Assembly (NCBI GenBank): GCA_041737385.1
Contig: JBGSRU010000005.1
Coordinates: 128-64,127 of the forward strand
Reading direction: 5' to 3'
Length of the DNA stretch: 64,000 bases
Source: Candidatus Saccharimonadales bacterium
GTDB taxonomy: Bacteria > Patescibacteriota > Saccharimonadia > Saccharimonadales > SZUA-47
This document shows, one piece after another, positions 1 to 64,000 of the stretch. The position numbers and the translations under genes were made by a program. Positions within the stretch are counted from its first letter, which is position 1, and the number at the start of each line of letters is the position of its first letter. The notes beneath the pieces are model-generated. The model was given only the letters and a program-made list of their open reading frames with translations, ran no database searches and was not told the origin of the DNA.

Positions 1-1569
1 ATCACGCTCACCAATACTGGTCGTATATAAGTGCTGATTTATTGCAGGCGCGTAGAGTCTATAGACCGGAAGGTCAGATGTAATAGATGAACCCTGCCAA
101 GACACACCTTCGTAATTATAGCCGGCTGTAATAAGATTGTCACGCTCTTGTAAATCTGTTGTCCAGAAGTGGGCGTAAGTTTGGGGGATGTAAAACCTAT
201 ATACAAGCTGTCTACCTGCAGGCGGAGCAGTCTCTTGCCGTATGTGACTAATTGAATTGAACGCAACTCCTTCGTCCGCAAATCCCCAGTTATTGATGGC
301 TGCTGCTCGATCAGTAGCGCCTTTTACCCAAATATGCTCATTGCTTGCAGATTTATATAGACGATAGACAGGGAATCCACTGTTGCTGCTAGCAGGATCT
401 GCATAAAAATCTATACCTTGTCCTCCAAAACCATTTGCAGACAAATAGTCGTATTCTAGCTTGCTAGTGGTGATTAGTGATCCACCGTTTGGTTTAGTTA
501 AACGGTAAACAGGTAGGTTTCCAGCTAGAGCTGTAGCATTACCAAAGAATGGGCTCCAAATATAATCATAGCCACTACCAGCTACTAATGAATCTCTGAC
601 GTTGACTTGAGATGTGAAATGCGACTGTCCATTCGGATTACGCAACATCCAAATACAGGCGCGAGTCGTGTTGGTAGCTTCACTGCAGCCCGGTAGATCA
701 ACTGCTACTGTAGTGCCAAACCAATCGTTAAACATTCGCCAAAAATTTCGATTTCCGTATGCGCTGCAGCCATCGCCAGTGCCATATAGATTGTCTAAAG
801 CTGCTTGGTTGGGTCGGTAGGGGGTATAGATGTAGAGACTTGCAGTTGCCTGATTAGCAATAAATATATTTGAAGTGCCACAGGCGCTATTTGGATGGTA
901 TAGAATGGTATTGTTTCTGTTTGCTTTATAGTTGTAGGTGTTTGGGTTTGCTGCGTAACGTCTGTAAGCTTTCGCGGCATTATATACTTGGTTGAAAAAT
1001 CCAAAGTACTCGCTATCACAGTTTGCAGAGTTATTAGGGCCAGAATCTGGGCATGCATAACCCATCGCAGTACTGTACTGTATAGGCCACGGCCATGTAT
1101 CAGTTATTAAGCTTTGTTCTTTTTGTAGCATTACAATGAGCACTTGAGGGTTAATGCCGCAGGCCTGGGCTGCATCCCAAATAATTTGTGCAGCGGATTT
1201 TGTGCCTCCACTAATTGAGTTTTTGCATAAATCACTGCCACCATTCGTTACTGTCGGTACGCTTTGAATGTAATCTTTAAGGCAAGTATAGGGAGGTAAC
1301 GGTTTACTGTTTGCCGCAGCCCATTGTGCTCTTGTTTGGGTGGAGTTATGCATTTGTGTGCCATTTGTGTCACATACCGGCAGTTTAGAATTCAAAAATT
1401 GCTGAATTTGCTCGGCAGACATCGATTGTGAGTTGTAGAAAATAGTATCATCTATGATCCTTCCAGGGTTGAACTGACTGCCTGAAAGCGCTGAAACGGG
1501 CTGTTGATATAGTGAAATACTGCTGAAAATAAAACTAAAAATTAAAACAAAAGATATAAATTTACGCAT
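1..1569 (-). CDS. secreted protein, C-terminus cut by the window edge; conserved N-terminal domain plus at least 4 DUF5648-like repeats
   Basis: Absent from the ORF track because it runs off the edge. Hand translation from the ATG at 1569-1567 gives MRKFISFVLIFSFIFSSISLYQQ (signal peptide), then FNPGRIIDD and LIVMLQKEQSLITDTWPW. I spot-checked about 12 separate 60-nt blocks spread across the ORF and found no stop codon in them; the rest was not verified. C-terminal repeats follow the pattern PVYRLY..H(F/L)(W/Y)TT..ERD, e.g. nt 60-1 = RLYAPAINQHLYTTSIGERD. Confidence 0.75.
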   Translation of the reverse strand, partial: MRKFISFVLIFSFIFSSISLYQQPVSALSGSQFNPGRIIDDTIFYNSQSMSAEQIQQFLNSKLPVCDTNGTQMHNSTQTRAQWAAANSKPLPPYTCLKDYIQSVPTVTNGGSDLCKNSISGGTKSAAQIIWDAAQACGINPQVLIVMLQKEQSLITDTWPWPIQYSTAMGYACPDSGPNNSANCDSEYFGFFNQVYNAAKAYRRYAANPNTYNYKANRNNTILYHPNSACGTSNIFIANQATASLYIYTPYRPNQAALDNLYGTGDGCSAYGNRNFWRMFNDWFGTTVAVDLPGCSEATNTTRACIWMLRNPNGQSHFTSQVNVRDSLVAGSGYDYIWSPFFGNATALAGNLPVYRLTKPNGGSLITTSKLEYDYLSANGFGGQGIDFYADPASSNSGFPVYRLYKSASNEHIWVKGATDRAAAINNWGFADEGVAFNSISHIRQETAPPAGRQLVYRFYIPQTYAHFWTTDLQERDNLITAGYNYEGVSWQGSSITSDLPVYRLYAPAINQHLYTTSIGERD

Positions 1570-1571
1570 AT

Positions 1572-2171
1572 CTATTTGATCTCCAGTTCAGTTGATTGAA
1601 TACCGGTGTATGAACCGCTTTTATAGGCTACTTCAAGTTCCCACATACCGGCATTTATGAATTCTGTGCGGTCTACAGTAAGAGTCACGCATGGAGTGCT
1701 CGAAGCATCGGCGTTTGCAGGTGTTTGTTTTTCAAGTCTAGCAGATCCTTTAGTGAAGGTGAAGGTGCATGTTCCGTCTTCTATAACGTTCGGTGCGAAC
1801 GCGCGTACTTCTATTTCGTTTCCGTATTGAGAGGCATCTGTAATGACTACATTAGTATTGTTTGAGCCACCACTAGCGCTACCACTCGTTGCGTCATTCT
1901 GCTCAATTATTCCGGTTTTATCGCTGTTGTCTATAATTTTATCTTTTTGTTCATCACCGGCGTTTTTTTCCTCTTCAGTGGGCGGGCTATACTTTATTTC
2001 TTCAGCGACCTCTGTAGCAGTACTACCAAATATATCTGTTCTGTCAGTGATTTCAAAAAAAAGTAGAATAGCAACAAAACTAATAATTACCAATGCTAAT
2101 ATGTACCAAACTTTTTTCATTGGTTGCCTCGATGTAGCAATTCTAGAAGTGTTCTTATATGTTTTTTTCAT
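1572..2171 (-). CDS. membrane-anchored hypothetical protein
   Basis: 199-aa ORF. An internal start at 2120 (MKKVWYILALVIISFVAILLFF) gives an N-terminal TM anchor. The rest is acidic and Ser/Thr-rich. No family recognised. Confidence 0.55.
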   Translation of the reverse strand: MKKTYKNTSRIATSRQPMKKVWYILALVIISFVAILLFFEITDRTDIFGSTATEVAEEIKYSPPTEEEKNAGDEQKDKIIDNSDKTGIIEQNDATSGSASGGSNNTNVVITDASQYGNEIEVRAFAPNVIEDGTCTFTFTKGSARLEKQTPANADASSTPCVTLTVDRTEFINAGMWELEVAYKSGSYTGIQSTELEIK

Positions 2172-2219
2172 TTTTTATTTTGAAATATTATTTCGTTTGT
2201 ATAGTACCATATGTGCTAG

Positions 2220-3539
2220 CTATTGTCCATACCAATATTGTGCAATCATACCTATTCCTGCAACTGGGTTTGGGGTAGTGTCCCAGTCGAGTCCTGGAGG
2301 GATTCCGCTTGCTGTTCCTGTTATTGAGAAATTTGCACCATTTTGAGGCTGACCATTGGTATTTGTTGCTGTAAGACCATAAAAGTTGAAGTCACTAGTA
2401 TTCCATGAACCATTAAGTCCACATTCATTAGGACAGTTTTGCCCAACAGCTATCTGAACATTATTTACCGTACTGTTTACACTGTCTCCGTTAAGTCGGG
2501 CATTGCCCTCTGCATTGAAGAACAACCTAGGAATTAGTTCTAGGGACACGTTAGCTATCGGGGTTGCTCCGGCATAAAAGACAGCGACATTTTCGTTTTT
2601 CCACCATTTTAGAGTTACCGGTAGGGGACCATTACTTGCCGGAGCTAAGTATTGATAAGTAAAATTGCCATTTTGGACTCTTTGCCAGATATACCAAGGC
2701 TGTCCTTGAGATTCAGGTGATGCAGAATCAGTCTGTATGCCAACTGCAATTGCATTGTTTGATGCATCGTGTGCGTTTATATACGATGAGTGTCCTGTAC
2801 CGGTGCCAGACTCCGTTAGCGTTGCTGAATATGTAAAATACGGGCTTGAAGAAGGAATGATTATTGGATCTGCTACTACAGAACCAGGGGAGAAAGTTAT
2901 ACCATTGAAGGTAGTATCTACAATATCGCCTGTATTTCTACCTGCAGCTAAAAACGACACTGAAGGCCCAGCTGCCATTGATACAGGATAAGGGCCTAAA
3001 CTCACTTGATTGTCTATTCGTACAGTAATGCCAGATGGTGTCCATGTAAACGTAAAGAGATGAGAAGTACCAGTTATAGCATTTGCCGGCCAATAACCTC
3101 CTACTGGTATCCCCGCACCAGCTCCTTCGATCATGATAGTGGTGCTGTTTGGTGATACTCCAGGATCTTTGATTAGTCCAATAGCAATAAAATTACCCGG
3201 ATCATTCCAGAATTGTACCAATCCCTTGTAGCCTGTACCAGAACCATAAGAGCAAGCGCCTGGACAATATGTTCCTTTAAGTACAACATTGAGTGTACCG
3301 TATGAAGATGCACGATTGTTTATTGTTGAGCCGGATTGATAGTTTACGCCCCCAGTACCCCATGCTCCTGATGTGGTTCTACGCCCCCATGCATGGGTAG
3401 TGTCATTGTAGGTACCGTTAGTTGCATACAAACCGGCGTCCCAACTATAAGGAGACAGCTTTGTTGTGTCGGCACTTGCATTGTTGACCATCATTAGAGT
3501 GATGAAAATAATGAAGAATACTTTAATGAGTGCTTTCAT
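2220..3539 (-). CDS. secreted hypothetical protein, G/T/S/N/W/Y-rich and probably beta-rich surface protein
   Basis: The ORF spans 2220-3602. The likely start is the ATG at 3539 (MKALIKVFFIIFITLMMVNNASA, a signal peptide). No family recognised. Confidence 0.6.
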   Translation of the reverse strand: MKALIKVFFIIFITLMMVNNASADTTKLSPYSWDAGLYATNGTYNDTTHAWGRRTTSGAWGTGGVNYQSGSTINNRASSYGTLNVVLKGTYCPGACSYGSGTGYKGLVQFWNDPGNFIAIGLIKDPGVSPNSTTIMIEGAGAGIPVGGYWPANAITGTSHLFTFTWTPSGITVRIDNQVSLGPYPVSMAAGPSVSFLAAGRNTGDIVDTTFNGITFSPGSVVADPIIIPSSSPYFTYSATLTESGTGTGHSSYINAHDASNNAIAVGIQTDSASPESQGQPWYIWQRVQNGNFTYQYLAPASNGPLPVTLKWWKNENVAVFYAGATPIANVSLELIPRLFFNAEGNARLNGDSVNSTVNNVQIAVGQNCPNECGLNGSWNTSDFNFYGLTATNTNGQPQNGANFSITGTASGIPPGLDWDTTPNPVAGIGMIAQYWYGQ

Positions 3540-3698
3540 AGAGAGTGTTTTTGTTTTGTTTAGCATAAGCATAATTATACAATAAGCTCTTGATAAGAGC
3601 AAGTATTAACATATTTCTGTGCAGTATGTTAGATAGTCATATCTCTGAAAACTATGATGATTTTAGCCGGGGATAATTAATGCTACTTTTTTACCCAT

Positions 3699-3836
3699 TT
3701 AACTAGAAAGGTACTCCCCGTAACCGGATTTTTTAAGTGGCTCTGCTAGTTCATTCAGTGCATCATCAGTAATAAACTTTTGTTCGTGTGCTATCTTTTC
3801 TGGGCTACCTATGATTTTGCCGGTTCTTTTCTGCAT
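3699..3836 (-). pseudogene. duplicated 3' fragment of rfbA (45 codons)
   Basis: Translates to [45 protein letters not shown]. The intact RmlA C-terminus (6153-6287) reads [44 protein letters not shown]. The DNA block ctgggct(a/t)cctatgattttgccggttcttttctgca is nearly identical in both copies. Confidence 0.75.
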
Positions 3837-3981
3837 ATTATTCATGTGTCTATCATTATACACAGTTTATGGAAGTAAATTGCACGCTGTGGCTGGATAA
3901 CTATCTACAAATGGTTACTATATCGTACTGGGGTTTCGCTTAACCTTAGCGTGTTTAAATAATGGAAGTTTACAGTTGGCT

Positions 3982-4008
3982 GTTTACAGTAAACTACATA
4001 GTGTAAAC
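3982..4008. promoter_or_regulatory. 27-bp palindromic site GTTTACA-N13-TGTAAAC, copy 1
   Basis: gtttacagtaaactacatagtgtaaac. A second copy with identical arms and spacing lies at 6067-6093. An extra half-site gtttacag is at 3968-3975. Confidence 0.4.
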
Positions 4009-4048
4009 TATAAATTTTTCACATCCGTAGTCTAGTAAAAGAGGTAAA

Positions 4049-4105
4049 ACAAAAACTCGTCCAAATAAGTGTAGCATAAGCACAAAAACTCGTCCAAATA
4101 AGTGT
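4049..4105 (+). repeat. two perfect 24-bp direct repeats (acaaaaactcgtccaaataagtgt) with 33-bp period, overlapping the promoter of the AAA ATPase gene
   Basis: Copies at 4049-4072 and 4082-4105. The second abuts an extended -10 (TGgTATACT, 4105-4113). An AAGGA SD follows, then the ATG at 4131. Confidence 0.8.
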
Positions 4106-4130
4106 GGTATACTCACATAAAGGACGCTTT

Positions 4131-5429
4131 ATGTATAGGTATAAAATTGAAGATCTAAAAAAGTGGAAGCACAAGTCTGACCGTAAACCACTTGTTATAA
4201 GGGGTGCAAGACAGGTTGGTAAAACCTGGCTTGTTCAAGAGTTCGGCAAATCTGAATATGAAAAAATCGCCTATGTGAATTTTGATGGTAATCCTCGCAT
4301 GAAAAAGTTATTTGAACAAGATATGGACATAGACAGGATAGTGCGGGGACTAAAAGCTGAGACTAATGTAGATATAACGCACGAGAGCACTCTAATCATA
4401 TTAGACGAAGTGCAAGAGGTGCCCCAAGCAATAACGGCACTCAAATATTTTTATGAAAATGAACCAGAATATCATGTTATTGTTGCAGGCAGTTTACTCG
4501 GTGTAGCATTGCACGAAGGTGCGTCGTTTCCTGTGGGTAAAGTAGACTTTTTGGACTTGCGACCATTGAGCTTTAGAGAGTTTTTGTTGGCCCAAAATAT
4601 GACGGCATTAGTAGATGCACTTCTTACGAAAGACTATAAATTATTATCTACTTTTAGAACAAAATTGATTGATTTATTAAAGACCTACTACTTTGTAGGT
4701 GGCATGCCAGAAGCAGTTAGTAAATATATTGTCACTGGGTCGTGGAGTGACGTTCGCCAGATTCAGAAAAACATACTCGACGCTTATGAACAGGACTTTA
4801 GCAAACATGCACCACTTAATGTTGTGCCAAGAATACGACAAGTTTGGAGTACTATCCCTGAGCAGCTTGCAAAAGAGAATAAAAAGTTCGTTTATGGGTT
4901 GCTCCGTGAGGGTGCACGTGCGAAGGACTATGAGCTGGCACTCATGTGGTTGGAAGATACTGGTTTGATTTATCGTATCGGACGTATAGATACACCGAGA
5001 ATACCGCTCAAAGCTTATCAAAGCTATACGGCATTCAAAATATATGCTCTTGATGTTGGCCTGCTAACTGCAATGACAGGGATAACAGCACAGACACTAT
5101 TAGAGGGAAGTGCGATATTCACTGAGTTCAAAGGAGCATTGACAGAGCAATATGTACTTCAGGAGCTTGAGAGCACTGATAAAGGCGGTGTATTCTATTG
5201 GGCTATGGATGAAGGGTCAAGTGCTGAAGTTGATTTCATAGTACAGGTTTCTGACAGAGTCATACCAATAGAAGTGAAGGCAGAAGAAAACCTGCAGAGT
5301 AAAAGTTTGCGTGTATATGCAGACAAGTACTCTCCTGAGGTAGCGATTAGAGCTTCCATGTCTGATTATCGTGACGAAGGTTGGCTTAGGAATGTACCAC
5401 TTTATATGATTTCATCTACAGATTTATAA
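4131..5429 (+). CDS. AAA-family ATPase with DUF4143-type C-terminal domain
   Basis: Walker A motif GARQVGKTW and Walker B motif LIILDEVQ. Length and layout are typical of AAA_14 plus DUF4143 proteins. I chose the ATG at 4131 (SD aaggac) over the track start at 4104. Confidence 0.8.
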   Translation: MYRYKIEDLKKWKHKSDRKPLVIRGARQVGKTWLVQEFGKSEYEKIAYVNFDGNPRMKKLFEQDMDIDRIVRGLKAETNVDITHESTLIILDEVQEVPQAITALKYFYENEPEYHVIVAGSLLGVALHEGASFPVGKVDFLDLRPLSFREFLLAQNMTALVDALLTKDYKLLSTFRTKLIDLLKTYYFVGGMPEAVSKYIVTGSWSDVRQIQKNILDAYEQDFSKHAPLNVVPRIRQVWSTIPEQLAKENKKFVYGLLREGARAKDYELALMWLEDTGLIYRIGRIDTPRIPLKAYQSYTAFKIYALDVGLLTAMTGITAQTLLEGSAIFTEFKGALTEQYVLQELESTDKGGVFYWAMDEGSSAEVDFIVQVSDRVIPIEVKAEENLQSKSLRVYADKYSPEVAIRASMSDYRDEGWLRNVPLYMISSTDL

Positions 5430-5481
5430 ATAGATGAAAAATTTATAATATCTTCCTCGGCTGGATTCTTTAAGCTGATTT

Positions 5482-5889
5482 TTATGCTAATATCTCTACT
5501 AAAACTAATTGCGGTACACGAGTAAAGTCTTTATCAAGAGTTAATAGTTTTCCGCCGTTTTGAATGCAGGCCGATGCAATCCATAGGTCATTATGAGATA
5601 GGCTGATTCCGCTTTTTCTGCAACTTGCGGTAATATCTGCATATATTATAGCTGTGCCTTGGTTTGGCTCTAGAAGCTTTAGTCCAAATGTTTGTTTAAA
5701 TAGTTCGTAATTCTGTATATTTTCTACTTGTTTTGATCCAAAAGAAAAGCCAAAGCGCATTTCTGCATCAACAGTAAGCGGAACAAGTAGGGATGTGTAG
5801 CTTAGAGTGGATAGGGTTTTTAATAAATTGCTGTTATTGCTTTTGTCTAATAGTACTGATAAAGCCGAAGTGTCAAATACTAAGGTCAC
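5482..5889 (-). CDS. PIN-domain toxin (VapC-like)
   Basis: N-terminal VFDTSAL and C-terminal LLTLDKDF, which look like PIN acidic motifs. GTG start. Confidence 0.75.
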   Translation of the reverse strand: MTLVFDTSALSVLLDKSNNSNLLKTLSTLSYTSLLVPLTVDAEMRFGFSFGSKQVENIQNYELFKQTFGLKLLEPNQGTAIIYADITASCRKSGISLSHNDLWIASACIQNGGKLLTLDKDFTRVPQLVLVEILA

Positions 5890-6001
5890 GTTCGTCTCGT
5901 TTCTGCTTTTCTAATGAGGCTTTGTCCATCCAGGATACTGCTTCGTTGACTGCCTGAATGTCTTCACTAGAAATAGGGTGTTCGTCTATGAATTGCTTCA
6001 T
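5873..6001 (-). CDS. candidate cognate antitoxin (small ORF, start uncertain)
   Basis: Hand translation gives MKQFIDEHPISSEDIQAVNEAVSWMDKASLEKQKRDERDLSI*. It overlaps the PIN start by 17 nt. The frame stays open upstream (..TISTRVNKYIFNQERFLA) without a canonical start codon. Confidence 0.35.
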   Translation of the reverse strand: MKQFIDEHPISSEDIQAVNEAVSWMDKASLEKQKRDERDLSI

Positions 6002-6066
6002 TGCAAGGAAGCGTTCCTGGTTGAATATATACTTATTAACGCGAGTGCTAATGGTTACATTTATTT

Positions 6067-6093
6067 GTTTACAGTAAGCTGCCCAGTGTAAAC
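6067..6093. promoter_or_regulatory. 27-bp palindromic site GTTTACA-N13-TGTAAAC, copy 2
   Basis: gtttacagtaagctgcccagtgtaaac, upstream of the PIN/antitoxin pair on the minus strand. Confidence 0.4.
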
Positions 6094-6152
6094 AACTAAG
6101 AAAAACTAGAAAATAATTTAAGAAGCCTAAATGGCGATATTTCCCCGGTTGC

Positions 6153-7001
6153 TTAAATGAGGTATTTGCCGTAACCGGATTTTATTAGCGGTTCTGCTAG
6201 TTCTGCTAGTTTTTCTTTCGAGATATAACCTTGCTGACTAGCGATTTTTTCTGGGCTTCCTATGATTTTGCCGGTTCTTTTCTGCAGTACACGGACATAA
6301 TCAGTTGCATCACTTAAACTATCTATTGTCCCCGTATCGAGCCATACATCGCCTTCGTCTAGCGTCGTGACCTTTAGCTTGCCCCTATTGAGGTACTCTT
6401 CGTTAATCGAAGTAATCTCTAGCTCTCCGCGTTCGCTTGGCGTTATGTTCTTCGCTATTTCTATGACGTCATTGTCGTAGAAATATAAGCCGACTACTGC
6501 ATAGTTTGATTTAGGGTTCGCTGGCTTTTCCTCGATAGAAATAGCGGTATTGTTGCTGTCAAATTCTACTACTCCGTAGCGCTCAGGATCAGAAACGCGG
6601 TAGGCAAACACAATGCTTCCATCTGGATCTGTGCAGGTCTTTAACGATTCGTCGAGCAATGCGCCGTGGAAGATGTTGTCACCTAGTACTAGCGCTACTT
6701 TATCATCACCTATGAATTCCTCACCGATAATAAAGGCCTGAGCGAGTCCATCCGACGACGGTTGCATGGCGTATGAAAGTGAAATGCCCCACTGAGACCC
6801 ATCGCCAAGTAAGTTTTGGAATTGTTGCTGGTCGTGTGGAGTCGTAATAATGAGGATATCTTTTATACCCGCTTGCATAAGAGTGGTGAGCGGATAATAG
6901 ACCATTGGCTTGTCGTAAATAGGAATTAGTTGCTTTGATATCGCTTTTGTAATTGGGTGCAGCCGTGTACCACTACCACCGGCTAGAATAATGCCTTTCA
7001 A
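6153..7001 (-). CDS. rfbA: glucose-1-phosphate thymidylyltransferase (RmlA)
   Basis: [28 protein letters not shown] and LGDNIF. The TTG start at 7001 has AAGGAG 6 nt upstream. The track start at 7019 adds 6 codons. Confidence 0.93.
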
Positions 7002-7171
7002 TGTAAACTCCTTGTTCAAACTATAGTTTAACAGAGGTGTTTGATATTTAATAGATGATATCTGATATTTGAGAGGAGCTTGAAGCTACAACTATATTAA
7101 TTATCAAGTATCAGAAATTAAGTATTCTGAAGCGTTATGTAGGTTTTTTAGTTGTTCCTACCCATAACTTA

Positions 7172-7200
7172 TTGACATATGCATGCATGCATGCTAAGAT
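7172..7200 (+). promoter_or_regulatory. sigma70-type promoter TTGACA-17-TAAGAT with an (ATGC)n palindromic spacer; leaderless start
   Basis: ttgaca(7172-7177), spacer tatgcatgcatgcatgc, then taagat(7195-7200). Six nt later comes the ATG at 7207. Confidence 0.55.
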
Positions 7201-7206
7201 GTATGC

Positions 7207-7482
7207 ATGAGTACAAAACAATACACAATAAGAAATATCCCGCAGCCAGTCGACAGGTATTTGCGAAAGCGGGCTAAAATTAGCGGTAAATCGCTCAACC
7301 AAGTAATTATTGATGAATTATCTGAAAGTGCAGGTGTTAATAAAACAAGTTTAGTCGATTCACTTGATTGGTTTTTTGGCTCTAATACTATTGGCGATGA
7401 CGTACTACAGGCGCTGGAAGAAGATGACAAAATACAAAAAGAATTGACTCGAAAGCAGTGGGAACTTGATGATCTTAATTGA
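7207..7482 (+). CDS. antitoxin, ribbon-helix-helix type (VapB/FitA-like)
   Basis: The N-terminus YTIRNIPQPVDRYLRKRAKISGKSLNQVIIDEL resembles an RHH fold. It overlaps the downstream PIN gene. Confidence 0.65.
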   Translation: MSTKQYTIRNIPQPVDRYLRKRAKISGKSLNQVIIDELSESAGVNKTSLVDSLDWFFGSNTIGDDVLQALEEDDKIQKELTRKQWELDDLN

Positions 7483-7870
7483 TATTAATGTCTACAGTAG
7501 ATCTAATATTGGGGATGTAATTGCTATAAACATTATGAAACAAGCCAGTCGGATATTGATACCTAGTGTTGTTATTGGTGAACTGAAGGCAGGTTTTTTG
7601 GGTGGGAATAAACTTGAATTAAATAATGAAGTACTTGATAAATTTTTAACAGATTCGAAAGTCGAAATTGTCGATAGCTCAATAAAAACGACAAATTATT
7701 ACGCAGAGCTTACACTCCATGCTCGAAAATGTGGTAAGGCTTTATCTAATAATGACGTGTGGATTGCAGCTATTGCGAGGGAAAATGATTGCAGGCTAGT
7801 CACGTTTGACAAAGATTTTGAGGTGTTTTCTGAGCTGTTTGGGGATAATTTACTTATTTTGAGTTTATAG
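7469..7870 (+). CDS. PIN-domain toxin (VapC-like)
   Basis: LIDINVY, NDVWIAAIA and LVTFDKDF motifs. Paralogous to 5482-5889. Confidence 0.8.
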   Translation: MILIDINVYSRSNIGDVIAINIMKQASRILIPSVVIGELKAGFLGGNKLELNNEVLDKFLTDSKVEIVDSSIKTTNYYAELTLHARKCGKALSNNDVWIAAIARENDCRLVTFDKDFEVFSELFGDNLLILSL

Positions 7871-8002
7871 CCACCCCAAAGCAAAATAACCATTTTGTAC
7901 TGCCCTGACTGGTCAAAAGATCTGTTTTATTTCGCACCATATCTACGGATATGCTTTGTCTTAAGAACAAACTTTTTGTATCAGCCATCATCAGTCCAAA
8001 AT

Positions 8003-8968
8003 TTAGGACATTTTATTTGGGGTGGCTATTGAGACGTGGTTTTCTATATACTCCGCAAGCTGGTTTTTCCAGTCAGTGCTAACGAAGCCTGTTGACTGAA
8101 TTTTATCTAATGATAATGTGCTGTTTAGTGGACGAGGAGCGATATTTTCTTTACCTTTGTAGTACTCTTCTGTGGTTGTGTTTGTGACAGTAAGATCATC
8201 TCTACCTGCAAGCTTGTAAATTTCACGAGTAATATCTGCCCAGCTGGCAGACTCTCCGTCGTTACTGACATTGTAGGTACCGTAAGGAAACGCAGTTTCC
8301 ATATTTGATATTTGAGGTTTGATATCTGAAGGTTTAGCTCCGAACAGTAGGTGGTCGATGGCTCTGACGAGTTCGGAAGTGAAGGTAAGGCGCCCGACTT
8401 GATCATGGACTACAGTTGGAGATATGTCTTTATCCGCTAGGTCTAGCATTATTCTGACAAAGTTTTTGCCCTCACCAATTACCCAGCTGGTTCTTAGTAT
8501 GTAAAATTTAGGAGCGAGACTCACAATAATGTCTCCGGCTGCTTTAGATGCCCCATAGACTGATAAGGGAGCAAACAGCTCGCCTTCGGTGTGTGTTTCT
8601 GCGCTGCCATCAAACACATAATCACTCGAAATATGTAGCAGTGTCATATCATGTTGTGCGCTGACTGCCACCAAGTTGGCCACTGCATCAGCGTTTACTG
8701 ACCAAGCAGCTCTTCGGCCTTCAGGCGTTTCAGCTCCATCGACGTTCGTATAAGCAGCTGCATTAATCAAAATCTCTATTGCGGACCAGTCAAAATTCTC
8801 AACAGAGGCTTTGTCGGTGATATCTAGCTCTTTAATATCGGCGAACTGTGCGTTGGGATATTTGTCGCGGAGTGCTACACCTAATTGTCCGTTAGCGCCA
8901 ACTATAAAGATAGCTGAGCTATCTAAGGGCTGAGGCTTGATATTTGATATTTGAGGAGTATTGCTCAT
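8003..8968 (-). CDS. rfbD: dTDP-4-dehydrorhamnose reductase (RmlD)
   Basis: IFIVGANGQLG Rossmann motif, AAAYTNVD, and YGASKAAGD (the YxxxK motif). Confidence 0.88.
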   Translation of the reverse strand: MSNTPQISNIKPQPLDSSAIFIVGANGQLGVALRDKYPNAQFADIKELDITDKASVENFDWSAIEILINAAAYTNVDGAETPEGRRAAWSVNADAVANLVAVSAQHDMTLLHISSDYVFDGSAETHTEGELFAPLSVYGASKAAGDIIVSLAPKFYILRTSWVIGEGKNFVRIMLDLADKDISPTVVHDQVGRLTFTSELVRAIDHLLFGAKPSDIKPQISNMETAFPYGTYNVSNDGESASWADITREIYKLAGRDDLTVTNTTTEEYYKGKENIAPRPLNSTLSLDKIQSTGFVSTDWKNQLAEYIENHVSIATPNKMS

Positions 8969-9541
8969 TTATACTTTCATCGGTTTAATATCTTTTAGCA
9001 TAGGGTGGCTTTTATCGCGGTCTGACATGGTGCTGTCTTCAAGTGGAATTGGCCAGTTGATCGAAAGATCCGGATCTGCAATATTCACAAAGCAGTACTC
9101 ATCGTAATTGTCTGATCTCCAATGGTCACTCGTGCTATATACATAGTAGGTATCATCTTCTAGTACCTGAAAGGAGTTTGCTATGCCTTTGGGTAGGTAT
9201 ACAGCAGAGGTGTTGGTTAGAGTTGCAGTAAATACCGTACCAAACGTGGGTCCTTCGCGTAAATCTACGTAAGCGACATATGCGCTTCCTTTCATAACTG
9301 AAATATACTTTTCCCACGGTTCAGCGTGCAAACCACGTACGACACCTCGCTCTTTGTTATATGAAACATTATTCTGAACGATTTTAAAGTCAGCAGGCAG
9401 TCCAGCTTTAACAAGCTTCTCTTGCTGGAATTTTTCTTGAAACCAACCACGTTCGTCACTAGGGTATTCAATATCAAAAAGCAACAATCCGGGGATTGGA
9501 GTCTCACGTGCTGTGAAAGTTGTAGTTGGAACGCTCGCCAT
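8969..9541 (-). CDS. rfbC: dTDP-4-dehydrorhamnose 3,5-epimerase (RmlC)
   Basis: RGWFQE and VVRGLHAEPW motifs, cupin length. Abuts rfbD. Confidence 0.88.
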   Translation of the reverse strand: MASVPTTTFTARETPIPGLLLFDIEYPSDERGWFQEKFQQEKLVKAGLPADFKIVQNNVSYNKERGVVRGLHAEPWEKYISVMKGSAYVAYVDLREGPTFGTVFTATLTNTSAVYLPKGIANSFQVLEDDTYYVYSTSDHWRSDNYDEYCFVNIADPDLSINWPIPLEDSTMSDRDKSHPMLKDIKPMKV

Positions 9542-9671
9542 TAGCTACCAGTATAGCTTAACGACCGAGGTTTTTATACTTCGCTACTATGAGACACCTG
9601 CAGGCAGGTTTCTATCGCGCCAGACTTGGAATAAATCCAAGAGTGGACTGCTCTTCCCACACAAGGAAAGA

Positions 9672-10679
<1,008 letters not shown>

Positions 10680-10759
10680 CTACTACTTTAAAGAGTTGCG
10701 TTACTATTGTTAAATTCTATTTCCACTAACTGAGTTGAAAATACAACAATTGGCTTAAC

Positions 10760-12109
10760 CTATGCTGCTGCTAATAGCTCAACTACCTTACTGCGAATTA
10801 TGGCAAGTTCTTCTTCATTGTCAGCTTCTACGTTTAAGCGGAGAAGCGGTTCAGTGTTGCTAGGGCGGACGTTAAACCAACCAGTATCAAGGAATACGGT
10901 TAATCCATCTAGCTCATCTTGTTTGTTGTCTTTATAGATATCTTTCAGGCTGTCCATAGTTGCTTGTTTATCTGAAACCTCAAAATTGGTTTCTGTCGCT
11001 TGTGCGTATGCTTCGCGGTGTGGACGAGCTAGCTCGCTTAATGATTTGCCTGAGGCGCTGAGTATTGATAGCCCTATGACTGCAGCTATGAGACCAGAAT
11101 CAGCGTAAAAGTTATCCTTAAAGTAGTAGTGGCCACTGTGTTCTCCAGCAAAAATAGCTTGGTGGGTTCGCATGTCGGCTTTAATAAAACTATGTCCGAC
11201 TTTCGTTCGGATTGAAGTACCGCCGCTTTTTTCGACTGCATCGTGTGCGGCTTTACCACATATAGCGTTGCATAGAATTGTTGCACCTGGTGATTTGGCT
11301 AGAAAGTATTCTGCCAGTAGTGCGGTCATGATTGTGCCGGATAGTGGTTCGCCGGTTTCGTCGAGCAGCACTGCGCGGTCACCGTCACCGTCAAATGCGA
11401 CACCTGCATCGTAGTGAGTCGTGTTCATCTCTTTTTGTAGATCAACCAAGTTCTCTGGTACCAACGGATTGGCGATATGGTTAGGGAAGGTGCCGTCAGG
11501 CGTGAAATACATTTCTTTTACCTCAAAAGGTACAAATGGTTCGAGCTCTGGAAAAATCGCACCAGCCATACCATTACCAGCGTCCACAGCAATCTTTAAA
11601 GGCTTTAATGCCTTTACATCAACGAAGGACAATACGTGCGTTATCCAATCCTCTACAACGTTTTTCTGCTGAATAGTTCCTTTTGTGTCAGCTGCCGTAA
11701 ACTGGTTATCAACGCACGCTTGTTTGATTTCCAAGAGTCCAGATTCAATACCAATAGGCTTCGCTTCTTCTCGGCACATTTTAATACCATTGTATTCGCC
11801 TGGGTTATGACTGGCGGTAATCATAGCGCCTCCTGCAAGCTCGTGCTTGCCAACTGCAAAGTAAATCATATCTGACGTCACTTGACCAATGTTAATTACA
11901 TCTCTCCCTTGAAGTAGCAAGCCTTCAATCAACGCGTTTGCGAGCTCTACTGAGTCAGGGCGCATGTCATATCCAACCGCAACAGGTCCATCAACGGGCA
12001 GCCAGTCACCTAGTGCCCTACCTATAAGATGCGCAACTTCATTAGTGAGATCAACCCCAACCCTACCCCGAACATCATAAGCTAAAAATATAGAATCAAG
12101 TGATGACAT
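10760..12109 (-). CDS. phosphoglucomutase/phosphomannomutase family protein
   Basis: Active-site loop TASHNPGEYNGIK, metal loop FDGDGDR, and GEHSGH. Confidence 0.9.
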   Translation of the reverse strand: MSSLDSIFLAYDVRGRVGVDLTNEVAHLIGRALGDWLPVDGPVAVGYDMRPDSVELANALIEGLLLQGRDVINIGQVTSDMIYFAVGKHELAGGAMITASHNPGEYNGIKMCREEAKPIGIESGLLEIKQACVDNQFTAADTKGTIQQKNVVEDWITHVLSFVDVKALKPLKIAVDAGNGMAGAIFPELEPFVPFEVKEMYFTPDGTFPNHIANPLVPENLVDLQKEMNTTHYDAGVAFDGDGDRAVLLDETGEPLSGTIMTALLAEYFLAKSPGATILCNAICGKAAHDAVEKSGGTSIRTKVGHSFIKADMRTHQAIFAGEHSGHYYFKDNFYADSGLIAAVIGLSILSASGKSLSELARPHREAYAQATETNFEVSDKQATMDSLKDIYKDNKQDELDGLTVFLDTGWFNVRPSNTEPLLRLNVEADNEEELAIIRSKVVELLAAA

Positions 12110-12168
12110 GAAAAACTCCTGTTTAGTTTCAGTATTTAGTATAACGTGAAATCTGATAACATGTAGGA

Positions 12169-12621
12169 ATGAAAAGAGTAATAGTTAGCGGATATTTTAA
12201 CCCATTACACGGTGGACATCTGGATATGATAGAAGCAGCCAGACTGTACGGAGACTATCTTATAGTGGTTATTAACAATGATAAAGCCCAGATGATCAAA
12301 AAAGGTAAAGTAATTTTAGATGAGAAAAACCGGATGCGTTTAATGCGCTCATTACGACTTGTCGATGAGGTAGTTTTATCAATTGATGAAGATTTAGGAC
12401 AAGCGAGAACATTACGTGAAATTCGTGGAATGTATCCAAATGATGAGCTTATTTTCTGTAATGGTGGTGATAGGGACCCGAATAAGCACGCGTTACCCGA
12501 AACAGAGACTCAAGCCTGTATTGACTGTAAAATAGTAACAGTATTTGGAGTTGGGAGTCATGAGGTTGAAAAGCGTGACTCTTCCTCCCGCATAAACCAA
12601 GAAACCGGCCACGAGGACTAA
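12169..12621 (+). CDS. cytidylyltransferase-like nucleotidyltransferase (HxGH family)
   Basis: VSGYFNPLHGGHLDMI is an (H/T)xGH motif. 150 aa. Confidence 0.7.
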   Translation: MKRVIVSGYFNPLHGGHLDMIEAARLYGDYLIVVINNDKAQMIKKGKVILDEKNRMRLMRSLRLVDEVVLSIDEDLGQARTLREIRGMYPNDELIFCNGGDRDPNKHALPETETQACIDCKIVTVFGVGSHEVEKRDSSSRINQETGHED

Positions 12622-12624
12622 AGA

Positions 12625-14448
12625 CTATTCAACTGTAACTGATTTAGCTAGGTTGCGCGGTTTGTCGATGTCACGCTCAAGATTTTTTGCCGCGTAATAG
12701 GCAAAAAGAAATGCCGGCAAGACGCCGATTATTGGCTGAAGTGGTTCAGGAACTTTTGGCACGACGATGATGTCATCTGCAATTTTGGCGGCTTCTGAGT
12801 TTTCATCATCGACTACAGCGATTATTTTGCCACCCCGAGTGCTGATCTCTTGCATGTTCGATGCTGATTTCTCAGCGATATCGCTGCTCATCGCAAAAGC
12901 AAAGGTCGGGAATGATTCATCTATTAGGGCAAGCGGACCGTGTTTCATTTCTCCCCCTGCGAAGCCCTCTGCGTGGATATAGCTGATTTCTTTCAGCTTG
13001 AGCGCGCCTTCAAGTGCAAGCGGGAAGCTATAACGACGACCGATATAGAGGAAGTCTCTATACTCACTGTATTTCTCGGCAAGTTTTTTGATTTTGTCAC
13101 TACTCCTTAGAACTGCTTCCATTTTCTGTGGTAGTGCGTCAAGCTCATCTATCAATGATTCGTAGTGTGGGTATGTTTTGGACAAATAAAGTGAAATCAA
13201 CAGTAATATGGTCGTCTGCGATACAAAGGCTTTGGTGCTGGCAACGGCTTTTTCTGGGCCTGCGTGACAGTAGACACCGGCATCCGTCATGCGAGCGAGG
13301 GTAGAGCCGGGTGCATTGACAATACCGAGCGTCAGGATGCCACTACCTTTGAGCTTCTTAAGCGCGGCAATCGTGTCAGCTGTTTCTCCAGACTGAGAAA
13401 TAACCAAGACAGCGGTACTACGGCTCAGTGGCTCGTTACGGTAACGGAACTCACTCGCTTGCTGTACTTCTACAGGGATACCAGCGATTTCTTCTAGCAA
13501 ATATTCGCCGACAAGTCCGGCATAATAACTTGTGCCGCAAGCGATGATAACAATGCGCTCTATAAAGCGCAGTTGGTCTTCTACGAGCTCTAAACCACCG
13601 AGTTTGATGAGTTTCTCCTCAACACGCAGCCGTCCAAGCATAGACGCTCTAACCGTTGCTGGTGTTTGAGCTATTTCTTTGCTCATGAAGTCTTCATGGC
13701 CATCGAGGCCACTGTCAGCTTCTTCGACTTCAATCGCTTCGGTGGCGCGTTCAATTGCTTTTTTTGTCTCTATGTCATGTATTTTGTAGCCATCTTGGGT
13801 GAGAATTGCCATCTCGCCGTCTTCTAGGAACACGACATCTTGCGTCGTACTCGCTATTGGCAAGGCGTCTGATCCAAGTAATATTTCGTCGTCAGCTACA
13901 CCTATAGCGAGCGGACTTGAAAGCTTCGCTGCGTATAGTTTCTCTGGTTCATGAGTCGTTACCATGGCAAGCGCATATGCACCACGGAGCATGAGTAGGG
14001 CGGTCTGGAATGCAGCAGTTACGTTTTTGGTTTTGCCGTAGTGATATGCGATAAGGTTTGGTACAACCTCAGTGTCAGTGTCTGAGTAAAAAGTATAGCC
14101 TTGGTTTTCTAAGAATAAACGAAGCGCTTCGTAGTTTTCAATAATTCCGTTATGGACTACATAGAATTCTTCACTCTGGTCCCAGTGTGGGTGTGCGTTT
14201 TTATGAATGACGCCACCGTGAGTTGCCCAACGAGTATGACCGATGCCTAGACTTCCGACGTGAGGATTTGAGCCCTCTTCTTTACGTAATTGCTCGACTC
14301 GACCGACTACCTTGGTCGCTCTAATTGCATTGCCTTCGAGCGTTGCGATGCCAGCTGAATCGTAGCCACGATATTCTAAGGTTTCGAGTCCATCAATCAA
14401 GTATTCTTTTGCGCTTTTTCTGCCTACGTATCCAACAATTCCGCACAT
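12625..14448 (-). CDS. glmS: glutamine--fructose-6-phosphate aminotransferase
   Basis: MCGIVGYVG N-terminal nucleophile, two SIS domains, and C-terminal NLAKSVTVE. Confidence 0.97.
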   Translation of the reverse strand: MCGIVGYVGRKSAKEYLIDGLETLEYRGYDSAGIATLEGNAIRATKVVGRVEQLRKEEGSNPHVGSLGIGHTRWATHGGVIHKNAHPHWDQSEEFYVVHNGIIENYEALRLFLENQGYTFYSDTDTEVVPNLIAYHYGKTKNVTAAFQTALLMLRGAYALAMVTTHEPEKLYAAKLSSPLAIGVADDEILLGSDALPIASTTQDVVFLEDGEMAILTQDGYKIHDIETKKAIERATEAIEVEEADSGLDGHEDFMSKEIAQTPATVRASMLGRLRVEEKLIKLGGLELVEDQLRFIERIVIIACGTSYYAGLVGEYLLEEIAGIPVEVQQASEFRYRNEPLSRSTAVLVISQSGETADTIAALKKLKGSGILTLGIVNAPGSTLARMTDAGVYCHAGPEKAVASTKAFVSQTTILLLISLYLSKTYPHYESLIDELDALPQKMEAVLRSSDKIKKLAEKYSEYRDFLYIGRRYSFPLALEGALKLKEISYIHAEGFAGGEMKHGPLALIDESFPTFAFAMSSDIAEKSASNMQEISTRGGKIIAVVDDENSEAAKIADDIIVVPKVPEPLQPIIGVLPAFLFAYYAAKNLERDIDKPRNLAKSVTVE

Positions 14449-14585
14449 AAGTAATTACATCCTTTTTTAGTTGCAGAGGAGAGTATGCGCTGTTCGAGTA
14501 GATTTTAAAATGTTTAATTTACATCAATTGGTAGAAATATCTATATCTTATAGAGGTAGAAAACTGGAAAATGAGCGGCATTTGT

Positions 14586-15725
14586 TTATACAAATTTTAC
14601 AACGATATCATGAACCGATTCTCTAAATGCTTCAGCGGAGAATTTCTCAGCATTTTCTATAACGGTAGCGCGGTTGTAGAGCTTGTAGTTGAAAGACTTA
14701 ATGGCATCCGCCAGGCAAGCGACCGTCTGCTTGTCAAAGAACTCTCCAGTCTCACCCTCGATGACCGTATCGAGCGATCCACCAGCACGGTAGGCAATAA
14801 CTGGTATGCCGGCTGCTTGAGCTTCAACCGCAACAATACCGAAATCTTCTTCGTTGGGGAAGATAAATGCTTCAGCGCGAGAGATATGCCGTACCATCTC
14901 ATCATCTGAGACATTTGTTTTGAAGGTAATAGTCGGTCCCGCCATGCGCTTTAGTCGTTCGTGTTCTGGGCCATTACCGATAACCATGAGTTGAGATCTT
15001 GTTTCGTTGCAGGCTTGAATTGCGAGATCGAAGCGCTTGTGCTGAACCTGCCGGCCGAAAATGACAAAACCCTTTCTCTCCTGCCGACCATCGTTACTAA
15101 ATCTGCCAATGTCAGCCGGGGGATAGAGTAATTCACTTTCTCGGCCATAAAACTTTTTAATTCGACCTTGAACGGCGGTAGATATCGCGTACATGTGATC
15201 TGGCCGTTTACTGGCCATAAGGTCCCAGCGTTTTGCATAAGGAAGCAGTAGTCTGAGCCCAAGTCGCCAGATAGGGTTGAGCCCCCCTGAGCCATCTTTT
15301 TGTAAATATTCATCTGACTTTATCCAGTAGTAGAGCGTCGGCGTGTTGCACATGTTGATATGGACACCGTCTGGTGCGCGAACTGCTTTGGCCTCTGCGC
15401 CTGAGTTGGAGATAACAATATCGTAGCCCTTTAATTTCAGATTGCCGAAATACCACTGTCTTGGCAGGGTTAAAAGCTGGTGTTTTCTTAGGAACTTAGG
15501 GAGGTTTTGAAACCAAGCGGTTCTTACATCAGCGTTTTTAAACAGGGGCATCGCGGACGGCTCGTAAGTTGACGTATAGATGGGTGCATCAGGAAACATT
15601 CGGTGTAATTCTAAAATAACTCGTTCAGCTCCGGCCATGTTGGTGAGCCAGTCTGAGACTATAGCGATTTTTAAATCGCTATAGTCTAGAGTTGAGGAAA
15701 GAGAGTTGAGGTTTGAGGTTTTCAT
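14586..15725 (-). CDS. glycosyltransferase family 4 (GT-B)
   Basis: C-terminal EDFGIVAVEAQAAGIPVIA is an E(x7)E-type motif. Confidence 0.85.
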   Translation of the reverse strand: MKTSNLNSLSSTLDYSDLKIAIVSDWLTNMAGAERVILELHRMFPDAPIYTSTYEPSAMPLFKNADVRTAWFQNLPKFLRKHQLLTLPRQWYFGNLKLKGYDIVISNSGAEAKAVRAPDGVHINMCNTPTLYYWIKSDEYLQKDGSGGLNPIWRLGLRLLLPYAKRWDLMASKRPDHMYAISTAVQGRIKKFYGRESELLYPPADIGRFSNDGRQERKGFVIFGRQVQHKRFDLAIQACNETRSQLMVIGNGPEHERLKRMAGPTITFKTNVSDDEMVRHISRAEAFIFPNEEDFGIVAVEAQAAGIPVIAYRAGGSLDTVIEGETGEFFDKQTVACLADAIKSFNYKLYNRATVIENAEKFSAEAFRESVHDIVVKFV

Positions 15726-16084
15726 GTCCTTAAAACTTTCATAAGTGCATTTAATTGTTTTTGTATAGACTCTACGCTTTTTATTAAAGCTTCAGTATCA
15801 TCATTTGTACAGAACTCTAAGGCAACCGACAAATATAAGAAGCTTTTTGTCTCAAGAAGCGAACCATATGCAATCGTGTAGAAATGGTGCTTGTCTTTTT
15901 TCGAATATCTACCATATCCTTCAGCAAAATTAGCGCTTACTGAATTTACGGATCGTTTTATCTGTGCAGTTAAGCCGAACTGTTCATTATTTGGAAATGA
16001 CTTTACTAGTAAATATACGTTTTTAGATAGAGCTAATGAATCTTTCCATATCTCAGCATCCTCAAACCTCATAATTGCAGCCAT
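15722..16084 (-). CDS. four-helix-bundle protein (23S rRNA intervening-sequence / Avd-like family)
   Basis: The pattern FRFEDxEIW..A, FP..E...L..Q..RS..S...NIAEG resembles TIGR02436-type proteins. It overlaps the GT4 start by 4 nt. Confidence 0.7.
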   Translation of the reverse strand: MAAIMRFEDAEIWKDSLALSKNVYLLVKSFPNNEQFGLTAQIKRSVNSVSANFAEGYGRYSKKDKHHFYTIAYGSLLETKSFLYLSVALEFCTNDDTEALIKSVESIQKQLNALMKVLRT

Positions 16085-16114
16085 TCTTGCTCCTCAAAAA
16101 TCATTCCTTATGCC

Positions 16115-17551
16115 TCACTTAGCGCCGACGCGCCGCAGTACTATGACGATTGTCTTTGCTAAGATGACGAGATCCATCCAGAAACTCCAGTTCTGGGCAT
16201 AGTACATATCAAGTTTGCGTCGTTCATCGAAACTAATATTGCGTCTACCTGATACAACAGCAAGCCCTGTTAAGCCCGGCTTAACGCTTAATATGACGCT
16301 TCGTTTAGAAAATTGCTTCATTTCTTCGGGGACGAGCGGTCTCGGTCCTACTAAACTAATATCGCCTCTTATAACGTTGAACAGTTGCGGAAGCTCATCA
16401 AGACTGGTCCTTCGTAAGAATTCTCCAAACCGGCTGATACGAGGGTCATTGTCTATAAAATCACCGTTTGCGCGGTACTCTGTCGCAAGCGACGGATTGC
16501 CCATTTTTTCAAAAGCTTGTTCGGGGCTAAGTCGGTGGTAGGTGTGTTTATGGGTTCTGAATTTGAAGAGTCCAATTTTGTTCTGAAATCGTGATACACG
16601 ATACTGTCTGTATACCACGTCTCCTCCGTCGAAGATGCGTAAATATGCCCAGATCAGTCCCATGATAGGAAGGGATACTACGATAAAAAGACAGCCAGCG
16701 GCTATGTCAAATAGACGTTTAGCAATCCGCCCCCAACCGACAAGAGCGGTTTGGTGCACTGCAACTGTTGGAATGCCCTCAAACAAGCTAACATCGATGT
16801 TTCCAACGAAGAGACGACTGTTGCCGGGCACAAAACGATAGGCTATATGACGTTCTTGTGCGAACGCGAGGATTTCATCGTTGCGTTCTTGGTTGGCGAA
16901 CAGCTCAGTCTGCACAATGCTGTGAATGTTTGCTGCATCAATCTTCTTCGCAGCTTCAGCAAAATTACTAAACTGTATACTATCGTCAACATTTTCATAG
17001 ACTTTTCTCATATCGCCAATCACTGCGATGACTTTATAGCCGAGGTGCGGGTGCATAAGTGTCCCTGCGAGCTCATCAGTGATGTCAGTAGCGCCAACAA
17101 GCATGACGTTGTTGATACCTATGCCGTAGCGGAACAATAGTCGTTTTATGGCTCGGGCAACAGTGCGGAACAGAAGTGTAAGCAAAAATGCGAATATGAA
17201 CCCATATGCGGTGACGAGTCGAGCAGGGAAAACGGCTCGGTTTAAGATGTACTCACAACCGATCAAAAACAAAATACCTATAAAAGATCCCACCAACAAC
17301 ATAGAAAACTCTCTAAATCGGTTTTCGTAAACGTATGAACGGTAGAGTCCGAGAAGAGCATATATAATCAACCAAAATACAAGTAGTGCTGCAACAACAC
17401 CTATGTAACCAATTGCAGAAATTGGTTCCAGAACCGGCTTCTCTGCGAGCTTAACTCGAACAATGTAGGCAAGAGTAAATGCGAGAACAAGTCCAAAGAA
17501 ATCACTTATTATCAAAATAAAACTATATAGAATATTTATTGAGTGCTTCAT
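16115..17551 (-). CDS. polyprenyl-phosphate glycosyl-1-phosphate transferase (WbaP/exopolysaccharide sugar transferase family)
   Basis: Multiple N-terminal TM segments. The C-terminal bacterial sugar transferase domain shows DELPQLFNVIRGDISLVGPRP. The likely start is the ATG at 17551 (MKHSINIL). Confidence 0.85.
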   Translation of the reverse strand: MKHSINILYSFILIISDFFGLVLAFTLAYIVRVKLAEKPVLEPISAIGYIGVVAALLVFWLIIYALLGLYRSYVYENRFREFSMLLVGSFIGILFLIGCEYILNRAVFPARLVTAYGFIFAFLLTLLFRTVARAIKRLLFRYGIGINNVMLVGATDITDELAGTLMHPHLGYKVIAVIGDMRKVYENVDDSIQFSNFAEAAKKIDAANIHSIVQTELFANQERNDEILAFAQERHIAYRFVPGNSRLFVGNIDVSLFEGIPTVAVHQTALVGWGRIAKRLFDIAAGCLFIVVSLPIMGLIWAYLRIFDGGDVVYRQYRVSRFQNKIGLFKFRTHKHTYHRLSPEQAFEKMGNPSLATEYRANGDFIDNDPRISRFGEFLRRTSLDELPQLFNVIRGDISLVGPRPLVPEEMKQFSKRSVILSVKPGLTGLAVVSGRRNISFDERRKLDMYYAQNWSFWMDLVILAKTIVIVLRRVGAK

Positions 17552-17597
17552 CTTAACTTTGATTGTATCACCGATGTAGCAAGAAATCCTGGGTATT

Positions 17598-18365
17598 CTA
17601 TTTTTTGACGGCGACAATAGTGAACGCTTCTGAATATTGAGTAGGAAAAAACGGATGGATAATTAACTGCGATAGACGCCACAAAAAATGCATTGGAAAG
17701 AAAAAACTAAAGTATGAAACAAAATAGTATGGTTTAAGCAGCTCAATTTCTAAATCATTTTCTATACATAAATTTGTGATACTTTTTGGGGTGCATTTAT
17801 CGTAATACGCAGGAAAGCCTTGTGCGTGTTGAGTTTCAGGGAAAATTTTATACAAAACTAACTTCTTTAGATTTTCTGGTAAAAGTTTGTTCAGATGGGC
17901 GAAAATACTGTTTCTACAAGGGATAAATAATGCAGCTTTTCCGCCTTTTTTGAGTGATTTTGATATAGCGTTTATTGCGCTTGGAGTGTCTTTTACGTGT
18001 TCTAAAACTGCTTTGCATATAACTAAATTTGCTTCTGGTTTTTTAGGGTTAAATCCAGCGATATCAGAGACAACTACTTTATCGTAAGAATTTGGCGGTG
18101 CTTGAGCTAGCTCGGACTCATCAATGTCTATGCCAACTGTTTTAAGGTTTAGTTGGCTTTTTTGACTTGCAGTAATGAATGGTATTTTTCCACCACCTAC
18201 ATCGTAAATTGTGTAGTTTATCTGAGGTAGGTTTGGTGCTATTTTGGTCTCAAAATCGGATAGTCCATCAATAGAGAATTTCTTGGTTAAAAAAACTCTG
18301 TCGAACCAATAACTAATATCTTGATTAAATTTTATAAATTTATTCTTACTCACTCTACAAACCAA
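17598..18365 (-). CDS. class I SAM-dependent methyltransferase
   Basis: IYDVGGG (motif I) and LKKGGKAALFIP (post-II/III). The start is ambiguous: TTG at 18365 or GTG at 18353. Confidence 0.65.
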   Translation of the reverse strand: MVCRVSKNKFIKFNQDISYWFDRVFLTKKFSIDGLSDFETKIAPNLPQINYTIYDVGGGKIPFITASQKSQLNLKTVGIDIDESELAQAPPNSYDKVVVSDIAGFNPKKPEANLVICKAVLEHVKDTPSAINAISKSLKKGGKAALFIPCRNSIFAHLNKLLPENLKKLVLYKIFPETQHAQGFPAYYDKCTPKSITNLCIENDLEIELLKPYYFVSYFSFFFPMHFLWRLSQLIIHPFFPTQYSEAFTIVAVKK

Positions 18366-18469
18366 TATAACATCGTTTTGTGCATTCTCTATGTGTAAAT
18401 CACCTATTAATTGCTATTTATTTCGTAGTAATTTACTATAAAAGCATAAACAAAATACGTACAAATATT

Positions 18470-18925
18470 ATGACCAAGAAAACGACTAAAAAGAAAAACT
18501 CAAAGACCAAAAAGCTGATTATCCAGTTTGGTGAATACATGTTCACTGGTGGTGTCTGGTTTTGGAGTGGTTACATCCTCATTGTGTTACTTGATGATCA
18601 TATTGGGTTATTCGCAGCTAACCTCGTCGGTAATAGTGTCGGATTGACGCTTAATTTTATATTAGAACGATATTGGGTGTTTCGTACAAAGAAGTCGGCT
18701 AAACTGGGCGTGATCGCCAAGCGTTATGTGATCTATACAGTTTTGAATGCATTCTTGTTGAACTATTTTATATTACTTGGACTTCGAGATTATGCGGGCA
18801 TAAAACCAGAAATCGGGCAGTTTATAGCTAGTGGGTTCTTCACGGTGTGGAATTATTTTTGGTATAAGCTGTGGGTATTTAAAGATAACGACAAAAAACC
18901 AAGGAGGACGCGACATTATGCGTAG
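18470..18925 (+). CDS. GtrA-family membrane protein
   Basis: Four TM segments. F..Y.FTGGV N-terminal and RYWVF motifs. Start chosen at the ATG at 18470. Confidence 0.7.
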   Translation: MTKKTTKKKNSKTKKLIIQFGEYMFTGGVWFWSGYILIVLLDDHIGLFAANLVGNSVGLTLNFILERYWVFRTKKSAKLGVIAKRYVIYTVLNAFLLNYFILLGLRDYAGIKPEIGQFIASGFFTVWNYFWYKLWVFKDNDKKPRRTRHYA

Positions 18926-19018
18926 AGCTACACGAATAAATGATAAAAAATATTTGATAATTGATAAGGAAAAGGTAACAACAGATAACAGCAGTAACTA
19001 TTCAAGGAGAGAAGTGTA

Positions 19019-19432
19019 ATGACTACTCGTCCGACCAAAAAACAACACGAGTTACTGGCTTATCTACGTGAATTTATCGCTGAACATGGCTATTCGCCAA
19101 GTTACCGTGAGATTATGAAGGGCTGCAACTATACGTCTGTCGCAACTGTTGCTTTACATGTTAAGAATCTGATAGCGAGAGGCCATGTAGTAAAGCGAGA
19201 TAAATCTGCACGATCGCTTGAAGTTGTGAAAGGTATTGAAGAAAGTGCAACTGCTAAAAGCAACCACAAACATGAACTCGTCAAAGAGATTGAAGCTCGT
19301 TTCTCTGCATTGGAAAAGACGCTAGAACAAGACGTGTTGGACGAGATTTATGTGCTTGTTGGTGCGCTGAAAATTCTCGGTCACCGAGAAATTGCTCTGG
19401 TCTATATTGGTAAGATTAACGCGTTAACTTAA
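19019..19432 (+). CDS. LexA-type winged-helix DNA-binding protein without S24 peptidase domain
   Basis: LT.KQ.ELL.YL..FI.EHGYSPSYREI is typical of the LexA N-terminal domain. The C-terminal 70 aa are helical with no Ser/Lys peptidase motifs. Confidence 0.6.
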   Translation: MTTRPTKKQHELLAYLREFIAEHGYSPSYREIMKGCNYTSVATVALHVKNLIARGHVVKRDKSARSLEVVKGIEESATAKSNHKHELVKEIEARFSALEKTLEQDVLDEIYVLVGALKILGHREIALVYIGKINALT

Positions 19433-19478
19433 AACATTTAACAGAAAGCAGACTAAAGTTTTAGCTTAAGAAGTAAGA

Positions 19479-19487
19479 TGGTATAAT
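19479..19487 (+). promoter_or_regulatory. extended -10 (TGgTATAAT) upstream of the giant gene
   Basis: gatggtataatcac. An AGAGGA SD sits 5 nt before the ATG at 19512. Confidence 0.4.
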
Positions 19488-19511
19488 CACTCTATAGAAA
19501 TAAGAGGATAG

Positions 19512-22500
19512 ATGCACATAAGACAGGGGTCTCGTCATGGTATACGAGGGTTACTTCAGGTCGTTAGGCCTGTATTTTTGATGCTGAAAAAGTTTTATTT
19601 TTCTCTATTATTTTTCGCGTGTTTTTACTTAGAGCTATATAGTGCGCGCTTATTCGCTCGTTTTGTTGTTTTGAGTGTCGCTCTGCTCCGCTTTCTTCAT
19701 AGTAAAACAGTGAGAAGGTTGGATGAACGACTTACTCGTCGCAGTAACCCATATCGAAAGTGGAGCAGTTGGCGGTTTTCACAGCCACTCCAGAAACTAA
19801 CACTTGGAGTATATAGTTTGCTAATTGGGACGCTGCTGTTCTCGCAGCTACAAACAATACTCGCGGCGCCTGATCTGCTCGATATCTGGAACTTCGCAAC
19901 CCCTGCTAACTACACAATAGATAACGGGTTGCAGACAAACGGTACAAGTCTAGAAATGAAACCGCAGAATTACGTAAGCGACGCAAATACAGCTGCACTA
20001 TTTCACTTTGATGAGTCATCTGGTGTCTCGGCTGTCGATAGCTCGAGTAACGGCAATAACGGTACGATCAACAATAGTTCGTTTGTTGGTGGTCAGTTAT
20101 TCAACGGGTTAGAGCTTAACAACACAAATGATTATGTGTCAGTACCCGATTCCACATCTATTTCACTCAACCAGCAGAACAGTTTAGAAGCTTGGACAAA
20201 ATTAAGCACTAGTTTTGATTCGACAAATCACGACAGACGGCAGTCAATTATAGACAAAGGTGATTATCAGCTCTATTATGACAACGAAACTGGAAAAATT
20301 ACTTATGAGTTAGCTAACGGATCGTCAAATACGTGGAATCAAGAAGCAGGGAATGGGGTACAGAATAGCTGGACAACTAGTAGTAGTAGAACGGTGACTT
20401 CAAGTGCGGCAATAGGGTCCAGTGTGTATGTTGGCCTAGGAAATCAAACAACTGACGCGGCAGTCTGGCGATGGGACGGAGGCGTATGGACTCGAATCGG
20501 TGGCGACGGACTCAATAATTCTTGGCAGTCACAGACATACGAAGATGTTTACTCGATGACGACCGACGGTACGAACCTGTATGTTGGACTTGGCGTCACT
20601 GCTGGAGACGGTGAAGTGTGGATGTGGAACGGTGCAACGTGGACCAAAATCGGCGGTGACGGTATAAATAACGGCTGGCAGGTGAGTACGTTTGAAACGA
20701 TCTGGGCGCTTGATTATTTTGGTGGAACTTTGTACGCGGGCCTTGGCTCTAGCGCAAACGACGGCGAAGTTTGGTCGTGGAATGGCACAACCTGGACCAA
20801 AATCGGCGGCGATAGCCTAAACTCTGGCTGGACAACTAATTATGAAATAGCAGGAACACTTACAAATGATGGCACAAACCTGTATGCAGGCTTGGGGGTC
20901 AGTACGGGCGACGCTGAAATCTGGCGCTGGAACGGTACTGTGTGGACCAAAATCGGCGGCGACGGCCTAAATACCAGCTGGAATACTAGCTATGAAACAG
21001 TACGTACACTTAAGTACTTTTCCGGAACATTGTACGCTGGTCTCGGTGACAGTGCTGGAGACGCCGAAATCTGGACCTGGAACGGTACTGCTTGGTCACA
21101 AATCGGCGGCGACGGCTTAAGTGGAAGTTGGGCCACAAACTACGAAGGTGTTTATGCAATAGGAACTGACGGAACTAACATTTATGCCGGTCTTGGTACG
21201 GGTAATGGTGACGGCGAAGTATGGCGGTTAAGCGCAGGAGTGTGGTCACAAATCGGCGGCGACGGCTTAAGCGCTGGCTGGTCTACTAATGAGGGCGATG
21301 TAGTTCAGACGTTAGTAAATATTGGATCTACCGTGTATGCGGGAACGTACGATACTGGCGGCGGTGGCTATTTGTCTTCTTGGAATGGCACAACATGGAC
21401 AAGGCTAGGTGGCCAATATGTAAATAAAAGCTGGGGATTTTTCGGTCAAGGAACCGTGGAGGTTATGCAGGCGGCGGGTGAATACTTGTACGCTGGTATG
21501 GGCAATACGCTTGGGTCGGCCCAGGTGTGGCGATTTGATGGAGCAAACTGGGAGCTAGTGGGTGGACAAGGTGTAAACAGCAGTTGGAGCGAAAACACTT
21601 ATGAAACTATAACTAGTATGAGTTCCCATAATGGTAATTTGTACGCCGGCCTTGGTAACAGCGCGAATGACGGCGAAGTTTGGATGTGGAACGGCACAAA
21701 TTGGACCAAAATCGGTGGCGACAGCCTAAACTCTGGCTGGACCACAAACTTCGAAGAAGTGAATGCACTGGCTTCGTATAATGGTAATTTGTACGCCGGC
21801 CTTGGTAACAGCGCGAATGACGGCGAAGTTTGGATGTGGAACGGCACAAATTGGACCAAAATCGGTGGCGACAGCCTAAACTCTGGCTGGACCACAAACT
21901 ATGAACGAGTAAGCTCTCTAGGAGTATTTAATGGCCAGCTTGTAGCTGGTCTCGGTGCAAGTGCGGGAGACGCTGAGGTTTGGACCTGGAACGGTACTGT
22001 GTGGACCAAAATCGGTGGCGACAGCCTAAACTCTGGCTGGACCACAAACTATGAACAAGTTGAAGCGATAATTCCATACAATAATAGCTTGCTTGTAAGT
22101 TTAGGAAATACAGCCGGAGACGCTGAAGTCTGGTCCTGGAACGGTACAGTATGGACTAAAATAGGCGGCGATGATTTGAACGGTAGCTGGACAGATGGTA
22201 CATATGAAAGAGCCAGAACTCTAGCTGTGTATAACGGTGATGTTTACGCCGGTCTAGGCAGTTCTAGTGGTGACGGTGAGGTATGGAGATATCGAGATAA
22301 TTCGTGGACAAAGTTGGCGGGAAATAATGTAAATGGTTCCTGGTCAAACACGATAGAAGAAGTCGAGGCGTTTAGCGCTTATAAAGGCAAGCTCTATGCT
22401 GGTACGGGTAATACCGCAAATGCCGACGGGGCTGTTTGGAGCATCGGCAATAATGGGTTTTTGCAGTCAACTACTAGTAGTTTCGACACAAGCTGGAGAC

Positions 22501-25500
22501 ATATCGCTGCAACCTATGACGGTGTAACGATGAAATTGTTTGTGAACGGTGTCCAAGAATCAGCAACTTCTAAGTCCCTAACTTTGCCGGACAGTAATCG
22601 TCCGCTATTAATCGGGAATGGGTACGGAGGACGCGAATATGGTAAACCGTTGGCGAGCTTTGAAGGAATACTAGACGAAGTACGAATTAGTAACATTGCT
22701 CGCTCCAGCTTTATATCTAAGCCATATTCTCAGAGCCCCCAAGTGGTCTCGCCTACCACATCTGTGAGAAAAATCGGGGTTGAGCAGTGGGACTCATTTG
22801 TTGCGAACGAAACAGCAAATGGCGGCTCAATACGGTATCGTTTATCAAACAATGGCGGCGCTAGCTGGCAGTTCTGGAATGGCGCAAACTGGGTAGCGTC
22901 TAGTTCTCTAGCAGAGTCAAATCCTCAAGCTATCATTAGTGCAAATGTGGCAGAATTTCCTGTAACTTTTGATGGTTTCCTTTGGCAGGCAATTCTGCAG
23001 AGCGATGGAAACCAAAATGTAACCTTGAACAATCTTACTTTGCAGTCAACTTCTGATACAACCTCGCCGACAACTAATGCAGCAAATATTGTTGCCACCA
23101 AAACAAACGGGGGCAGTGCGCTGGCATCAAACGGCTGGACTAATAGTGGCTCTCCAAAATTCACTTGGGATCCAGGTATCGATAGCGGATCTGGAATTCT
23201 TGGCTACTGCGCTTATTTGGGGCTAGATAATTCAGCCGATCCCGTAACAACTGCAGGGTTGCTTGGAGTATCATCAGTAGCAACCGGCGGAAACTGTCAG
23301 TTTATTGTTTCTGGTGAACAGTTGGATACAGCGACGGCAGGGTACCTTTCCAGCCCACTTACGACTTCATCTGCGCCTTACTATTTGACGCTAAAAGCGA
23401 TAGATAAAGGCGGAAATATTTCAAGCACATCAGAACAATTTTTCTTCAGGTTCGATAATACGCCGCCAAGTAATCCTAGTTTTGTAAGCGCACCGTCTGG
23501 ATTCGTAAATGATAAAGCCGTAACCCTAACCTGGCCTACAGCTGGTGGTAGTGCCCCACAGGACGCCAACTCGGGACTTGCTGGACTGCAATATAACATC
23601 GCTAATACGGGATGGTATGGAGATATTCATAGTGGTACCGGCGATGCTTCAGATCTTTTGATAAACGACGGCAGTTATACGATGCAAGATCCACCTGATT
23701 TTACCAATTTAGTCGATGGTATTAACAATGTAACTTTCAGAACGTGGGATGTTGCTGGTAACGTGACAATAAACTATACGACTGCGACGATTAAGCTAAA
23801 CACTTCTGGGGCTCCGTCAGAACCGCAGAATCTGCAAGCATCACCGCCTACAAATGTTGTTAACGCTTTTAGTTATAGTTGGAATGCGCCGGCTTCGTTT
23901 ATTGGTGATAGCAATAATATTCAGTACTGCTATACGGTCAACACCATCCCGACTAGTGGTTCATGTACCTTTACTAGTGGTGGTGTTACGTCACTTGGAT
24001 CAGGTCCATATGCTACTCAACCGGGAGTGAACACGTTGTACGTTGTCGCTCGTGATGAGTCAAACAACATTAACTATGCGAGTTTTAGTTCAGTAAACTT
24101 TACTGCCAATACGCCATCACCAGGAATTCCACTGAACGTAGATATTGTCGATGTTTCGATTAAAGTCACGAATAACTGGCGTTTAGCTTTAACGTGGGAA
24201 GAGCCGACGAATACGGGTGCGGGCATAGCAAGTTACAAAATCTATCGCTCAACAGACAATACAAGCTTTTCTCAAATTGGTAGCAGCTCAAGCACCACTT
24301 ATATTGATGCTGGATTGTCCCAGCAACGCTACTATTACTACGTTATTGGTTGTGATAGTACTAATAATTGTGGTGCAGATTCTGCTCGTATTAACGAACT
24401 GCCAACTGGCAAATTCACCTCGCCAGCTAGTCTGACTGCAGATCCTGTCGTTACAAATGTCACCACTAAAAAAGCGCTAATAAGCTGGAGTACTGATAGG
24501 CCAAGTGATTCAAGAATCGCAATCGGTACGACAAGCGGTACGTATAGCTCAGCTGAAGTTGCGAACTCTGAGCAGCTCACCGCTCACAATATCCAACTCG
24601 ATAATCTGAGTGCGGCAACAACGTATTACTACGTTGCAAAATGGACTGATGAGGATGGAAATATTGGTGCTAGCCAAGAGTACACGTTTATTACTGCTCC
24701 GGCTCCAACAATTAAAGAAGTATCGGTGCTTAAAACTACACTTAACAACTCCCTGATTCAATTTACCTCACGTAACGCAGCAAAAGTCGATCTAGTTTAT
24801 GGCAAGTCAGAATCTTTCGGTGGTGTCGTCAGCGTCAATACGTCAATCGAAGAATCTACCTATAGTGTTGATCTCAACTTACTTGATGATGGTGCAAAAT
24901 ACCTATTTAAAATCGTATCGTACGACAGTGAAGGTAATAGTTATGATGGTAATATATTCTCGTTCTCAACACCTCCTCGTCCACGCATAAATAATCTCCG
25001 CTTCCAGCCAATTGACGGTGAGCCAACAAGTACCCAGAGCGTCACTTGGCAGACAAATGTCCCGTCAACTACCAGTATCACCTACGGTAAAATTGATACT
25101 ACTGGTACTGTTTCACAAGAGAATGTTCTGGTTACAAATCACGAAATAGTTATCAGGAATCTACAAGACGATAGCGACTATTTCTTGGTTGCACAAAGTC
25201 GTGACGGTGATGGTAATCTAGCTATCTCAGACAGACAAGTATTTAGAACTGCCTTGGATACGAGACCACCGAAAATTAGTGATATCGTCATAGAAACATC
25301 TATCAGAGGGACAGGTGCAGAGGCCAGAGGCCAAGTAATTGTATCGTGGCGAACTGATGAGCCAGCCACCAGTCAAGTCGCCTATAGCGAAGGAAGCAAC
25401 GCAGTGTCTTTCAACAATAGAACTTCTGAAGGCAGCGGACTCGGTACTGAACATATTGTTATCGTGTCTGACTTACCAACTTCGCGAGTTTATAGCATCC

Positions 25501-25628
25501 AACCTATTGCGAAAGATCGTTCTAGTAATGAGGGCAGTGGTGAAGTGCAGACAGCAATCATAGGAAGAGCATCTGACAGCGTACTCACTATAATATTGAC
25601 AACTTTGCAGAGAGTATTTGGGTTTTAA
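19512..25628 (+). CDS. giant surface protein: N-terminal TM, split LamG domain enclosing about 13 propeller-type repeats, then multiple FN3/Ig-like domains
   Basis: 2038-aa ORF. LamG_3 N-half ALFHFDESSG..DSSSNGNNGT..DYVSVPDS..LEAWTKL. About 13 repeats of the form YAGLG...GDxEVWxWNGxxWTKIGGDxLNxxW. LamG C-half SWRHIAATYDGVTMKLFVNG...GILDEVRISNIARS. FN3-like segments, e.g. ISWSTDRPSDSRIAIG..TTYYYV. Confidence 0.85.
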   Translation: MHIRQGSRHGIRGLLQVVRPVFLMLKKFYFSLLFFACFYLELYSARLFARFVVLSVALLRFLHSKTVRRLDERLTRRSNPYRKWSSWRFSQPLQKLTLGVYSLLIGTLLFSQLQTILAAPDLLDIWNFATPANYTIDNGLQTNGTSLEMKPQNYVSDANTAALFHFDESSGVSAVDSSSNGNNGTINNSSFVGGQLFNGLELNNTNDYVSVPDSTSISLNQQNSLEAWTKLSTSFDSTNHDRRQSIIDKGDYQLYYDNETGKITYELANGSSNTWNQEAGNGVQNSWTTSSSRTVTSSAAIGSSVYVGLGNQTTDAAVWRWDGGVWTRIGGDGLNNSWQSQTYEDVYSMTTDGTNLYVGLGVTAGDGEVWMWNGATWTKIGGDGINNGWQVSTFETIWALDYFGGTLYAGLGSSANDGEVWSWNGTTWTKIGGDSLNSGWTTNYEIAGTLTNDGTNLYAGLGVSTGDAEIWRWNGTVWTKIGGDGLNTSWNTSYETVRTLKYFSGTLYAGLGDSAGDAEIWTWNGTAWSQIGGDGLSGSWATNYEGVYAIGTDGTNIYAGLGTGNGDGEVWRLSAGVWSQIGGDGLSAGWSTNEGDVVQTLVNIGSTVYAGTYDTGGGGYLSSWNGTTWTRLGGQYVNKSWGFFGQGTVEVMQAAGEYLYAGMGNTLGSAQVWRFDGANWELVGGQGVNSSWSENTYETITSMSSHNGNLYAGLGNSANDGEVWMWNGTNWTKIGGDSLNSGWTTNFEEVNALASYNGNLYAGLGNSANDGEVWMWNGTNWTKIGGDSLNSGWTTNYERVSSLGVFNGQLVAGLGASAGDAEVWTWNGTVWTKIGGDSLNSGWTTNYEQVEAIIPYNNSLLVSLGNTAGDAEVWSWNGTVWTKIGGDDLNGSWTDGTYERARTLAVYNGDVYAGLGSSSGDGEVWRYRDNSWTKLAGNNVNGSWSNTIEEVEAFSAYKGKLYAGTGNTANADGAVWSIGNNGFLQSTTSSFDTSWRHIAATYDGVTMKLFVNGVQESATSKSLTLPDSNRPLLIGNGYGGREYGKPLASFEGILDEVRISNIARSSFISKPYSQSPQVVSPTTSVRKIGVEQWDSFVANETANGGSIRYRLSNNGGASWQFWNGANWVASSSLAESNPQAIISANVAEFPVTFDGFLWQAILQSDGNQNVTLNNLTLQSTSDTTSPTTNAANIVATKTNGGSALASNGWTNSGSPKFTWDPGIDSGSGILGYCAYLGLDNSADPVTTAGLLGVSSVATGGNCQFIVSGEQLDTATAGYLSSPLTTSSAPYYLTLKAIDKGGNISSTSEQFFFRFDNTPPSNPSFVSAPSGFVNDKAVTLTWPTAGGSAPQDANSGLAGLQYNIANTGWYGDIHSGTGDASDLLINDGSYTMQDPPDFTNLVDGINNVTFRTWDVAGNVTINYTTATIKLNTSGAPSEPQNLQASPPTNVVNAFSYSWNAPASFIGDSNNIQYCYTVNTIPTSGSCTFTSGGVTSLGSGPYATQPGVNTLYVVARDESNNINYASFSSVNFTANTPSPGIPLNVDIVDVSIKVTNNWRLALTWEEPTNTGAGIASYKIYRSTDNTSFSQIGSSSSTTYIDAGLSQQRYYYYVIGCDSTNNCGADSARINELPTGKFTSPASLTADPVVTNVTTKKALISWSTDRPSDSRIAIGTTSGTYSSAEVANSEQLTAHNIQLDNLSAATTYYYVAKWTDEDGNIGASQEYTFITAPAPTIKEVSVLKTTLNNSLIQFTSRNAAKVDLVYGKSESFGGVVSVNTSIEESTYSVDLNLLDDGAKYLFKIVSYDSEGNSYDGNIFSFSTPPRPRINNLRFQPIDGEPTSTQSVTWQTNVPSTTSITYGKIDTTGTVSQENVLVTNHEIVIRNLQDDSDYFLVAQSRDGDGNLAISDRQVFRTALDTRPPKISDIVIETSIRGTGAEARGQVIVSWRTDEPATSQVAYSEGSNAVSFNNRTSEGSGLGTEHIVIVSDLPTSRVYSIQPIAKDRSSNEGSGEVQTAIIGRASDSVLTIILTTLQRVFGF
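20364..22467 (+). repeat. in-frame array of about 13 repeats of about 47-50 codons each (blade-like)
   Basis: The W.WNG..W..IGGD motif recurs 13 times in the translation. Confidence 0.85.
21628..21900 (+). repeat. perfect 123-bp direct duplication with 150-bp period, inside the repeat array
   Basis: 21628-21750 is identical to 21778-21900 (ataatggtaatttgtacgccggccttggtaacagcgcgaatgacggcgaagtttggatgtggaacggcacaaattggaccaaaatcggtggcgacagcctaaactctggctggaccacaaact). The 3' about 50 bp recur again near 22003-22050. Confidence 0.95.
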
Positions 25629-25631
25629 CAT

Positions 25632-26417
25632 ATGAATAGTGTTTTAAAAATATCAAACGTTGCACAAGAGTTTTTATCAGGAGATGATGAACTACAAGTA
25701 TTGAACAACGTTAAGTTTGATATAAAAGAGCAAACCTTCACTATCATATTTGGTCAGTCTGGCAGTGGAAAATCTACTATGCTCAATATACTTTCTGGTT
25801 TACAAAGACCAACTAGTGGTACAGTAACATTCCAAGACCGAAAGCTGTATGAGCTATCCAAAGACGAGCTCGCTAGGTTTCGTGCTGAGAAAATTGGCAT
25901 CGTTTATCAGACAAATTATTGGGTAAAAAGTCTCAGTGTTTTAGAGAACGTTTCCTTGCCGTTATATTTCCTCGGCTATTCACGCGCAAAAGCAGAGCCA
26001 AAGGCCAGAAAAGCACTCGAGCAAGTGGGTATGTTGTCATATGCGAATCGCCAGCCATTTTTCCTTTCAGGCGGTGAGCAACAGCGTGTTGCTTTTGCTC
26101 GGGCAATTATCAATGATCCCGAGCTACTGATAGCAGATGAACCAACTGGGAATCTTGATACCAAAAACGGCGATAAAATAATAAATCTTTTACGTGAGTA
26201 TATAGCTGAGCGCAAAGGCACTGTCATTATGGTGACGCATAACATGGAGTACTTGCCTCTCGCTGATCATCTACTACACATCCAAGACGGTAAAGTGCAA
26301 GATCTGAAAGCTACCAGCTATCAGGCTATGACGAAAGAATTGATGAACGACATGAAGGGGCGTATAGATGCACTTGCGATGTCGACAAAACACTCGAAAC
26401 AAGGAAAGAATACGTAA
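25632..26417 (+). CDS. ABC transporter ATP-binding protein (MacB/LolD-like)
   Basis: GQSGSGKST Walker A, LSGGEQQRVAFARA signature, LLIADEPTGNLD Walker B. Starts 4 nt after the giant gene's stop. Confidence 0.9.
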   Translation: MNSVLKISNVAQEFLSGDDELQVLNNVKFDIKEQTFTIIFGQSGSGKSTMLNILSGLQRPTSGTVTFQDRKLYELSKDELARFRAEKIGIVYQTNYWVKSLSVLENVSLPLYFLGYSRAKAEPKARKALEQVGMLSYANRQPFFLSGGEQQRVAFARAIINDPELLIADEPTGNLDTKNGDKIINLLREYIAERKGTVIMVTHNMEYLPLADHLLHIQDGKVQDLKATSYQAMTKELMNDMKGRIDALAMSTKHSKQGKNT

Positions 26418-27637
26418 TGGCGCTTTTTAATTCTATGACGAAAAGAAGAACGATAAGCCTAACAATGTTGCTCTATATTGCACGCCAGAATTTGCTGTCT
26501 AAAAAGTTGCGTACGAGCCTTACGCTTAGCGGTGTCATCATTGGTATCGGCGCAATATTTTTTCTATTATCTTTTGGGCTTGGTTTGCAGAAAATTGTCA
26601 CTGATGAAATAGTTGGCAACCAATCAATTAAATCAATAGATGTTAGTAGCCCAAACTCAGCATTGTTGCTACTTAATCAAGATTCACTTAATAAGTTTGT
26701 AGAACTTCCAAATGTCGACGCTGCTGGTGGATCATTTTTGCTTCCAGGTGTGGTCCAAGTTAAAGGGAGTGAAGTAGACGCAGTTACTTACGGAGTTGAT
26801 CAACAATACCAATCAATTAGTAATTTTACAGCTTCAATTGGTCGTCTGTTGCTTGATGAAGATAACCGGCAAGTGGTGGTTAACACTTCCTTACTTGAAA
26901 CTATTGGGCTTAGTAATGACGAGTTTGTACTAGGCACGATTCTCACTCTGCAAATTCCGTTTAAAACCGCACTTGGCCCACAGGAAATAGATGAGGAATT
27001 TGAGATTGTCGGTATCATTAACTCTGGAGCAGGTAGTGAAGTGCTTATACCGGCACACGTTTTGCAAGCAGCTGGAGCAGATACATTTTCTCAAGTGAAA
27101 ATTATCGTAAACAATAATGATAATGTGGGGGGCATACGCTCACAAGTTGAAGCACTTGGGTTTGAAACAGTCTCTCCAATAGATACTATTGAACAGATCA
27201 ACCAAATATTCCGCTACTTTAACATTATACTCGGAGGATTTGGAGCAATTGGCATGATTGTTGCGATACTTGGTATGTTTAACACGCTGACCATTTCATT
27301 ATTAGAACGAACGAAAGAAATTGGTTTGATGATAGCGCTTGGTGCAAAAAGTCGAGATATGAAACAGCTGTTTGTTCTAGAAGCTTTAATTTTGTCTATT
27401 TCTGGAGCAGTAATTGGTATTATTTTGGCATTAATTACTGGGGGAGTGTTTAACACACTTACAAATCAATATGCAAAAGCCAGAGGTGTTACAGATTCGT
27501 TTAACTTATTTTCAACACCTTGGTGGCTTACGACTGGAGTGATTGTTTTTATGGCATCAATAGGGCTGTTAGTGGTGTATTTTCCAGCACGCAGAGCGGA
27601 GCATATTAGCCCTATTGAAGCTTTGCGCCGTGAATAA
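26417..27637 (+). CDS. ABC transporter permease, FtsX/MacB type
   Basis: N-terminal TM, a large extracytoplasmic domain, and a C-terminal FtsX-like three-TM bundle (ERTKEIGLMIALGA). Overlaps the ATPase stop. Confidence 0.85.
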   Translation: MALFNSMTKRRTISLTMLLYIARQNLLSKKLRTSLTLSGVIIGIGAIFFLLSFGLGLQKIVTDEIVGNQSIKSIDVSSPNSALLLLNQDSLNKFVELPNVDAAGGSFLLPGVVQVKGSEVDAVTYGVDQQYQSISNFTASIGRLLLDEDNRQVVVNTSLLETIGLSNDEFVLGTILTLQIPFKTALGPQEIDEEFEIVGIINSGAGSEVLIPAHVLQAAGADTFSQVKIIVNNNDNVGGIRSQVEALGFETVSPIDTIEQINQIFRYFNIILGGFGAIGMIVAILGMFNTLTISLLERTKEIGLMIALGAKSRDMKQLFVLEALILSISGAVIGIILALITGGVFNTLTNQYAKARGVTDSFNLFSTPWWLTTGVIVFMASIGLLVVYFPARRAEHISPIEALRRE

Positions 27638-27679
27638 GTTTTATAGCTAAAATAATCACGAGAAGCTACACTAACAGCT

Positions 27680-28408
27680 ATGAACCGTATTCCTGCATCA
27701 GTATTGCGTAGACGTCGGACAGTTATTATTGGTTTGTTGAGTCTTCTTTTGTTGCTTATTGGTACTAGCCCGGGCAGTATATCGAAGCAGAAATCTGTTG
27801 ATGATCCGCAGTCCGCTGTTCTGTCCGACTCTATTAATACAGAACAAGCGGTAGATGCTCTTGATGAACTGGAGGTGAAAGGTCGCGCGTCTAAAGCTGG
27901 TTATGCGCGCGACGAGTTTGGTTCGGGCTGGGCATCGATTGATGGTTGTGACACACGAAATATTATTCTTAAAGACATGATGAGTGAAGTTGTTTTATCT
28001 GATGATAGCTGTATCGTTTTGAGGGGCACACTGCAAGATCTATATACCGGAGAAGTTATAGATTTTGTCCGTGGCAGTACAACTAGCGATAAAGTGCAGA
28101 TTGACCATGTTGTGGCGCTCAGTGATTCATGGCAAAAGGGTGCTCAGCAGTTAGACTTCTCTGAACGGGTGGTGCTAGCCAACGATCCGCTTAATCTTCT
28201 GGCAGTCGATGGACCAGCTAATCAGCAGAAAGGCGATAGTGATGCAGCCAGTTGGCTACCACCCAATAAAGCCTATCGTTGCCGTTACGTCGCTCGGCAA
28301 ATTTCGGTAAAGCGAAAGTATAGGTTGTGGATAACTGACGCAGAAAAGTCTGCAATGAAACGAGTATTAAACGGGTGCGGAGAACAGGTGTTGCCGGTTG
28401 AAACGTAA
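27680..28408 (+). CDS. secreted/anchored DUF1524-type HNH nuclease
   Basis: Signal/anchor RRRRTVIIGLLSLLLLLIG. Nuclease motif QIDHVVALSDSW...NLLAVDGPANQQKGDSDAASWLP. Confidence 0.7.
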   Translation: MNRIPASVLRRRRTVIIGLLSLLLLLIGTSPGSISKQKSVDDPQSAVLSDSINTEQAVDALDELEVKGRASKAGYARDEFGSGWASIDGCDTRNIILKDMMSEVVLSDDSCIVLRGTLQDLYTGEVIDFVRGSTTSDKVQIDHVVALSDSWQKGAQQLDFSERVVLANDPLNLLAVDGPANQQKGDSDAASWLPPNKAYRCRYVARQISVKRKYRLWITDAEKSAMKRVLNGCGEQVLPVET

Positions 28409-29834
28409 GATTCATATATCATGGCTGGTCGCTAGCTTAAGCGTAGGGTTACTATTGGGTGTATTTGGTGCGCTCTACACCACAAACTTTTCTGGCAACG
28501 AGTGGGCGGTCTTGTCGATGTGCATTGGAACAATTGGGGTTATGAGGCGTGATCCTAGTGCCGTTGTGCTAGTTTTAGTTGCCGGACTGTTACTCGGGCT
28601 TTGGAGAGGAGGCAACGAAATTAACGCACAAAAGGGCTACGTAGAATTTTACGGCAGCACTGTAGTACTGCAAGGCATAGTCAGAGAGGATCCTAGTTAT
28701 GATGTTGATGGTGACTTGCGAATGCGTCTCAAAGAGGTTGTTGTTGACGGAAAGAACACTCCGGGTGATGTGTGGGTTTCACTGCGAGAGCGGGTGGTTA
28801 TTAAGAGATCAGACAGCATTATCGTTGAAGGGCAGCTATCAAAAGGCTTTGGTACTATTCCAGCAGCTTTGTATCGCGCTCGTGTGCAAAAAATCGAAAG
28901 ACAAGCGTTCTCGGACGTCGGTCGGGAGACACGTGATGAGTTTGCAGAAGGTATTCGTGAAGGCGTACAAGAACCAGAAGCGTCGCTTGGAAGTGGGTTT
29001 TTGCTTGGCCAAAAAACCGCACTACCAGAAAAATTAGACCAAGAATTGAGGCTACTTGGGTTGACGCATATTGTCGTAGCAAGTGGCTATAACCTCAGTA
29101 TTTTGGTGCGATTTGCACGTCGTTTGTTTGCAAAAGTTTCTCGTTTTACTGCGCTGTCTCTATCAGGTCTTCTGGTGTTTGGGTTCGCAAATATTACTGG
29201 GTTTAGCCCTAGCATGAGTCGCGCTGCATTAATTACTTCTCTCAGCTTGCTAGCTTGGTACTTTGGTCGTAAATTTCACCCGCTTGTGCTGTTGCCATTT
29301 TCGGCTGCAATAACGGTATATATTACTCCTTCATACGCGTGGGGAGATATTGGATGGCTGCTTTCTTTTATGTCATTTATTGGAGTCATTATGCTATCTC
29401 CGCTTATTCATAGTTACTTTTGGGGTGATAAGAAAGCAGGTAATATACGTCAGGTTTTCATCGAAACCATGTCAGCACAACTACTCACTCTTCCCATTAT
29501 TGCTTTTGTATTTGGTCAATATTCGCCTCTCGCTTTACTAGCGAACCTTCTGATATTGCCACTGATTCCTATCGCAATGTTACTAACATTTATAGCAGGG
29601 ATCTGTGGATTATTGTTACCCTCAGCTGCATCTATGGTGGGCTGGCCCGCAGAAGTAGTCATGAGATACATGACTTCGGTTGTTGATATTCTTGCTCAGC
29701 AGCCATCTGCAACGAGTGAGGTGAAGTTTAGCATAACTAGTGTTTTGATTTTTTATGTTGTTCTTGTCGGAGCTATGGTTTACCTATGGCGTCGGACTCA
29801 TTATGAGTTTAGAGACTACAACATCATAGAGTAG
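28398..29834 (+). CDS. comEC: ComEC/Rec2 DNA internalisation channel, short form (DUF4131 plus competence domain, no metallo-beta-lactamase domain)
   Basis: LGLTHIVVASGYNLSIL and multiple TM segments. The 478 aa end without an HxHxDH motif. The TTG start overlaps the nuclease gene by 11 nt. Confidence 0.8.
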   Translation: MKRKIHISWLVASLSVGLLLGVFGALYTTNFSGNEWAVLSMCIGTIGVMRRDPSAVVLVLVAGLLLGLWRGGNEINAQKGYVEFYGSTVVLQGIVREDPSYDVDGDLRMRLKEVVVDGKNTPGDVWVSLRERVVIKRSDSIIVEGQLSKGFGTIPAALYRARVQKIERQAFSDVGRETRDEFAEGIREGVQEPEASLGSGFLLGQKTALPEKLDQELRLLGLTHIVVASGYNLSILVRFARRLFAKVSRFTALSLSGLLVFGFANITGFSPSMSRAALITSLSLLAWYFGRKFHPLVLLPFSAAITVYITPSYAWGDIGWLLSFMSFIGVIMLSPLIHSYFWGDKKAGNIRQVFIETMSAQLLTLPIIAFVFGQYSPLALLANLLILPLIPIAMLLTFIAGICGLLLPSAASMVGWPAEVVMRYMTSVVDILAQQPSATSEVKFSITSVLIFYVVLVGAMVYLWRRTHYEFRDYNIIE

Positions 29835-29897
29835 TCTAATTTGTAATTATTGTAAAATATGTTCTGCAAAGGTCAGACCTCCGCAGAGGAAATTAAT

Positions 29898-29926
29898 TTG
29901 ACATAATGTTGCATCAGAGAGATACT
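29898..29926 (+). promoter_or_regulatory. candidate promoter TTGACA-17-GATACT
   Basis: ttgacataatgttgcatcagagagatact, 25 nt upstream of the GTG at 29951. Confidence 0.35.
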
Positions 29927-29950
29927 AACAAACATAAGCGAGGTTAACGT

Positions 29951-31594
29951 GTGAAGATTTTGCTGACTATGCTATTTTTGGCTATCTCAATGCATCCTAT
30001 GGCCTATGCTAATGCAGAAGAAATCACACTATTACAACCTTCAGAAATGATTATCTTTCAGGTTAAAACTGAAGGAAATAGTGCAGCTGAAGAATACATG
30101 CTCCTCTACAATCAGTCACCAACTGCTGTAGACATGATGGGGTGGTGTCTTTCATACACGACGGCAGGTGATAACCCAAGCACTGCATTATCAGAAATAT
30201 GTATCGATGGTGAATTCTTAGTTCTCGCTGGAGAGTTTGTGTCATTTGGTACCAATGAGTTCGTCGCAGCTACTGGATACTCGGTAGATTTTCTATTCGT
30301 TGGAGGGATGAACGCAACGGGTGGTCATATGAGGCTATTTGATATGAGCGAACAGGAAGTTGATAAAGTTGGGTGGGGAACCGCAGTCGCTCCAGAGCTC
30401 TCCACAAGTTTAGTCGCGCCAGCTAAACACAACAAACAACAAACACTAAGCCGTCATCTGAATGCATCCGAACTCGATACAAACGACAATTTTAATGACT
30501 TCACTAGCCGTGATATTTTGTACCAGTGTCCAGTTAGTAAGATGCTGCTCTCGGCTGATTATTTTGTTGATAAATCAGGGCTGTGTATGAAAAGATTTTG
30601 TCCAAATCTGATTGATTCTACTCTCGAAGCCCCAGATGGATACTACAAGCCAGATGGCCAAGAAAACTGTGAGTTGTTACCAGTTGCACTTGAAAACGCA
30701 GTATTGTTTATAACGGAAATATATCCAAATGCTCCGAGCAGTGATGATGGCAAAGAGTTTATAGAGCTTTATAATCCTAACGATAGGACTATTTCACTGA
30801 CAGGCTACACGTTACAACTTGGACCTGATTTTACGAAACAGTTTATTTTCAGTGGTGGCGACATAAAACCGAATGAGTACATTATTTTTTCAGATACAAT
30901 CACGGGAATAGTGTTACCAAACTCAACTGGTCAAAAAATTCGTCTAATTGCACCTGACAGCACGATAGTTTCAGACTCAACGAGTTATTCAAACGCGCAA
31001 GACGATGAATCATGGTCGCTAGTGGAAGACCAATGGATTTGGACAAATCAAATAACTCCAGCCGCTGCAAATAAGCCGTTTCTTGTCCCCGCTGTTGATG
31101 AAGTTGAGGGTGTAACAAGCATACTCGCGCCATGTCCTGCTGGTAAGTTTAGAAATCCAGACACTAACAGATGTAAAACACTAGAAACAGCGGTTTCTTT
31201 GCTTGCCCCATGTGACGAGGATGAATTTAGAAATCCTGAGACTAATCGATGCAACAAAGTTAGTGCTTCGTCAGCATCTCTCACACCGTGTAAAGTCGGA
31301 CAGGTCAGGAATCCTGAAACTAATCGTTGTCGTGCAGTAGAGTCTTCAAGTAGTCTCCAGCCGTGTGAAGAGGGTGAAGAACGTAACGCGGAGACAAATC
31401 GCTGTCGTAAAGTTTCTGTGCTTGGAGCTACGGATGATCTATTAAATGGTGTTCAAGATGTTGAAGCAGAGACTTCAGCTGGCCAACTAAACATACCAAT
31501 GATTACGGCGGTACTTGGTGCTACAATCGGCTACATTGTATATGAATGGCGTGTTGAAATCAGTAGATACTTTAGATTTAGAAAAACTCTTTAG
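29951..31594 (+). CDS. lamin-tail-domain (LTD) protein with two LTDs, four Cys-bracketed repeats and a C-terminal TM anchor
   Basis: Signal peptide. LTD motifs EEYMLLYNQS..VDMMGWCL and ITEIYPNAP..GKEFIELYNPNDRTISLTGYTL. Four copies of PCxxxxxRN(P/A)(D/E)TNRC (nt 31125-31410). Hydrophobic C-terminus plus a basic tail. Confidence 0.8.
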   Translation: MKILLTMLFLAISMHPMAYANAEEITLLQPSEMIIFQVKTEGNSAAEEYMLLYNQSPTAVDMMGWCLSYTTAGDNPSTALSEICIDGEFLVLAGEFVSFGTNEFVAATGYSVDFLFVGGMNATGGHMRLFDMSEQEVDKVGWGTAVAPELSTSLVAPAKHNKQQTLSRHLNASELDTNDNFNDFTSRDILYQCPVSKMLLSADYFVDKSGLCMKRFCPNLIDSTLEAPDGYYKPDGQENCELLPVALENAVLFITEIYPNAPSSDDGKEFIELYNPNDRTISLTGYTLQLGPDFTKQFIFSGGDIKPNEYIIFSDTITGIVLPNSTGQKIRLIAPDSTIVSDSTSYSNAQDDESWSLVEDQWIWTNQITPAAANKPFLVPAVDEVEGVTSILAPCPAGKFRNPDTNRCKTLETAVSLLAPCDEDEFRNPETNRCNKVSASSASLTPCKVGQVRNPETNRCRAVESSSSLQPCEEGEERNAETNRCRKVSVLGATDDLLNGVQDVEAETSAGQLNIPMITAVLGATIGYIVYEWRVEISRYFRFRKTL

Positions 31595-31631
31595 TATAAA
31601 AAACAAATATAGTATATAATAAATATTAATA

Positions 31632-32108
31632 ATGACAAGTAATTTAGGATTTGAGTTTGACGGTATCGGCAAACGGCTACAGCAGATAGTGCCTACTGAA
31701 GGTGTGCCAACTTTTAAATTTGGTGACGCTGAAATCACTGTCAGCTTCAAGAATCCTACAGCCGAACATAGAAGAGTGAAAGCTACTGCACAGTTAGGAC
31801 CCAAGGCGCTGGGAGGGTTTGAGCTGATGGTAGGATTGGGCGACACGTTAACTGAGTTATTTCCTGATGGAGCCCACTTTTATTTAACAACTGGAGTCAC
31901 CGGCACGGCTCTTGATATAGGCCGAAGTCAAGAAAGAATACTTTTTTCAGCTGCAAGTTGGTGGGATAAAATAGCGTTGATGGGACCTGCGGAACATGGG
32001 GCTACCCTTACAGAACAGCAAATGGATAGATTGATGACTGAACAAACGGCGCTGATGGCAGCTGAAAGAGTTTTGTCATTAGTGTATAGGGCGCTAGAGG
32101 TGAATTGA
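31632..32108 (+). CDS. hypothetical protein (paralog 1)
   Basis: 158-aa ORF. No family recognised. Paralogous to 32109-32540. Confidence 0.5.
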   Translation: MTSNLGFEFDGIGKRLQQIVPTEGVPTFKFGDAEITVSFKNPTAEHRRVKATAQLGPKALGGFELMVGLGDTLTELFPDGAHFYLTTGVTGTALDIGRSQERILFSAASWWDKIALMGPAEHGATLTEQQMDRLMTEQTALMAAERVLSLVYRALEVN

Positions 32109-32171
32109 GCGGGCAGAGTTGGTGATTTAGGAGTAGAGTTCGTTGGAGTAGGTGAATAATTACTACAAGTT

Positions 32172-32540
32172 GTGCCTAAACAGGGCATTCCCTCAATTCA
32201 GTTTGACGAAGCTGCTACTCGCGCTGAATGGAAAATTCGTGGTGAACGAAAAGTTGTTGAATCGTCGATCTGGTTAGGTTCAGAGACTTTGTCAGGATTG
32301 GATATGATGCTTGGTCTAAAAGACGGAATGATAACTCTTTTCCCAGAGGGAGCGCATCTTATTGTGGCTGTTGGTATTGGGGTTACACAAGGACTGGTTC
32401 TAGAAGATGACCAAGGTAGAAGACTGTATAGTGCGTATAACTCAGGCTCTTTTTTACTAATTCAAGAGTCAGACTTGGCACACGGTATCCTTTCACCTGA
32501 ACAGACAGAGTTATTGGTGGAGCAGAGAACTGCACTATGA
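32172..32540 (+). CDS. hypothetical protein (paralog 2), N-terminally disrupted and possibly a pseudogene
   Basis: Same frame as paralog 1. Homology extends upstream to about 32124, but the original start is lost and there is an in-frame TAA at 32157-32159. The only usable start is the GTG at 32172, which has no SD. Confidence 0.4.
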   Translation: MPKQGIPSIQFDEAATRAEWKIRGERKVVESSIWLGSETLSGLDMMLGLKDGMITLFPEGAHLIVAVGIGVTQGLVLEDDQGRRLYSAYNSGSFLLIQESDLAHGILSPEQTELLVEQRTAL

Positions 32541-32628
32541 TGTGCTGAAAGTGTGTTGGGTATTTCTCAAAGAGCTGCGACAGGAATCTAGTAGAAATAC
32601 TCACTACTTCTCTGTACAATAACAGCTA

Positions 32629-33609
32629 ATGATTGTAGACATTTTAATTCTTGTGGTGGCTCTAGTGGTTATTATTCAGTCTGCTGATTGGTTCCTCGGC
32701 GCGGCTGAGAAGGTTGGCGTCACGCTACGACTGCCACCTTTTATTCTCGGAGTTATTTTAGTTGGGTTTGGTACAAGCTTGCCGGAACTCGCAACGTCAA
32801 TTGCTGCTGTGATAGACGGTGTAGACACGGTGACTATCGCTAACGTAGCTGGATCAAACATAGCGAACGTGTTCGTTATCGTGGGACTAAGCACTATAGC
32901 GCTCGGTACTATTCGTTTTAACAAGAACTTAATCGATTTAGATCTACCACTTCTCGCTGGTGTCACCGCACTGTTTGGCCTGATGATAATTGACGGTGTT
33001 CTCACCAGAACTGACGGATTAATTTTGCTTTTTGGATTTGCTGGATACATACTCTATTCTCTTGGTTACAAAGATAACGACAAAGAGCACCATAAAGGGT
33101 TGCTTCGAATGATAGCTTCCCTCTCAAAAGGATCGCAAAGAAAAGTAGAGTCTGGACAAAATTTGATAGGTCCGTTTACAGTGGTAATCCTTATCGGTTC
33201 AGTGGTTTCGCTTGCGGTAAGCTCGAAGTTTGCAATCGACAGCTTACTCAGAATAGTTGAGCGAGTGGATGTTGGTGTCGGCGTCTTGAGTTTCTTCGCT
33301 CTCGCTATTGGTACCTCGTTACCTGAGCTTGTCGTATCTATTAAAGCTTTAAGAAAAGGTCAAGGCGATTTAGTAGTAGGTAATATTATTGGATCATCTA
33401 TGTTTAACATTCTTCTAATCGGAGGTGTTGCCAGTGTTTTGAAGCCTCAAATCATTGATATGGCTATTGTCGGGTATGTGATAGCGGGATTAGGCTTGTC
33501 AGTTTTCTTGCTAACTGCTGGCAGTATTTCCAAGCGAATACATATATGGGAAGGTTTCATTTATGTATTGATCTACCTTACCTTAGCAAATAAAATTATA
33601 GGAGCTTAA
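32629..33609 (+). CDS. Ca2+/Na+ antiporter (CaCA family, YrbG-like)
   Basis: Two alpha-repeat motifs, GTSLPELATSI and GTSLPELVVSI, and about 10 TM segments. Confidence 0.85.
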   Translation: MIVDILILVVALVVIIQSADWFLGAAEKVGVTLRLPPFILGVILVGFGTSLPELATSIAAVIDGVDTVTIANVAGSNIANVFVIVGLSTIALGTIRFNKNLIDLDLPLLAGVTALFGLMIIDGVLTRTDGLILLFGFAGYILYSLGYKDNDKEHHKGLLRMIASLSKGSQRKVESGQNLIGPFTVVILIGSVVSLAVSSKFAIDSLLRIVERVDVGVGVLSFFALAIGTSLPELVVSIKALRKGQGDLVVGNIIGSSMFNILLIGGVASVLKPQIIDMAIVGYVIAGLGLSVFLLTAGSISKRIHIWEGFIYVLIYLTLANKIIGA

Positions 33610-33617
33610 AAAGCGCC

Positions 33618-34505
33618 ATGGCTTCCAATGAAGAAGTCGCACTGGTTGTTAACCAAGATGCGAGTAAAGTTGGTTCAAAAATGAAAGTTCTGCGCAAGCT
33701 TGCCAAGCAGCACAAACTGAGATTAAAACTATGTGATGGTCCTGATCTAGACTATACGCTTAGACAAATTCTAGAGAATAAAGACTTAAAAAAACTTATT
33801 ATAGGAGGCGGCGACGGAAGTGTGCGACTTGCCGCGAGCCTCGCGCGCCGCAAAAATCCTCGGTTGCAGATTGCAATTTTACCGGTAGGTACTGCTAATT
33901 TTTATGCAAAGTCACTGGGTGTTCCGAGAAGTCTAGCTAAAGCTTTCACAATTGCTCTCGGGAATGAAACAGAAAAACGTCATTTGTGCCAAGCAAATAA
34001 AAAAGAATTTCTTATTGGAGTGAACATTGGGGTGACATCTCGAATGTTTGGTGAGGTGACCGACGATGAAAAGCAGCGTTTTGGAAGAATTGCCTATTTT
34101 AGGGGGGTCTTTCGAATTTTGCTGAGATCAATGCCGCCGGATGTTACGATTCAAACTAACGGTAGAACATATAACTATTCAAGTACAGAGCTCGTTGTCT
34201 TAAACCAAAACCCACACGGACCATTACATCTTTTACCAGAAGTTCATGGGTCTGAGCCCTATTTTGAGATTATTACCTACGGACTTGGAAAATCAAAACT
34301 CTCGCCTTTATTTGCAGTCGTCATTTTTGCGCTGACACTTGGTCATAACCAGAAATATTTAAAGCGCATCAAAGCGACAAAAGCGACAATTACCGCAAGT
34401 AAAAAACAGCCAATTGCTATTGACGGAGATAGTCTTGGAAAAACACCTTTGCAGGTGGAGATTATAAAACAACCTGTTATTTTTATGAGGGCAGCACGCC
34501 GCTAA
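33618..34505 (+). CDS. diacylglycerol/lipid kinase family protein (YegS-like)
   Basis: GGGDGSV and PVGTANFYA motifs of the DAGK catalytic domain. Confidence 0.8.
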   Translation: MASNEEVALVVNQDASKVGSKMKVLRKLAKQHKLRLKLCDGPDLDYTLRQILENKDLKKLIIGGGDGSVRLAASLARRKNPRLQIAILPVGTANFYAKSLGVPRSLAKAFTIALGNETEKRHLCQANKKEFLIGVNIGVTSRMFGEVTDDEKQRFGRIAYFRGVFRILLRSMPPDVTIQTNGRTYNYSSTELVVLNQNPHGPLHLLPEVHGSEPYFEIITYGLGKSKLSPLFAVVIFALTLGHNQKYLKRIKATKATITASKKQPIAIDGDSLGKTPLQVEIIKQPVIFMRAARR

Positions 34506-35269
34506 TTTTGTGCTTTATCAACAACCTTTCGGATAATGAAGCGGGGAGCTAGACGCGGCAGTACGAGTGCTGCTATCTTGTTCTTGAATGTGTGGACTGC
34601 GACAACCTTACCCTTTTTTAAAGCATCGTAGCCATACGCCGCAACTTGTTTTGGTGTCGGCAAATTACCACTAAATATACCTGACTTTGTTGCTCCAGCT
34701 GTCTCTGCAAAATGTGTTTTCGTGGGGCCTGGGCATAGAGCGGTTACCGAGACTCCACTAGTAGATAGTTCTTGAGCTAGGGCTTCGGTAAAACTTAGCA
34801 CGTAAGCCTTGGTTGCATAATAAGTAGCCATACCCGGTCCTGGAATGAAACCAGCAATGCTCGCCACATTTAAGATTTTGCCTGAGCCATTACGAGACAT
34901 ACTCTGTGCGGCCAACTGGCTTAGTCTCGTGAGTGTTGTGATGTTTAAGTTGATCATGTTTTCTAGTTTTTTCCAGTCTGCGTCTACTAGTCGTGCAAGA
35001 TCACCAAAACCGGCGTTATTAATAAGAACATCGACTTGTTTTTTGCGTGTTGCGTCCCATACTTTGTCTGCCGCACCAACCGCGTTTAGATCAATCACTA
35101 AGATTTCTGCAGAAATAGAATACTCCGATTCAAGTTGTTTTGCGGCTTCTTGTAATTCTTGTCTGTCACGAGCTACTAGTAGTAGATCATACTGATCAGC
35201 AGCTAGAAGTGTTGCGAATTCTCGCCCAATACCACCTGAAGCTCCTGTCACGACTGCATATTTTTTCAT
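34502..35269 (-). CDS. SDR-family oxidoreductase
   Basis: VTGASGGIG, NNAG and YYATKAY motifs. Confidence 0.85.
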   Translation of the reverse strand: MKKYAVVTGASGGIGREFATLLAADQYDLLLVARDRQELQEAAKQLESEYSISAEILVIDLNAVGAADKVWDATRKKQVDVLINNAGFGDLARLVDADWKKLENMINLNITTLTRLSQLAAQSMSRNGSGKILNVASIAGFIPGPGMATYYATKAYVLSFTEALAQELSTSGVSVTALCPGPTKTHFAETAGATKSGIFSGNLPTPKQVAAYGYDALKKGKVVAVHTFKNKIAALVLPRLAPRFIIRKVVDKAQN

Positions 35270-35366
35270 AGATTACTCCTTCTGTTTATTCTACAGTGCC
35301 TGCTAAGAACATTTATAACGATATAGTTATAGCTAGGCTCAGAGCAGTTAATGATAAAATAGAGTC

Positions 35367-35615
35367 ATGATATTACTGTTTCATATATTAATTTCGTTTC
35401 TTAGTATCGCCTCATTAATAGCTGGTATCTTCGTAGGAGGACGCTACAAAGCATATGCTCAAAGTGTATTTTTACCTTCCGCAAGCCTGGTTGTTATTAG
35501 TGGCTTTGGGCTCGTTTTACAGGGAGCAAGTATCACCCATGCTTGCGTTAGTGGTACGCTGACACTAGCAACACTTTTTGCGCTCAGAGGCGTTCTGGTT
35601 ACGCAGAAATTGTAG
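35367..35615 (+). CDS. small membrane protein, hypothetical
   Basis: 82 aa with three hydrophobic segments. Confidence 0.4.
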   Translation: MILLFHILISFLSIASLIAGIFVGGRYKAYAQSVFLPSASLVVISGFGLVLQGASITHACVSGTLTLATLFALRGVLVTQKL

Positions 35616-35659
35616 TCTAACTTTACTGTTACAATGGAGTTGTAAAAGGAGTAAGTCAC

Positions 35660-36391
35660 ATGTCAAATTTCGAGGGATTAACAGCAGTATTTATTAACTG
35701 TTCAATCAAAAAAGACAAAACTGGGTCGCATACACAGTTACTTATGAATCGTGCCTCTGGGATTATGGAGACGGAAGGGGTTTTGGTTGAGCATATTTAT
35801 GCACTTGATCATGATATTGCTTTCGGTATGGTAAAAGATGGTTCAAAAGAAACCCCTAGTCAAAAAGACGAGTGGCCGGAAATTCAAAAGAAGGTTCTTG
35901 AAGCAGACATTTTAGTTATTGGTACGCCTATTTGGTTGGGTGTAAAATCATCAGTCGCTACTCTAGTAGTTGAAAGGCTTTACGCCTACAGCGGCGATCA
36001 CAACGACAAAGACCAATATGCCTATTACGGAAAAGTAGGCGGTTGCATAATCACCGGCAACGAAGACGGCGCTAAGCACTGCGCAATGGATATATTGTAT
36101 GCATTGAGCCATATTGGATATACGGTACCGCCGCAAGCTGACTGTGCATGGCTTGGTGAAGCTGGACCTGGTCCAAGTTATGGTGATATTGAGTGGGCGG
36201 GTAAAAAACTCGATGCACCAGCAGGCTATGATAATGACTTTACTAATCGTAACACCACATTTATGGCCTGGAACCTTATGCATGCTGCAAAAATACTAAA
36301 AGACGCCGGAGGCTTTCCGGCAAAGGGCAATACTGGCAAAGATTGGGAGCATGTGACCAACGCGAAATCAGTTAATCCTGAATATCGATAG
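35660..36391 (+). CDS. flavodoxin-like NAD(P)H-dependent FMN reductase family protein
   Basis: INCSIKK..SHT and ADILVIGTPIWLG motifs. Confidence 0.7.
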   Translation: MSNFEGLTAVFINCSIKKDKTGSHTQLLMNRASGIMETEGVLVEHIYALDHDIAFGMVKDGSKETPSQKDEWPEIQKKVLEADILVIGTPIWLGVKSSVATLVVERLYAYSGDHNDKDQYAYYGKVGGCIITGNEDGAKHCAMDILYALSHIGYTVPPQADCAWLGEAGPGPSYGDIEWAGKKLDAPAGYDNDFTNRNTTFMAWNLMHAAKILKDAGGFPAKGNTGKDWEHVTNAKSVNPEYR

Positions 36392-36406
36392 TAGTACAAC
36401 TTGCTG

Positions 36407-37216
36407 TTATTGTGCGTTTTTATTTTTAAACAAACGGGAAGCAACAGGAACTGCGATAAGCAGTATAAGCAAGCTCCAGGCTATAGCTTTCCAGCCATAA
36501 TCACCAATCGGTGTACCGAGAAACAAAGCTCTAACTGATTCAACAACTTGTGTAATAGGCTGGTTCTCGGCAAATAGTTTTAGATATTTACCCATTCCTT
36601 CAGTTGGTGTAAATGCGCTTGAGGCGAAAGTGAGAGGAAATATAATAACAAATGTTAGCCACTGCACTGCTTCAACGCTTTTCGCTAGGACTCCAATTAT
36701 TGCGGAAAGCCACGAGAAGGCAAAGGTGAACAGAAGAAGAATGCCAATAATTTGCCCCCATTCTAGAAAATTCGCTTCGGGCCGAAAGCCAATAATGTAT
36801 CCAGAAACAAGCATAACGATCGTTGAAATGGTGTTACGAAAAATATCCGACACAACATGTCCATTTAGTACAGCCAGATTTGACATTGGAAGACTGCGAA
36901 AACGATCAACTATACCTTTCTGCATATCATTGGTAACAGCGATTGCGGTGGTTGTTGAACCGAACGCTACCGTCTGCACAATGATACCTGCCATTAAGAA
37001 GTTTATATAACTGACGCCTTCTGGTAAAGCTTGCTCAATTGATCCACCAAATACTGAAGCGAATAACACAAGAAACATAATCGGCTGGAAGAATGCACCT
37101 AGTAGCTGATCTGTATTGCGTAAAATATGTGTGCTACTGCGCTTTATCATTAGATAAGAATCGTTCAAGAACGCGCCTACTTTAGAACGCTTTTCAAACA
37201 CCAGTGTCACTGCCAT
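36407..37216 (-). CDS. ABC-2 type transporter permease (DrrB-like)
   Basis: Six TM segments. Length and position next to a DrrA-like ATPase. Confidence 0.8.
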   Translation of the reverse strand: MAVTLVFEKRSKVGAFLNDSYLMIKRSSTHILRNTDQLLGAFFQPIMFLVLFASVFGGSIEQALPEGVSYINFLMAGIIVQTVAFGSTTTAIAVTNDMQKGIVDRFRSLPMSNLAVLNGHVVSDIFRNTISTIVMLVSGYIIGFRPEANFLEWGQIIGILLLFTFAFSWLSAIIGVLAKSVEAVQWLTFVIIFPLTFASSAFTPTEGMGKYLKLFAENQPITQVVESVRALFLGTPIGDYGWKAIAWSLLILLIAVPVASRLFKNKNAQ

Positions 37217-38169
37217 TACATGGACTCCTTTCTTGTATCTGTTTTGTCTGTTAAGGTAAGGAAAACGTCATCAAGTGTTGGCTTATGTATGTCCATAGAA
37301 GCAATCACCAGATTCTTTTTATCGAGCGTGTCGAGTATCTGTCGAACATCTGAACCCGTTCCACCGATAAGAAGTGTTAGTTGTAAGTTCTCCCTATCTG
37401 TAAGTGCGACCTTTTTACCAAGTGATTCTGCTGCCTGACTCAATAGTTTGCTAGTTTTGAACGTCAGCACGAGTCGATCTTTGCCAACTTTGCTTTTGAG
37501 TTCTTTGGCTGATCCCTCTGCAACGACTTTGCCGCCGTCAATAAGGATAATATTATCTGCAAGCTGGTCTGCTTCTTCGAGGTATTGTGTCGTCAGTAGA
37601 ATCGTTGCGCCGTTTTCTTTAAGTTTATTAATGATGTCCCACATCACAAGCCTTGATCGAGGGTCTAATCCTGTTGTTGGTTCGTCCAAGAAAATAATTG
37701 GAGGGGTTGCGATAAGACTTACGGCGAGATCTAGTCGGCGTCTCATGCCACCTGAGTAAGTTTTGACTGGACGATCAGCCGCGTCGACAAGATCAAATTC
37801 CTCAAGTAGTTCAAGTGCACGATCAATAGCACTTTTTTTCGTCAGTCGGTAGAGTCGCCCCATCATAATCAGATTTTCGCGACCAGTAAGCAACTCATCA
37901 ACTGCTGCTGATTGGCCTGTGAGCCCAATAAGCGAACGAACCGCTTCTGCATTTTTAGCGACATCATGCCCGTCTATATTCACCACTCCATTATCAGGTG
38001 ACAGTAACGTGCTTAGTATTCGTACTATTGTAGTTTTACCGGCGCCGTTTGGCCCGAGCAATGCAAGCATGCTTCCTCTTGGAACGCTAAAGGATACCCC
38101 CCGAAGGACATGGTTATCTGCGTATGACTTTTGTAAATTTTTAACTTCTATTGCAATAGTATTATCCAT
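37216..38169 (-). CDS. ABC transporter ATP-binding protein (DrrA-like)
   Basis: GPNGAGKTT, YSGGMRRRLDLA and IIFLDEPTTGLD motifs. Confidence 0.9.
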   Translation of the reverse strand: MDNTIAIEVKNLQKSYADNHVLRGVSFSVPRGSMLALLGPNGAGKTTIVRILSTLLSPDNGVVNIDGHDVAKNAEAVRSLIGLTGQSAAVDELLTGRENLIMMGRLYRLTKKSAIDRALELLEEFDLVDAADRPVKTYSGGMRRRLDLAVSLIATPPIIFLDEPTTGLDPRSRLVMWDIINKLKENGATILLTTQYLEEADQLADNIILIDGGKVVAEGSAKELKSKVGKDRLVLTFKTSKLLSQAAESLGKKVALTDRENLQLTLLIGGTGSDVRQILDTLDKKNLVIASMDIHKPTLDDVFLTLTDKTDTRKESM

Positions 38170-38213
38170 AACTCCAGTATAACTCCTCTGCTAACTACCT
38201 TGTTGCTAAACTG

Positions 38214-39200
38214 TTACTTTTTTGTTCCTGGTCTGAAATGTCTTAGCGCTTGACCGGCGTCACCAACAGCAATGTCACCCGATAGGTAGTACATATCATT
38301 AAGCCTATCGGCAATACCTACGAGCTTAAACAAAGCTTTGATATTCATGGCGCTGCATACTCTTTTTGCGAGAGCGACACCCTGCTCGGTACCCATAAAA
38401 GATCGGTGCATCACACTAGTCGGCTGTACGCCGTAACCTTGCTTTAGTGCAATGAGTAGTGCTGCTGTTGATGCCCAAGAAGCTGGATTAACAAAATCAG
38501 CAATTTCTATAGCTTTATTCTGCAAACTTAGTGGATCACTGTAGTCTGCCCACCGCACGGTGACGGAGATATCAGTATGTTGGCCACCTTTGGGGTGAAA
38601 TCGTTTCGTTTCTACTTGTACCTCTTCTGGAACAATTTCATCCATTCCAAAGCCGTGTGCAAGCCTCGTTGTGACGAGCCCCGCCCGAATAAGCGACACA
38701 GGAATACCCCTAACATCGTTTGCATCGTCCAGCTCATCTAGAAGCCGGTAGCCTTTTTCAGCAAGATCATAGTATGTACGACAAAATTCCTTATTATCAT
38801 AAAGTGATGAGTCAGCAATAAGCTGCCGCGCAAGGTTGTCTATGCCGCGCACCACTTCCACTGCATTAATATTTGTTTCACTTAACACTTCAACACAAGA
38901 ATCGGGAAGGCCATTAATAGTTTCAACGCTTGGACCATCATAGGTTCCAATTAGACCGGATAAGCTCCCACCAAAATTAATGACATGATCAACGTCAGTA
39001 GGACCGTGAAAATCTAGTGGATCTCTGACGAAATTGGTCACATCAATACGACTACCAGAAGGAGCACTTGTTATCGTGATGTCATGCCCATCAAACAAAA
39101 CATGTTCCGTAGCTTGCGGCTCTAGTTCGGAAAAAGCAATAGTAGGGATTTCAGAAAGGTTAATCATTAGATCGATAATAGCATTTTGTGGAGTTTTCAC
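38214..39200 (-). CDS. hypothetical protein; the C-terminal half resembles a phosphoribosyltransferase (UPRT-like) fold
   Basis: VSLIRAGL and DFVNPASWASTAALLIALKQ resemble UPRT motifs. This is weak, motif-level evidence only. Confidence 0.35.
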   Translation of the reverse strand: MKTPQNAIIDLMINLSEIPTIAFSELEPQATEHVLFDGHDITITSAPSGSRIDVTNFVRDPLDFHGPTDVDHVINFGGSLSGLIGTYDGPSVETINGLPDSCVEVLSETNINAVEVVRGIDNLARQLIADSSLYDNKEFCRTYYDLAEKGYRLLDELDDANDVRGIPVSLIRAGLVTTRLAHGFGMDEIVPEEVQVETKRFHPKGGQHTDISVTVRWADYSDPLSLQNKAIEIADFVNPASWASTAALLIALKQGYGVQPTSVMHRSFMGTEQGVALAKRVCSAMNIKALFKLVGIADRLNDMYYLSGDIAVGDAGQALRHFRPGTKK

Positions 39201-39315
39201 AAGCTTAAGCGAGATACGGCTAACTTGATTAATTAATCAGCTTATGGCTATAATACAGGTTAAAGAAAGCTTAATTTAAACAATAGCTCGCATAAAAAAC
39301 GAGAAAAGGGCGTAT

Positions 39316-40926
39316 ATGATTAAAAAGAAACATTTTTTGTTCACATGGTTAGCTATGGTAGCTGCATTTGTAGTATCACTATTGTTACTTAGTTTATCTA
39401 CCCAAGCTCAGTCGTCGTCAAGCTTTATTACGACATGGAAAACAGATAATCCGGGCGGCTCGGGAAGAAATCAGATTACGATACCAGTTAACGAGAACGA
39501 AGACTATGACTATACAGTTGAGTGGGGTGACGGCCAGTCTGATGCTGGAGTAGGCGGAACAATAACGCACACATACGCGGTGCCCGGCGTCTATACAGTA
39601 AAAATACAGGGGACATTTCCTAGAATACAGTTTTCAAATATGGGAGACAAATACAAGATTCTATCAGTCGAGCAGTGGGGTGATATCGTCTGGTCGTCAG
39701 CAGAATCAGCGTTTGATGGTGCGAGCAATTTGGTAATCAACGCTGTAGACGCACCAAATCTCTCACAAGTTCGGAATGCTTCTTATATGTTCAGAAATGC
39801 AAAGTCGGTTAACGGAGGATTTGAAAATTGGAATACAGGCTCTATTCAAGTGTTCTCTCGTATGTTCTCAGGCGCAACTTCTTTTAACGGTAATATCTCA
39901 TCGTGGAATATGTCGCAAGCATTTAATACAGAGTATATGTTCAGTCAAGCTATTGCGTTCAACCAGAATATTAACGCATGGAACATGGAAAATATTGGTG
40001 TTATGCGCGGCATGTTTTCAGGGGCAATATCGTTTAACCAGACTGTAGATAGCTGGAATTTGAGTCGTGTATTCAATGTAGAAGATGTTTTTAGAAACGC
40101 AGCTTCTTACGACAAATCATTTGGTAATTGGAACATCGGTTCTATCCAGTATATAAATGGTCTCCTAAGTGGGGCTTCACTATCAACTGATCAATATGAC
40201 ATCATGCTGCAGACGTGGAGGCAAAACCAAACAGCACGAAACCTCGTTATAAATGCTGGCAGAAGTACATACTGTCAGAGTTCAGAGGCGCGTGACTATC
40301 TTATCAACACGTTAGGATGGACAATCACTGATGGCGGTGCAGATAATGTTTTCTGTGGTGCCGTTGAGGTTAACTTCATTGGCGTGCCATATATAGAAGA
40401 GAGTGTACCAGTTAATACATTTATCAGTGAGCTTACTGTCTCTGCATCTATAAATGGTGATTTTACGCTTTCGTTAAACTGTAGTAACGGCTCTCCCGAC
40501 ACGAGCTTCTTCACACTGCGAGATAATAAACTATATACAAATGCCTTGTTCGATTACGAAAACCCTCTAGATGAGAATACAGATAACTCCTATGAGATAT
40601 GTATACTAGTGTCAAACAGTACAGGCCAGAGTGCTGAAAAGTATGTTCTTGTAGCAGTTGGTGATATAGATGATAACGGCCAAAATTTTAGTGGCCCAGT
40701 CACTGGGAATAACGGTTCTCAGCAAAATGGTAACCAGGGACAGACACTTGGTGGTCAAACAGAAAACAATGCTGGCGAGGGTGGTCGTGTGCTTGGTGCA
40801 GTTTTGGCAGCAACAGGAGCTGCAGTTGGACTGCTTGGAATTTATATCGGATTACTTTTGAGTGGTGTAACTATATTTGGTTTTCCTAAAAGAAAGCTGC
40901 CAGAAAAACTGCGCCTAAGAAAATAG
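39316..40926 (+). CDS. BspA-type surface protein (DUF285 repeats) with cadherin-like region and sortase-type C-terminal signal
   Basis: Signal peptide. FITTWKTDNPG...ITIP..YTVEWGDG. Repeated F..A.SFN..IS.WN. C-terminal LAATG followed by a hydrophobic stretch and a KRK..RLRK tail. Confidence 0.75.
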   Translation: MIKKKHFLFTWLAMVAAFVVSLLLLSLSTQAQSSSSFITTWKTDNPGGSGRNQITIPVNENEDYDYTVEWGDGQSDAGVGGTITHTYAVPGVYTVKIQGTFPRIQFSNMGDKYKILSVEQWGDIVWSSAESAFDGASNLVINAVDAPNLSQVRNASYMFRNAKSVNGGFENWNTGSIQVFSRMFSGATSFNGNISSWNMSQAFNTEYMFSQAIAFNQNINAWNMENIGVMRGMFSGAISFNQTVDSWNLSRVFNVEDVFRNAASYDKSFGNWNIGSIQYINGLLSGASLSTDQYDIMLQTWRQNQTARNLVINAGRSTYCQSSEARDYLINTLGWTITDGGADNVFCGAVEVNFIGVPYIEESVPVNTFISELTVSASINGDFTLSLNCSNGSPDTSFFTLRDNKLYTNALFDYENPLDENTDNSYEICILVSNSTGQSAEKYVLVAVGDIDDNGQNFSGPVTGNNGSQQNGNQGQTLGGQTENNAGEGGRVLGAVLAATGAAVGLLGIYIGLLLSGVTIFGFPKRKLPEKLRLRK

Positions 40927-40932
40927 TTATAT

Positions 40933-41265
40933 TTAATCTTGCTCGTTTTTATGCTTAATGCGTTTCGTGATGTTATCACTGAGCTGATGCTCCTGCGTTG
41001 ATAAGTACTTTGATCCAATACTAGTAAGCGCTGTGATAACGACGCCAACGCCTATAAGAATATATACCGCTGTAAAGATGCGTGAACTATCGGTCGTTGG
41101 ATGAATATCACCATAGCCAACTGTAGTTAATGTGGCTACTGAAAAATAAAAACTTTCTGCCCAAGACCAATCTTCTAGCAACCTAAAAGCCCACGTTCCG
41201 AATCCAATAAGCGCAGCTATGGAGAATACTGCGGATAAAACTGAAGTGCGTACTTTTGGAAACAT
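40933..41265 (-). CDS. two-TM potassium channel
   Basis: Selectivity filter TTVGYGD between two TM helices. Confidence 0.8.
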   Translation of the reverse strand: MFPKVRTSVLSAVFSIAALIGFGTWAFRLLEDWSWAESFYFSVATLTTVGYGDIHPTTDSSRIFTAVYILIGVGVVITALTSIGSKYLSTQEHQLSDNITKRIKHKNEQD

Positions 41266-41289
41266 ACTTATAGTTTACAGTACGCGTAG

Positions 41290-42063
41290 TTACTTGTTCG
41301 TAAAACGACCTTTTAAGCTGAAATCACTAGGGATAATATATATTGGTGAATTGTTTGACGATAGATCATGGCTATAGGCAAAACCGTCTTGGTTATATTT
41401 CTTCACGTCATTTGGATCATTGATTTTGTTATCTATACACCATCGGGCTAGAGAACCTCTTCCGTATTTCGCAAACAAACCTTTTTCTTTGATGCCATCT
41501 TTTGTTTTCTGCATAAAGCGCGGAGTGATTATTTGCGCATCTTCAGATAGGTGTGGAGTAATCGCTTTCGTGTATTCAGGGCTCGCACACATGAGGAGTA
41601 TTTGACCGTCAACATATTGCGCTAAATCGTTTCCCCAGAAACCGTATAGAGTTTGGTTTTTCTTTGGAGAAAAGGGAAGCTTCATTTCTAGTCGGTACGG
41701 CTGAACTTCGTCAAGAGGTCGCAACAGCCCATACAATCCACTTAGAATAAGTATGTGTTTTTGAGCGTATGGAATGTCATCTTTTTGCAATGAGTAGGCA
41801 TTAATCCCATTATAAAGATCACCACCATACATCCACAACGCGGCTCTTTTTTTGGCTACGTTCCACGACTGAAACCGCTCATAATTTAGTTCAGCTAAGA
41901 CGTCACTGATTTGCAGCGTTTTTTTTAACTTTTTCTGGTTTAGGGTTTGAAGTTTTGCTACCAATAGATCAGTTTTATCAGAAAAAAGCGGAGAAGACAT
42001 CGTGAGGTCATCTGGCTGACTCTGTTTCATAACAGACTTACTGGGTGATAGTAGTATGAGCAT
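41290..42063 (-). CDS. yaaA: YaaA/UPF0246 peroxide-stress family protein
   Basis: MLILLSPSKS N-terminus. YGLLRP and SLARWCI resemble family motifs. I prefer the ATG at 42063 over the TTG at 42075. Confidence 0.75.
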   Translation of the reverse strand: MLILLSPSKSVMKQSQPDDLTMSSPLFSDKTDLLVAKLQTLNQKKLKKTLQISDVLAELNYERFQSWNVAKKRAALWMYGGDLYNGINAYSLQKDDIPYAQKHILILSGLYGLLRPLDEVQPYRLEMKLPFSPKKNQTLYGFWGNDLAQYVDGQILLMCASPEYTKAITPHLSEDAQIITPRFMQKTKDGIKEKGLFAKYGRGSLARWCIDNKINDPNDVKKYNQDGFAYSHDLSSNNSPIYIIPSDFSLKGRFTNK

Positions 42064-42108
42064 TGGTAGCTTCAAGTATAGCGCTTCTATTGGATAGTTG
42101 TGAAAAGT

Positions 42109-42327
42109 CTATGAAGTGACTATTTTTTGCCAGCTACCCGTACCTGTTTGTTCGTAGGTCTGCTTAACTGCTGACCAAGCAATTCTATGAGCAATTCCTT
42201 TAGAATCAGGTTCGCTTTTGTGGTCTTCGAAAGCATTATTATAGGTACTCAAGTAAATCTCTTGCGCATGTAGCGGTAAATTATCTCCTACACCTTTTGG
42301 CAATGATTGCAGGTTTTTATATTTCAT
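42109..42327 (-). CDS. ChaB-family protein
   Basis: LPxHAQEIY..YNNAF and AHRIAWSAVKQ.Y motifs. Confidence 0.65.
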   Translation of the reverse strand: MKYKNLQSLPKGVGDNLPLHAQEIYLSTYNNAFEDHKSEPDSKGIAHRIAWSAVKQTYEQTGTGSWQKIVTS

Positions 42328-42328
42328 T

Positions 42329-42649
42329 CTATCTCCTTTTTTTTGCTACTTCTCTTTGTGGTGTCACTAGGTCGATGACGTAGAAAGCTAGTATACCAAT
42401 TATTGAGTACACCATTAACGCAAAAATTGTAGAAAATTCAATCACAAATCCGTCTAGGTTGGTCGTAGGGAAAATACCTCGGAATGGTCCTAAGATTTCT
42501 GCAGACGACTCGTATATCCAGTTTACAAATCCGTTACCTGTATTCGCTCCAAAAAGCTTTAATATAAAACGTAGCCCTAGTATCACTCCTACTATTGTTA
42601 ACATAAAATTTACAATTCCTTTTGCAAAATATTCTAAATCGTATTTCAT
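42329..42649 (-). CDS. YggT-like small membrane protein
   Basis: Two TM segments and a LRFILKLF..N motif. Tentative. Confidence 0.45.
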   Translation of the reverse strand: MKYDLEYFAKGIVNFMLTIVGVILGLRFILKLFGANTGNGFVNWIYESSAEILGPFRGIFPTTNLDGFVIEFSTIFALMVYSIIGILAFYVIDLVTPQREVAKKRR

Positions 42650-42939
42650 TATTCCATTCTCCTTGGTTTATCTACCGCTGATTCATTAATAAATTTTCGC
42701 CCGAGCCGTTGTTGCAGTTTCTCGACTACTCTAATTCTTCGAATTTTATTACGCTCTTTTCTTAGGCTGCGTTTAAGCTTCCGTTTTTCGTTTGATTCAG
42801 TAACTTTCTTGCGTGCAGTTTCAATAACAAAGTCAGATAGTCTCCTTCTTTTGTTTCGCCTTGAAGTGGAAATCTCGGGGCTTCTTTGATCCTCACTGTT
42901 ACGGTCAATGCTATCGATTCCTGTAGGTTGCGATTCCAT
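42649..42939 (-). CDS. highly basic hypothetical protein
   Basis: 96 aa, K/R-rich. Start and stop are coupled to neighbouring genes. Confidence 0.4.
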   Translation of the reverse strand: MESQPTGIDSIDRNSEDQRSPEISTSRRNKRRRLSDFVIETARKKVTESNEKRKLKRSLRKERNKIRRIRVVEKLQQRLGRKFINESAVDKPRRME

Positions 42940-42941
42940 AA

Positions 42942-43190
42942 TTATTTCGCTAGTTTACCGACAACAAATAGCGTTAGTGTTGCTCCGCCGACTGCGACCA
43001 AGAAACTATATAGGTTGAACCCAGTGATTCCAGTTCCACCAATTACGTTCGCAATAAATCCACCAACGAATGCTCCAACCATACCAAAAATGATATTTCC
43101 AACAATTCCTTGCTCTGCATTATTGCCCGCAATCATTGATGCTACCCATCCTGCAAGACCGCCAAATATGATAAATGATAGTAATCCCAT
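42942..43190 (-). CDS. GlsB/YeaQ/YmgE (transglycosylase-associated) stress membrane protein
   Basis: GLLSFIIFGGLAGWVA..I and glycine-zipper TM segments. Confidence 0.8.
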   Translation of the reverse strand: MGLLSFIIFGGLAGWVASMIAGNNAEQGIVGNIIFGMVGAFVGGFIANVIGGTGITGFNLYSFLVAVGGATLTLFVVGKLAK

Positions 43191-43297
43191 GTTGCTTATC
43201 TCCTTATAGTTAGTATCGTACTTATATCTTACCCCTAGTAAAAAAATAGTGCAGTTTTCTATATAACTTTCTCTGTGACATACTTACTACAAAGGAT

Positions 43298-43951
43298 ATG
43301 TTAGAAATGCAACAACCCATGGATATAGACCAAGTGTTTTCTGAGGCTCATTTGAGAAGCTATTCAAAGGGTCAGATTATGCTTTATCAAGGTGAAAAAA
43401 CGCAGCAGGTATTCCAGATTAGAAAAGGCTACGTAAAAGTATATGATATTACTTCCCATGGTTCAGAAAAACTAGTACTTATACTAGGGGAGAACGATAT
43501 CTTTCCGTTAGTTTGGACGTTTAGAAAATCTGATACAGTTCGCTACTTTTACGAGACACTAGATGATGCCGAGATCTGTGTAATTGACCGAGCGACGATG
43601 ATCAGTGGGATCAGGAAAAGCCATGAGCTTACGGTGCATTTACTAGAGTATTTTGCAGACAGGACGAGTGAACTGATGTATAGGATTGATTGCATTGAAG
43701 CATCGAGTGCAAAGCATAAAGTTGCGCAGGTGCTGATGTATTTAGCAAATTCTCACGGTGAAGAAATTGCAAACTGCACTTATAATATACGAATACCGAT
43801 GACGCATCAATCTGTTGCTGATATGGCGGGAATCAACAGAACAACCGCGAGCTTGCAGCTTAACGAACTTGAAGACGAAAAAATCTACAAGGACACTAAG
43901 AGTGGTTTTGTCATTCACACAGATAGAATACTGAAGTTTCTAGAGAATTAA
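43298..43951 (+). CDS. Crp/Fnr-family transcriptional regulator
   Basis: cNMP-binding beta-roll followed by a C-terminal HTH (THQSVADMAGINRTTASLQLNEL). Confidence 0.85.
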   Translation: MLEMQQPMDIDQVFSEAHLRSYSKGQIMLYQGEKTQQVFQIRKGYVKVYDITSHGSEKLVLILGENDIFPLVWTFRKSDTVRYFYETLDDAEICVIDRATMISGIRKSHELTVHLLEYFADRTSELMYRIDCIEASSAKHKVAQVLMYLANSHGEEIANCTYNIRIPMTHQSVADMAGINRTTASLQLNELEDEKIYKDTKSGFVIHTDRILKFLEN

Positions 43952-44601
43952 GCAACTAAACTGCGAATCACTTTGCCTGCTTCGTGCAGGCTTGCTACAA
44001 CAAATGCGGGATTTTCTGCTGTCGGTCTACTAGACGGAAGCTCTGGTCTAAAGTTTATTTCTACGAAATTAGCTGGTAAATGTTGATCGGGTTTATCATC
44101 TACCAAAACTCCAGTTTCGTGAGGGTGATTTAACTCTAAAAATTCCCTTTTTCTCTCCATTGTTGTAAAAACGGGAATAGTACCTAGTCTTCCATCGCCT
44201 AGTTGTGCTAATTTTGGCATAATTTTGGCTCTTTGATAACGCTTTTCGCCGAACGAGAGAATTCTAGGCTGAAACCCATCGTCTATCAGCTCAGTCATAA
44301 ATGAAACAGAATCTGGATATAAATAGTCGGTTTCCTTAAAAAGATCTTCTAATTTTCGCCACATTGGCTCTGGATCAAGTTCATAAGAGCGCATATGACC
44401 CTCAAAATCATAGCCACCAAGAGGACTAGGGTTCGTATTAACATCTATCACAACTTGTTCAAGGTGGACTCCAGAGGCTTCGGCAATCATTGCACTTAAG
44501 TGATCAATGTTTCTTGTTGTATCACCGAGCGTCCAGTCCCAATCGATATAAACTGCTAATTGTTCCGGTGATGCGACTTTCTGAGGGATTTGAACATTCA
44601 T
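43948..44601 (-). CDS. HAD-like hydrolase (tentative)
   Basis: DWDWT looks like HAD motif I (DxDxT). The start is reassigned to the ATG at 44601, which sits 6 nt downstream of TGTGTTATAAT (leaderless geometry). Confidence 0.5.
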   Translation of the reverse strand: MNVQIPQKVASPEQLAVYIDWDWTLGDTTRNIDHLSAMIAEASGVHLEQVVIDVNTNPSPLGGYDFEGHMRSYELDPEPMWRKLEDLFKETDYLYPDSVSFMTELIDDGFQPRILSFGEKRYQRAKIMPKLAQLGDGRLGTIPVFTTMERKREFLELNHPHETGVLVDDKPDQHLPANFVEINFRPELPSSRPTAENPAFVVASLHEAGKVIRSLVA

Positions 44602-44697
44602 AATATTATTATAACACATAATTGTATTAATTAAAATGCTAATCCTGTTAATTTTCGCTTGATTTGTTTGCATTAATCACAGAAATTAAACACTAAT

Positions 44698-44853
44698 ATG
44701 AGTAATGAATTTTCTTTATTTAAAAATAGTTTCAATGAGCCAACGAAAGAACGGTTATTTGATGTATGTAAAATCATGAATGATTGCTTACCTAATGCAT
44801 ATGAGAAAATTGCTTACGGTGTACCAACGATCTATAACAAAAATGGTTCATAA
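44698..44853 (+). pseudogene. truncated DUF1801/YdhG-like gene fragment (51 codons)
   Basis: Hand translation gives MSNEFSLFKNSFNEPTKERLFDVCKIMNDCLPNAYEKIAYGVPTIYNKNGS*. This looks like the N-terminal half of a protein of about 120 aa. Tentative. Confidence 0.35.
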
Positions 44854-44937
44854 ATTAGCAATAAATACGTAGGATCCGATAGCATTTATGGTGATGAATC
44901 AGATACACTACGCTAAAAGGCAAGTATAAGGTGCAGC

Positions 44938-45246
44938 CTACGGCTTAACTTTATCTATGAGGACTTTTTGCTGCCAATCGCTTGGTTTTTTGTCAGATCG
45001 ATGTATGCAACCAACCCAACAACATGGTCGCCGCTTTCCTTCTTGTAGCTCCTCGACAGTTCTTTGAACCCTTCGTGCTCTTGTTTTTTCCTGCTTTGCA
45101 TTTTCAACCCAACAGATAAATTCATTGCGAGCTAGTGTAGTGATATCTTCCCAAAGTAGTAAAACCTCTTCGCTGCTTTTTAACGCTTTGCGCAAATCTT
45201 CAGGAAGTTTGTGTGCAGTACCCTCTGATATTTTTTGTGTAGACAT
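44938..45246 (-). CDS. YdeI/OmpD-associated (OmdA) family protein
   Basis: LP.DL..AL.......W..LT...R.EFI.WV..AK..ETR.RR pattern. Confidence 0.65.
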   Translation of the reverse strand: MSTQKISEGTAHKLPEDLRKALKSSEEVLLLWEDITTLARNEFICWVENAKQEKTRARRVQRTVEELQEGKRRPCCWVGCIHRSDKKPSDWQQKVLIDKVKP

Positions 45247-45431
45247 ATTGGTACTATCTCATACACCCTAAACTTAGTCTATTGAACCAGTGTAGATACT
45301 ACAGGTTATCTCAGTTTTGGCGTACAAGATAGCTATCAGCGGAAGATGCTAGCATTCACATACGTTAAGACTGTTTATATAATATAATTCTAGTTCTGAA
45401 ACGCGACTATCAAAAATATAATTCGTCCATT

Positions 45432-45863
45432 TTATATGTGTAATGGTTGCGCACTCAAGCATTTTTGACAGTGACCGCGTAGCTCAATAGAGTGTTGTGT
45501 TAGCTTGAAACCTTCATTTACTTCTAGTTCGTGGAGATTGTTTTCTAGCTTGCTACTATTGACGCTTGTTGTTTCAGCACAAATTATGCAAGTGAAATGA
45601 TGATGATGTGGCGAGAAAGCTTCGCTGAGCTCTATACTGCTTTTGAATCCAGACCACACACGCTGTACGATACCAACTTTTTCAAACAGGTCTATGGTGC
45701 GGTATATGCTCACTTTGTCAACTTCATGCAATTGAGTAGCAAGCTGGGTTGTCGTTATCGGGTGGTCTATCGCGAGTAATGCTTCAAATATTTTTACACG
45801 TGGCTTCGTCACACTGTGATTGTTGGCGATAAGTAGATTTTTGAATCTTTTTACATGTTCCAT
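45432..45863 (-). CDS. Fur-family metalloregulator (Zur/PerR-like)
   Basis: Winged helix, an HHHHF.C..C motif and a C-terminal CQKC (structural Zn site). Confidence 0.85.
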   Translation of the reverse strand: MEHVKRFKNLLIANNHSVTKPRVKIFEALLAIDHPITTTQLATQLHEVDKVSIYRTIDLFEKVGIVQRVWSGFKSSIELSEAFSPHHHHFTCIICAETTSVNSSKLENNLHELEVNEGFKLTQHSIELRGHCQKCLSAQPLHI

Positions 45864-45880
45864 GTTTCAAAATATATCAT

Positions 45881-45901
45881 TATTGCAACTAATTTGCAAT
45901 A
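45881..45901. promoter_or_regulatory. inverted repeat TATTGCAA-N5-TTGCAATA in the Fur-divergent intergenic region (candidate Fur-family box)
   Basis: tattgcaactaatttgcaata, AT-rich. Lies between the fur-like start (45863) and the downstream plus-strand gene. Confidence 0.45.
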
Positions 45902-45902
45902 A

Positions 45903-46742
45903 ATGCATACAACATGGTTATATGGACGAATGAAAACAATTGAATTAAATCAAATAGCAGACACAGGTAAAGCTTTTCAAGCAAAAGCTGCTGCTGAGTT
46001 TGGAGCTAATGAAACAGCTCCGAGTATCATTATAGCTACGAAACAAGAACTATTTGTCGCAGGATTAACTGGCGTCGGAGCTAGTGAAAGAATGCCTGGC
46101 TCAAGAATTATCCCTATTGCACAAAACCTGGCTAGGCTTTCTGCAAATCCTGGCCGTGTGTTTGGCGTCATGAGAGACAAGAGTCTATTCCCGGCAGTTG
46201 TCACAAACCGCAGCACTAGCGATAAGCTTCACCTTACCTATTTGGCGGGGGTGGAAGACGTGCTTGACCCAGCTAATCCAGCACTTACAGATACACAAAA
46301 AGCACTACTTATAAAAACTAAAGCCTTGCAAGATCCCCGTCTCGGCACTCACGCTGCTGACGGTAATGGAGTTGGCGGCGAGTTTGGACATCAACAGCTT
46401 GGTATGATTGGTGTCCTTAACCCTAAACTGCTGTCGGGCGCTCATCCTGTGCATGGGTGGACAGAATCTGGAGGTGGCATAGCTGGTGCGGTGACGAATC
46501 CGACTAATGGGTCTTTGTACGACGTTACGTTACGCGACGGGGTTCGTGAAATACGCGAACCATCTGTCATTCTTACAGAAGGCGTATTAATTGATCATAA
46601 GGCATTTCACGAAGTTGATACTTTTGAGCTTGGTGCAACACCGCAAGAATTTGCTGCAGGGCTAGGAGTGATTGCTCTCGGATCTAGGCTGGGCAGCAGT
46701 AATGTTGAGGCACGCGCGATGGAGGCATTAAAGCATTTATGA
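45903..46742 (+). CDS. hypothetical protein (His/Gly-rich central region)
   Basis: 279-aa ORF with an alternative start at 45933 (MKTIELNQ). No family recognised. Confidence 0.5.
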   Translation: MHTTWLYGRMKTIELNQIADTGKAFQAKAAAEFGANETAPSIIIATKQELFVAGLTGVGASERMPGSRIIPIAQNLARLSANPGRVFGVMRDKSLFPAVVTNRSTSDKLHLTYLAGVEDVLDPANPALTDTQKALLIKTKALQDPRLGTHAADGNGVGGEFGHQQLGMIGVLNPKLLSGAHPVHGWTESGGGIAGAVTNPTNGSLYDVTLRDGVREIREPSVILTEGVLIDHKAFHEVDTFELGATPQEFAAGLGVIALGSRLGSSNVEARAMEALKHL

Positions 46743-47137
46743 TTATGAACCCTGAACATATTATAGATCCATTCGAACAGATACATCCAGCCGAGGAACT
46801 ATCAATGGAAGTGGCAGGATTTCTCGGCACACTTGATGATTTGTTTGAAGAGTTTAAGGGAGCTGCACCTGACCGTCGTAAAGACGAAGAGATTATGCAG
46901 ATGGTGAGAGGTGTTCATGACCAAGCCTCAGAATACTATTCTGTAGAAAATATTCAGATTCTTTCGTTGTTTGATCAAGTTTCTTTGCGCTTAGGTGAGA
47001 TGGCATGTAACCATGATCATTTTAGGCAGTCGCTTGAAGAGCACGGTGGACTGTCGTATGGTGGTATTGATGATCATAGTGACCACAACCATATCGACGA
47101 TGACGACAAAAAGAAGAAAAAGAAAAAGAAGAAATAA
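46739..47137 (+). CDS. acidic His-rich protein with poly-Lys tail
   Basis: ..CNHDHF..EEHGG..DDHSDHNHIDDDDKKKKKKKKK*. Overlaps the upstream stop by 4 nt. Confidence 0.5.
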   Translation: MIMNPEHIIDPFEQIHPAEELSMEVAGFLGTLDDLFEEFKGAAPDRRKDEEIMQMVRGVHDQASEYYSVENIQILSLFDQVSLRLGEMACNHDHFRQSLEEHGGLSYGGIDDHSDHNHIDDDDKKKKKKKKK

Positions 47138-48568
47138 CTACGGAAGCCAAACAAAGTTAATGCCCAAAAATTCTTCTAGCAATTCACCTTTAGCAACATC
47201 TATTAATTTCTGGTTGGTTTCTTTGCAAGCGCTTCTTTCGCCAATATCATCAAATCGACATTTTTCTGGGTTAGTTTGTACTGCAAGCAACGAATTATCG
47301 TAGCTTGGAGAAAAAGAACTGAGTGATTCGTTATTGTTGTTTGTCCAAAGTACTTCTTCTTCCCCATCCCAACTTGGGAGGAGGTTTATACTATTTTTCA
47401 CAGAATTTTGACTATATGATGAAATAGAATAAAATATTGTGTTAGTCTTTAGAATGACATTTTGTATATACCCATCGGTAATAAAATCAACAGCTGTTAC
47501 ATCTGAATTTTCAGTAGCGTAACGACTGAATCCGCCTGTGTCGCGAAACAATATTTCTGTAGTGTTCTCGTTGAACCCAAAAGATTCATTATGCGAGCCA
47601 ATTGGGATAGGCTCGTAGTCATTAAATGGATTAACAATATAAAAAACTTGTGATTCGTCCTGCACAAGCGCGACTTGTCCGTCAGTATCAAGCTGTAGCT
47701 CATAAGCTTTTAAAGGAGTATTTGGTTCTTTATTGAGCTGGAGAATCTCTTCGTTTTCAAGGTTAATGGAAAACACTCTATTAGCGTATATTTCGTAATA
47801 CTCAGAAGTCACTTTGTTATAATCTGGTACAACAGTAAACAATGCCGTTGCACTTCGTTTACTCAAAACTATTTTTGGAATTCTCCCATCCTGAGGCAGA
47901 TAAATCTGCTTTATAATTTTAGAAGTAGTGTCTATTGCGTACAAGTTGTCTTTTAATTCATCTTTAACGACAACTAGAGTATATGAACTATTTGCGACAA
48001 ACGATCTAATCTGAGGATAAGAAAAGATTATCTCTGGCTCTTTTCCAAGTTGTGCAATTTTTACATGATCATTAGCATCTGTTTCTGAAAACGATGAATC
48101 TATTGTAGGCCCGTAATTACGTTCCAAAAAAGCGTAACTAGGTACTTCAGTCTCAATTGTGTTTGTGTAAGCACTACGCATTTTTTTGCCTGACTTGTCT
48201 ATGATATCCGGAGATATATAGATCTCATACTTGGTATCATGCCGCAAATTATCGTTTAGCGTAATTAGTATACTCTGGGTAGTGGTCTGAGCAGTAAATG
48301 GAAGTTCAGGAGTGATTGATATGGATGATGAATAATCAGACTGCTCAAGCGGCCTATCAAAAACTATTCTAAAGGTACTATTTTGTGTTAAGGATGATTT
48401 TTCAATATCATCAATGAGCTCAATAAACCGTACTCTAGGACCGTGGTTGTAAAGAAACAATGAAGCGACGAAGATGCATCCGAAAAGAACCAAGCACAAA
48501 CTGATGATTGACCTCGTGTATGTATTAATTCGCATATGGATTTTTCGGCTGTTCAATTTTTGATACAT
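47138..48568 (-). CDS. membrane-anchored extracytoplasmic protein (Ig-like N-domain plus beta-rich domain)
   Basis: N-terminal TM segment. An SbsA/Big_5-like segment (FRIVFDRPL...ITP..). The last gene of the permease operon. Confidence 0.5.
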   Translation of the reverse strand: MYQKLNSRKIHMRINTYTRSIISLCLVLFGCIFVASLFLYNHGPRVRFIELIDDIEKSSLTQNSTFRIVFDRPLEQSDYSSSISITPELPFTAQTTTQSILITLNDNLRHDTKYEIYISPDIIDKSGKKMRSAYTNTIETEVPSYAFLERNYGPTIDSSFSETDANDHVKIAQLGKEPEIIFSYPQIRSFVANSSYTLVVVKDELKDNLYAIDTTSKIIKQIYLPQDGRIPKIVLSKRSATALFTVVPDYNKVTSEYYEIYANRVFSINLENEEILQLNKEPNTPLKAYELQLDTDGQVALVQDESQVFYIVNPFNDYEPIPIGSHNESFGFNENTTEILFRDTGGFSRYATENSDVTAVDFITDGYIQNVILKTNTIFYSISSYSQNSVKNSINLLPSWDGEEEVLWTNNNNESLSSFSPSYDNSLLAVQTNPEKCRFDDIGERSACKETNQKLIDVAKGELLEEFLGINFVWLP

Positions 48569-49229
48569 TGGTTGGTACGAGGACTAGTTCTTCGCCGTTA
48601 CTGGTATTCTGAACCATGAATTCACCCTCAATCTCAAGCCACTCATCTTCATTATATTGATTATTCCAGCCCTCTAACTTAACCGGAACACCAATAGGCT
48701 GCACATCAACTGCACAGCAAGTAAGAACGAAACGGGCAAGCCAGACAGTATCTTCGCCAAGTTTGGCATCATACAGAAACCCACTAATTTTTGCAGGCTT
48801 ATTTATGTAGTAGCTAGGATCGGTTTTAGTTGAAAGCAGCTGGCTCCAGTCTGCTAGTTTTAAGCCACGCGAAGAACCAGAAAAAAGACCACTTTTTGTA
48901 GATGAATTGACGATAGATCCAGCATCGGTCGATCGTTGAGATACTGTCGCAGATGTCAAAGATCGAGCTGGTAAAAGAACTGCAAACAATAATATTAGGC
49001 AGAGTGGTGCAATAGAGATAAGAGTACCAGAGTGGCTGTTGCTCTTGTGTTGTTTTAGATTAGTACTGTGAAAGCTTACCAACAACAGCGCGGCTACTGA
49101 CATGATAAGAGTAAATGCTATATATCGAGGATGTATGTATAGTCCCAATGATCCATTTGCGCCTAGATATAGAATGTAGACACTGCTTATGAGAAGCACA
49201 ACTGACTGGAGATTCTCCTTAAAACGCAT
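48525..49229 (-). CDS. TIGR03943/DUF1980-like membrane protein (partner of the DUF318 permease)
   Basis: Three N-terminal TM segments and a C-terminal soluble domain with FVLTCCAVD. Overlaps the permease gene. Confidence 0.55.
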   Translation of the reverse strand: MRFKENLQSVVLLISSVYILYLGANGSLGLYIHPRYIAFTLIMSVAALLLVSFHSTNLKQHKSNSHSGTLISIAPLCLILLFAVLLPARSLTSATVSQRSTDAGSIVNSSTKSGLFSGSSRGLKLADWSQLLSTKTDPSYYINKPAKISGFLYDAKLGEDTVWLARFVLTCCAVDVQPIGVPVKLEGWNNQYNEDEWLEIEGEFMVQNTSNGEELVLVPTNVSKIEQPKNPYAN

Positions 49230-50238
49230 ACGAAACCACCAGTCCCGCTATCATGCTTAATAGTAGCGCTAGAACACTAACTATAATAAGCAGCTGATTT
49301 TTAAATGTCGTTTTAAGTAGGGCAATCATCTTTATGTCAATCATTGGCCCAAACACCAAAAAGCTTACGATAGAGCCTGCAGTAAATGTGCTCGCAAATG
49401 ATAGGGCGAAAAATGCATCCACATTTGCACAAATTGAAACCACGAAAGCCAGTAGTAACATTGCCAGTATTGATAACACAACATTGCTACCAATGCTTAC
49501 TAGTAGATCTCTCGGAACAAATGTTTGTACGGTTCCTGCAACTAGTGCACCAAATCCTAGCATTTTAATCATTATAAAGGCCTCATGTGTGAACGATTCA
49601 CTAAGTTTTTTTATTCTTGTTCTGTCGTGCCGCTTTGTACTTTTAGGCTTCGGCATCTCGCATAGTGCAACAAAATCAGCGGTTAAAAACTCTTGCTCAT
49701 TTTTCTTTTTTGAAATTATAAATCCTATAAAGTTAGCAATCACTAACGTTGCTAGTATACGGGATACAACGATAGAACTATCATAACTGAATGCTGCCCA
49801 AGTAGACCAAATAGTTACTGGGTTCAACACGGGTGCCGACAAGAGAAAGGTAATAGCTTCTGAAGGTTTAAGACCTTGCACCATTAAAGATCTTGATAAC
49901 GGTACATTCCCACATTCACATACGGGGAACAAGAAACCAAGAAGCGATAGAGAGGCTCTCCTGAAAATACCTTTTTTTGGCAATATTTTTTCGAATGTAT
50001 GAGCTGGCACATAAACATTCACCACGCCCGCGAGCAGTGAGCCTAGTACAAGAAACGGAAACGCCTCAACAAAGATGCTAAGCGACAATGTTATAAAATC
50101 TTGAAGTTTATTTGGTAATTCAACACCTATTCTATTTGATAAGTACAAAACCGTTATTGTAAATAATACGGTAGCCACAAGTGTAAAATATTTTTTAGAA
50201 ATAGTAACTATAGGATGCGGAAATCTGTTTATTAGCAT
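49219..50238 (-). CDS. predicted permease, PF03773/DUF318 (ArsP-like) family
   Basis: Polytopic. CECGNVP motif. Confidence 0.7.
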   Translation of the reverse strand: MLINRFPHPIVTISKKYFTLVATVLFTITVLYLSNRIGVELPNKLQDFITLSLSIFVEAFPFLVLGSLLAGVVNVYVPAHTFEKILPKKGIFRRASLSLLGFLFPVCECGNVPLSRSLMVQGLKPSEAITFLLSAPVLNPVTIWSTWAAFSYDSSIVVSRILATLVIANFIGFIISKKKNEQEFLTADFVALCEMPKPKSTKRHDRTRIKKLSESFTHEAFIMIKMLGFGALVAGTVQTFVPRDLLVSIGSNVVLSILAMLLLAFVVSICANVDAFFALSFASTFTAGSIVSFLVFGPMIDIKMIALLKTTFKNQLLIIVSVLALLLSMIAGLVVSYAF

Positions 50239-50314
50239 ACTTATATTCTATAGTATGCACGAGCATTATATACAAAGCTCTTTCAAAGAATACAAATAAT
50301 AAGTACCACTTTAT

Positions 50315-51262
50315 TTAGTTGTTTATGCTTAGTCCGTTTTCGTACAAGTAAAGCAGAGCCCAATATGAGCTAAAGTCTTTTGCAGAGTTCATATTGCCCT
50401 TAGACATCATGCTTTTGGCGAAGACACATTGTCTGAAGGCGATGAATACTGTGACGTTTACGATATTTTCTCGCTCAATACTAGCTAAAGGTCTAATCAG
50501 CTCGTATTCTTCTAAGAATGCTTCGATGGATTCTTTGTTGGGTTTACCATCAGGAAATGCCCACGTAACTAAAATTATCGCAATATCTTGAAGTTGCCAG
50601 CTTACGCCTATCTCTTCGAAGTCTAATAGAGATACTGCTTCTTCTCCGTCAAATAAGACATTGCCTAGATTGATATCTCCATGGGTTATTCCGCGTGGCA
50701 GGTTTTTTACGAAGTCTGTGAATTTCGCTTCTTTGAACTTTTTGTAATAAATATCGACTAATTCTATGAGGCGTAATGAATCTTTGTCTATATCGGTGGG
50801 CTTATAATCTTCGACTCGATCGTACAGATTAAAAATATAATCTGTATCTAGTGTTATAGCTGTGCTTGGAGGATCGTATTCCAACTTATGGAACCTTGCA
50901 ACTAACTTAGCTAGAGATTTTATATGCTGTACTTCAATAGAAATATTATTTGCAGAATCACCCTCTAAGTATTTAGTGACAACTATTGGGGTACCATCGT
51001 TTTCTAGATAGTCGTGACCATCATTTGTTTGGACTAAGCGAGGAGCAGGATATTCAGTTGCTTCGGCGTACTTCAAAAAAGGTATCATTGAATTTATCTG
51101 GTTTTTGGTTTCAAAAAGACATATTCGGGCAATATACTTTTCGCTTCCATCAGAAAACACATAGTTATCATTAGATACACCACCTTTTAGCAAAGTTAGT
51201 TCTAATATTTTCTCAAATGGATAGCGCTCTATTAAAATTGATTTAATATCTATTTTTGTCAC
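50315..51262 (-). CDS. aminoglycoside/choline-kinase-type phosphotransferase (APH family)
   Basis: ITHGDINLGNVLF catalytic loop and LLDFEE motif. GTG start. Confidence 0.8.
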   Translation of the reverse strand: MTKIDIKSILIERYPFEKILELTLLKGGVSNDNYVFSDGSEKYIARICLFETKNQINSMIPFLKYAEATEYPAPRLVQTNDGHDYLENDGTPIVVTKYLEGDSANNISIEVQHIKSLAKLVARFHKLEYDPPSTAITLDTDYIFNLYDRVEDYKPTDIDKDSLRLIELVDIYYKKFKEAKFTDFVKNLPRGITHGDINLGNVLFDGEEAVSLLDFEEIGVSWQLQDIAIILVTWAFPDGKPNKESIEAFLEEYELIRPLASIERENIVNVTVFIAFRQCVFAKSMMSKGNMNSAKDFSSYWALLYLYENGLSINN

Positions 51263-51286
51263 TTAGAAATTATCTCATACAATGGC

Positions 51287-51362
51287 TTCAATTCTAATCT
51301 GGGTATTAAAAAGTCAGAACCGAATACCAGCTCTGACTTCATCTATCACAGCTTGGCTCACC
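51287..51362. repeat. junction repeat B1
   Basis: ttcaattctaatctgggtattaaaaagtcagaaccgaataccagctctgacttcatctatcacagcttggctcacc. By eye about 70 percent identical to B2. Read on the minus strand: GAGCCAAGC, then hairpin AGTCAGA/TCTGACT, then a T-run. Confidence 0.7.
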
Positions 51363-51417
51363 ATAATATAGAATGTCATAACCACGACTAAGCAGGGCTT
51401 AATTTTGAAACGTTGTT

Positions 51418-52338
51418 CTATATCGTAATAACTACACTTCCTTTTTTACGGCCAGAGTCAACGTAGTGGTTCGCTTCGACTATGTCATCAATATCAAATG
51501 TCTTTTCGATTGTTGCTACTAGTATGCCGCCGTCGAACATATCTGCAAGTTCTTCTAAGTCGGAAGATGATTCTTTTGCAACATCAAGACTATTAACAGT
51601 AATATACTTACCGTCCACGGCAATCAGATGAGATGCTGCTGATTTCGATATTTTTCCTACAGCATCAAAGACTACATCAAAAGAACCCTTAATATCCTTT
51701 AGGCCGGTTTTTTTGTAGTTATAAACTTTCGAAGCACCGAGTTTCTTTGTGAGATCCATTCCGTCCGGACCGCACACTGCTGTAACTTCGCCGCCAAGAT
51801 ACTTGGCGATTTGTACTGCAGATGTCCCAACCGCACCGGTTGAACCGTAGATTAATACTTTCTTATTCTTACTTACACCAGCTTTACGTAAAAAGTATAG
51901 TGCTGTATTACCGCCAAATGGCAAGGCACTAGCTTCTTCGAAGCTGGCTTTCTTTGGCTTGAGAGCAATTGCTCGCTTTTCAGGCAGGGCGCAATATTCT
52001 GCAAAAGCACCGAAGCTAAAGCCAGTCATGGCATATATTTCATCCCCAACTTTGAACCTGGTAACTTCATCGCCTACTTCAACAACTTCTCCTGCCATAA
52101 CGCTTCCTTGAATTCGTTTCGGCTTTTTGATTCCGACGAGTAAACGTATGACAATCTTGCTAACAAATCCTTTTGCTCCGCTGCCTGCATCTAGTGCACG
52201 CATACGAACGTCGCCAGAATTAAGTGATGCTGCCATTACTTTAATCAGAATTTCGTTACTTTTAGGCTTTGGTTTTGCAACGTCTTTCACACTAAGGACT
52301 TCAGGCCCGCCGTATCCTTTAGCTATAACTGCTTTCAT
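51418..52338 (-). CDS. medium-chain dehydrogenase/reductase (quinone oxidoreductase-like)
   Basis: VLIYGSTGAVGTSAVQIAK Rossmann motif and a GroES-like N-domain. Confidence 0.85.
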   Translation of the reverse strand: MKAVIAKGYGGPEVLSVKDVAKPKPKSNEILIKVMAASLNSGDVRMRALDAGSGAKGFVSKIVIRLLVGIKKPKRIQGSVMAGEVVEVGDEVTRFKVGDEIYAMTGFSFGAFAEYCALPEKRAIALKPKKASFEEASALPFGGNTALYFLRKAGVSKNKKVLIYGSTGAVGTSAVQIAKYLGGEVTAVCGPDGMDLTKKLGASKVYNYKKTGLKDIKGSFDVVFDAVGKISKSAASHLIAVDGKYITVNSLDVAKESSSDLEELADMFDGGILVATIEKTFDIDDIVEANHYVDSGRKKGSVVITI

Positions 52339-52348
52339 ATGATTTCTC

Positions 52349-53008
52349 CTAATTCACCCTTTTTAATAATCTATCTAGCGATTCCAGTATGAGCTCGAGT
52401 CCAAAGTGGAAATCTTGAATTCCATCATGCGTCCCATTGATAATAGAGAGCGACATGTTGTGCATGTAGGGATGGGTTTCTTTTGGTATAACCGGCAAGA
52501 ATTGTTTCGCTGCAGCTTTAAATTCAGATGGTTGCAAAGGAAAATTTTGGCTCTGCAAATTGAATCCATATATGTAACTATCAATAGTATTCCATGCATA
52601 GTCGGTCAGTTTGTAGGAGAAACCCGCACTTAAAAGGTAGCCGATTGTTGTATCGACATACTTCAGCATGTTTGGCCCTACATTAATACCAGCAACAAAC
52701 TCATGTGCTGCCCACGGATGCTGGATGAGTGTTGCTCTCATCAAGTCAGCACGCTTGCGCAATGCATCTTTCCAGTCGAAACAAGTTTCGAGCGAGGGGA
52801 TAGATGGTGTAACTTCGTCGACCATTTCAGCGATCAATTCATTTTTGTTTTTAATGTGGTGATAGAGTGACATCGCTTCTACGTCTAATTTATCGGCCAG
52901 TCTACGCATGGAGAGGTAAGATAAGCCGTACCCATCTGCTAATGCTATAGCCTCAGCAACTATTTTGCCACGTGATAACTTTGGGTTATTTTTTTGCTTG
53001 TCTTTCAT
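52349..53008 (-). CDS. TetR-family transcriptional regulator
   Basis: N-terminal HTH LSMRRLADKLDVEAMSLYHHIKNK. Confidence 0.85.
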   Translation of the reverse strand: MKDKQKNNPKLSRGKIVAEAIALADGYGLSYLSMRRLADKLDVEAMSLYHHIKNKNELIAEMVDEVTPSIPSLETCFDWKDALRKRADLMRATLIQHPWAAHEFVAGINVGPNMLKYVDTTIGYLLSAGFSYKLTDYAWNTIDSYIYGFNLQSQNFPLQPSEFKAAAKQFLPVIPKETHPYMHNMSLSIINGTHDGIQDFHFGLELILESLDRLLKRVN

Positions 53009-53080
53009 GAAAATATGTATTAACCTTACAGTGTAAGTCTAAACAATTACATATAAATTTGCAAGTACAAAGGAGTACAT

Positions 53081-53500
53081 ATGAAAGATAAACTGGATGA
53101 ACAAAAAGTAAATGTACGCGTAAAGCTAGCTGCATTGTGGACGAGTTTTATGTTTCTCTACATCTATGTAGATTATTTTGCCCTTTATATGCCAGGTAAG
53201 ATAGAAGATATCCTGAACGGGAGAGTGTTTACATTTGATATTACACAAGGATTTATCTTTACGGCACTCTTCTTAGCTATAATTCCGATGCTGATGATTT
53301 TCCTTTCTGTTGTTCTGCCAGCTAGAGCAAATCGAATAACAAATATAATCGTGGGCACGGCTCTTATCCCTTATATGTTGTTTAATTTGGCAGGAGAAGC
53401 TTGGCCACATATGATTTTGGCCGCTGTTGTAGAAGTCGCTCTCCTTGTACTAATTATCCGTTACGCATGGAGATGGCCAAGAGCTGGAAGTCCATCCTAA
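53081..53500 (+). CDS. four-TM membrane protein (DUF6326-like), divergent from the TetR gene
   Basis: VKLAALWTSFMFLYIYVDYF resembles the family's N-terminal motif. Tentative. Confidence 0.45.
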   Translation: MKDKLDEQKVNVRVKLAALWTSFMFLYIYVDYFALYMPGKIEDILNGRVFTFDITQGFIFTALFLAIIPMLMIFLSVVLPARANRITNIIVGTALIPYMLFNLAGEAWPHMILAAVVEVALLVLIIRYAWRWPRAGSPS

Positions 53501-53558
53501 TCAAAAAGCTCACCTAATCCTTGGGCTTGGATTACTCGCTGCAACAATATCCTTCGAT

Positions 53559-53633
53559 TTCAATTTCAGTCTGGGCCCAAAAAAATTATGACCGAATCAA
53601 AGTTCTGACTTCATCTATTACGGCTTTGCCATC
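53559..53633. repeat. junction repeat B2 (degenerate)
   Basis: ttcaatttcagtctgggcccaaaaaaattatgaccgaatcaaagttctgacttcatctattacggctttgccatc. Confidence 0.65.
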
Positions 53634-53660
53634 TAGAGCATGCCTCTTAGTCGCTTGTGT

Positions 53661-53686
53661 ACTATAGGGGTGGAGGACGTTCGAAC
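53661..53686. repeat. junction repeat fragment C1 (..GGAGGACGTTCGAAC)
   Basis: The gaggacgttcgaac block is shared with 56847-56860. A near-copy gaaggacgtttgaac lies at 54221-54235. Confidence 0.6.
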
Positions 53687-53691
53687 GAGTA

Positions 53692-54183
53692 TCACATCTT
53701 GACAATAGACCAGTTGCCCTCAATGCGTTTTAAAGTTAGTATTTTTTGAGAGTTGCTATTGAGCTTATATTGCACCACAGCGTTTCTATAGCCACCCTTT
53801 GTCCAAATAAAATCAGTAACATTACTTTTCTCATGAGATTGTACAAAAGTTTCTAGTTCATATTTTACTTCAAGCTTCGCATTTACGACTATCGGCTCAC
53901 CTTTATTGATGTCTCTAGCAGCATAATCACACTGCTTCGTAAAGTCTGAGTACACAGTAGGATTGGTAGAATGATTGGTGTATCTTGATGGTTCAGGGAA
54001 CAGGTACAACTTTCCATAGAATGAATGTACAAATTTTCGCTCGTTTTTCTGTAGATTATCAAATTCACTCTGAGATATTAGTTGCAAATTCCAACGTTTA
54101 ACTAGTTCACCTTTCTTGAAATTCCGACCTGCGTACAGTCCTTTGCCGTCTAGTTTACCTTTACCAATAGTTATGTCAGACAT
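53692..54183 (-). CDS. SET-domain protein (putative lysine methyltransferase)
   Basis: GKGLYAGRNFKKGELV, RYTNHSTNPTV (NHS-type motif), and DINKGEPIV. Confidence 0.6.
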   Translation of the reverse strand: MSDITIGKGKLDGKGLYAGRNFKKGELVKRWNLQLISQSEFDNLQKNERKFVHSFYGKLYLFPEPSRYTNHSTNPTVYSDFTKQCDYAARDINKGEPIVVNAKLEVKYELETFVQSHEKSNVTDFIWTKGGYRNAVVQYKLNSNSQKILTLKRIEGNWSIVKM

Positions 54184-54197
54184 ATTGGTAGTATAGT

Positions 54198-54235
54198 AAA
54201 AAACATTATATTTATATAGTGAAGGACGTTTGAAC
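54198..54235. repeat. junction repeat C2 (A-type hairpin joined directly to the GAAGGACGTTTGAAC block)
   Basis: aaaaaacattatatttatatagtgaaggacgtttgaac. 19 of 23 positions are identical to the A-type left arm. Confidence 0.6.
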
Positions 54236-54242
54236 TAAACTA

Positions 54243-54932
54243 TTAACCTACACTGGGTCTTTTAACAACTAAATCTAATTCTGGTTTGTCTTTTTGCAGA
54301 TTAACAATAATTTTTTCTACTAGGTAATCTGGCGACATAAAATTTGTAAAGTCTTCTGGTAACGCTTCATCGTGTAAGTGAGTTTTTGTACCACCTGGGT
54401 AAACAGACAGTATTTTTACTGGATTACTTTTATTTTCTGCTCGTAGAGCATCTATATACCCTCGAAGAGCCCATTTACTAGACGCATACAACTTTGCTCC
54501 AACAGACCTAGATGCATCGAGGGCAGCACTTGATAAAAGATTTAATATGTAACCTTCCTTCATATTTAATAATGCTGTTCTAGAACCAAGCACAGCACCG
54601 AAGAAATTTACATCAAACATCTCGTGTGCTCTGTTCATATCCAATAATACTGTTCTGGGAAATTTCATAAATAGGCCAGCACTATTTACCCAAATATCGA
54701 TATTGCCAAAAGTTTTAATGGTAAATTCTGCAAGGTCTCTTAAGCCCTGCTCATTACGAACGTCAACAACAAATGACTTAGCACCAATTTCTTTTGCTGC
54801 ATCATCAAGTGTTTTTTTAGTTCGGCTTGCAATAACTACGTTTGCACCCTCAGCAACTAAACTTTTTGCAAATTCCTTGCCTATGCCTTGGCTGCCGCCA
54901 ACCACAACGACAGTTTTATTATTTAAGTTCAT
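54243..54932 (-). CDS. SDR-family oxidoreductase
   Basis: VVVVGGSQGIG, NSAG and YASSKWA motifs. The start is reassigned to the ATG at 54932, 6 nt downstream of TATAAT. Confidence 0.85.
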   Translation of the reverse strand: MNLNNKTVVVVGGSQGIGKEFAKSLVAEGANVVIASRTKKTLDDAAKEIGAKSFVVDVRNEQGLRDLAEFTIKTFGNIDIWVNSAGLFMKFPRTVLLDMNRAHEMFDVNFFGAVLGSRTALLNMKEGYILNLLSSAALDASRSVGAKLYASSKWALRGYIDALRAENKSNPVKILSVYPGGTKTHLHDEALPEDFTNFMSPDYLVEKIIVNLQKDKPELDLVVKRPSVG

Positions 54933-54948
54933 AGAATAATTATAACCC

Positions 54949-54990
54949 AAACAAAAACACTATGTTTCTATAGTGCTTATGCTTGACTCC
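54949..54990. repeat. junction repeat A1 (left part)
   Basis: aaacaaaaacactatgtttctatagtgcttatgcttgactcc. On the minus strand it reads as hairpin CACTAT/ATAGTG plus TTTTTGTTT. Confidence 0.85.
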
Positions 54991-55240
54991 AGAGTGAGAT
55001 AGTCCAGTAGACTATTGCAAGGGGACACACTCTAGAAAACTTGTTTTCTAAGACGTGGTGACGAGGTCGCGGAACGTGACTGGATATAGGTCACACAACA
55101 AATCTGTGCGCCGAGTGTACTCGGGCAACATGCTTGTTATCGAACCTAGCGACCCACTGTCTTGCAAGGCAATCCAGGGTCACAGGTGAATCAGTCCCGA
55201 AAATAAACTAAAAACAGACCCTGATGGGTCTGGTCTTAGT
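54991..55240 (-). ncRNA. candidate structured RNA nested inside junction repeat A1 (about 250 nt, unknown class)
   Basis: No ORF. At least 6 local hairpins: agagtg/cactct, atagtc/gactat, tagaaaac/gttttcta, gtgac/gtcac, ccgag/ctcgg, cagaccc/gggtctg. Flanked by ttgactc and ttggctc. Confidence 0.3.
55198..55232 (-). terminator. rho-independent terminator downstream of the 356-aa gene
   Basis: On the minus strand: CAGACCC-ATCA-GGGTCTG followed by TTTTTAGTTTATTTT. Confidence 0.6.
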
Positions 55241-55270
55241 TTGGCTCGCAGTTGTGGACATGATGCGAAC
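55241..55270. repeat. junction repeat A1 (right part, hairpin H1)
   Basis: ttggctcgcagttgtggacatgatgcgaac matches A2 positions 56482-56510. Confidence 0.8.
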
Positions 55271-55318
55271 TGTGTAGATAGACTTTTTTATATTTTTTAT
55301 TTCATTCAAACCTTGTAG

Positions 55319-56389
55319 CTATTGTGTTTTATCGACTTCTTTCACGAATATCCATTCAGAATTAGTATCTGTACGAGTAAGATAGATCAGAGGAAATTCA
55401 GATAAACCATCCACACTATAATTTACTTCAACATTCTTATCATCCTTTTCCCACACAATCCTGGAAACCTTAACATCTGAGATGTTTTTAATAGACTCAA
55501 TTTTTGACACGATTGCGGCTTGCTGTTTCTTAGCTTCATTATAGCTCGCAATACTTACACAGTTTAGTCCATCAAAATTGTTTATGCCACTATGAGTAGC
55601 TTGGCATAACAAATACTGGTTCGTGTAGGTATTCTCGGAATAATACTCATTGTCTTCGGGAGCTATCAAATCTGAAAGAACGAAACCTTTACTTTTTATA
55701 TATTCTTCAATTTCAGCTTTGGTAACATCAGATGCTTGATAGCGAACCCCGAATAACTTCCTTATACTTAAAGGAAGTTCAGTAAGATATGCATTTCCGG
55801 GTTGTTCAGTTAAATATTCTGGATTAGGAAGAGATTCAGACCATTCTGTAAGACCTTGGATGGTTTCTTCGATAGAGCTCCAGCTAGTATCTGCGAGATT
55901 ATTCGATACATTTGTAGTTGTTTCTTTGTTCTCATCCACTGGTGTCAAAGCTACAATTGCAATTAAAAGTCCCACCAAAAATATCGCAGATAAAATTAAA
56001 CTTATCTTGAGCCATTTTCTGGATTTTTTCTGAAGATTATCCATCGAAGGATAACTATTATTCTTAGTTTTATCTTTAGCATAACCTATGTAGATAAAAA
56101 TAATACCTACAAAAAAAGGTATTAAGTATAAGTAATTTTGGGCTAAAAATATCATCGAACCAGATGTAATTGAAATCAAATAACCAATAATGTAGTACAT
56201 CCTTGCAGTACTAGATAACTTAACATTAGGAGGTTGCTGAGGTTGCTGAGGTTGCTGAGGTTGCTGAGGTTGCTGAGGTTGCTGAGGTTGCTGAGGTTGC
56301 TGAGTAACCTCAGTTTGCTGTGGAGGTGTACTGCTAGTCGTATTTATATTATCCTGTTGTTGATTATCTTCATTATTATCCATAAACAC
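55319..56389 (-). CDS. membrane protein with N-terminal Q/P-rich low-complexity region
   Basis: 356-aa ORF with (QQP)x8, several predicted TM segments (not counted) and a C-terminal soluble domain. No family recognised. Confidence 0.6.
   Translation of the reverse strand: MFMDNNEDNQQQDNINTTSSTPPQQTEVTQQPQQPQQPQQPQQPQQPQQPQQPPNVKLSSTARMYYIIGYLISITSGSMIFLAQNYLYLIPFFVGIIFIYIGYAKDKTKNNSYPSMDNLQKKSRKWLKISLILSAIFLVGLLIAIVALTPVDENKETTTNVSNNLADTSWSSIEETIQGLTEWSESLPNPEYLTEQPGNAYLTELPLSIRKLFGVRYQASDVTKAEIEEYIKSKGFVLSDLIAPEDNEYYSENTYTNQYLLCQATHSGINNFDGLNCVSIASYNEAKKQQAAIVSKIESIKNISDVKVSRIVWEKDDKNVEVNYSVDGLSEFPLIYLTRTDTNSEWIFVKEVDKTQ
56232..56303. repeat. perfect 9-bp tandem repeat (ggttgctga) x8 encoding (QQP)8
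   Basis: Read directly from the sequence. Confidence 0.95.
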
Positions 56390-56447
56390 TCCAGTTATTA
56401 TTTAAACTATAGCATTATAGAGATAAGTAGGGAATATATAGAGAGCA

Positions 56448-56510
56448 AAACAAAAACACTATGTTTCCATAGTGCTTATGCTTGGCTCGCAGTTGTAGAC
56501 ATGATGCGAA
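56448..56510. repeat. junction repeat A2 (uninterrupted form)
   Basis: aaacaaaaacactatgtttccatagtgcttatgcttggctcgcagttgtagacatgatgcgaa. Confidence 0.85.
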
Positions 56511-56548
56511 TTATTAAATAAAAAGCGATAGGGGATAGAGTCAAATTG

Positions 56549-56779
56549 CTACCAAGGTATAATTAGAGCAAAGAACCAGCTAATAGCGTCACCAATACTA
56601 TTTGAACCTTTTCTCATCATGAATGCACCCATTAACATAACTGCTAAGCCACCAATAATTCCTAGAATTTTGTAAAATAAAGTGAAATCATTTAGGACCG
56701 ATACAACAACTGCAAAAATTCCAACAATTACCAAAAAGAAACCCATAACTACAAGAAGTGCTTTTACAATTGTTTTCAT
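56549..56779 (-). CDS. small two/three-TM membrane protein
   Basis: 76 aa, hydrophobic. TGAGATAAT lies 6 nt upstream of the ATG. Confidence 0.5.
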   Translation of the reverse strand: MKTIVKALLVVMGFFLVIVGIFAVVVSVLNDFTLFYKILGIIGGLAVMLMGAFMMRKGSNSIGDAISWFFALIIPW

Positions 56780-56796
56780 ATAGCCATTATCTCACA

Positions 56797-56860
56797 AAAC
56801 AAAAACACTATGTTTCTATAGTGCTTATGCTTGGCTCTCTGCAGTTGAGGACGTTCGAAC
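56797..56860. repeat. junction repeat A3
   Basis: aaacaaaaacactatgtttctatagtgcttatgcttggctctctgcagttgaggacgttcgaac. Confidence 0.85.
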
Positions 56861-56910
56861 TAGTCTTTTTGACGATTCATTCTGTAAACTATAAGTGGTA
56901 TTATCGTATT

Positions 56911-57294
56911 ATGAACAAAAATATTCTTATTAAAATTCTTTCTTTGGTCATTTCGGTTATTGGAATTTTTATTGCACTGAAATTTGTATCTATAAGAGAC
57001 TATAAGTACATTATTATTGTTGGGAGTGGGTTGTTACCATTACTTGCCTTCAAGTCAAAAGAGCCAAAGGATTCTACAGATATTGAAAAGTCTGAGTTTT
57101 TAAAAAGCATTCTATTAGCTACGGTAATCTTTTTTAGCGGTTTAGGGTTTGTGTTTATCATAAGTTTTGCGTCTAATCTTGAGACCAAGTCAATTACTAG
57201 GGAGATTCCGTTCATAGTAGGGATGTTGGTAGTTTCATTGGCCACAATATTTATTATCACTAAAGCTATATACAGGTATTATAAGTCAAAATAG
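56911..57294 (+). CDS. four-TM membrane protein, hypothetical
   Basis: Start reassigned to the ATG at 56911 (MNKNILIKILSL), 6 nt after TGgTATTAT. The upstream part of the track ORF overlaps repeat A3. Confidence 0.5.
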   Translation: MNKNILIKILSLVISVIGIFIALKFVSIRDYKYIIIVGSGLLPLLAFKSKEPKDSTDIEKSEFLKSILLATVIFFSGLGFVFIISFASNLETKSITREIPFIVGMLVVSLATIFIITKAIYRYYKSK

Positions 57295-57314
57295 TTCTAT
57301 CTCCAGCTTGGGGT

Positions 57315-57370
57315 AAACAAAAACAGAAGCCTTACGACTTCTGTTATTTATAACGCTTATGCTTGGCTCC
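57315..57370. repeat. junction repeat A4 (left part; same flanks, different hairpin stem)
   Basis: aaacaaaaac-AGAAGccttacgaCTTCT-gttatttataacgcttatgcttggctcc. Confidence 0.8.
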
Positions 57371-57513
57371 GGAGACTGGATGGGAGGGACCTAATTCGCC
57401 TGTTTGTCGTAGTACGACAGGGAATTAGCGAACCAATTGCTACGCAATAATCTGGTTCGAGGCCAGAACTCGGAAGTAAATAAAATAGCCCCACAAATGT
57501 GAGGCAATTTATT
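57371..57513 (-). ncRNA. candidate structured RNA nested inside junction repeat A4 (about 140 nt, cloverleaf-like)
   Basis: Three hairpins closed by a stem: ctaattcgcctg..cagggaattag, ttgc-tac-gcaa, and tctgg-ttcgagg-ccaga. The terminal hairpin is fully paired only as minus-strand RNA (GCCUCACA/UGUGGGGC with a U-G pair). Confidence 0.3.
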
Positions 57514-57542
57514 TGGCTCGCACTGGCAAACGAACTGCGAAC
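57514..57542. repeat. junction repeat A4 (right part, hairpin H1 variant)
   Basis: ttggctcgcactggcaaacgaactgcgaac. It has the same TCGCA/TGCGA stem as A1b and A2 but a different loop. Confidence 0.75.
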
Positions 57543-57811
57543 GGCTAGTATGGACTACGACAAAAGCGAAGTTCGTAACATCAAGGGACTGCTACTTAGC
57601 GTGGCATAGCCCCCCTATGCCTTGACCTTTGATATTTCAGAAAGCTCGTAAACGCACATACTACCTAAAAATGTGTCGCTATCAAAAAATCATTTGTTTT
57701 CCGAAATAGCCCAACAACTACAACGCACTAACAGTGGTAGCTTTGTTGGGAATAATTGTTAGAAAAAGACGATATTTTCAGCACATACCCTTACGGCTGT
57801 AAAATAGAAAT

Positions 57812-58762
57812 ATGACAAAGCAGATAACAAAGAAACAGCACTTCGCACCACGCTTTTATTTCAAACGGTTTGCTGTTGATAATATGTTACAGACTTTAGA
57901 TATTCAAAAAGGCAAACTTATAAAAGCACGACCTTATAGCGGTGTTTGTTATGCCGACTTTTACTACGCTGTTGAAACTGGAAAAGAAGACGAAACAAGC
58001 CAAGTATTTGAACAGTATTTTAGCGACATTGAAGATAAGTTTGCCAAAGAGTATGACGCCATCGTTGACGCAATATGGAACTATCGCCCACTAACAGACC
58101 AGCAGTTAGATATTCTAGCGTGGTTTATGGCTTCCCTTTGGATTAGAAGTCCGCATATGCGAAGACAGGTAAACAAGACTATGGCTGATGGTATGAAGCA
58201 AATAACTACATTAATGGCTTCACACCCAAACTTTACCGAAGGGGCTAAAGAAGGTTTAGAAAAAGAGGGACATAAAGTATCTGATGAGCAGATTGAAAAC
58301 GCTAGAAAGACGCTTGAAAGTGGCGAGTATGAACTAACCTTTGAGAATAACATCAACCACCTAAATCTGATTGCACACTGTGAAGAGTTTCATAGGTGGT
58401 TTCTTATAAAAAAATGGCGGTTTTATTTAGCCAAAGGCTCAAAAAAGTTCATAACTACCGATACACCAGTGATTGAAGTATTCAATAAAACTGGTAAAAC
58501 AATGATTGAAAAAATGTACAGCAACCATATAGCCCAAAGACGACACTACTTTGCTTTGACACCCGAAATACTAATTGAGCTTATTGACCCTCTAACTCCT
58601 GGCAAGAAGCAAAAACGGCACGCACTATCAGACGATAGAGCGGTGATTGAAATAAACCGCCTACTTGTTATCTACTCAAAAGATTATGCCTACGCCAATG
58701 ACAAAGAGTATCTTGAAGATTTACTACAATTCTATACAGGCGTACCACAGGAAGTGATATAG
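57812..58762 (+). CDS. DUF4238-family protein (family of the single-gene anti-phage system Rst_DUF4238)
   Basis: The N-terminal KKQHFAPRFYFKRFA matches the H(Y/F)xP(Q/R)FYL(K/R)xF signature I recall for DUF4238. Size 316 aa. Confidence 0.6.
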   Translation: MTKQITKKQHFAPRFYFKRFAVDNMLQTLDIQKGKLIKARPYSGVCYADFYYAVETGKEDETSQVFEQYFSDIEDKFAKEYDAIVDAIWNYRPLTDQQLDILAWFMASLWIRSPHMRRQVNKTMADGMKQITTLMASHPNFTEGAKEGLEKEGHKVSDEQIENARKTLESGEYELTFENNINHLNLIAHCEEFHRWFLIKKWRFYLAKGSKKFITTDTPVIEVFNKTGKTMIEKMYSNHIAQRRHYFALTPEILIELIDPLTPGKKQKRHALSDDRAVIEINRLLVIYSKDYAYANDKEYLEDLLQFYTGVPQEVI

Positions 58763-58856
58763 GGGGGGGTAGTCGCCCCTTGTTCTAGCGTTTAGAGACT
58801 CCGCCGTGTATATACCTAATTTGTGGGAGCAGAAAAAACCAAGTGTTTTTCTATAC

Positions 58857-59609
58857 CTAGACTGACAACCTTTTGTCTTCGTATTCTTTCTGTTCAATCG
58901 CCTTTTGTTTTATCTTATCAAGTATGTCCCTCGGTCCAGATAGGTAGCTCTCAAACTCTTTAATGTTTGAGTCCTTAATCCAAAGCTGACCCTCGCCAAC
59001 ATTGCCCCTATGCTGACCTTTTGAGAAATACTTATTACTTTCAACATCGTGGCTAGAAAGCACCCAATACCTAATAGCGTCACGCCATACGCCGACCCAG
59101 ACAAAAACATCACAGTGTGCAGGTTTTATCTGCTGAAAGTTCATATCAAAACCGTGTGTAGAGTCGCTAGAAAGGGCTTTGTTAATAAGCGAGTCGCCAC
59201 TTTTTCTTTTGACAGCCCGTGAAGCTTTTACTTCAATGCGAACACCCTCATACCAAAAATCATAATCGCCTGCATAAGCGTCGTGGTAGTCTTTTGAGGG
59301 ACGCTTTAGCTCAGGTGCAAGCTCATTGAGGTGTCGTTGAGCCCACGTTTCGCCGAAAGTTCTAGGTGCTGTAATTTCAAAAATATACAGATACTTGTTT
59401 TTCTCAAGATAGGCATTTCTTATCTCAAGGTATTGGTCTAGGTTTAATATGTCTTCCGCAATCAAGTGGCTAATAACATACTCAAACTTGTTAAAAGGAA
59501 ACACAGAGTAAAGACTGTCTAGTGCTTCATCGCTCAAATCATACTTATCGCCACACTTGTCGTGTAACCTTTTAATTTCTGCCTTTAATTCTTCAATCAG
59601 TTGTTCCAT
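58857..59609 (-). CDS. putative type II restriction endonuclease (PD-(D/E)xK)
   Basis: GDYDFWYEGVRIEVKAS fits D..(11-13)..ExK. Overlaps the methylase stop by 17 nt. Confidence 0.45.
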   Translation of the reverse strand: MEQLIEELKAEIKRLHDKCGDKYDLSDEALDSLYSVFPFNKFEYVISHLIAEDILNLDQYLEIRNAYLEKNKYLYIFEITAPRTFGETWAQRHLNELAPELKRPSKDYHDAYAGDYDFWYEGVRIEVKASRAVKRKSGDSLINKALSSDSTHGFDMNFQQIKPAHCDVFVWVGVWRDAIRYWVLSSHDVESNKYFSKGQHRGNVGEGQLWIKDSNIKEFESYLSGPRDILDKIKQKAIEQKEYEDKRLSV

Positions 59610-61335
59610 ATACTTCCTTCTTTATACACTTTATCTCAATAGCACTTATCTTGTAATAGTTGTAGATAAAATCTTGTAGCTTTTTATCGTCTGTTTTTCC
59701 TAAAATAACGTCATCAACCATATTGCTAACAACCTTATCTGTCTTGCTGTCTATTTCAGGAAACGGTAGCTGTAACAAATTGCCTTTCAAGATTTTAATC
59801 TCACGAAATAGCTTCATATACAAATACTGATAAAGTTCGGAGTTAAGAAAAGCAGAAACAGACTTTACCGACATATTAGGCACGTTTGGAACTAGTATAT
59901 TTGCACTATTTAGAAAAAGGCTTGCCGAATCATCAACAGCGAAGACTAGTTTTTTAGAAATGAACTTATAGACAAGTTTTGGTTTTGCTCTGTAAATCTC
60001 GTCTTTGGCAACCTGTTGAAGTTGACTGCGGTCATATCTTATGTAGTACTTTGAAGGCTTCAAAGTATAAGGAGCAATTTCTTTACCTGTGTATATTTTT
60101 TCTAGGTCTTTCTTTGCTTCAAGATGAAGCTTCTCTTTATTGCTACCCGTAACAATCCCTAATGCCCAAATACTCTCACTCAAATCGTAACGCTTTTGTT
60201 CTAGAACCTTTTCTATGATTGACTCGTCTGTTGAGTCAGATAGTCGGAAGATATAGTTAGGGTTATCGCTATAAACTGCCTTTTCTACGCCCCACGAACG
60301 ATTAGCTACGTCAATTTCAACTTCACTTGAGTTGCCTGAATAGTTTGCCGTGAGTGCCACATACTTAGTAGTTACTCCGCTAAACAGGTCAGCGTACATT
60401 TTTATAGCAACTAAATCAGCTTTGGTCAGCAGATAATGACGAATATCTCTGTGAGTTTTTACATTAAGAATTGACTCGGGTAGCAGAAACCTTAATTGAC
60501 CAGATTTTTTCAATCGTCTGTGTGCTTCTACCAAGAAACAAGAAAATGTTTCCCCTGATATAATCTCAGGATAATTTTTTGTATTGGTTACTGAAGCACC
60601 CCAAGGTGGATTAGTAACTATATAGTCAAACTTTAGGTCTAAATCTTTTCCGTTAGAGCTAAGAAAGTCATCATTGAATATGTTGACGACCTTTGCCTTA
60701 GGAAACCTTAGAAAATAATTGAACTTAGCAATCATAACTGCGATAGGGTCAATGTCAGTTGCAAAGATATTTTCTGGCTTGATATTAGGTATGTTCAAGA
60801 GGTAAACAAGACTACCGCAACAAGGGTCTAATACTTTACTCGCCGATGTAAGTTTTATGTCTTCAACCATATCTCTCACGACACTCTTAGGCGTGTAGTA
60901 AGAGCCTTGGGCATTTTTGACACCCTCTTGTAATAGACATTGGTAAATTAAGCCCAGTAAATCACTTTCGTCTTTCGGAAAATCGTCTATATTCAAATCT
61001 TCAATAACTGAATACCCACAGTCGTCAAGAAACTTGCTAATCAAAGGGTTACTAGCTACATTTGAGTCTTTTACAATGCCGTTTAATGCTAATAGTTTTA
61101 CGCCAACTGAAAATAACACTTTACCTGTGTCGTCATACTTTTCAGCAAGCTTTTGAGTTATGTCTTCAATTTTCTTAATGTTCGGCTTGCTGTCAAAGTA
61201 CTCAACAGGAGTTATACGCTTTGTGGAAAGCCTTTTATTCGCCCTTGATACTAGCTTGCCTTCGGTTGTGTTTACCCCTAGCTTTTCCCAGTTTCTCTTC
61301 GTGGCTTCTGATACTTGGTTATTTGTTTTCGGCAT
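59593..61335 (-). CDS. N6-adenine DNA methyltransferase (gamma class, Eco57I/TaqI-like with C-terminal specificity domain)
   Basis: Motif I VLDPCCGS lies upstream of motif IV TNPPWG. Confidence 0.85.
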   Translation of the reverse strand: MPKTNNQVSEATKRNWEKLGVNTTEGKLVSRANKRLSTKRITPVEYFDSKPNIKKIEDITQKLAEKYDDTGKVLFSVGVKLLALNGIVKDSNVASNPLISKFLDDCGYSVIEDLNIDDFPKDESDLLGLIYQCLLQEGVKNAQGSYYTPKSVVRDMVEDIKLTSASKVLDPCCGSLVYLLNIPNIKPENIFATDIDPIAVMIAKFNYFLRFPKAKVVNIFNDDFLSSNGKDLDLKFDYIVTNPPWGASVTNTKNYPEIISGETFSCFLVEAHRRLKKSGQLRFLLPESILNVKTHRDIRHYLLTKADLVAIKMYADLFSGVTTKYVALTANYSGNSSEVEIDVANRSWGVEKAVYSDNPNYIFRLSDSTDESIIEKVLEQKRYDLSESIWALGIVTGSNKEKLHLEAKKDLEKIYTGKEIAPYTLKPSKYYIRYDRSQLQQVAKDEIYRAKPKLVYKFISKKLVFAVDDSASLFLNSANILVPNVPNMSVKSVSAFLNSELYQYLYMKLFREIKILKGNLLQLPFPEIDSKTDKVVSNMVDDVILGKTDDKKLQDFIYNYYKISAIEIKCIKKEVYGTTD

Positions 61336-61340
61336 ATTCC

Positions 61341-61529
61341 CTAATTACTTTTTTCAATAAACTTTATTAAATCGACTTTTTTGTATCGCATAGCCTTACG
61401 ACTACCTAGACGGAACGCCTTCAACGTGCCGTTTCTGTCCCAATTACGAAGCGTTGGTTGACTGACTTGTAGAAACTTGCTTGCTTGGGCGAGTGTCAGA
61501 TATTCAGGTTCGTCATTTTTAGCGTTCAT
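61341..61529 (-). CDS. excisionase/MerR-type HTH DNA-binding protein
   Basis: YLTLAQASKFLQVSQPTLRNWDRNG is an HTH_17-type motif. 62 aa. Confidence 0.7.
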   Translation of the reverse strand: MNAKNDEPEYLTLAQASKFLQVSQPTLRNWDRNGTLKAFRLGSRKAMRYKKVDLIKFIEKSN

Positions 61530-61548
61530 ACTACCAATATCATATAAT

Positions 61549-61572
61549 AAGTACTAAGTACTTGGAAGTACT
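61549..61572. promoter_or_regulatory. three AAGTACT repeats in a divergent promoter region
   Basis: aagtact at 61549, 61556 and 61566. TATAAT at 61544-61549. Confidence 0.4.
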
Positions 61573-61590
61573 AAGAAAAGACGTAGCGAA

Positions 61591-62340
61591 ATGGCAGATG
61601 ACAAAAGTAGTAAAGAAGTTTCACTAAACCTAGATGACCCAAAATATAGTAAGGGGTTGTCCGTTGACGAGTGGCAAAAACTTTCCAAGCAAAACCCTAC
61701 TACTCTAACGCCTTCACAACAAAAAACACTTACCCAAGCAAACGATAGTATTAGAGAAGCCACGAAAGGCATAAGCACCCAACTGGCAAGTATAGTAAAG
61801 GGTGTTTCAATGCCCGACATACGCTCACTTATGCCAGATATTCCAAAGTCGCCAGCCTTGTCTATTTCCAGCCTATCGTTACCACCGATTGAAACCTATC
61901 AGCCAAACTTTGATGATATAGACTTTACACCAGATACAACGATGGTTGATAACCAAATCAAACAGACCGCTTTATTAGAACGCCTGCTTGAAGTCCAAAG
62001 CCAACAGCAACAAAATAGCGATTTGATGAAACTGATTGAGCCACGTTATGACCGCAAGAAACGTGTTATCACGTTCGCCAATACTCAAACAAGGCTCGTT
62101 GCTGACAGCGATAATGAAATTATATGTAAAAAGTTATTTTGGGACGGACGCCCCGTAAGACGCCCTGTTGAAAAAGGCGACATTATGGAACTGCTAGGTA
62201 CTACTGACAAGAAGGCTTTCTATAACAAGGTTGCTTCCTTGAATAAACTCATTGAAAAAACGACAGGTGTTGATAAGCTATTTGATTTTGTTGATAAAAA
62301 ACTCTGGTTCAATACCAAATACGTAGAATTACCTCTGTAA
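61591..62340 (+). CDS. hypothetical protein
   Basis: 249-aa ORF. No family recognised. Confidence 0.5.
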   Translation: MADDKSSKEVSLNLDDPKYSKGLSVDEWQKLSKQNPTTLTPSQQKTLTQANDSIREATKGISTQLASIVKGVSMPDIRSLMPDIPKSPALSISSLSLPPIETYQPNFDDIDFTPDTTMVDNQIKQTALLERLLEVQSQQQQNSDLMKLIEPRYDRKKRVITFANTQTRLVADSDNEIICKKLFWDGRPVRRPVEKGDIMELLGTTDKKAFYNKVASLNKLIEKTTGVDKLFDFVDKKLWFNTKYVELPL

Positions 62341-62376
62341 GACGTCTGCGGACACCTACTTTCACATACTGGAAGT

Positions 62377-62541
62377 ATGGACAACCAAATAGAGCCAAAG
62401 CCAAATACAACCGTCATTGACGAGCCTGAATTGGTATTAGACGAAGACGAGCAGTTTCAACTCGCCAAGTTTCTTGACGCTCTTTTGGAAGCCGATATGA
62501 CCAATAAAAGTAACGAAAGGCAACGCAAGCAATGTTTGTAA
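62377..62541 (+). CDS. small acidic hypothetical protein (54 aa)
   Basis: Hand translation gives MDNQIEPKPNTTVIDEPELVLDEDEQFQLAKFLDALLEADMTNKSNERQRKQCL*. Below the track's cutoff. Confidence 0.3.
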   Translation: MDNQIEPKPNTTVIDEPELVLDEDEQFQLAKFLDALLEADMTNKSNERQRKQCL

Positions 62542-62831
62542 GTGAAGTCAGCGTAATGCCCGTCAAGCCAAACAATGGCTTGATAGCCATAGCCAGCGTT
62601 GTTATAAACGACTGTATCTACCTCAATTCTATTGCCGTTTATACCAAACTAGACGGCTCGTATCGCCTGCTTTACCCGACAAAACAAGTAGGTAATAAGT
62701 CGGTTGGTTATCACTACCCAATCAACCGACCAACTAGCAGGTTGATAGAAGACGCCGTGTTCAAAAAATGTAGCGAACTATTTCAAGGAAGTAACGATGA
62801 TAGACACGGTAAAAATACTTTTGACTTATAG
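62532..62831 (+). CDS. SpoVG-like protein
   Basis: VSEVSVMPVKPNNGLIAIASVVINDCIYLNSIAVY parallels the SpoVG N-terminus (..V.....G.L.A.ASI..D..F.V..I.V). Confidence 0.5.
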   Translation: MFVSEVSVMPVKPNNGLIAIASVVINDCIYLNSIAVYTKLDGSYRLLYPTKQVGNKSVGYHYPINRPTSRLIEDAVFKKCSELFQGSNDDRHGKNTFDL

Positions 62832-63921
62832 CAGTCAGCCAAAATGGGTAACGGAAGCCAAGCTATTCACTAACGTAGACGCAACTAAAGGCGTCTTCGT
62901 GGCATACAACAACCCAAGTAGTGCCTATAAGAAACTAGGCATTTACCAGCCACGCCTTACATATACCGAAAGACCAAGAGGTAGGCATATCAAGTCGTAT
63001 CAACTTGCCGTTGAGTTTTCCGCACCGAAGCTACTTTTCAGCAACAACTTCACGGAACTAACGGACGCCGACTTTGACGCCGTTATTGCCAAGCTGTCAG
63101 AAGTACTACGCACGACTTATGGCGTTTGGGTATTTCCGCACTTATTGACTAATGCCCAAGTGGGTAAAATAGACTACTCAAAAAACATCGTGTTTGATGA
63201 CCACACACCAGTTTCAACCATTACAGAAATACTGCGTAAAGCTGACATATCACGCCGTTACGATGTTCAGCATACCAACTTCAAGAATGGCGGACACGTC
63301 TATCACATACACACTAACAGCCTTGATATTGCCTTCTATGATAAGGTTGCCGATTTACGCCAAAACAAAGTCAGTGAAAAGCGTAGTTATGAAAAAGGTG
63401 GCTATACACAGTTGAGCCTACTAGACGAATTAGAAAAGCAAAAGACAGTCAGCGTTGCTCGTTTTGAGATACGACTAAATGGCGTTGCCAAACTACGCAA
63501 AGAACTAAAAGTTATTGGTGTTGATAGTACCGACATTACCTTTCGCACACTTTTCAAGACCGACATATCACGCAAGGTACTACTACGGCACTGGAAGAAC
63601 ATATTTGATGAACTGCCCAAAGCACCGTTTGCCGTATTAGACACTGCTGAACAAAACCTTATTTCGTATAAACAATCATACCCATACGCCAAGCCAGCCG
63701 AAACAGCCTTTGCTGTAATGCTCGCTATGATACGCAAAGACCACGATGACGAACGCTATGTTCGCAATGTCATAGAAGAATTGTTTGGTAAGCACACCTA
63801 CTACCGATACAAACGCAACGGACGCTCGCCACCTACCAAAACCCAACTCAAAACTTTACTACATATAGAAGCCACACTGACAGAAATGAAACCTGTGAGT
63901 ATTGACGACTATACGCTGTAA
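62797..63921 (+). CDS. replication initiation protein, Rep_trans / gene II-like (rolling-circle type)
   Basis: MIDTVKIL N-terminus. LDIAFYDK and ARFEIRL resemble the YDK and R.E.el motifs of Rep_trans. VYHIHT could be an HUH-like motif. Confidence 0.55.
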   Translation: MIDTVKILLTYSSQPKWVTEAKLFTNVDATKGVFVAYNNPSSAYKKLGIYQPRLTYTERPRGRHIKSYQLAVEFSAPKLLFSNNFTELTDADFDAVIAKLSEVLRTTYGVWVFPHLLTNAQVGKIDYSKNIVFDDHTPVSTITEILRKADISRRYDVQHTNFKNGGHVYHIHTNSLDIAFYDKVADLRQNKVSEKRSYEKGGYTQLSLLDELEKQKTVSVARFEIRLNGVAKLRKELKVIGVDSTDITFRTLFKTDISRKVLLRHWKNIFDELPKAPFAVLDTAEQNLISYKQSYPYAKPAETAFAVMLAMIRKDHDDERYVRNVIEELFGKHTYYRYKRNGRSPPTKTQLKTLLHIEATLTEMKPVSIDDYTL

Positions 63922-64000
63922 ATTATAAGGTATTAGTAGCAAATATCATCAAATATCACTATAATTCAACTATGAAAAGGAATAGCCACTATGAAAAACG

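Follow-up and report, generated by a model that had tools for sequence, protein, structure and literature searches.

The 2038-residue protein encoded by a giant gene of a Candidatus Saccharimonadales bacterium (19512..25628; ATG start; all coordinates refer to the + strand of the window, the entire 64,000-nucleotide stretch of DNA analyzed) very probably contains a single LamG domain that is interrupted by an array of propeller blades. The N-terminal half of this domain (aa 156-272, 19977..20327), delineated by an in-silico splice and BLAST colinearity, ends with the strand KITYELANG, and the C-terminal half (aa 986-1070, 22467..22721) is recognized by Pfam Laminin_G_3, in good agreement with the split LamG_3 signature that the initial annotation had placed at nt 19989-20337 and 22479-22737. 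The native protein scores 50.1 bits against the Pfam LamG_3 profile (PF13385; cut-off 27.6) in one local match that spans aa 972-1065 and covers profile positions 55-146 of 151 only, and the N-terminal half alone gives no Pfam match. Joining aa 120-272 to aa 986-1080 in silico yields a single Pfam stretch over positions 2-146 of 151 with 78.1 bits, compared with 58.3 bits for the C-terminal half alone, and full-length coverage of the profile was reached only with aa 273-985 (713 aa) removed. Consistent with an interrupted domain, more than 50 uninterrupted LamG domains of other proteins align by BLAST colinearly across the in-silico junction with no large gap, the best of these alignments showing 38% identity over 199 aa (E=6e-31). 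The insertion point corresponds to the hairpin between strands KITYELANG and GFLQSTT. An AlphaFold2 model assigns pLDDT values of 87-96 to the N-terminal and 83-96 to the C-terminal half, and this high local confidence, together with the colinearity, suggests that both halves are in contact and may complete one beta-sandwich.

The alternative that two independent LamG domains flank the repeat region in tandem might be read from the single local Pfam match, whose start (aa 972) falls within the last repeat. This organization is extremely improbable, as the two pieces (~117 and ~85 aa) are each too short for a LamG domain of ~190 aa, neither matches the complete profile on its own while the joined halves gain 20 bits, intact LamG domains run through the junction, and half-units of the repeat directly abut both LamG pieces. 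The HMM analysis thus revealed no pair of complete LamG domains, in keeping with the nested rather than tandem architecture originally proposed. The joined halves are otherwise typical of bacterial LamG_3 (PF13385) proteins in that they are 30-38% identical to intact domains, match the full profile and carry the shared motifs DSS.NGN.GT, W.HIA.TYDG and F.G.IDEVRI; the difference lies in the 713 aa that break the domain of the giant protein in one hairpin. Standard annotation detects only the C-terminal two-thirds of the domain, and the relatives are named 'LamG domain-containing protein' at NCBI.

The insert itself is circularly permuted with respect to its repeat unit. Its first 24 residues form an entry half-unit equivalent to the tail of a blade (aa 273-296, 20328..20399; unit-HMM positions 28-51, 15.6 bits), which is followed by 13 complete units of ~50 aa (aa 297-952, 20400..22367), delineated by the unit-HMM, Tandem Repeats Finder, AlphaFold2 and Foldseek, and its last ~27 residues form an exit half-unit equivalent to the head of a blade (aa 953-981, 22368..22454; unit-HMM positions 3-25, 18.0 bits). 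The two half-units are complementary, and the resulting register of half + 13 + half corresponds to 14 blade equivalents. Accordingly, the 13 repeats counted in the initial annotation are all full units, but its partial 14th is one unit whose halves lie at opposite ends of the insert. The units share the motif W.WNG..W..IGGD, in its longer form LYAGLG..GD.EVW.WNG..W..IGGD..N..W, with a mean column identity of 61%, which places the repeats far beyond chance. Tandem Repeats Finder reports a 150-nt period with 85% matches at 21628-22060, encompassing units 9-11, which appear to have been recently homogenized; the greatest divergence is seen in units 7 and 8, which are taken as the ring boundary.

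AlphaFold2 predicts 14 groups of four strands for the insert (pLDDT 85.3, pTM 0.84), and in this model the array is organized as two 7-bladed rings. The top PDB matches retrieved with Foldseek are likewise double 7-bladed propellers (E 1e-17 to 1e-12), in line with the two propellers envisaged from the repeat count, with TM-scores to tandem propellers of about 0.3-0.4 at 12-17% identity. These matches, which include GH74 (5jwz/7kn8), Aip1 (1nr0), Elp2 (5m2n), PorZ (5m11) and Utp21 (4nsx), share the 14 four-stranded blades of the insert; however, none shows sequence similarity to it and none is located inside a LamG domain. The blade unit is unmatched by any Pfam or NCBIfam model or PDB sequence, a search of the unit profile against PDB sequences returning empty, and Kelch Pfam profiles find no match in the giant protein. 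Kelch matches among its relatives are partial or borderline, with Kelch_4 at 21.6 bits in P0007, exactly at the 21.6-bit cut-off, and Kelch_3 at 34.6 bits (cut-off 22) for one blade only in P0046, such that the blade motif may be described as kelch-like at best. A velcro-type closure, with one blade contributed by both array ends, is indicated at the sequence level here and in nine relatives. Since the half-units are complementary, both ends of the insert would come together in a single 'velcro' blade beside the LamG hairpin, an arrangement that could allow a large insert to be tolerated in a loop with the host domain left intact. The relatives obey the same permuted-insert rule with 7, 8 or 14 units, those with a single ring containing 7 or 8 blades.

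Nesting of a propeller in a host domain is possible because the ends of a propeller lie side by side. In the prolyl oligopeptidase family, a 7-bladed propeller is inserted between the N- and C-terminal segments of an alpha/beta-hydrolase domain, and the giant protein resembles these enzymes in harboring a whole propeller within a host domain but differs in that theirs is a single ring and their host fold and function are unlike its own. The lectin domain of V. cholerae sialidase and the beta-prism of Bap1/RbmC are themselves inserted in propellers. Similarly, integrins harbor an alpha-I domain inserted in their propeller (PMC12422189). The sialidase, Bap1/RbmC and the integrins are surface or secreted binding proteins in which a propeller and a lectin-type or binding module are joined by insertion; in contrast to the giant protein, where the propeller is the guest, it is the host in each of them. 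The LamG-nested propeller architecture is apparently undescribed.

The same entry and exit junctions recur, at 36-61% identity, in assemblies obtained independently for several CPR lineages, and the entry junction is common to about 41 cluster representatives (50% identity clusters) among the 150 listed. Full-length orthologues of 2020-2048 aa with 50-61% identity are encoded by intact reading frames in four Saccharibacteria MAGs (L001-L004). This distribution bears on the concern that the nesting arose in assembly or annotation, or reflects a pseudogene, with repeat DNA misplaced in a LamG gene. Repeats are readily mis-assembled, the DNA of units 9-11 is 85% identical, and decayed or split copies do occur, with a frameshift and a deletion in L011 and a frameshift in L014; set against the recurrence of the junctions across independent CPR assemblies, their span by the 41 representatives and the intact frames of the four genomes, an artefact can be considered negligibly probable. 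One further relative, P0039, carries a propeller and an intact LamG domain in tandem, without a stalk or an ABC pair.

Following the LamG domain is a stalk of about nine all-beta FN3/Ig-like domains (aa 1075-2017, 22734..25562), identified by Pfam, AlphaFold2 and Foldseek, which at ~940 aa is close to the 900 aa initially estimated for this stretch. Within the stalk, Pur_ac_phosph_N (FN3-like) is matched by Pfam in three stretches with 61.4 bits, and aa 1075-1640, for which there is no Pfam match, are FN3/Ig-like by fold only. The AlphaFold2 model of the stalk is all beta (pLDDT 82.8, pTM 0.41) and suggests domains arranged as beads on a string, and Foldseek matches are to the FN3 arrays of titin/MyBP-C, contactin, gp130 and LAR, accompanied by a weak FN3 match to PTP-delta at the sequence level. 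The C-terminus of the protein is formed by the motif GRASDSVLTIILTTLQRVFGF-COOH (25563..25625), a conserved hydrophobic/amphipathic helix that AlphaFold2 places at aa 2024-2036 and that is common to L001-L004, P0021 and the stalk genes of L012-L014. A C-terminal LPXTG is absent from the giant protein, which terminates in this helix (...LQRVFGF), and assignment to the sortase-anchored (LPXTG) Gram-positive adhesins was rejected on this basis.

At the opposite end, the sole conserved hydrophobic segment, established by hydropathy and orthologue alignment, spans aa 96-118 (19797..19865) and is followed by an AxA-like site (ILA-AP|DLL), a combination that probably represents a signal peptide or signal anchor. 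The 95-aa extension that precedes it is basic and poorly conserved, and its reading frame is open in five of five loci. Together, as read from its sequence, these features mark the giant protein as a surface protein that is either exported or anchored by its N-terminus. If the signal peptide is cleaved, the LamG/propeller head would be distal only were the protein attached through its C-terminus; an uncleaved N-terminal anchor would leave the head close to the membrane, an unusual position for an adhesin. Upstream of the gene, the 79-nt spacer that separates it from the preceding gene holds TGGTATAAT, an extended -10-like element at 19479-19487, and the Shine-Dalgarno sequence AAGAGGA at 19502-19508, both read from the DNA. 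A consensus promoter scan called no promoter at 19479..19508, the -35 match being missing, and this region is no more than suggestive of the giant gene's own expression signals.

The gene on the far side of this spacer (19019..19432) encodes a 137-aa protein confined to a LexA DNA-binding domain, as initially recognized (Pfam LexA_DNA_bind aa 6-65, 46.5 bits; TIGR00498 positions 5-88 of 203, 50 bits, cut-off 111); identification as a full LexA repressor was rejected as the S24 peptidase part is absent. The ABC genes assigned downstream were also recovered. A MacB/LolD/FtsE-like (type VII) ABC ATPase (25632..26417; ABC_tran 114.1 bits) starts after a 3-nt gap past the stop codon of the giant gene, and a MacB-type permease (26417..27637; MacB_PCD 59.4 bits, FtsX 70.2 bits) overlaps the ATPase stop by 1 nt in the junction TAATG. 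No terminator-like sites separate the three genes on the + strand, and none of the adjacent genes is of the MacA or TolC type. The top NCBIfam models for the ATPase are LolD, FtsE and MacB, all under their equivalog cut-offs (LolD 216 vs 308, FtsE 186 vs 265), and equivalog-level assignment to MacB, LolCDE or FtsEX was therefore rejected. The order in which the giant gene, or separate head and stalk genes, precedes the ATPase and then the permease is retained in nine of ten loci (the window, L001-L004, L010, L013, L014 and L016) with overlaps or gaps of at most 3 nt, and the flanks differ in every locus. Gene-order conservation, suggested as a check for all the neighbors, consequently holds for the ABC pair but does not extend to the LexA-type gene, which was not found within 10 kb in three of the four Saccharibacteria loci (L001, L003 and L004) and in L002 lies downstream on the other strand, where it adjoins GtrA. 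The LexA-type gene is thus context only and not a conserved neighbor, and the ABC/MacB linkage is the more telling context.

We infer that the giant protein most likely functions as an adhesin that binds glycans or a host and is handled by the ABC pair, an explanation that, taken as a whole, we favor with some reserve. The LamG domain and propellers would make up a head that binds carbohydrates or host surfaces, and the FN3 stalk would hold this head off the cell, enabling an epibiotic CPR bacterium to attach to a partner cell or polymer. An adhesin or lectin role on its own strikes us as an even proposition. The top PDB matches of the propellers are GH74 xyloglucanases with two 7-bladed propellers (5jwz, 7kn8, 2ebs), and LamG/ConA-like modules often accompany glycoside hydrolases, which raises the prospect that the head is instead an enzyme, a GH74-like or sialidase-like glycan hydrolase with an inter-propeller cleft and LamG as its carbohydrate-binding module, attacking host cell-wall polymers. 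Epibiotic Saccharibacteria are indeed thought to target host glycans (PMC10633639). However, the TM-scores to these enzymes (0.30-0.38, at 12-17% identity) are about the same as those to non-enzymatic WD40 double propellers, no GH family sequence match was obtained in Pfam or NCBIfam and no catalytic motif was identified, making a hydrolase quite improbable.

The type VII ABC family works by mechanotransmission, and its members act on extracytoplasmic partners, as FtsEX does with EnvC/PcsB/RipC, and as seen for LolCDE (PMC5985334, PMC7668044). The present pair resembles FtsEX, LolCDE and MacAB in combining ABC_tran, MacB_PCD and FtsX in neighboring genes translationally coupled to that of a large extracytoplasmic protein, but its putative partner, at 2038 aa, is adhesin-like and neither a hydrolase activator nor a lipoprotein. 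Small-molecule and peptide export is common in MacB-family pumps (PMC5985334), head and stalk genes occur without an adjacent ABC pair in L012 (WWE3), and L013 has additional MacB and FtsEX pairs nearby, all of which would suit a transporter unrelated to the giant protein, for instance a peptide or antibiotic exporter whose adjacency reflects operon hitch-hiking. We view such hitch-hiking as somewhat unlikely given the conserved order and tight or overlapping junctions in nine of ten loci whose flanks differ throughout, and given the L011 deletion, by which the giant gene is joined straight to that of the permease, evidence that they are neighbors in this locus as well; a pair that pumps a small molecule is likewise unlikely.

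Functional coupling of the giant protein to the ABC pair is reasonably probable, and most likely the co-transcribed, translationally coupled MacB/FtsEX-type 'mechanotransmission' pair would handle the giant protein outside the cytoplasm. It may serve to anchor the protein, to free it from the membrane or to actuate it, perhaps by contacting the conserved helix at the C-terminus or the anchor at the N-terminus, although any one specific mechanism is doubtful. More speculatively, and with a rather low likelihood, the locus could encode a new type VII ABC machine for ATP-driven release, mounting or mechanical actuation of a LamG/double-propeller head on the epibiotic CPR cell surface, in which the transporter would bind the C-terminal helix or N-terminal anchor of the adhesin, attachment would be ATP-controlled and the bipartite lectin head would present two folds that the insertion keeps in fixed geometry.

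The adjacent termini of a propeller let one or two rings of 7, 8 or 14 blades enter the hairpin of another domain, of which the giant protein is a clean example, and routine HMM annotation reports proteins of this kind as 'LamG domain-containing' only and misses the rest of the architecture. Attachment to other cells is the way of life of Patescibacteria (CPR), and little is understood, apart from type IV pili, of how they recognize and hold their hosts. The giant protein family is conserved, large and clearly extracytoplasmic, with two lectin-type folds locked together and a genetic tie to an ABC mechanotransducer, and is therefore a concrete candidate for study in cultivable Saccharibacteria.

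The giant gene (19512-25628, + strand, ATG start) encodes a 2038-aa protein that was proposed in the initial annotation to carry a LamG domain split by a nested repeat array, and HMM analysis bears this out. In the native whole protein, Pfam recognizes Laminin_G_3 at aa 972-1065 only, corresponding to profile positions 55-146 of 151. The C-terminal region alone (aa 960-1080) scores 58.3 bits over positions 58-146, and aa 120-300 alone gives no Pfam match, an uninformative result for an N-terminal half spanning only ~55 profile positions. When aa 120-272 are joined to aa 986-1080, a single unbroken match emerges over positions 2-146 with 78.1 bits. The spliced sequence is colinear with more than 50 uninterrupted LamG domains of other proteins without a large gap at the junction, the best alignment being to the related protein P0086 (38% identity over 199 aa, E=6e-31). 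Judged by these alignments, the insert sits in the hairpin that links strand KITYELANG to strand GFLQSTTSSFDT, and WRHIAATYDG follows the latter. Repeat sequence directly abuts both LamG pieces, which at ~117 and ~85 aa are each too short for a domain of ~190 aa. Thus, three independent sequence tests (splice, colinearity and length) agree on one predicted LamG domain that is split, and two complete LamG domains are ruled out because all three tests show the split.

The insert is assembled from a repeat of ~50 aa (LYAGLG..GD.EVW.WNG..W..IGGD..N..W) recurring from aa ~297 to ~980. An HMM of the 13 full units also matches at both insert ends, with aa 273-296 aligning to unit positions 28-51 and aa 955-978 to positions 3-25, which gives a predicted circularly permuted array of a tail-half, 13 units and a head-half, equivalent to 14 units. 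Of the approximately 13 repeats and partial 14th originally described, the 13 full units are retained, while the 14th is resolved into two half-units, one at each insert end. In the simplest reading, both ends would build one velcro blade, formed jointly by the two ends of the array and meeting at the LamG hairpin. An AlphaFold2 model of aa 120-1080, built with 23 homologues (mean pLDDT 85.3, pTM 0.84), contains 14 four-strand groups, and the LamG N- and C-terminal halves reach pLDDT 83-96. Foldseek comparison with the PDB returned the double 7-bladed propellers of GH74 xyloglucanases, Elp2, Aip1, PorZ and Utp21 with modest TM-scores of 0.3-0.4, and a viral structure library gave generic propeller matches only, with low TM-scores. 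No sequence model in Pfam, NCBIfam or the PDB recognizes the blade unit of this protein, nothing meaningful came from searching PDB sequences with the repeat array and the unit profile, and Kelch matches in relatives are partial or borderline only. Units 9-11 (window 21628-22060) share 85% nucleotide identity with a 150-nt period, much closer than the other units, pointing to a recent duplication or gene conversion event within the second propeller. The repeat region is where G+C (0.49, compared with ~0.41 in the rest of the window) and GC skew (+0.21) reach their maxima.

Relatives with full head coverage were found in Saccharibacteria, WWE3, Moranbacteria and other CPR MAGs; family members are already in databases, under no public name other than 'LamG domain-containing protein'. 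A truncated LamG_3 match like that of the giant protein occurs in all relatives examined. The rule of a half-unit, n full units and a half-unit is kept in all complete relatives tested except P0028, in which no half-unit was seen at the entry end; n is 13 in five relatives, 7 in P0017 and 6 in P0021, the last corresponding to one 7-bladed ring in a 365-aa insert. Searching with the entry junction (aa 196-345) retrieved 362 cluster representatives at E<=1e-3, with full-length members of 1740-2373 aa, and by our own count at least 41 of the 150 representatives listed cover the junction in full. We consider the architecture established with high confidence.

In two proteins that are much larger or differently organized, the junction-spanning match lies deep inside: at aa 697-827 of P0169 (5314 aa) and at aa 775-901 of P0207 (1089 aa). 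By the positions of these matches, the LamG-plus-propeller junction may also occur in other architectures. In a further relative, P0039 (locus L015, 718-4245), an intact LamG domain comes after an 8-unit propeller, a tandem rather than nested arrangement; this relative has neither an FN3 stalk nor a downstream ABC/MacB pair, a histidine kinase gene being found there instead. Arrays of 5-8 blade units were also observed in P0055-P0072, predicted phage tail proteins with Phage-tail_3 and Rcc01698_C domains, where the blades are C-terminal to the tail domains and in some cases at the very C-terminus. Their presence in these proteins suggests that the blade module is shared by surface proteins of CPR bacteria and receptor-binding proteins of phages.

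Outside the head, one hydrophobic segment alone is conserved, aa 96-118, and an AxA-like site comes after it; the 95 aa ahead of this segment are basic and show little conservation, yet remain open in frame in all orthologues. The stalk (aa 1075-2017) matches long FN3/Ig arrays and was modelled as approximately nine all-beta domains (pLDDT 82.8, pTM 0.41), and Pfam detects three FN3-like Pur_ac_phosph_N stretches close to the C-terminus. No LPXTG is present in the giant protein, which ends in a conserved motif, GRASDSVLTIILTTLQRVFGF, with a predicted helix, a motif that distant relatives also carry in their stalk genes.

The immediate neighbours are those originally described: a 137-aa protein with only a LexA DNA-binding domain upstream and, downstream, an ABC ATPase separated by 3 nt and then a MacB_PCD+FtsX permease that overlaps the ATPase by one base. 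AAGAGGA lies 4 nt 5' of the giant-gene ATG, and the 79-nt upstream spacer contains TGGTATAAT, identified by eye only; scanning for sigma-70 promoters yielded none in the spacer, with total counts at chance level. The palindrome CTAAAGTTTTAG (19453-19464) was considered as an operator of the LexA-like protein and dropped, with 6 window matches against 4.7 expected. Conservation of the order regulator, giant gene and ABC genes, posed as a check in the initial annotation, held only in part. The ABC ATPase and then the MacB-type permease follow the giant gene, or its separate head and stalk ORFs, with overlaps or gaps of at most 3 nt, in the window and at loci L001-L004, L010, L013, L014 and L016 of other assemblies, and the pair is missing only at the WWE3 locus L012. 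The flanks of this cassette differ in every locus, and the LexA-DBD gene is not a conserved upstream neighbour. In L002 it lies elsewhere, paired with GtrA; GtrA-family and LexA-DBD-only genes are adjacent and share a strand in the window (18380-19432) as well as in L002 (18908-19804). From this adjacency, the small regulator seems tied to GtrA and glycosylation genes, not to the giant gene.

As read from N-terminal sequences only, the cassette in L001 (785-7861 and 9050-9481) adjoins a type IV pilus cluster (pilin-like, PilB/PilC-like) and a CheY-like receiver gene, and in L004 (3802-9649) it comes after a gene for a receiver-domain protein and one for a second giant surface protein, of 1777 aa. 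Elsewhere in the window, a 547-aa protein (29951-31594) has two Lamin Tail Domains and a C-terminal hydrophobic anchor, ahead of which lie four copies of the Cys-bracketed motif C....[FVE]RN[PA][ED]TNRC; just 5' of its gene are those for a ComEC-like membrane protein (28398-29834) and a GmrSD_C nuclease-domain protein (27680-28408).

Head and stalk are separate ORFs in L012 (2332-8829), L013 (5001-12221), L016 (6001-12011) and L014 (5001-11290). The break falls immediately past the LamG C-terminal half in L012, L013 and L016; in L013 the DNA between the ORFs still codes for the next domain in frame, and L014 resembles a frameshift. These may be true two-gene versions, recoding events or sequencing errors. 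A decayed cassette copy is found at L011 (5235-8283; GCA_041742135.1, JBGSJG010000004.1), where an upstream ORF encoding a signal peptide, the LamG N-terminal half and blade 1 is frameshifted into P0046, which runs through the blades and jumps partway through one (KLYAGLG|MFNT) to the interior of an FtsX domain. This jump implies either a propeller-to-permease-gene deletion or an assembly chimera. We considered P0046 as a functional propeller-permease fusion and rejected this, as the frameshift and mid-blade jump mark the cassette as decayed or deleted.

Domain insertions, and combinations of propellers with lectins, have ample precedent. In the part of the literature that could be searched, we found no account of a LamG-nested propeller array or of a giant-protein/MacB cassette in CPR, which does not prove their absence.

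The combination of two lectin-type folds, a long FN3 stalk and host-attached relatives suggests that the giant protein is a glycan- or host-binding adhesin, a function we infer from these features. In view of the GH74 fold match, a hydrolase head is a minority alternative; adhesion is the reading we prefer. By class, the ATPase and permease are type VII (MacB/FtsEX/LolCDE) components, and systems of this class perform mechanical work on partners outside the cytoplasm (PMC5985334, PMC7668044). Conservation of the gene order, together with its translational coupling, suggests that the ABC pair may anchor, release or actuate the giant protein.

Follow-up and report, generated by a model that had tools for sequence, protein, structure and literature searches.

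We describe a locus of three adjacent genes in a 64-kb stretch of DNA (the window) from a Saccharibacterium (TM7), in which the gene for a DUF1524 nuclease overlaps the start of comEC, and comEC is followed by a gene for an anchored lamin-tail-domain (LTD) protein. The reading we prefer, and to which we give an even chance, is that this is a competence locus in which the coupled nuclease would work with ComEC, the LTD protein serving mainly epibiotic growth. What is new here are the statistics on adjacency and overlap of the nuclease gene and comEC, the linkage of the LTD gene, and the persistence of the trio amid varying flanks; trans-acting competence nucleases (EndA, NucA) and ComEC proteins devoid of a metallo-beta-lactamase (MBL) domain are both already known, and the locus is as such no new kind of system. 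Recent papers on ComEC acknowledge the fate of the non-transported strand in the absence of an MBL domain as a gap, and a nuclease gene overlapping comEC provides a concrete candidate for the missing nuclease, in an arrangement conserved in much of a phylum that is open to genetics and capable of natural transformation. Among the Saccharibacteria species sampled, only about 39% show the linkage.

Results

All three genes lie on the forward strand, the nuclease gene at 27680-28408 (an ORF of 242 aa), comEC at 28398-29834 (478 aa, TTG start) and the LTD gene at 29951-31594 (547 aa, GTG start), and the genes adjoining the nuclease gene encode an FtsX permease and ComEC itself. The TAA of the nuclease gene ends at 28408 and the TTG of comEC lies at 28398; these ORF coordinates agree with the 11-nt overlap (28398-28408, + strand) reported in an earlier note on this DNA, an arrangement which, judged from the sequence, marks the two genes as translationally coupled. 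The TTG at 28398 is the sole in-frame start that lies after the preceding stop (28368) and ahead of H6, S8 and W9, conserved N-terminal residues common to homologues aligning from residue 1-3, and therefore the NCBI gene call of 438 aa (P0001), as against 478 aa in the Logan call, is probably too short. Within the 116-nt spacer between comEC and the LTD gene lies a promoter-like site, TTGACA-17-GATACT (29898-29926, + strand), from which the LTD gene may have transcription of its own; since such sites are not enriched in the region (21 observed against 15.7 +/- 4.1 expected from shuffles), we treat it as a weak lead only.

The ComEC protein matches the Competence profile PF03772 over positions 2-269 of 270 (3.3e-41, 141.9 bits against a cut-off of 23) as well as TIGR00360 (6e-15, 55.9 bits against a cut-off of 36.5), and over 2,300 equally long homologues are named ComEC of Saccharibacteria. 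Its C-terminus lies approximately 13 residues past the channel domain, and the Pfam scan gave no match to Lactamase_B in the protein at E <= 0.1, which confirms by profile the absence proposed in the earlier note. Furthermore, the HxHxDH motif is absent from ComEC and from the six-frame translation of the whole window. The earlier description of ComEC thus stands as regards its length, its channel and the missing motif, and less firmly as regards the OB/DUF4131 domain, for which the protein scores 24 bits, below the 31.6 cut-off of PF13567; a PF13567 match is precomputed for most close ComEC homologues, and the orthologue in Southlakia epibionticum has been given an OB fold by structure. The protein is of the CPR type, with a probable OB fold, a competence channel and no MBL domain. 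A ComEC without an MBL domain has previously been recognised as the rule in CPR: 86% of CPR genomes have the 'DC' architecture (DUF4131 plus Competence, no Lactamase_B; fam000603), and a strand-degrading nuclease domain is missing from about half of all ComEC proteins and from nearly all of those in CPR. The Southlakia orthologue, SEML1_0777, is needed for natural transformation, which is abolished in a delta-comEC strain.

The nuclease matches GmrSD_C/DUF1524 (PF07510) over nearly the full length of the domain (3.6e-20, 72.7 bits against a cut-off of 23), so that the DUF1524 assignment made earlier is upheld by the Pfam profile. An N-terminal hydrophobic helix (aa 6-28), a disordered linker (aa 33-51) and a folded nuclease domain (aa 55-242) follow one another in the protein, whose AF2 model has a pLDDT of 88.8. 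The catalytic core (28103-28222, + strand) comprises D142-H143 (28103-28108), N168 (28181-28183), N181 (28220-28222) and K184, with the motif Q-I-D-H (QIDH), and all five residues are invariant in 34 homologues of 58-68% identity; the concern that the enzyme might lack catalytic residues is answered by the invariance of D142, H143, N168 and N181. In the model the catalytic His closes strand 139-143 and Asn181 sits within helix 178-184; sequence and model together identify the protein as a His-Me-finger nuclease with a predicted beta-beta-alpha-metal core, built on a catalytic His and a metal-binding Asn. Four cysteines (C90, C111, C201 and C233) are likewise invariant, which suggests two predicted disulfides. 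Because of the N-terminal helix and these cysteines we infer that the nuclease is exported, which is as far as the word 'secreted' used earlier is supported; the protein may be released or tethered to the membrane. A GmrSD-type cytoplasmic defence enzyme was considered and rejected: the Pfam scan of the 242-aa protein returned DUF1524 only, with no DUF262/ParB-like N-terminal domain, the protein has the membrane/signal helix and the invariant cysteines, and PADLOC gave no defence-system match for it.

Foldseek searches with the nuclease model placed Vvn and Vibrio Endonuclease I at the top, followed by Cas9 HNH domains and BrxU, the likeness to the Endonuclease I folds being TM 0.32-0.41 at E about 1e-2 and 13-17% identity. 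These nearest solved structures (Vvn and the V. cholerae and V. salmonicida Endonuclease I, also Dns) are reported to lower transformation, and they favor a reading that we judge rather unlikely, in which the protein would be a DNase of general, extracellular or periplasmic type, joined to comEC in one operon by lineage-specific accident or even acting antagonistically. Such an enzyme might draw phosphate or nucleosides from extracellular DNA, attack host or biofilm DNA, or form a barrier to uptake in the manner of Vvn and Dns. The size of the family is consistent with it, since a homologue search gave at least 8,000 candidates, all at E <= 0.001, and the family is for that reason probably much larger than the Saccharibacteria clade. 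However, the likeness to Endonuclease I is at fold level only, and the Pfam family is DUF1524 and not Endonuclease_1: neither PF04231 (Endonuclease_1) nor Endonuclease_NS (the EndA family), nor any other nuclease family, was matched in the Pfam scan of the nuclease.

Gene order was compared in a sample of 80 species-level Saccharibacteria genomes. The nuclease gene lies directly upstream of comEC in 26 of the 67 species-level loci with enough flank (39%), over ComEC identities of 47-67%, and does not adjoin comEC in about 61% of species-level genomes. Of 27 loci with this arrangement, about 19 have the nuclease stop codon overlapping or directly touching the start of comEC (-11 in nine related loci, -4 in seven, and -1, 0 and -17 in one each). 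In 50 of 58 loci (86%) comEC has the LTD gene downstream, usually in the order comEC-(pilin)-yebC-LTD-ruvC, and the LTD gene remains with comEC where yebC and ruvC leave the neighbourhood. The co-occurrence of neighbours, which the earlier note proposed to check, is seen for each of these pairs at the frequencies given, and the full trio is not universal. Since 13 different gene families occur ahead of the nuclease in the nuclease-bearing loci and 19 or more occur after the LTD gene, the trio has been retained while its flanks were reshuffled.

These data bear in turn upon the general DNase. The nuclease gene stands away from comEC in most Saccharibacteria, including Southlakia, and its family is not core in CPR, both of which are in keeping with such an enzyme. 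The Southlakia DUF1524 orthologue SEML1_0519 lies about 250 kb from comEC and is non-essential in Tn-seq. Nevertheless, overlaps of -11 and -4 nt kept across deeply diverged genomes, amid variable flanks, are hard to reconcile with the lack of a functional relation. It could be argued more generally that nothing ties the three genes functionally, their synteny simply being inherited in small, slowly rearranging genomes. The adjacency pattern falls in a few deep clades and reflects one or two ancestral events and not repeated independent gains, and as such shared descent contributes to it; the three Southlakia orthologues also differ in essentiality, and the promoter-like site ahead of the LTD gene points the same way. 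Given that the flanks differ in almost every nuclease-bearing locus, with internal order and coding overlaps preserved, we nonetheless hold the absence of any tie to be improbable.

The LTD protein matches PF00932 in two stretches (72.9 bits against a cut-off of 34.3), LTD1 at 30032-30520 and LTD2 at 30695-31090 (both + strand), and Foldseek sets the domain beside the lamin A/C Ig fold 1ifr (target TM-score 0.74, probability 1.0). The protein runs from a signal-like helix through LTD1, Cys-rich hairpins, LTD2, four Cys repeats and a TM helix to a short cytoplasmic helix; the AF2 model (pLDDT 80.9) shows both the signal-like helix at the N-terminus and the TM helix at the C-terminus, and the two-LTD, membrane-anchored architecture first proposed is thereby retained. 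The four PCx5RNx(E/D)TNRC repeats, placed by regular expression at 31130-31405 (+ strand; 31125-31410 in the earlier note) and at aa 399-487 in the model, would each form a disulfide-type beta-hairpin of a stalk; their Cys pairs are invariant in 40 homologues, and the Cys regions match no significant Pfam family. In the AF2 model the TM anchor (aa 515-532) and the cytoplasmic helix with its Y-x-x-Y-E-W-R-x-E motif occupy 31493-31591 (+ strand), and comparison of homologues finds Y528, E532 and R534 invariant and W515, Y531, W533 and E536 nearly so. The Southlakia orthologue is single copy, 'core', 'Patescibacteria-enriched' and class II essential for epibiotic growth, with Tn-seq insertions passing from 53 through 30 and 6 to 1, and comEC and yebC are non-essential in that organism. 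The LTD protein, whose gene is linked in the genomes to comEC, yebC and ruvC, is an essential, Patescibacteria-enriched and hitherto undiscussed surface protein.

It had been proposed that this protein is a surface DNA receptor replacing ComEA, which would pass DNA to the nuclease and ComEC for nucleotide scavenging, and we now see only a small chance of this. Only 31% of CPR genomes have an annotated ComEA, and the literature has suggested that DNA is bound there by some other mechanism. The position of the LTD gene after comEC, kept even when yebC and ruvC are lost nearby, the recurrence of LTDs in extracellular nucleases and haloarchaeal MBL 'ComA-like' proteins, and the conserved TM/cytoplasmic motif, suggestive of a membrane partner, would all suit a receptor. 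On the other hand, the Pfam scan of the protein returned PF00932 only, with no HhH or other DNA-binding domain, the window ORFs that were scanned gave no HhH or ComEA gene, and the ectodomain is strongly acidic (pI about 4.3 here; 40 homologues: pI 4.05-4.86, median 4.30; net charge -16 to -58, median -33.5), values that serve as a proxy for a DNA-binding surface and not as a binding assay. DNA degradation by ExeM in vivo persists when its LTD is removed, and the role of the LTD is described in the literature as 'not yet elucidated'. Last, because the Southlakia LTD orthologue is essential on the host and ComEC is dispensable there, and comEC, comF and dprA are not fitness genes, the essential role of the LTD protein differs from DNA import or scavenging through ComEC, and the protein must be more than an accessory of ComEC. 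Scavenging itself is contradicted by the Tn-seq data, whereas transformation is lost on deletion of comEC. Given the persistent linkage of comEC to the LTD gene, and the recurrence of LTDs in extracellular nucleases and MBL hydrolases, the LTD protein may still have some role connected with DNA.

Discussion

In the competence locus as we would construct it, the ComEC channel would import single-stranded DNA for natural transformation, and the exported, disulfide-stabilised DUF1524 nuclease would most likely process incoming double-stranded DNA at the external side of the cell membrane. Like NucA of B. subtilis it could cut the ends required by ComEC, or like EndA of S. pneumoniae it could degrade the strand that is not transported, or it could display both activities, while the main role of the LTD protein would be in epibiotic growth, at the envelope or the host interface, and not in DNA reception for ComEC. 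By sequence and analogy, the nuclease is a plausible EndA/NucA-like partner of ComEC in one part of the phylum only, and we infer both its action on transforming DNA and its physical or functional coupling to ComEC. The idea that it supplies the missing MBL activity in trans, as first put forward, draws strength from the intact catalytic residues and the coupling to comEC, and is weakened by the gene being unlinked in most Saccharibacteria. Strand displacement without degradation, an alternative route raised in the ComEC literature, may occur instead. A more elaborate scheme, which we consider improbable, is that of a 'split' competence ectodomain, in which functions that elsewhere are joined in the MBL domain of ComEC, or in LTD-MBL and LTD-nuclease proteins of the envelope, would be spread over the nuclease (replacing the MBL domain), the ComEC channel and the LTD protein; the latter would position the nuclease or DNA through its TM/cytoplasmic motif and would furthermore provide an essential host contact that couples attachment to DNA acquisition.

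Comparison with known systems

EndA of S. pneumoniae, a membrane-bound DNA-entry nuclease, is the model for a competence nuclease acting in trans, and like the protein described here it is a His-Me-finger (beta-beta-alpha-metal) nuclease apart from ComEC; EndA is extracytoplasmic, as the present protein is predicted to be, and degrades the non-transforming strand. It differs in being an Endonuclease_NS protein with a DRGH motif, whereas the present protein is DUF1524/GmrSD_C with Q-I-D-H and is a candidate for such a role; moreover, pneumococcal ComEC keeps a (degenerate) MBL domain that is missing here, and endA is not described in the EndA papers as overlapping comEC. NucA of B. subtilis (with Nin) is likewise a competence nuclease outside the cytoplasmic membrane, where it cuts double-stranded DNA into ends for uptake, but it works beside a ComEC with an active MBL domain; in the present case DUF1524 is the only Pfam nuclease family matched, and no inhibitor gene is evident. 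The type IV restriction enzymes GmrSD and BrxU (DUF262 plus DUF1524) share the PF07510 domain, and BrxU appears among the fold matches, whereas the nuclease here is without DUF262, carries a membrane/signal helix at its N-terminus and contains invariant cysteines. The best structural matches, in the Endonuclease I family (Vvn, Dns, EndoI), are exported, disulfide-dependent and non-specific DNases; the resemblance is one of fold, and Endonuclease I lowers transformation, while the gene here is co-translated with comEC. As in ExeM of Shewanella, Hvo_1477 and the haloarchaeal MBL+LTD 'ComA', LTDs occur here on an envelope protein of the kind tied to extracellular DNA, although the LTD protein of this locus has no catalytic domain, bears four Cys-hairpin repeats, is anchored by a TM helix at its C-terminus, and is essential in Southlakia. 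Compared with the CPR-type ComEC itself (fam000603), the architecture appears to be identical, and what is added in this subclade is the nuclease gene that appears to be translationally coupled to it.

Results

Architecture of the locus

The nuclease gene (27680–28408, plus strand) encodes a protein of 242 residues that matches Pfam GmrSD_C/DUF1524 (3.6e-20), and it shares 11 nt with comEC (28398–29834, plus strand), which begins with a TTG codon and encodes a ComEC of 478 residues (Pfam Competence, 3.3e-41, with which NCBIfam agrees; the DUF4131/OB fold match is sub-threshold in Pfam). These are followed, on the plus strand, by a GTG-initiated gene (29951–31594) for a C-terminally anchored, 547-residue protein bearing two lamin-tail domains by Pfam (the LTD protein). 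Each of the three proteins has hundreds to thousands of homologues of equal length, named Candidatus Saccharibacteria, which identifies the source as a Saccharibacterium (TM7, Patescibacteria). The overlap that the earlier note had drawn between the first two genes is real, since, past the preceding in-frame stop, TTG 28398 is the sole start codon ahead of the conserved N-terminal residues of homologues whose alignment begins at residue 1. The public NCBI ComEC protein (P0001, 438 aa) begins 40 codons past this N-terminus (28398–28517), such that the overlap is hidden by the annotation; that call is probably too short, and a second gene caller gives 478 residues. A scan of the locus for promoters and terminators returned counts no different from shuffles, and a candidate promoter of the LTD gene's own is a weak lead.

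The same note had described this ComEC as lacking the metallo-beta-lactamase (MBL) domain, and the domain models bear this out: DUF1524 is present in the nuclease, Lactamase_B finds no Pfam match in ComEC, and the HxHxDH motif is absent from ComEC and from all six frames of the 64-kb window. Neither a second ComEC, nor an MBL gene, nor ComEA was found among the larger ORFs of the window (mostly at least 150 aa) by Pfam and the six-frame HxHxDH search.

On either side of the trio, the window holds rhamnose and envelope-polysaccharide enzymes, transporters and a restriction-modification methylase, with no further competence gene. A 137-aa protein at 19019–19429 (plus strand) consists of a LexA DNA-binding domain alone (PF01726, 3e-12), without the S24 peptidase; in eight related genomes its orthologue (family F13) lies immediately 5' of the nuclease-comEC operon and in the same orientation, preceded by a GtrA-like gene, and the protein could be a regulator of the competence operon. 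Relative to this gtrA, lexA-like, nuclease order, the present genome carries an inserted block at 19512–27637 (plus strand) that separates the lexA-like gene from the nuclease; it comprises a 2038-aa surface protein (many tandem ~47-aa 'GDG.VW.WNG..WTKIGGD.LN..W' repeats with Laminin_G_3 and FN3-like domains) and a MacB-type ABC pair, an ATPase (25632–26417, plus strand) and an FtsX/MacB_PCD permease (26417–27637, plus strand). Directly 3' of the LTD gene are two small paralogous ORFs (31632–32108 and 32172–32540, plus strand; 30–33% mutual identity), which had no match in Pfam, NCBIfam or PADLOC and turned up in none of the 80 related loci analyzed. Further along lie a SET-domain protein (53692–54183, minus strand), a DUF4238 protein (57812–58762, plus strand) and a fused N6-adenine methylase with a TaqI-like specificity domain and an Eco57I-like region (59593–61335, minus strand); 57812–61335 is possibly an islet of restriction-modification or defence genes.

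The nuclease is intact and predicted to be exported

In the AF2 model of the nuclease (pLDDT 88.8), a hydrophobic N-terminal helix (aa 6–28) and a disordered linker (aa 33–51) precede a compact domain (aa 55–242). The catalytic residues are intact: the 34 homologues compared all share D142-H143, N168, N181 and K184. They also share four cysteines, which suggest two disulfides and, with these, a location outside the cytoplasm. The top PDB fold matches (probability about 1, E about 1e-2, TM 0.32–0.41) are Vvn and Vibrio Endonuclease I, both exported non-specific DNases, followed by Cas9 HNH domains and the GmrSD enzyme BrxU. An identity as part of GmrSD or another defence system was rejected, as there is no DUF262, no PADLOC match, and the topology is that of an exported protein. 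Sequence and model together thus describe a stand-alone His-Me-finger nuclease with predicted export, with which release and tethering are alike compatible.

Conservation of the gene neighbourhood

A scan with one genome per species recovered 531 ComEC relatives, of which the best 80 loci (44–67% identity) were analyzed, with neighbours scored by HMMs built from homologue sets. Among loci with enough flank, the nuclease lies directly upstream of comEC on the same strand in 26 of 67 (39%), and an LTD-family gene lies downstream on the same strand in 50 of 58 (86%), immediately next to comEC in 14 of the 58; the LTD gene is therefore linked to comEC more persistently than the nuclease gene is. 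The earlier note's expectation that the trio be conserved as neighbours holds in part, the complete arrangement occurring in 17 of 54 loci with enough flank (31%), but the nuclease is nonadjacent in about 61% of the species sampled. Where it is present, the nuclease gene ends within, or directly at, the start of comEC in about 19 of 27 loci (the spacing is -11 nt nine times, -4 nt seven times, and -1, 0 or -17 nt once each), and the very next gene is the LTD gene in 20 of 26. Genes outside the trio vary almost everywhere, with 13 families 5' of the nuclease and at least 19 3' of the LTD gene. On a rough neighbour-joining tree of ComEC the adjacency occupies several deep clades; many independent origins were considered and set aside, as the tree implies one or two events. 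Taken together, these comparisons argue that across much of the Saccharibacteria nuclease and comEC form a true operon with tight coupling, kept while its surroundings reshuffle.

The remaining genomes, and most Saccharibacteria as a whole, have the order comEC-(one or two type IV pilin genes)-yebC-LTD-ruvC (related loci L015–L081; e.g. L046, CP011211.1, and L028, OY970356.1; family names verified by Pfam), which places the LTD gene within the classical yebC-ruvC pair. Typical Saccharibacteria comEC loci were also found filed under Cumulibacter sp. (L013, JBKEDB010000170.1), Parcubacteria (L018) and Nomurabacteria (L066), probably through binning contamination or mislabelling; the actinobacterial Cumulibacter case may represent co-binning of host and epibiont.

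Structure and genetics of the LTD protein

The AF2 model of the LTD protein (pLDDT 80.9) runs from a signal-like helix through LTD1, cysteine-rich hairpins, LTD2 and four cysteine beta-hairpin repeats to a transmembrane helix (aa 515–532) and a short cytoplasmic helix. The LTDs superpose onto the Ig fold of lamin A/C (target TM-score 0.74). The four repeats, PCx5RNx(E/D)TNRC at 31130–31405, have no significant family match; Pfam at E <= 10 returned a sub-threshold TNFR-like match alone, and not the viral '2-cysteine adaptor' domain, a candidate considered for them. In the anchor and tail (aa 515–547; 31493–31591), W...Y-x-x-Y-E-W-R-x-E is invariant or near-invariant among homologues 40–59% identical, which is unusual for a passive anchor and points to a specific partner in the membrane or the cytoplasm. 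All 40 homologues examined have a strongly acidic ectodomain (pI 4.05–4.86, median net charge -33.5).

Genetic data are available for Southlakia epibionticum (Wang et al. 2023, Tables S1 and S2; Tn-seq calls at T0/T1/T2), in which the order is comEC (SEML1_0777), yebC (0776), LTD protein (0775; 630 aa, two LTDs and a Cys-rich domain) and ruvC (0774). We infer orthology with the window genes from their common architecture, their occurrence as single copies and the series of syntenic loci. SEML1_0777 is NE/NE/NE, and its deletion abolishes natural transformation; yebC is likewise NE/NE/NE. SEML1_0775 is NE/ES/ES (class II essential, 'core', 'Patescibacteria-enriched'), its insertions falling from 53 in the input DNA to 30, 6 and 1, while ruvC is NE/GD/ES. 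That paper does not discuss polarity, and its main text makes no mention of the LTD gene; a purely polar effect is unlikely, given that the upstream yebC tolerates insertions and that at T1 the LTD gene shows a stronger phenotype than downstream ruvC. The DUF1524 nuclease of this organism (SEML1_0519, a non-core family, structure-assigned as a Vvn-like His-Me finger) lies about 250 kb from comEC and is NE/NE/NE.

Discussion

Two proposals of the earlier note gain little support from these data. Nucleotide scavenging is contradicted by the genetics of Southlakia, where none of comEC, comF and dprA is a fitness gene, which the authors of that work read as evidence against scavenging. A dedicated receptor role for the LTD protein in place of ComEA is argued against by its acidic surface, by its lack of a DNA-binding domain and by its being essential in an organism that can do without ComEC. 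Just 31% of candidate phyla radiation (CPR) genomes have an annotated ComEA, from which an alternative DNA-binding mechanism has been suggested. What LTDs do in bacteria has been described as 'not yet elucidated'. These domains are found repeatedly in extracellular nucleases and in MBL hydrolases, and an ExeM that has lost its LTD can still break down DNA in vivo. For the LTD protein, a function in the envelope or at the interface with the host is more likely, with an additional DNA-related side role possible.

In full-length ComEC the MBL domain is a nuclease acting on the non-transforming strand. Roughly half of ComECs are without it, and the mechanism there has been termed 'an open and interesting question', with 'yet a further mechanism' invoked for H. 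pylori; in the CPR its absence is the norm (86% of genomes, with MBL fusion in just six). The earlier note, whose observation is confirmed, has the neighbouring nuclease supply this activity in trans, and its interpretation as a whole finds partial support. Given the tightly coupled operon, an intact nuclease with predicted export and a ComEC without a nuclease of its own, the best-supported reading is that the DUF1524 protein would act as an EndA/NucA-like accessory nuclease for transformation, a reading to which we give about an even chance. Against its generality, the two genes are unlinked in about 61% of the species sampled, the nuclease family is non-core in the CPR, and the nearest folds to the predicted structure are those of enzymes that reduce transformation.

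Whereas an MBL-less ComEC is already known, the candidate trans-acting competence nuclease beside it is new and comes from a family hitherto untied to ComEC: we found no paper treating DUF1524 and ComEC together in the literature searched, which describes DUF1524 solely in the context of GmrSD. For part of one phylum, this genomic context turns an acknowledged question on MBL-less ComEC into a simple knockout question in a tractable organism. Trans-acting competence nucleases are known in EndA of pneumococcus and NucA of B. subtilis, and the putative likeness to these is one of working like them; by sequence the nuclease described here falls outside the Endonuclease_NS family of EndA, and is neither an Endonuclease I nor a GmrSD enzyme.

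Follow-up and report, generated by a model that had tools for sequence, protein, structure and literature searches.

What joins a run of short accessory genes in the genome of a Candidatus Saccharimonadales bacterium, and why do related repeats stand between them? An initial annotation of the window (the whole 64,000-nt stretch analysed here) described an array between 51.3 and 57.5 kb with one repeat family at every intergenic boundary, and offered three explanations: repeated site-specific integration at a single att site, a cassette array that resembles an integron but uses a novel site, or a multi-copy sRNA/terminator family spread by recombination. Our analysis supports the first, the site being the 3' end of tRNA-Asn(GTT). 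With a probability of about 0.78, the region is the distal part of a tRNA-Asn(GTT) integration hotspot built by serial site-specific integration and decay, with integron-like cassettes. Similar arrays occur across Saccharibacteria, a little-studied bacterial group, and no published description of such tRNA-Asn cassette arrays was found.

Junction repeats and the tRNA-Asn 3' end

The junction-repeat family is real, and a scan of the rest of the window found no copy outside 51.3-57.5 kb. Every copy listed initially was found at its coordinates. In the 64-kb window, GCTTATGCTTGGCTC occurs at 54975 (1 mismatch), 56474, 56823 and 57355, the sole further match being a chance one with 3 mismatches at 48487, while TTGGCTCGCA-N13-TGCGAA lies at 55241, 56482 and 57513, and GAGGACGTTCGAAC at 53673, 54222 and 56847. 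The repeats delimit modules rather than single genes; a copy at every boundary was an overstatement, the MDR/TetR (52339-52348) and TetR/DUF6326 (53009-53080) boundaries having none. There is also no junction between the APH gene and the ArsP permease core gene. The GC content of the array is 38%, compared with 42% in the flanking core genome.

The comparison of junctions shows that the repeat is a recombination scar, which consists of an arm of ~25 nt, a 7-8-bp core GAGCCAA(G) and an intrinsic terminator. The arm moves along with the upstream module and the terminator opens the next one, and every arm class is seen paired with every terminator class, joining at GAGCCAA. The features, in window coordinates, are as follows (LSR, large serine recombinase).

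50315-51262, minus: APH phosphotransferase gene (Pfam APH, 4.4e-25), the most distal cassette gene
51287-51351, minus: B1 terminator of class T2 (AGTCAGAGC..GTTCTGACT and T-run, conserved CCCAGAnTAGAAtTGAA tail)
51352-51359, minus: core GAGCCAAG of B1
51360-51387, minus: class-1 arm (GGTTATGACATTCTATATTATGGT), end of the TetR/MDR cassette
51418-53500: three-gene cassette, MDR dehydrogenase (minus), TetR (minus) and DUF6326 membrane protein (plus), from Pfam
53559-53633, minus: B2, degenerate T2 terminator with mutated core GGCAAAG, 75% identical to B1 across 71 nt
53661-53686, minus: C1, class-3 (LSR-type) arm remnant GTTCGAACGTCCTCCAC, without core
53692-54183, minus: SET-domain cassette gene (Pfam SET, 1.3e-7)
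54198-54235, minus: C2, class-3 arm joined to a degenerate T1 hairpin, with ~20 nt including the core missing (by-eye comparison with A3)
54243-54932, minus: SDR cassette gene, ATG at 54932 (Pfam adh_short, 1.5e-38; gene call in L001)
54949-54989, minus: A1 proximal junction, core GAGTCAAG (54982-54989), trailer CATAAGC and T1 terminator, then TATAAT, with an ATG 6 nt further
54990-55240, minus: M5, 251-nt remnant module with its own terminator and a tRNA-Asn-like fragment GGGTCGCTAGGTTCGA; GC 48%, fold z = -6.1 (both terminators included), no homologue in 75 loci
55241-55275, minus: A1 distal junction, core GAGCCAA(A) and class-3 arm GTTCGCATCATGTCCACAACTGC
55319-56383, minus: Q/P-rich membrane-protein cassette gene, 9-nt tandem repeat at 56212-56328
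56448-56510, minus: A2 junction, T1 terminator (56448-56480), core GAGCCAAG (56481-56488), class-3 arm (56489-56510)
56549-56779, minus: 76-aa membrane-protein cassette gene, TGAGATAAT upstream, ATG 6 nt after it
56797-56863, minus: A3 junction, T1 terminator, core (56830-56837), class-3 arm GTTCGAACGTCCTCAACTGCAGA
56911-57294, plus: 127-aa membrane-protein gene
57315-57388, minus: A4 proximal junction with variant terminator AGAAG..CTTCT and core (57362-57369), followed by an exact 19-nt repeat of the genome's own tRNA-Asn 3' end (ATCCAGTCTCCGGAGCCAA)
57370-57512, minus: M1, 143-nt remnant module with its own terminator (GCCTCACATTTGTGGGGC and T-run)
57513-57544, minus: attR of the LSR element, core GAGCCAA (57513-57519) and attP-type arm GTTCGCAGTTCGTTTGCCAGTGC
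57513-64000 in the window, onward to ~65505 in window-equivalent coordinates: LSR integrative element

The APH, MDR, TetR, DUF6326, SET and SDR assignments made initially agree with Pfam, A4 indeed has a different hairpin inside the same flanks, and A3 sits between divergent genes, hence not downstream of a minus-strand gene. A1 and A4 had been placed correctly and each taken for a single split unit; each is in fact two junctions, with a remnant of 251 nt and 143 nt between them, respectively. C1, C2 and B2 are decayed junctions in which the GAGCCAAG core is lost or mutated. Furthermore, the TCGCA..TGCGA "second hairpin" of the initial annotation is the attP arm of an LSR element, and its "hairpin plus T-run" is a covarying intrinsic terminator.

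The invariant core GAGCCAAG, read on the minus strand, corresponds to the final six bases of tRNA-Asn(GTT), namely GA, the discriminator G and CCA, followed by two trailer bases. In 16 genome loci, and also in this genome, ARAGORN places the end of the tRNA-Asn gene at core position 6; the intact tRNA-Asn(GTT) gene of this genome is on the minus strand, ~1.5 kb past the window end.

T1 is a genuine and conserved terminator hairpin: 97.7% of the cells in its alignment are paired, compensatory changes occur in 6 of 8 pairs, and its level of covariation was reached by none of 500 shuffles. About half of the T1 terminators are directly followed by an extended -10 box, from which the start codon is 4-11 nt away. 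T2 is kept in at least 12 other Saccharibacteria loci, every time after GAGCCAAG. Since T1 was never found away from the tRNA-derived core across 780 kb, the family is not a generic genome-wide terminator, and the sRNA/terminator explanation describes correctly only one component of the junction.

The serine-recombinase element at the array end

The most recent insert in the array, a circular element of 8 kb, encodes its own serine recombinase. The search beyond 64 kb that had been proposed thus found its recombinase, a 516-aa LSR whose gene starts at 63991 and overlaps the intact tRNA-Asn with its 3' end. The protein has Resolvase, Recombinase and Zn_ribbon_recom domains and matches a PHROG integrase family (1.5e-69), while a phmmer search against all PDB chain sequences gave no match. 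The element also encodes DUF4238 (57812-58762, Pfam), a putative endonuclease and a TaqI-like methylase that probably form a restriction-modification pair, an HTH_17 excisionase-like protein, a 249-aa ORF, a SpoVG-like protein and a G2P-like Rep (62797-63921). The latter had been described as Rep_trans-like, which is right in kind, as a 61%-identical homologue matches Phage_CRI/G2P, a rolling-circle Rep; the gene has no Pfam match of its own. The backbone of the element is a G2P-like rolling-circle replicon, and none of the element's genes was identified as a phage structural gene.

The attL of the element consists of the tRNA, GAGCCAA and the LSR 3' end (attL and the intact tRNA-Asn are located at L048 8696-8771), and its attR of a class-3 arm and GAGCCAA; in five elements, the attL/attR pairs have only GAGCCAA in common. 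The arm and core of the resident attR also make up the attP of L054 and L057, relatives in circular or attP form, and the attR of L055, L059, L061 and L073. L054 is a circular contig, as shown by a 55-nt terminal overlap, and its LSR ORF has 534 aa in this attP form, compared with 516 aa once integrated. Among 24 metagenomic relatives, the LSR adjoins tRNA-Asn in 16 (14 complete and 2 truncated tRNAs), two are in attP form, two lie beside a class-2 arm, and three distant ones are at tRNA-Leu. The class-3 arms in the window agree with the arm of the resident element at only ~14 of 23 positions.

Cassettes across Saccharibacteria

At least two junctions are held by 31 Saccharibacteria loci retrieved with the repeat, an array frequency that is biased upward because 46 loci were chosen by the T1 pattern. 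The median spacing between junctions is 743 nt, and 81 ORFs in arrays are co-oriented with the tRNA while 24 are opposed; among the module genes described here, only the 127-aa gene and DUF6326 face against it. Cassette c2 starts exactly 58 nt after core and T1 in four species and ends exactly 92 nt before arm and core in both species with a captured downstream junction, and its neighbours vary from species to species. Five further clusters (c8, c19, c25, c34 and c41) likewise represent a cassette common to loci with differing neighbours. In addition, the MDR/TetR cassette is 71% identical over 1.7 kb to an L028 cassette bounded by T2 and a class-1 arm, the alignment beginning at 51353, inside the B1 core. 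The GGTTATGACATTCTATATTATGGT arm belongs to the same family as GGTTATAACTTCCTCTATTGTTGT, found in about 10 loci, and in L010 a cl3 arm, GAGCCAAG and T1 come after an APH homologue.

The array probably grew via successive insertions at the tRNA end, which would have pushed older modules outward. The class-3-arm modules that have no recombinase (A1 distal, A2, A3, C1 and C2) may be decayed LSR elements or hitch-hiking cassettes. The latter could move in trans, for example if an LSR element and its neighbours were excised as one circle, and LSR-only excision in a new host would then leave them behind. Other element types may be the source of the 19-nt tRNA repeat in A4, the class-1 arm of B1 and class-2 arms elsewhere, while C1, C2 and B2, with the core gone, are presumably now fixed. 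Canonical LSRs are known to recombine attP with attB only. Relaxed site choice or a different enzyme would be required for repeated insertion next to an attL already in place, and likewise for mobilising modules that have a terminator, and not a P' arm, at their proximal end. An LSR-like gene is present in only one of the 46 8-kb genome loci, and no integrase is among the 25 most frequent Pfam families in their 150 ORFs; LSR-driven cassette movement is therefore hypothetical. No recombinase was identified for class-1 and class-2 arms.

Alternative explanations and related systems

A possible, though less probable, alternative is a dedicated and active integron-like system. In it, a serine recombinase acting in trans would take up and release single-gene cassettes that carry promoters, GAGCCAA being the exchange site and tRNA-Asn the counterpart of attI, so that the array would be more than passive debris of larger elements. 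The short, mostly co-oriented modules, the free combination of arms and terminators at one core, the occurrence of arrays in many Saccharibacteria and the identical boundaries of one cassette amid differing neighbours in four species would all fit such a system. However, the arrays have no consistently associated recombinase and no cassette circle was observed, LSR directionality speaks against free cassette exchange, and the decayed junctions C1, C2 and B2 and the remnants M1 and M5 suit accretion and decay. Exchange by natural transformation and homologous recombination, with the tRNA-Asn gene and the 45-75-nt T1/T2 units as homology arms, has an analogue in the minimal mobile elements of Neisseria. 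It would agree with the 85-100% conservation of T1 and T2 between species and with a ComEC-type competence protein encoded in the window, but it is unlikely, as unrelated arm and terminator classes meet at one 7-8-bp core, a site-specific signature, and LSR-element attL/attR pairs share just 7 bp.

Even less probable is a primarily RNA-based role of the unit, in which recombination spread a family of functional terminators, small RNAs or 5' leaders and the link to mobile DNA is secondary. The strongly covarying hairpin with its GAAA-type loop and U-run, the invariant T1 trailer and T-run, and the promoter-like box often found after the T-run point in this direction; on the other hand, Rfam gave no matches, T1 is always joined to the tRNA-derived core across the 780 kb, A3 does not follow any co-oriented gene, the tRNA itself supplies the core with its 3' end, and the arm is demonstrably that of an attP. 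Very improbable are miniature transposable elements, MITE-like or palindromic ones of the IS200/IS605 type, for which TTGGCTC would be a target duplicated on insertion: the short inserts M5 and M1 do have TTGGCTC/TTGACTC on both flanks, but the apparent duplication is the tRNA end, a repeat scan of 50000-58500 found no inverted repeat linking the ends of either insert, neither has further copies in the window or 75 loci, and no transposase is among the ORFs scanned at 45.9-64 kb.

The preferred reading, a tRNA-Asn hotspot of serial integration and decay, has counterparts elsewhere. In staphylococci, composite islands of the SCCmec type arise through Ccr large serine recombinases, which integrate at the 3' end of rlmH/orfX. 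Here, too, the 3' end of a single conserved gene receives a circular element through the action of an LSR, and successive elements, some without a recombinase, are stacked in tandem between short direct repeats of the integration site. The present array differs in targeting the end of a tRNA gene, in its Saccharibacteria (CPR) host and in the much smaller size of its elements, many of whose modules consist of one gene. Serine-integrase phages and elements of the phiC31, Bxb1, A118 and TP901-1 type usually target protein-coding genes. They share the Resolvase, Recombinase and zinc-ribbon architecture, attP arms of ~25 bp and attP/attB sites that are little alike outside a short central core, whereas the LSR family described here targets the last bases of tRNA-Asn (tRNA-Leu in its sister group), and its ORF crosses the att site, so that integration alters the C-terminus.

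Integrons comprise IntI, attI and attC cassette arrays with attC cores RYYYAAC/GTTRRRY and one Pc promoter. The integron-like explanation captured the short, ordered, mostly co-oriented accessory cassettes, which have a recombination site at their bounds, are shuffled at one fixed core and recur in differing order in different hosts. Membership does not hold, however: the flanking recombinase is of the serine type and not IntI, attC sites are absent, many cassettes have promoter-like motifs upstream instead of one Pc, and the anchor is a tRNA gene. Tycheposons, the tRNA-linked genomic islands of Prochlorococcus, are also tRNA-adjacent, with new elements pushing older ones outward, remnants and partial tRNAs scattered through the island, and integrase, replication modules and cargo, a minority having LSRs; most use tyrosine recombinases and have longer partial-tRNA repeats (bioRxiv 10.1101/2020.12.28.424599). 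In the array described here, by contrast, the dominant core is just 7-8 bp at the extreme tRNA 3' end, and the modules are often single genes that open with a conserved terminator, often with a promoter-like box next to it.

Junction repeats and the end of tRNA-Asn

The repeat family described in the initial annotation is confirmed, and of the four copies of the 15-mer GCTTATGCTTGGCTC, three are exact and one has a single mismatch; all lie at 54.9-57.4 kb, and the sole other match in the 64-kb window, outside the array, is a chance one with three mismatches. Pattern scans of the window placed the block TTGGCTCGCA-N13-TGCGAA at 55241, 56482 and 57513 and the block GAGGACGTTCGAAC at 53673, 54222 and 56847, and copies B1 and B2 are 75% identical across 71 nt. 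The placement of a repeat at every intergenic boundary was overstated, as the repeats delimit modules and not each gene, and copies A1 and A4, read as single split units, are each two junctions with a short remnant between. The cargo annotation was borne out by Pfam (APH, MDR dehydrogenase, TetR, DUF6326, SET and SDR). ARAGORN detected neither a tRNA nor a tmRNA in the 64-kb window, Rfam at the gathering score gave no match in the same 64 kb, and at E up to 10 it gave chance-level matches only in 50-58 kb. An interpretation of the unit as the 3' half of a tRNA was dropped, because other genomes show a real tRNA upstream of the core. A MITE or IS element was likewise rejected: neither terminal inverted repeats nor dispersed copies were found, and the ORFs scanned at 45.9-64 kb included no transposase.

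Scanning a single genome from each species for the pattern AAACAAAAAC-N(10-40)-GCTTATGCTTGGCTC retrieved 46 loci, nearly all titled Saccharibacteria or Patescibacteria MAGs. The conserved part, taken on the opposite strand, reads GAGCCAAGCATAAGC, a hairpin and TTTTTGTTT, and in 16 loci an intact tRNA-Asn(GTT) stands immediately before it; the final six bases of this tRNA (positions 71-72, the discriminator G and CCA) are GAGCCA. The core is therefore the end of tRNA-Asn, and what had been called a hairpin plus T-run is consequently the tRNA trailer and terminator (class T1). The 8-bp stem of T1 has 97.7% of its cells paired in 39 distinct copies and shows compensatory double changes in six of its eight pairs, a count matched by 0 of 500 shuffles; judged by stem-loop, T-run and covariation, T1 is a predicted intrinsic terminator. 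Terminator-scan matches lie at 56477-56454, 57345-57322, 55232-55215 and 57505-57488. A generic terminator family is contradicted by the distribution of T1 and T2, which are confined to the array in the window and were seen solely with the GAGCCAA core across 780 kb, the listed sequences being read by eye. At 31 of 65 T1 junctions the T-run merges into the extended -10 motif TGnTAnnnT with an ATG 4-11 nt on (window examples 56780-56800 and 54933-54950), a pattern suggesting that cassette genes in Saccharibacteria are widely transcribed as leaderless mRNAs.

T2 is conserved over ~75 nt including a tail after the T-run, CCCAGAnTAGAAnTGAAAC, at 51287-51351 and 53559-53633 and in copies from at least 12 loci, which far exceeds the needs of a terminator. 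In L045 (4505-4560) an inverted core (GAGCCAAAC, other strand) directly follows the T1 of an intact tRNA-Asn, and inverted tRNA-end-like fragments are present in the loci L044 and L021 too.

Upstream of the core, both in the window and in the loci other than these 16, the sequence is not the intact tRNA and mostly belongs to one of a few ~25-nt arm classes. Class 1 is GGTTATAACTTCCTCTATTGTTGT, class 2 is the pseudo-tRNA end GTTCGTGACCTGTAAGCT, class 3 is GTTCGCA..TGC, corresponding to the TCGCA..TGCGA hairpin of the earlier description plus the GTTCGAACGTCC block, and a further class is a true partial tRNA end. Downstream of the core stand T1, T2 (window copies B1 and B2), T3 or other terminators. 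All arm classes occur with all terminator classes, which marks GAGCCAA as a recombination breakpoint. Genes beside class-1 and class-2 arms (reverse transcriptase, DUF2779, HNH, HEPN/Toprim, type I R-M and a NACHT protein) were cargo only, with no recombinase found among them, and scans of viral contigs gave 0 matches to the class-1 arm and one to the class-2 arm.

Modules and junctions of the array, from the tRNA side down the window coordinates
Large serine recombinase (LSR) element, then its attR at 57513-57544
M1, 143-nt remnant that finishes in a 19-nt exact repeat (57362-57380) of the tRNA end of this genome, then a variant terminator (A4)
127-aa gene, then A3 (class-3 arm, core, T1)
76-aa gene, then A2
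Q/P-rich gene, then distal A1 (class-3 arm, core)
M5, 251-nt remnant, then proximal A1 (core, T1)
SDR gene, then C2 (class-3 arm fused to a degenerate T1, core deleted)
SET gene, then C1 and B2 (decayed junction)
DUF6326, TetR and MDR genes, then B1 (class-1 arm, core, T2)
APH gene, then core genes

The GC content of the array is 38%, compared with 42% in the 50 kb to its left. The island lies beside an intact tRNA-Asn (8697-8771 of L048, a contig from this genome that extends further) and contains a partial tRNA repeat as well as the remnants M1, M5, C1 and C2. Searches for homologues of M5 and M1 (blastn, tblastx) returned none, save one 27-nt match in L044, which for M5 sits in a similar 165-nt mini-module (2748-2913). 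M5 (54990-55240) is GC-rich, folds unusually well (z = -6.1 with the flanking terminators) and contains a tRNA-Asn-like variable-loop/T-arm fragment.

The serine recombinase element and its target

L048 was reached by exact-protein look-up, and its coordinates plus 56803 give those of the window. The initial annotation had proposed looking past 64 kb for a recombinase; one of serine type was found there, 516 aa long, with its ATG at 63991. It matches the Pfam families PF00239 Resolvase (2.7e-13), PF07508 Recombinase (9e-18) and PF13408 Zn_ribbon_recom (2.2e-9) as well as a PHROG integrase family (1.5e-69), and an ARVSDPRQ motif is visible at its N-terminus. Its 3' end overlaps the intact tRNA-Asn(GTT), which lies on the opposite strand, so that the element extends from 57513 to ~65505 in window coordinates, past the end of the window.

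Features of the LSR element
57812-58762: DUF4238 gene, no Rep gene
58857-61335: TaqI-like N6-adenine methylase (580 aa) overlapping a 250-aa ORF without a family match
63991-64000, on through L048 7188-8738: LSR gene, the remainder read from L048
HTH_17 excisionase-like gene (62-aa protein), carried by the element

The 250-aa ORF is probably the cognate endonuclease of the methylase. Another protein of the element, 374 aa long, has 293 homologues, many of them with Phage_CRI/G2P, and one 61%-identical homologue (P0026) matches this family at 7.8e-7, above the Pfam cut-off; the backbone thereby resembles a small integrative rolling-circle replicon.

The attL site reads ..CCAGTCTCCG-GAGCCAA-TTTTGTG.. 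and the attR site ..TTTGCCAGTGC-GAGCCAA-ATAAATT.., and the corresponding attP would read arm GTTCGCAGTTCGTTTGCCAGTGC-GAGCCAA-TTTTGTGAAAGAG and the empty site tRNA-Asn-GAGCCAA-ATAAATTGCC. The LSR reading frame crosses its own att site: the integrated form of 516 aa ends in ..SQNWLRRLDSNQRPRS, a tail that is antisense tRNA-Asn, and the form in the relative L054, of 534 aa, reads through attP and ends in ..SQNWLAVANELRTAS..LLLSVA, so integration alters the C-terminus of the recombinase. L054 has a 55-nt terminal overlap, which indicates a circular contig of ~10.7 kb, and carries the arm, GAGCCAA and the LSR end in succession.

Complete tRNA-Asn(GTT) genes adjoin 14 of 24 metagenomic LSR relatives and truncated ones adjoin two. 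Three distant relatives (L071, L072 and L074; ~47% identity), which form a sister clade, lie tail-to-tail with the 3' end of tRNA-Leu(TAG), two are in the attP form (LSR end, GAGCCAA, class-3 arm), two adjoin a class-2 arm and one (29% identity) has an unrelated context. In five attL/attR pairs GAGCCAA is the only shared identity and attR has the class-3 arm; together with the attP forms, this identifies class-3 arms as the attP arms of the LSR family. No attR was found within 10 kb of the more distant relatives (54-67% identity). LSR relatives were absent from viral_contigs, and phmmer gave no match of the LSR to PDB chain sequences.

In L053 (11515; 97% identity) and L056 (7540; 83%) the LSR stands beside a class-2 pseudo-tRNA arm and not a real tRNA, with no tRNA within 10 kb of the L053 gene, and the class-2 arm appears to be a secondary attB.

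Cassettes in other species

At least two junctions are present in 31 loci, which had been retrieved with the repeat pattern; the median distance between junctions is 743 nt, with 81 ORFs sharing the orientation of the tRNA and 24 opposed to it. Cassette c2, encoding a 183-aa protein, begins exactly 58 nt past the core and T1 in four species and ends exactly 92 nt ahead of a class-3 arm and core in both species with the downstream junction captured, and its neighbours vary (tRNA, class-1 or class-3 arm upstream; T2 or T3 downstream). Similarly, clusters c8, c19, c25, c34 and c41 each represent a cassette common to loci with different neighbours, and the TetR/MDR cassette of the window aligns to one in L028, the alignment beginning inside the core. 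The cargo of other loci is of the kinds usual among accessory and defence genes: NUDIX, MFS, zeta toxin, HSP20, methylases, reverse transcriptase, type I R-M and NACHT. No integrase family is among the 25 top Pfam families of 150 ORFs from 26 loci, and tblastn with the LSR over the array loci hit L043 alone (26% identity), in a gene without clear bounding junctions. For other strains, exact-protein look-ups yielded either nothing or contigs from the same sample with breaks at the repeats.

Origin of the array and its relation to known systems

These findings establish a tRNA-Asn integration hotspot in this region, with att scars as its junction repeats and an LSR element with a 7-bp core as its newest occupant. 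Of the explanations offered initially, serial site-specific integration at one att site is the best supported. For the modules without a recombinase, the route we infer would be composite excision with the LSR element followed by excision of the LSR alone, which would give exactly the terminator..arm units observed. Cassette movement driven by LSRs nevertheless meets the difficulty that hardly any of the sampled arrays contain an LSR, that class-1 and class-2 arms are matched to no enzyme and that canonical LSR directionality stands in its way. Homologous recombination after transformation is a weaker explanation, because unrelated arms and terminators are joined at one short core. A role solely as RNA accounts for the terminator component and nothing else.

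A more novel reading, with a probability of about one in three, is that Saccharibacteria possess a serine-recombinase-driven counterpart of the integron, in which LSRs acting in trans would reshuffle cassettes that have landed at tRNA-Asn. The tRNA-Asn 3' end would be a universal landing pad, a self-contained cassette would comprise a terminator, an extended -10 promoter, an often leaderless gene and a 25-nt arm, and the 7-bp core GAGCCAA would be the point at which LSRs, supplied in trans from small integrative rolling-circle replicons, insert, excise and reshuffle cassettes. If so, this would be a dedicated gene-capture platform for reduced-genome episymbionts.

The nearest analogues, by likeness of organization, are SCCmec composite islands and tycheposon islands. 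As in SCC-type islands, elements lie in tandem, some without a recombinase, and direct repeats of the site of integration, the 3' end of a single conserved gene, bound each of them; the target here, however, is tRNA-Asn and not rlmH, and the likeness is one of analogy, not membership. A full tRNA flank with partial tRNA repeats and remnants is shared with tycheposon-type islands, and LSR integrative elements share the three recombinase domains, short att core, circular attP form and conserved tRNA target. The suggestion of an integron-like array holds as a functional comparison, but IntI and attC cores were not found: the adjacent recombinase is of serine type and not an IntI-type tyrosine recombinase, no tyrosine recombinase was found in the 45.9-64 kb ORFs or within the following 9 kb (for ORFs at 1.5-45.9 kb the screen consisted of the top-25 family list), and junctions read by eye contain no RYYYAAC/GTTRRRY cores at cassette boundaries. 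Integron cassettes are promoterless and Pc-driven; 31/65 T1 junctions here have TGnTAnnnT and an ATG, a promoter signal predicted from sequence.

The genomes of Saccharibacteria and other CPR bacteria are tiny, and to our knowledge the way these organisms acquire accessory genes has been little described; full-text searches returned no account of tRNA-Asn arrays or of this LSR family in Saccharibacteria. The present findings indicate one conserved hotspot, the tRNA-Asn end, that collects defence, resistance-type and membrane genes as small modules that recur in different species and, by their predicted signals, would be separately transcribed. The tRNA-Asn end is conserved across the Saccharibacteria loci examined, and in the 8-kb element both the 7-bp crossover core and the attP arm are defined. 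Provided that its recombinase is active, the element would offer a ready-made site-specific integration system for Saccharibacteria, for which we know of few genetic tools, and if the recombinase-less cassettes are truly mobilised in trans, they would constitute a serine-recombinase analogue of integrons or SCC islands in a new phylum.

Positions 1-46000 of the window are ordinary core genome (25 top families listed), including dTDP-rhamnose/epimerase genes, ABC transporters, a ComEC-type competence protein, two PIN-domain proteins and a 2038-aa ORF at 19512-25628. Within the array, the Q/P-rich membrane-protein gene contains nine tandem copies of the 9-nt GAGGTTGCT at 56212-56328, which could be a length-variable protein repeat.
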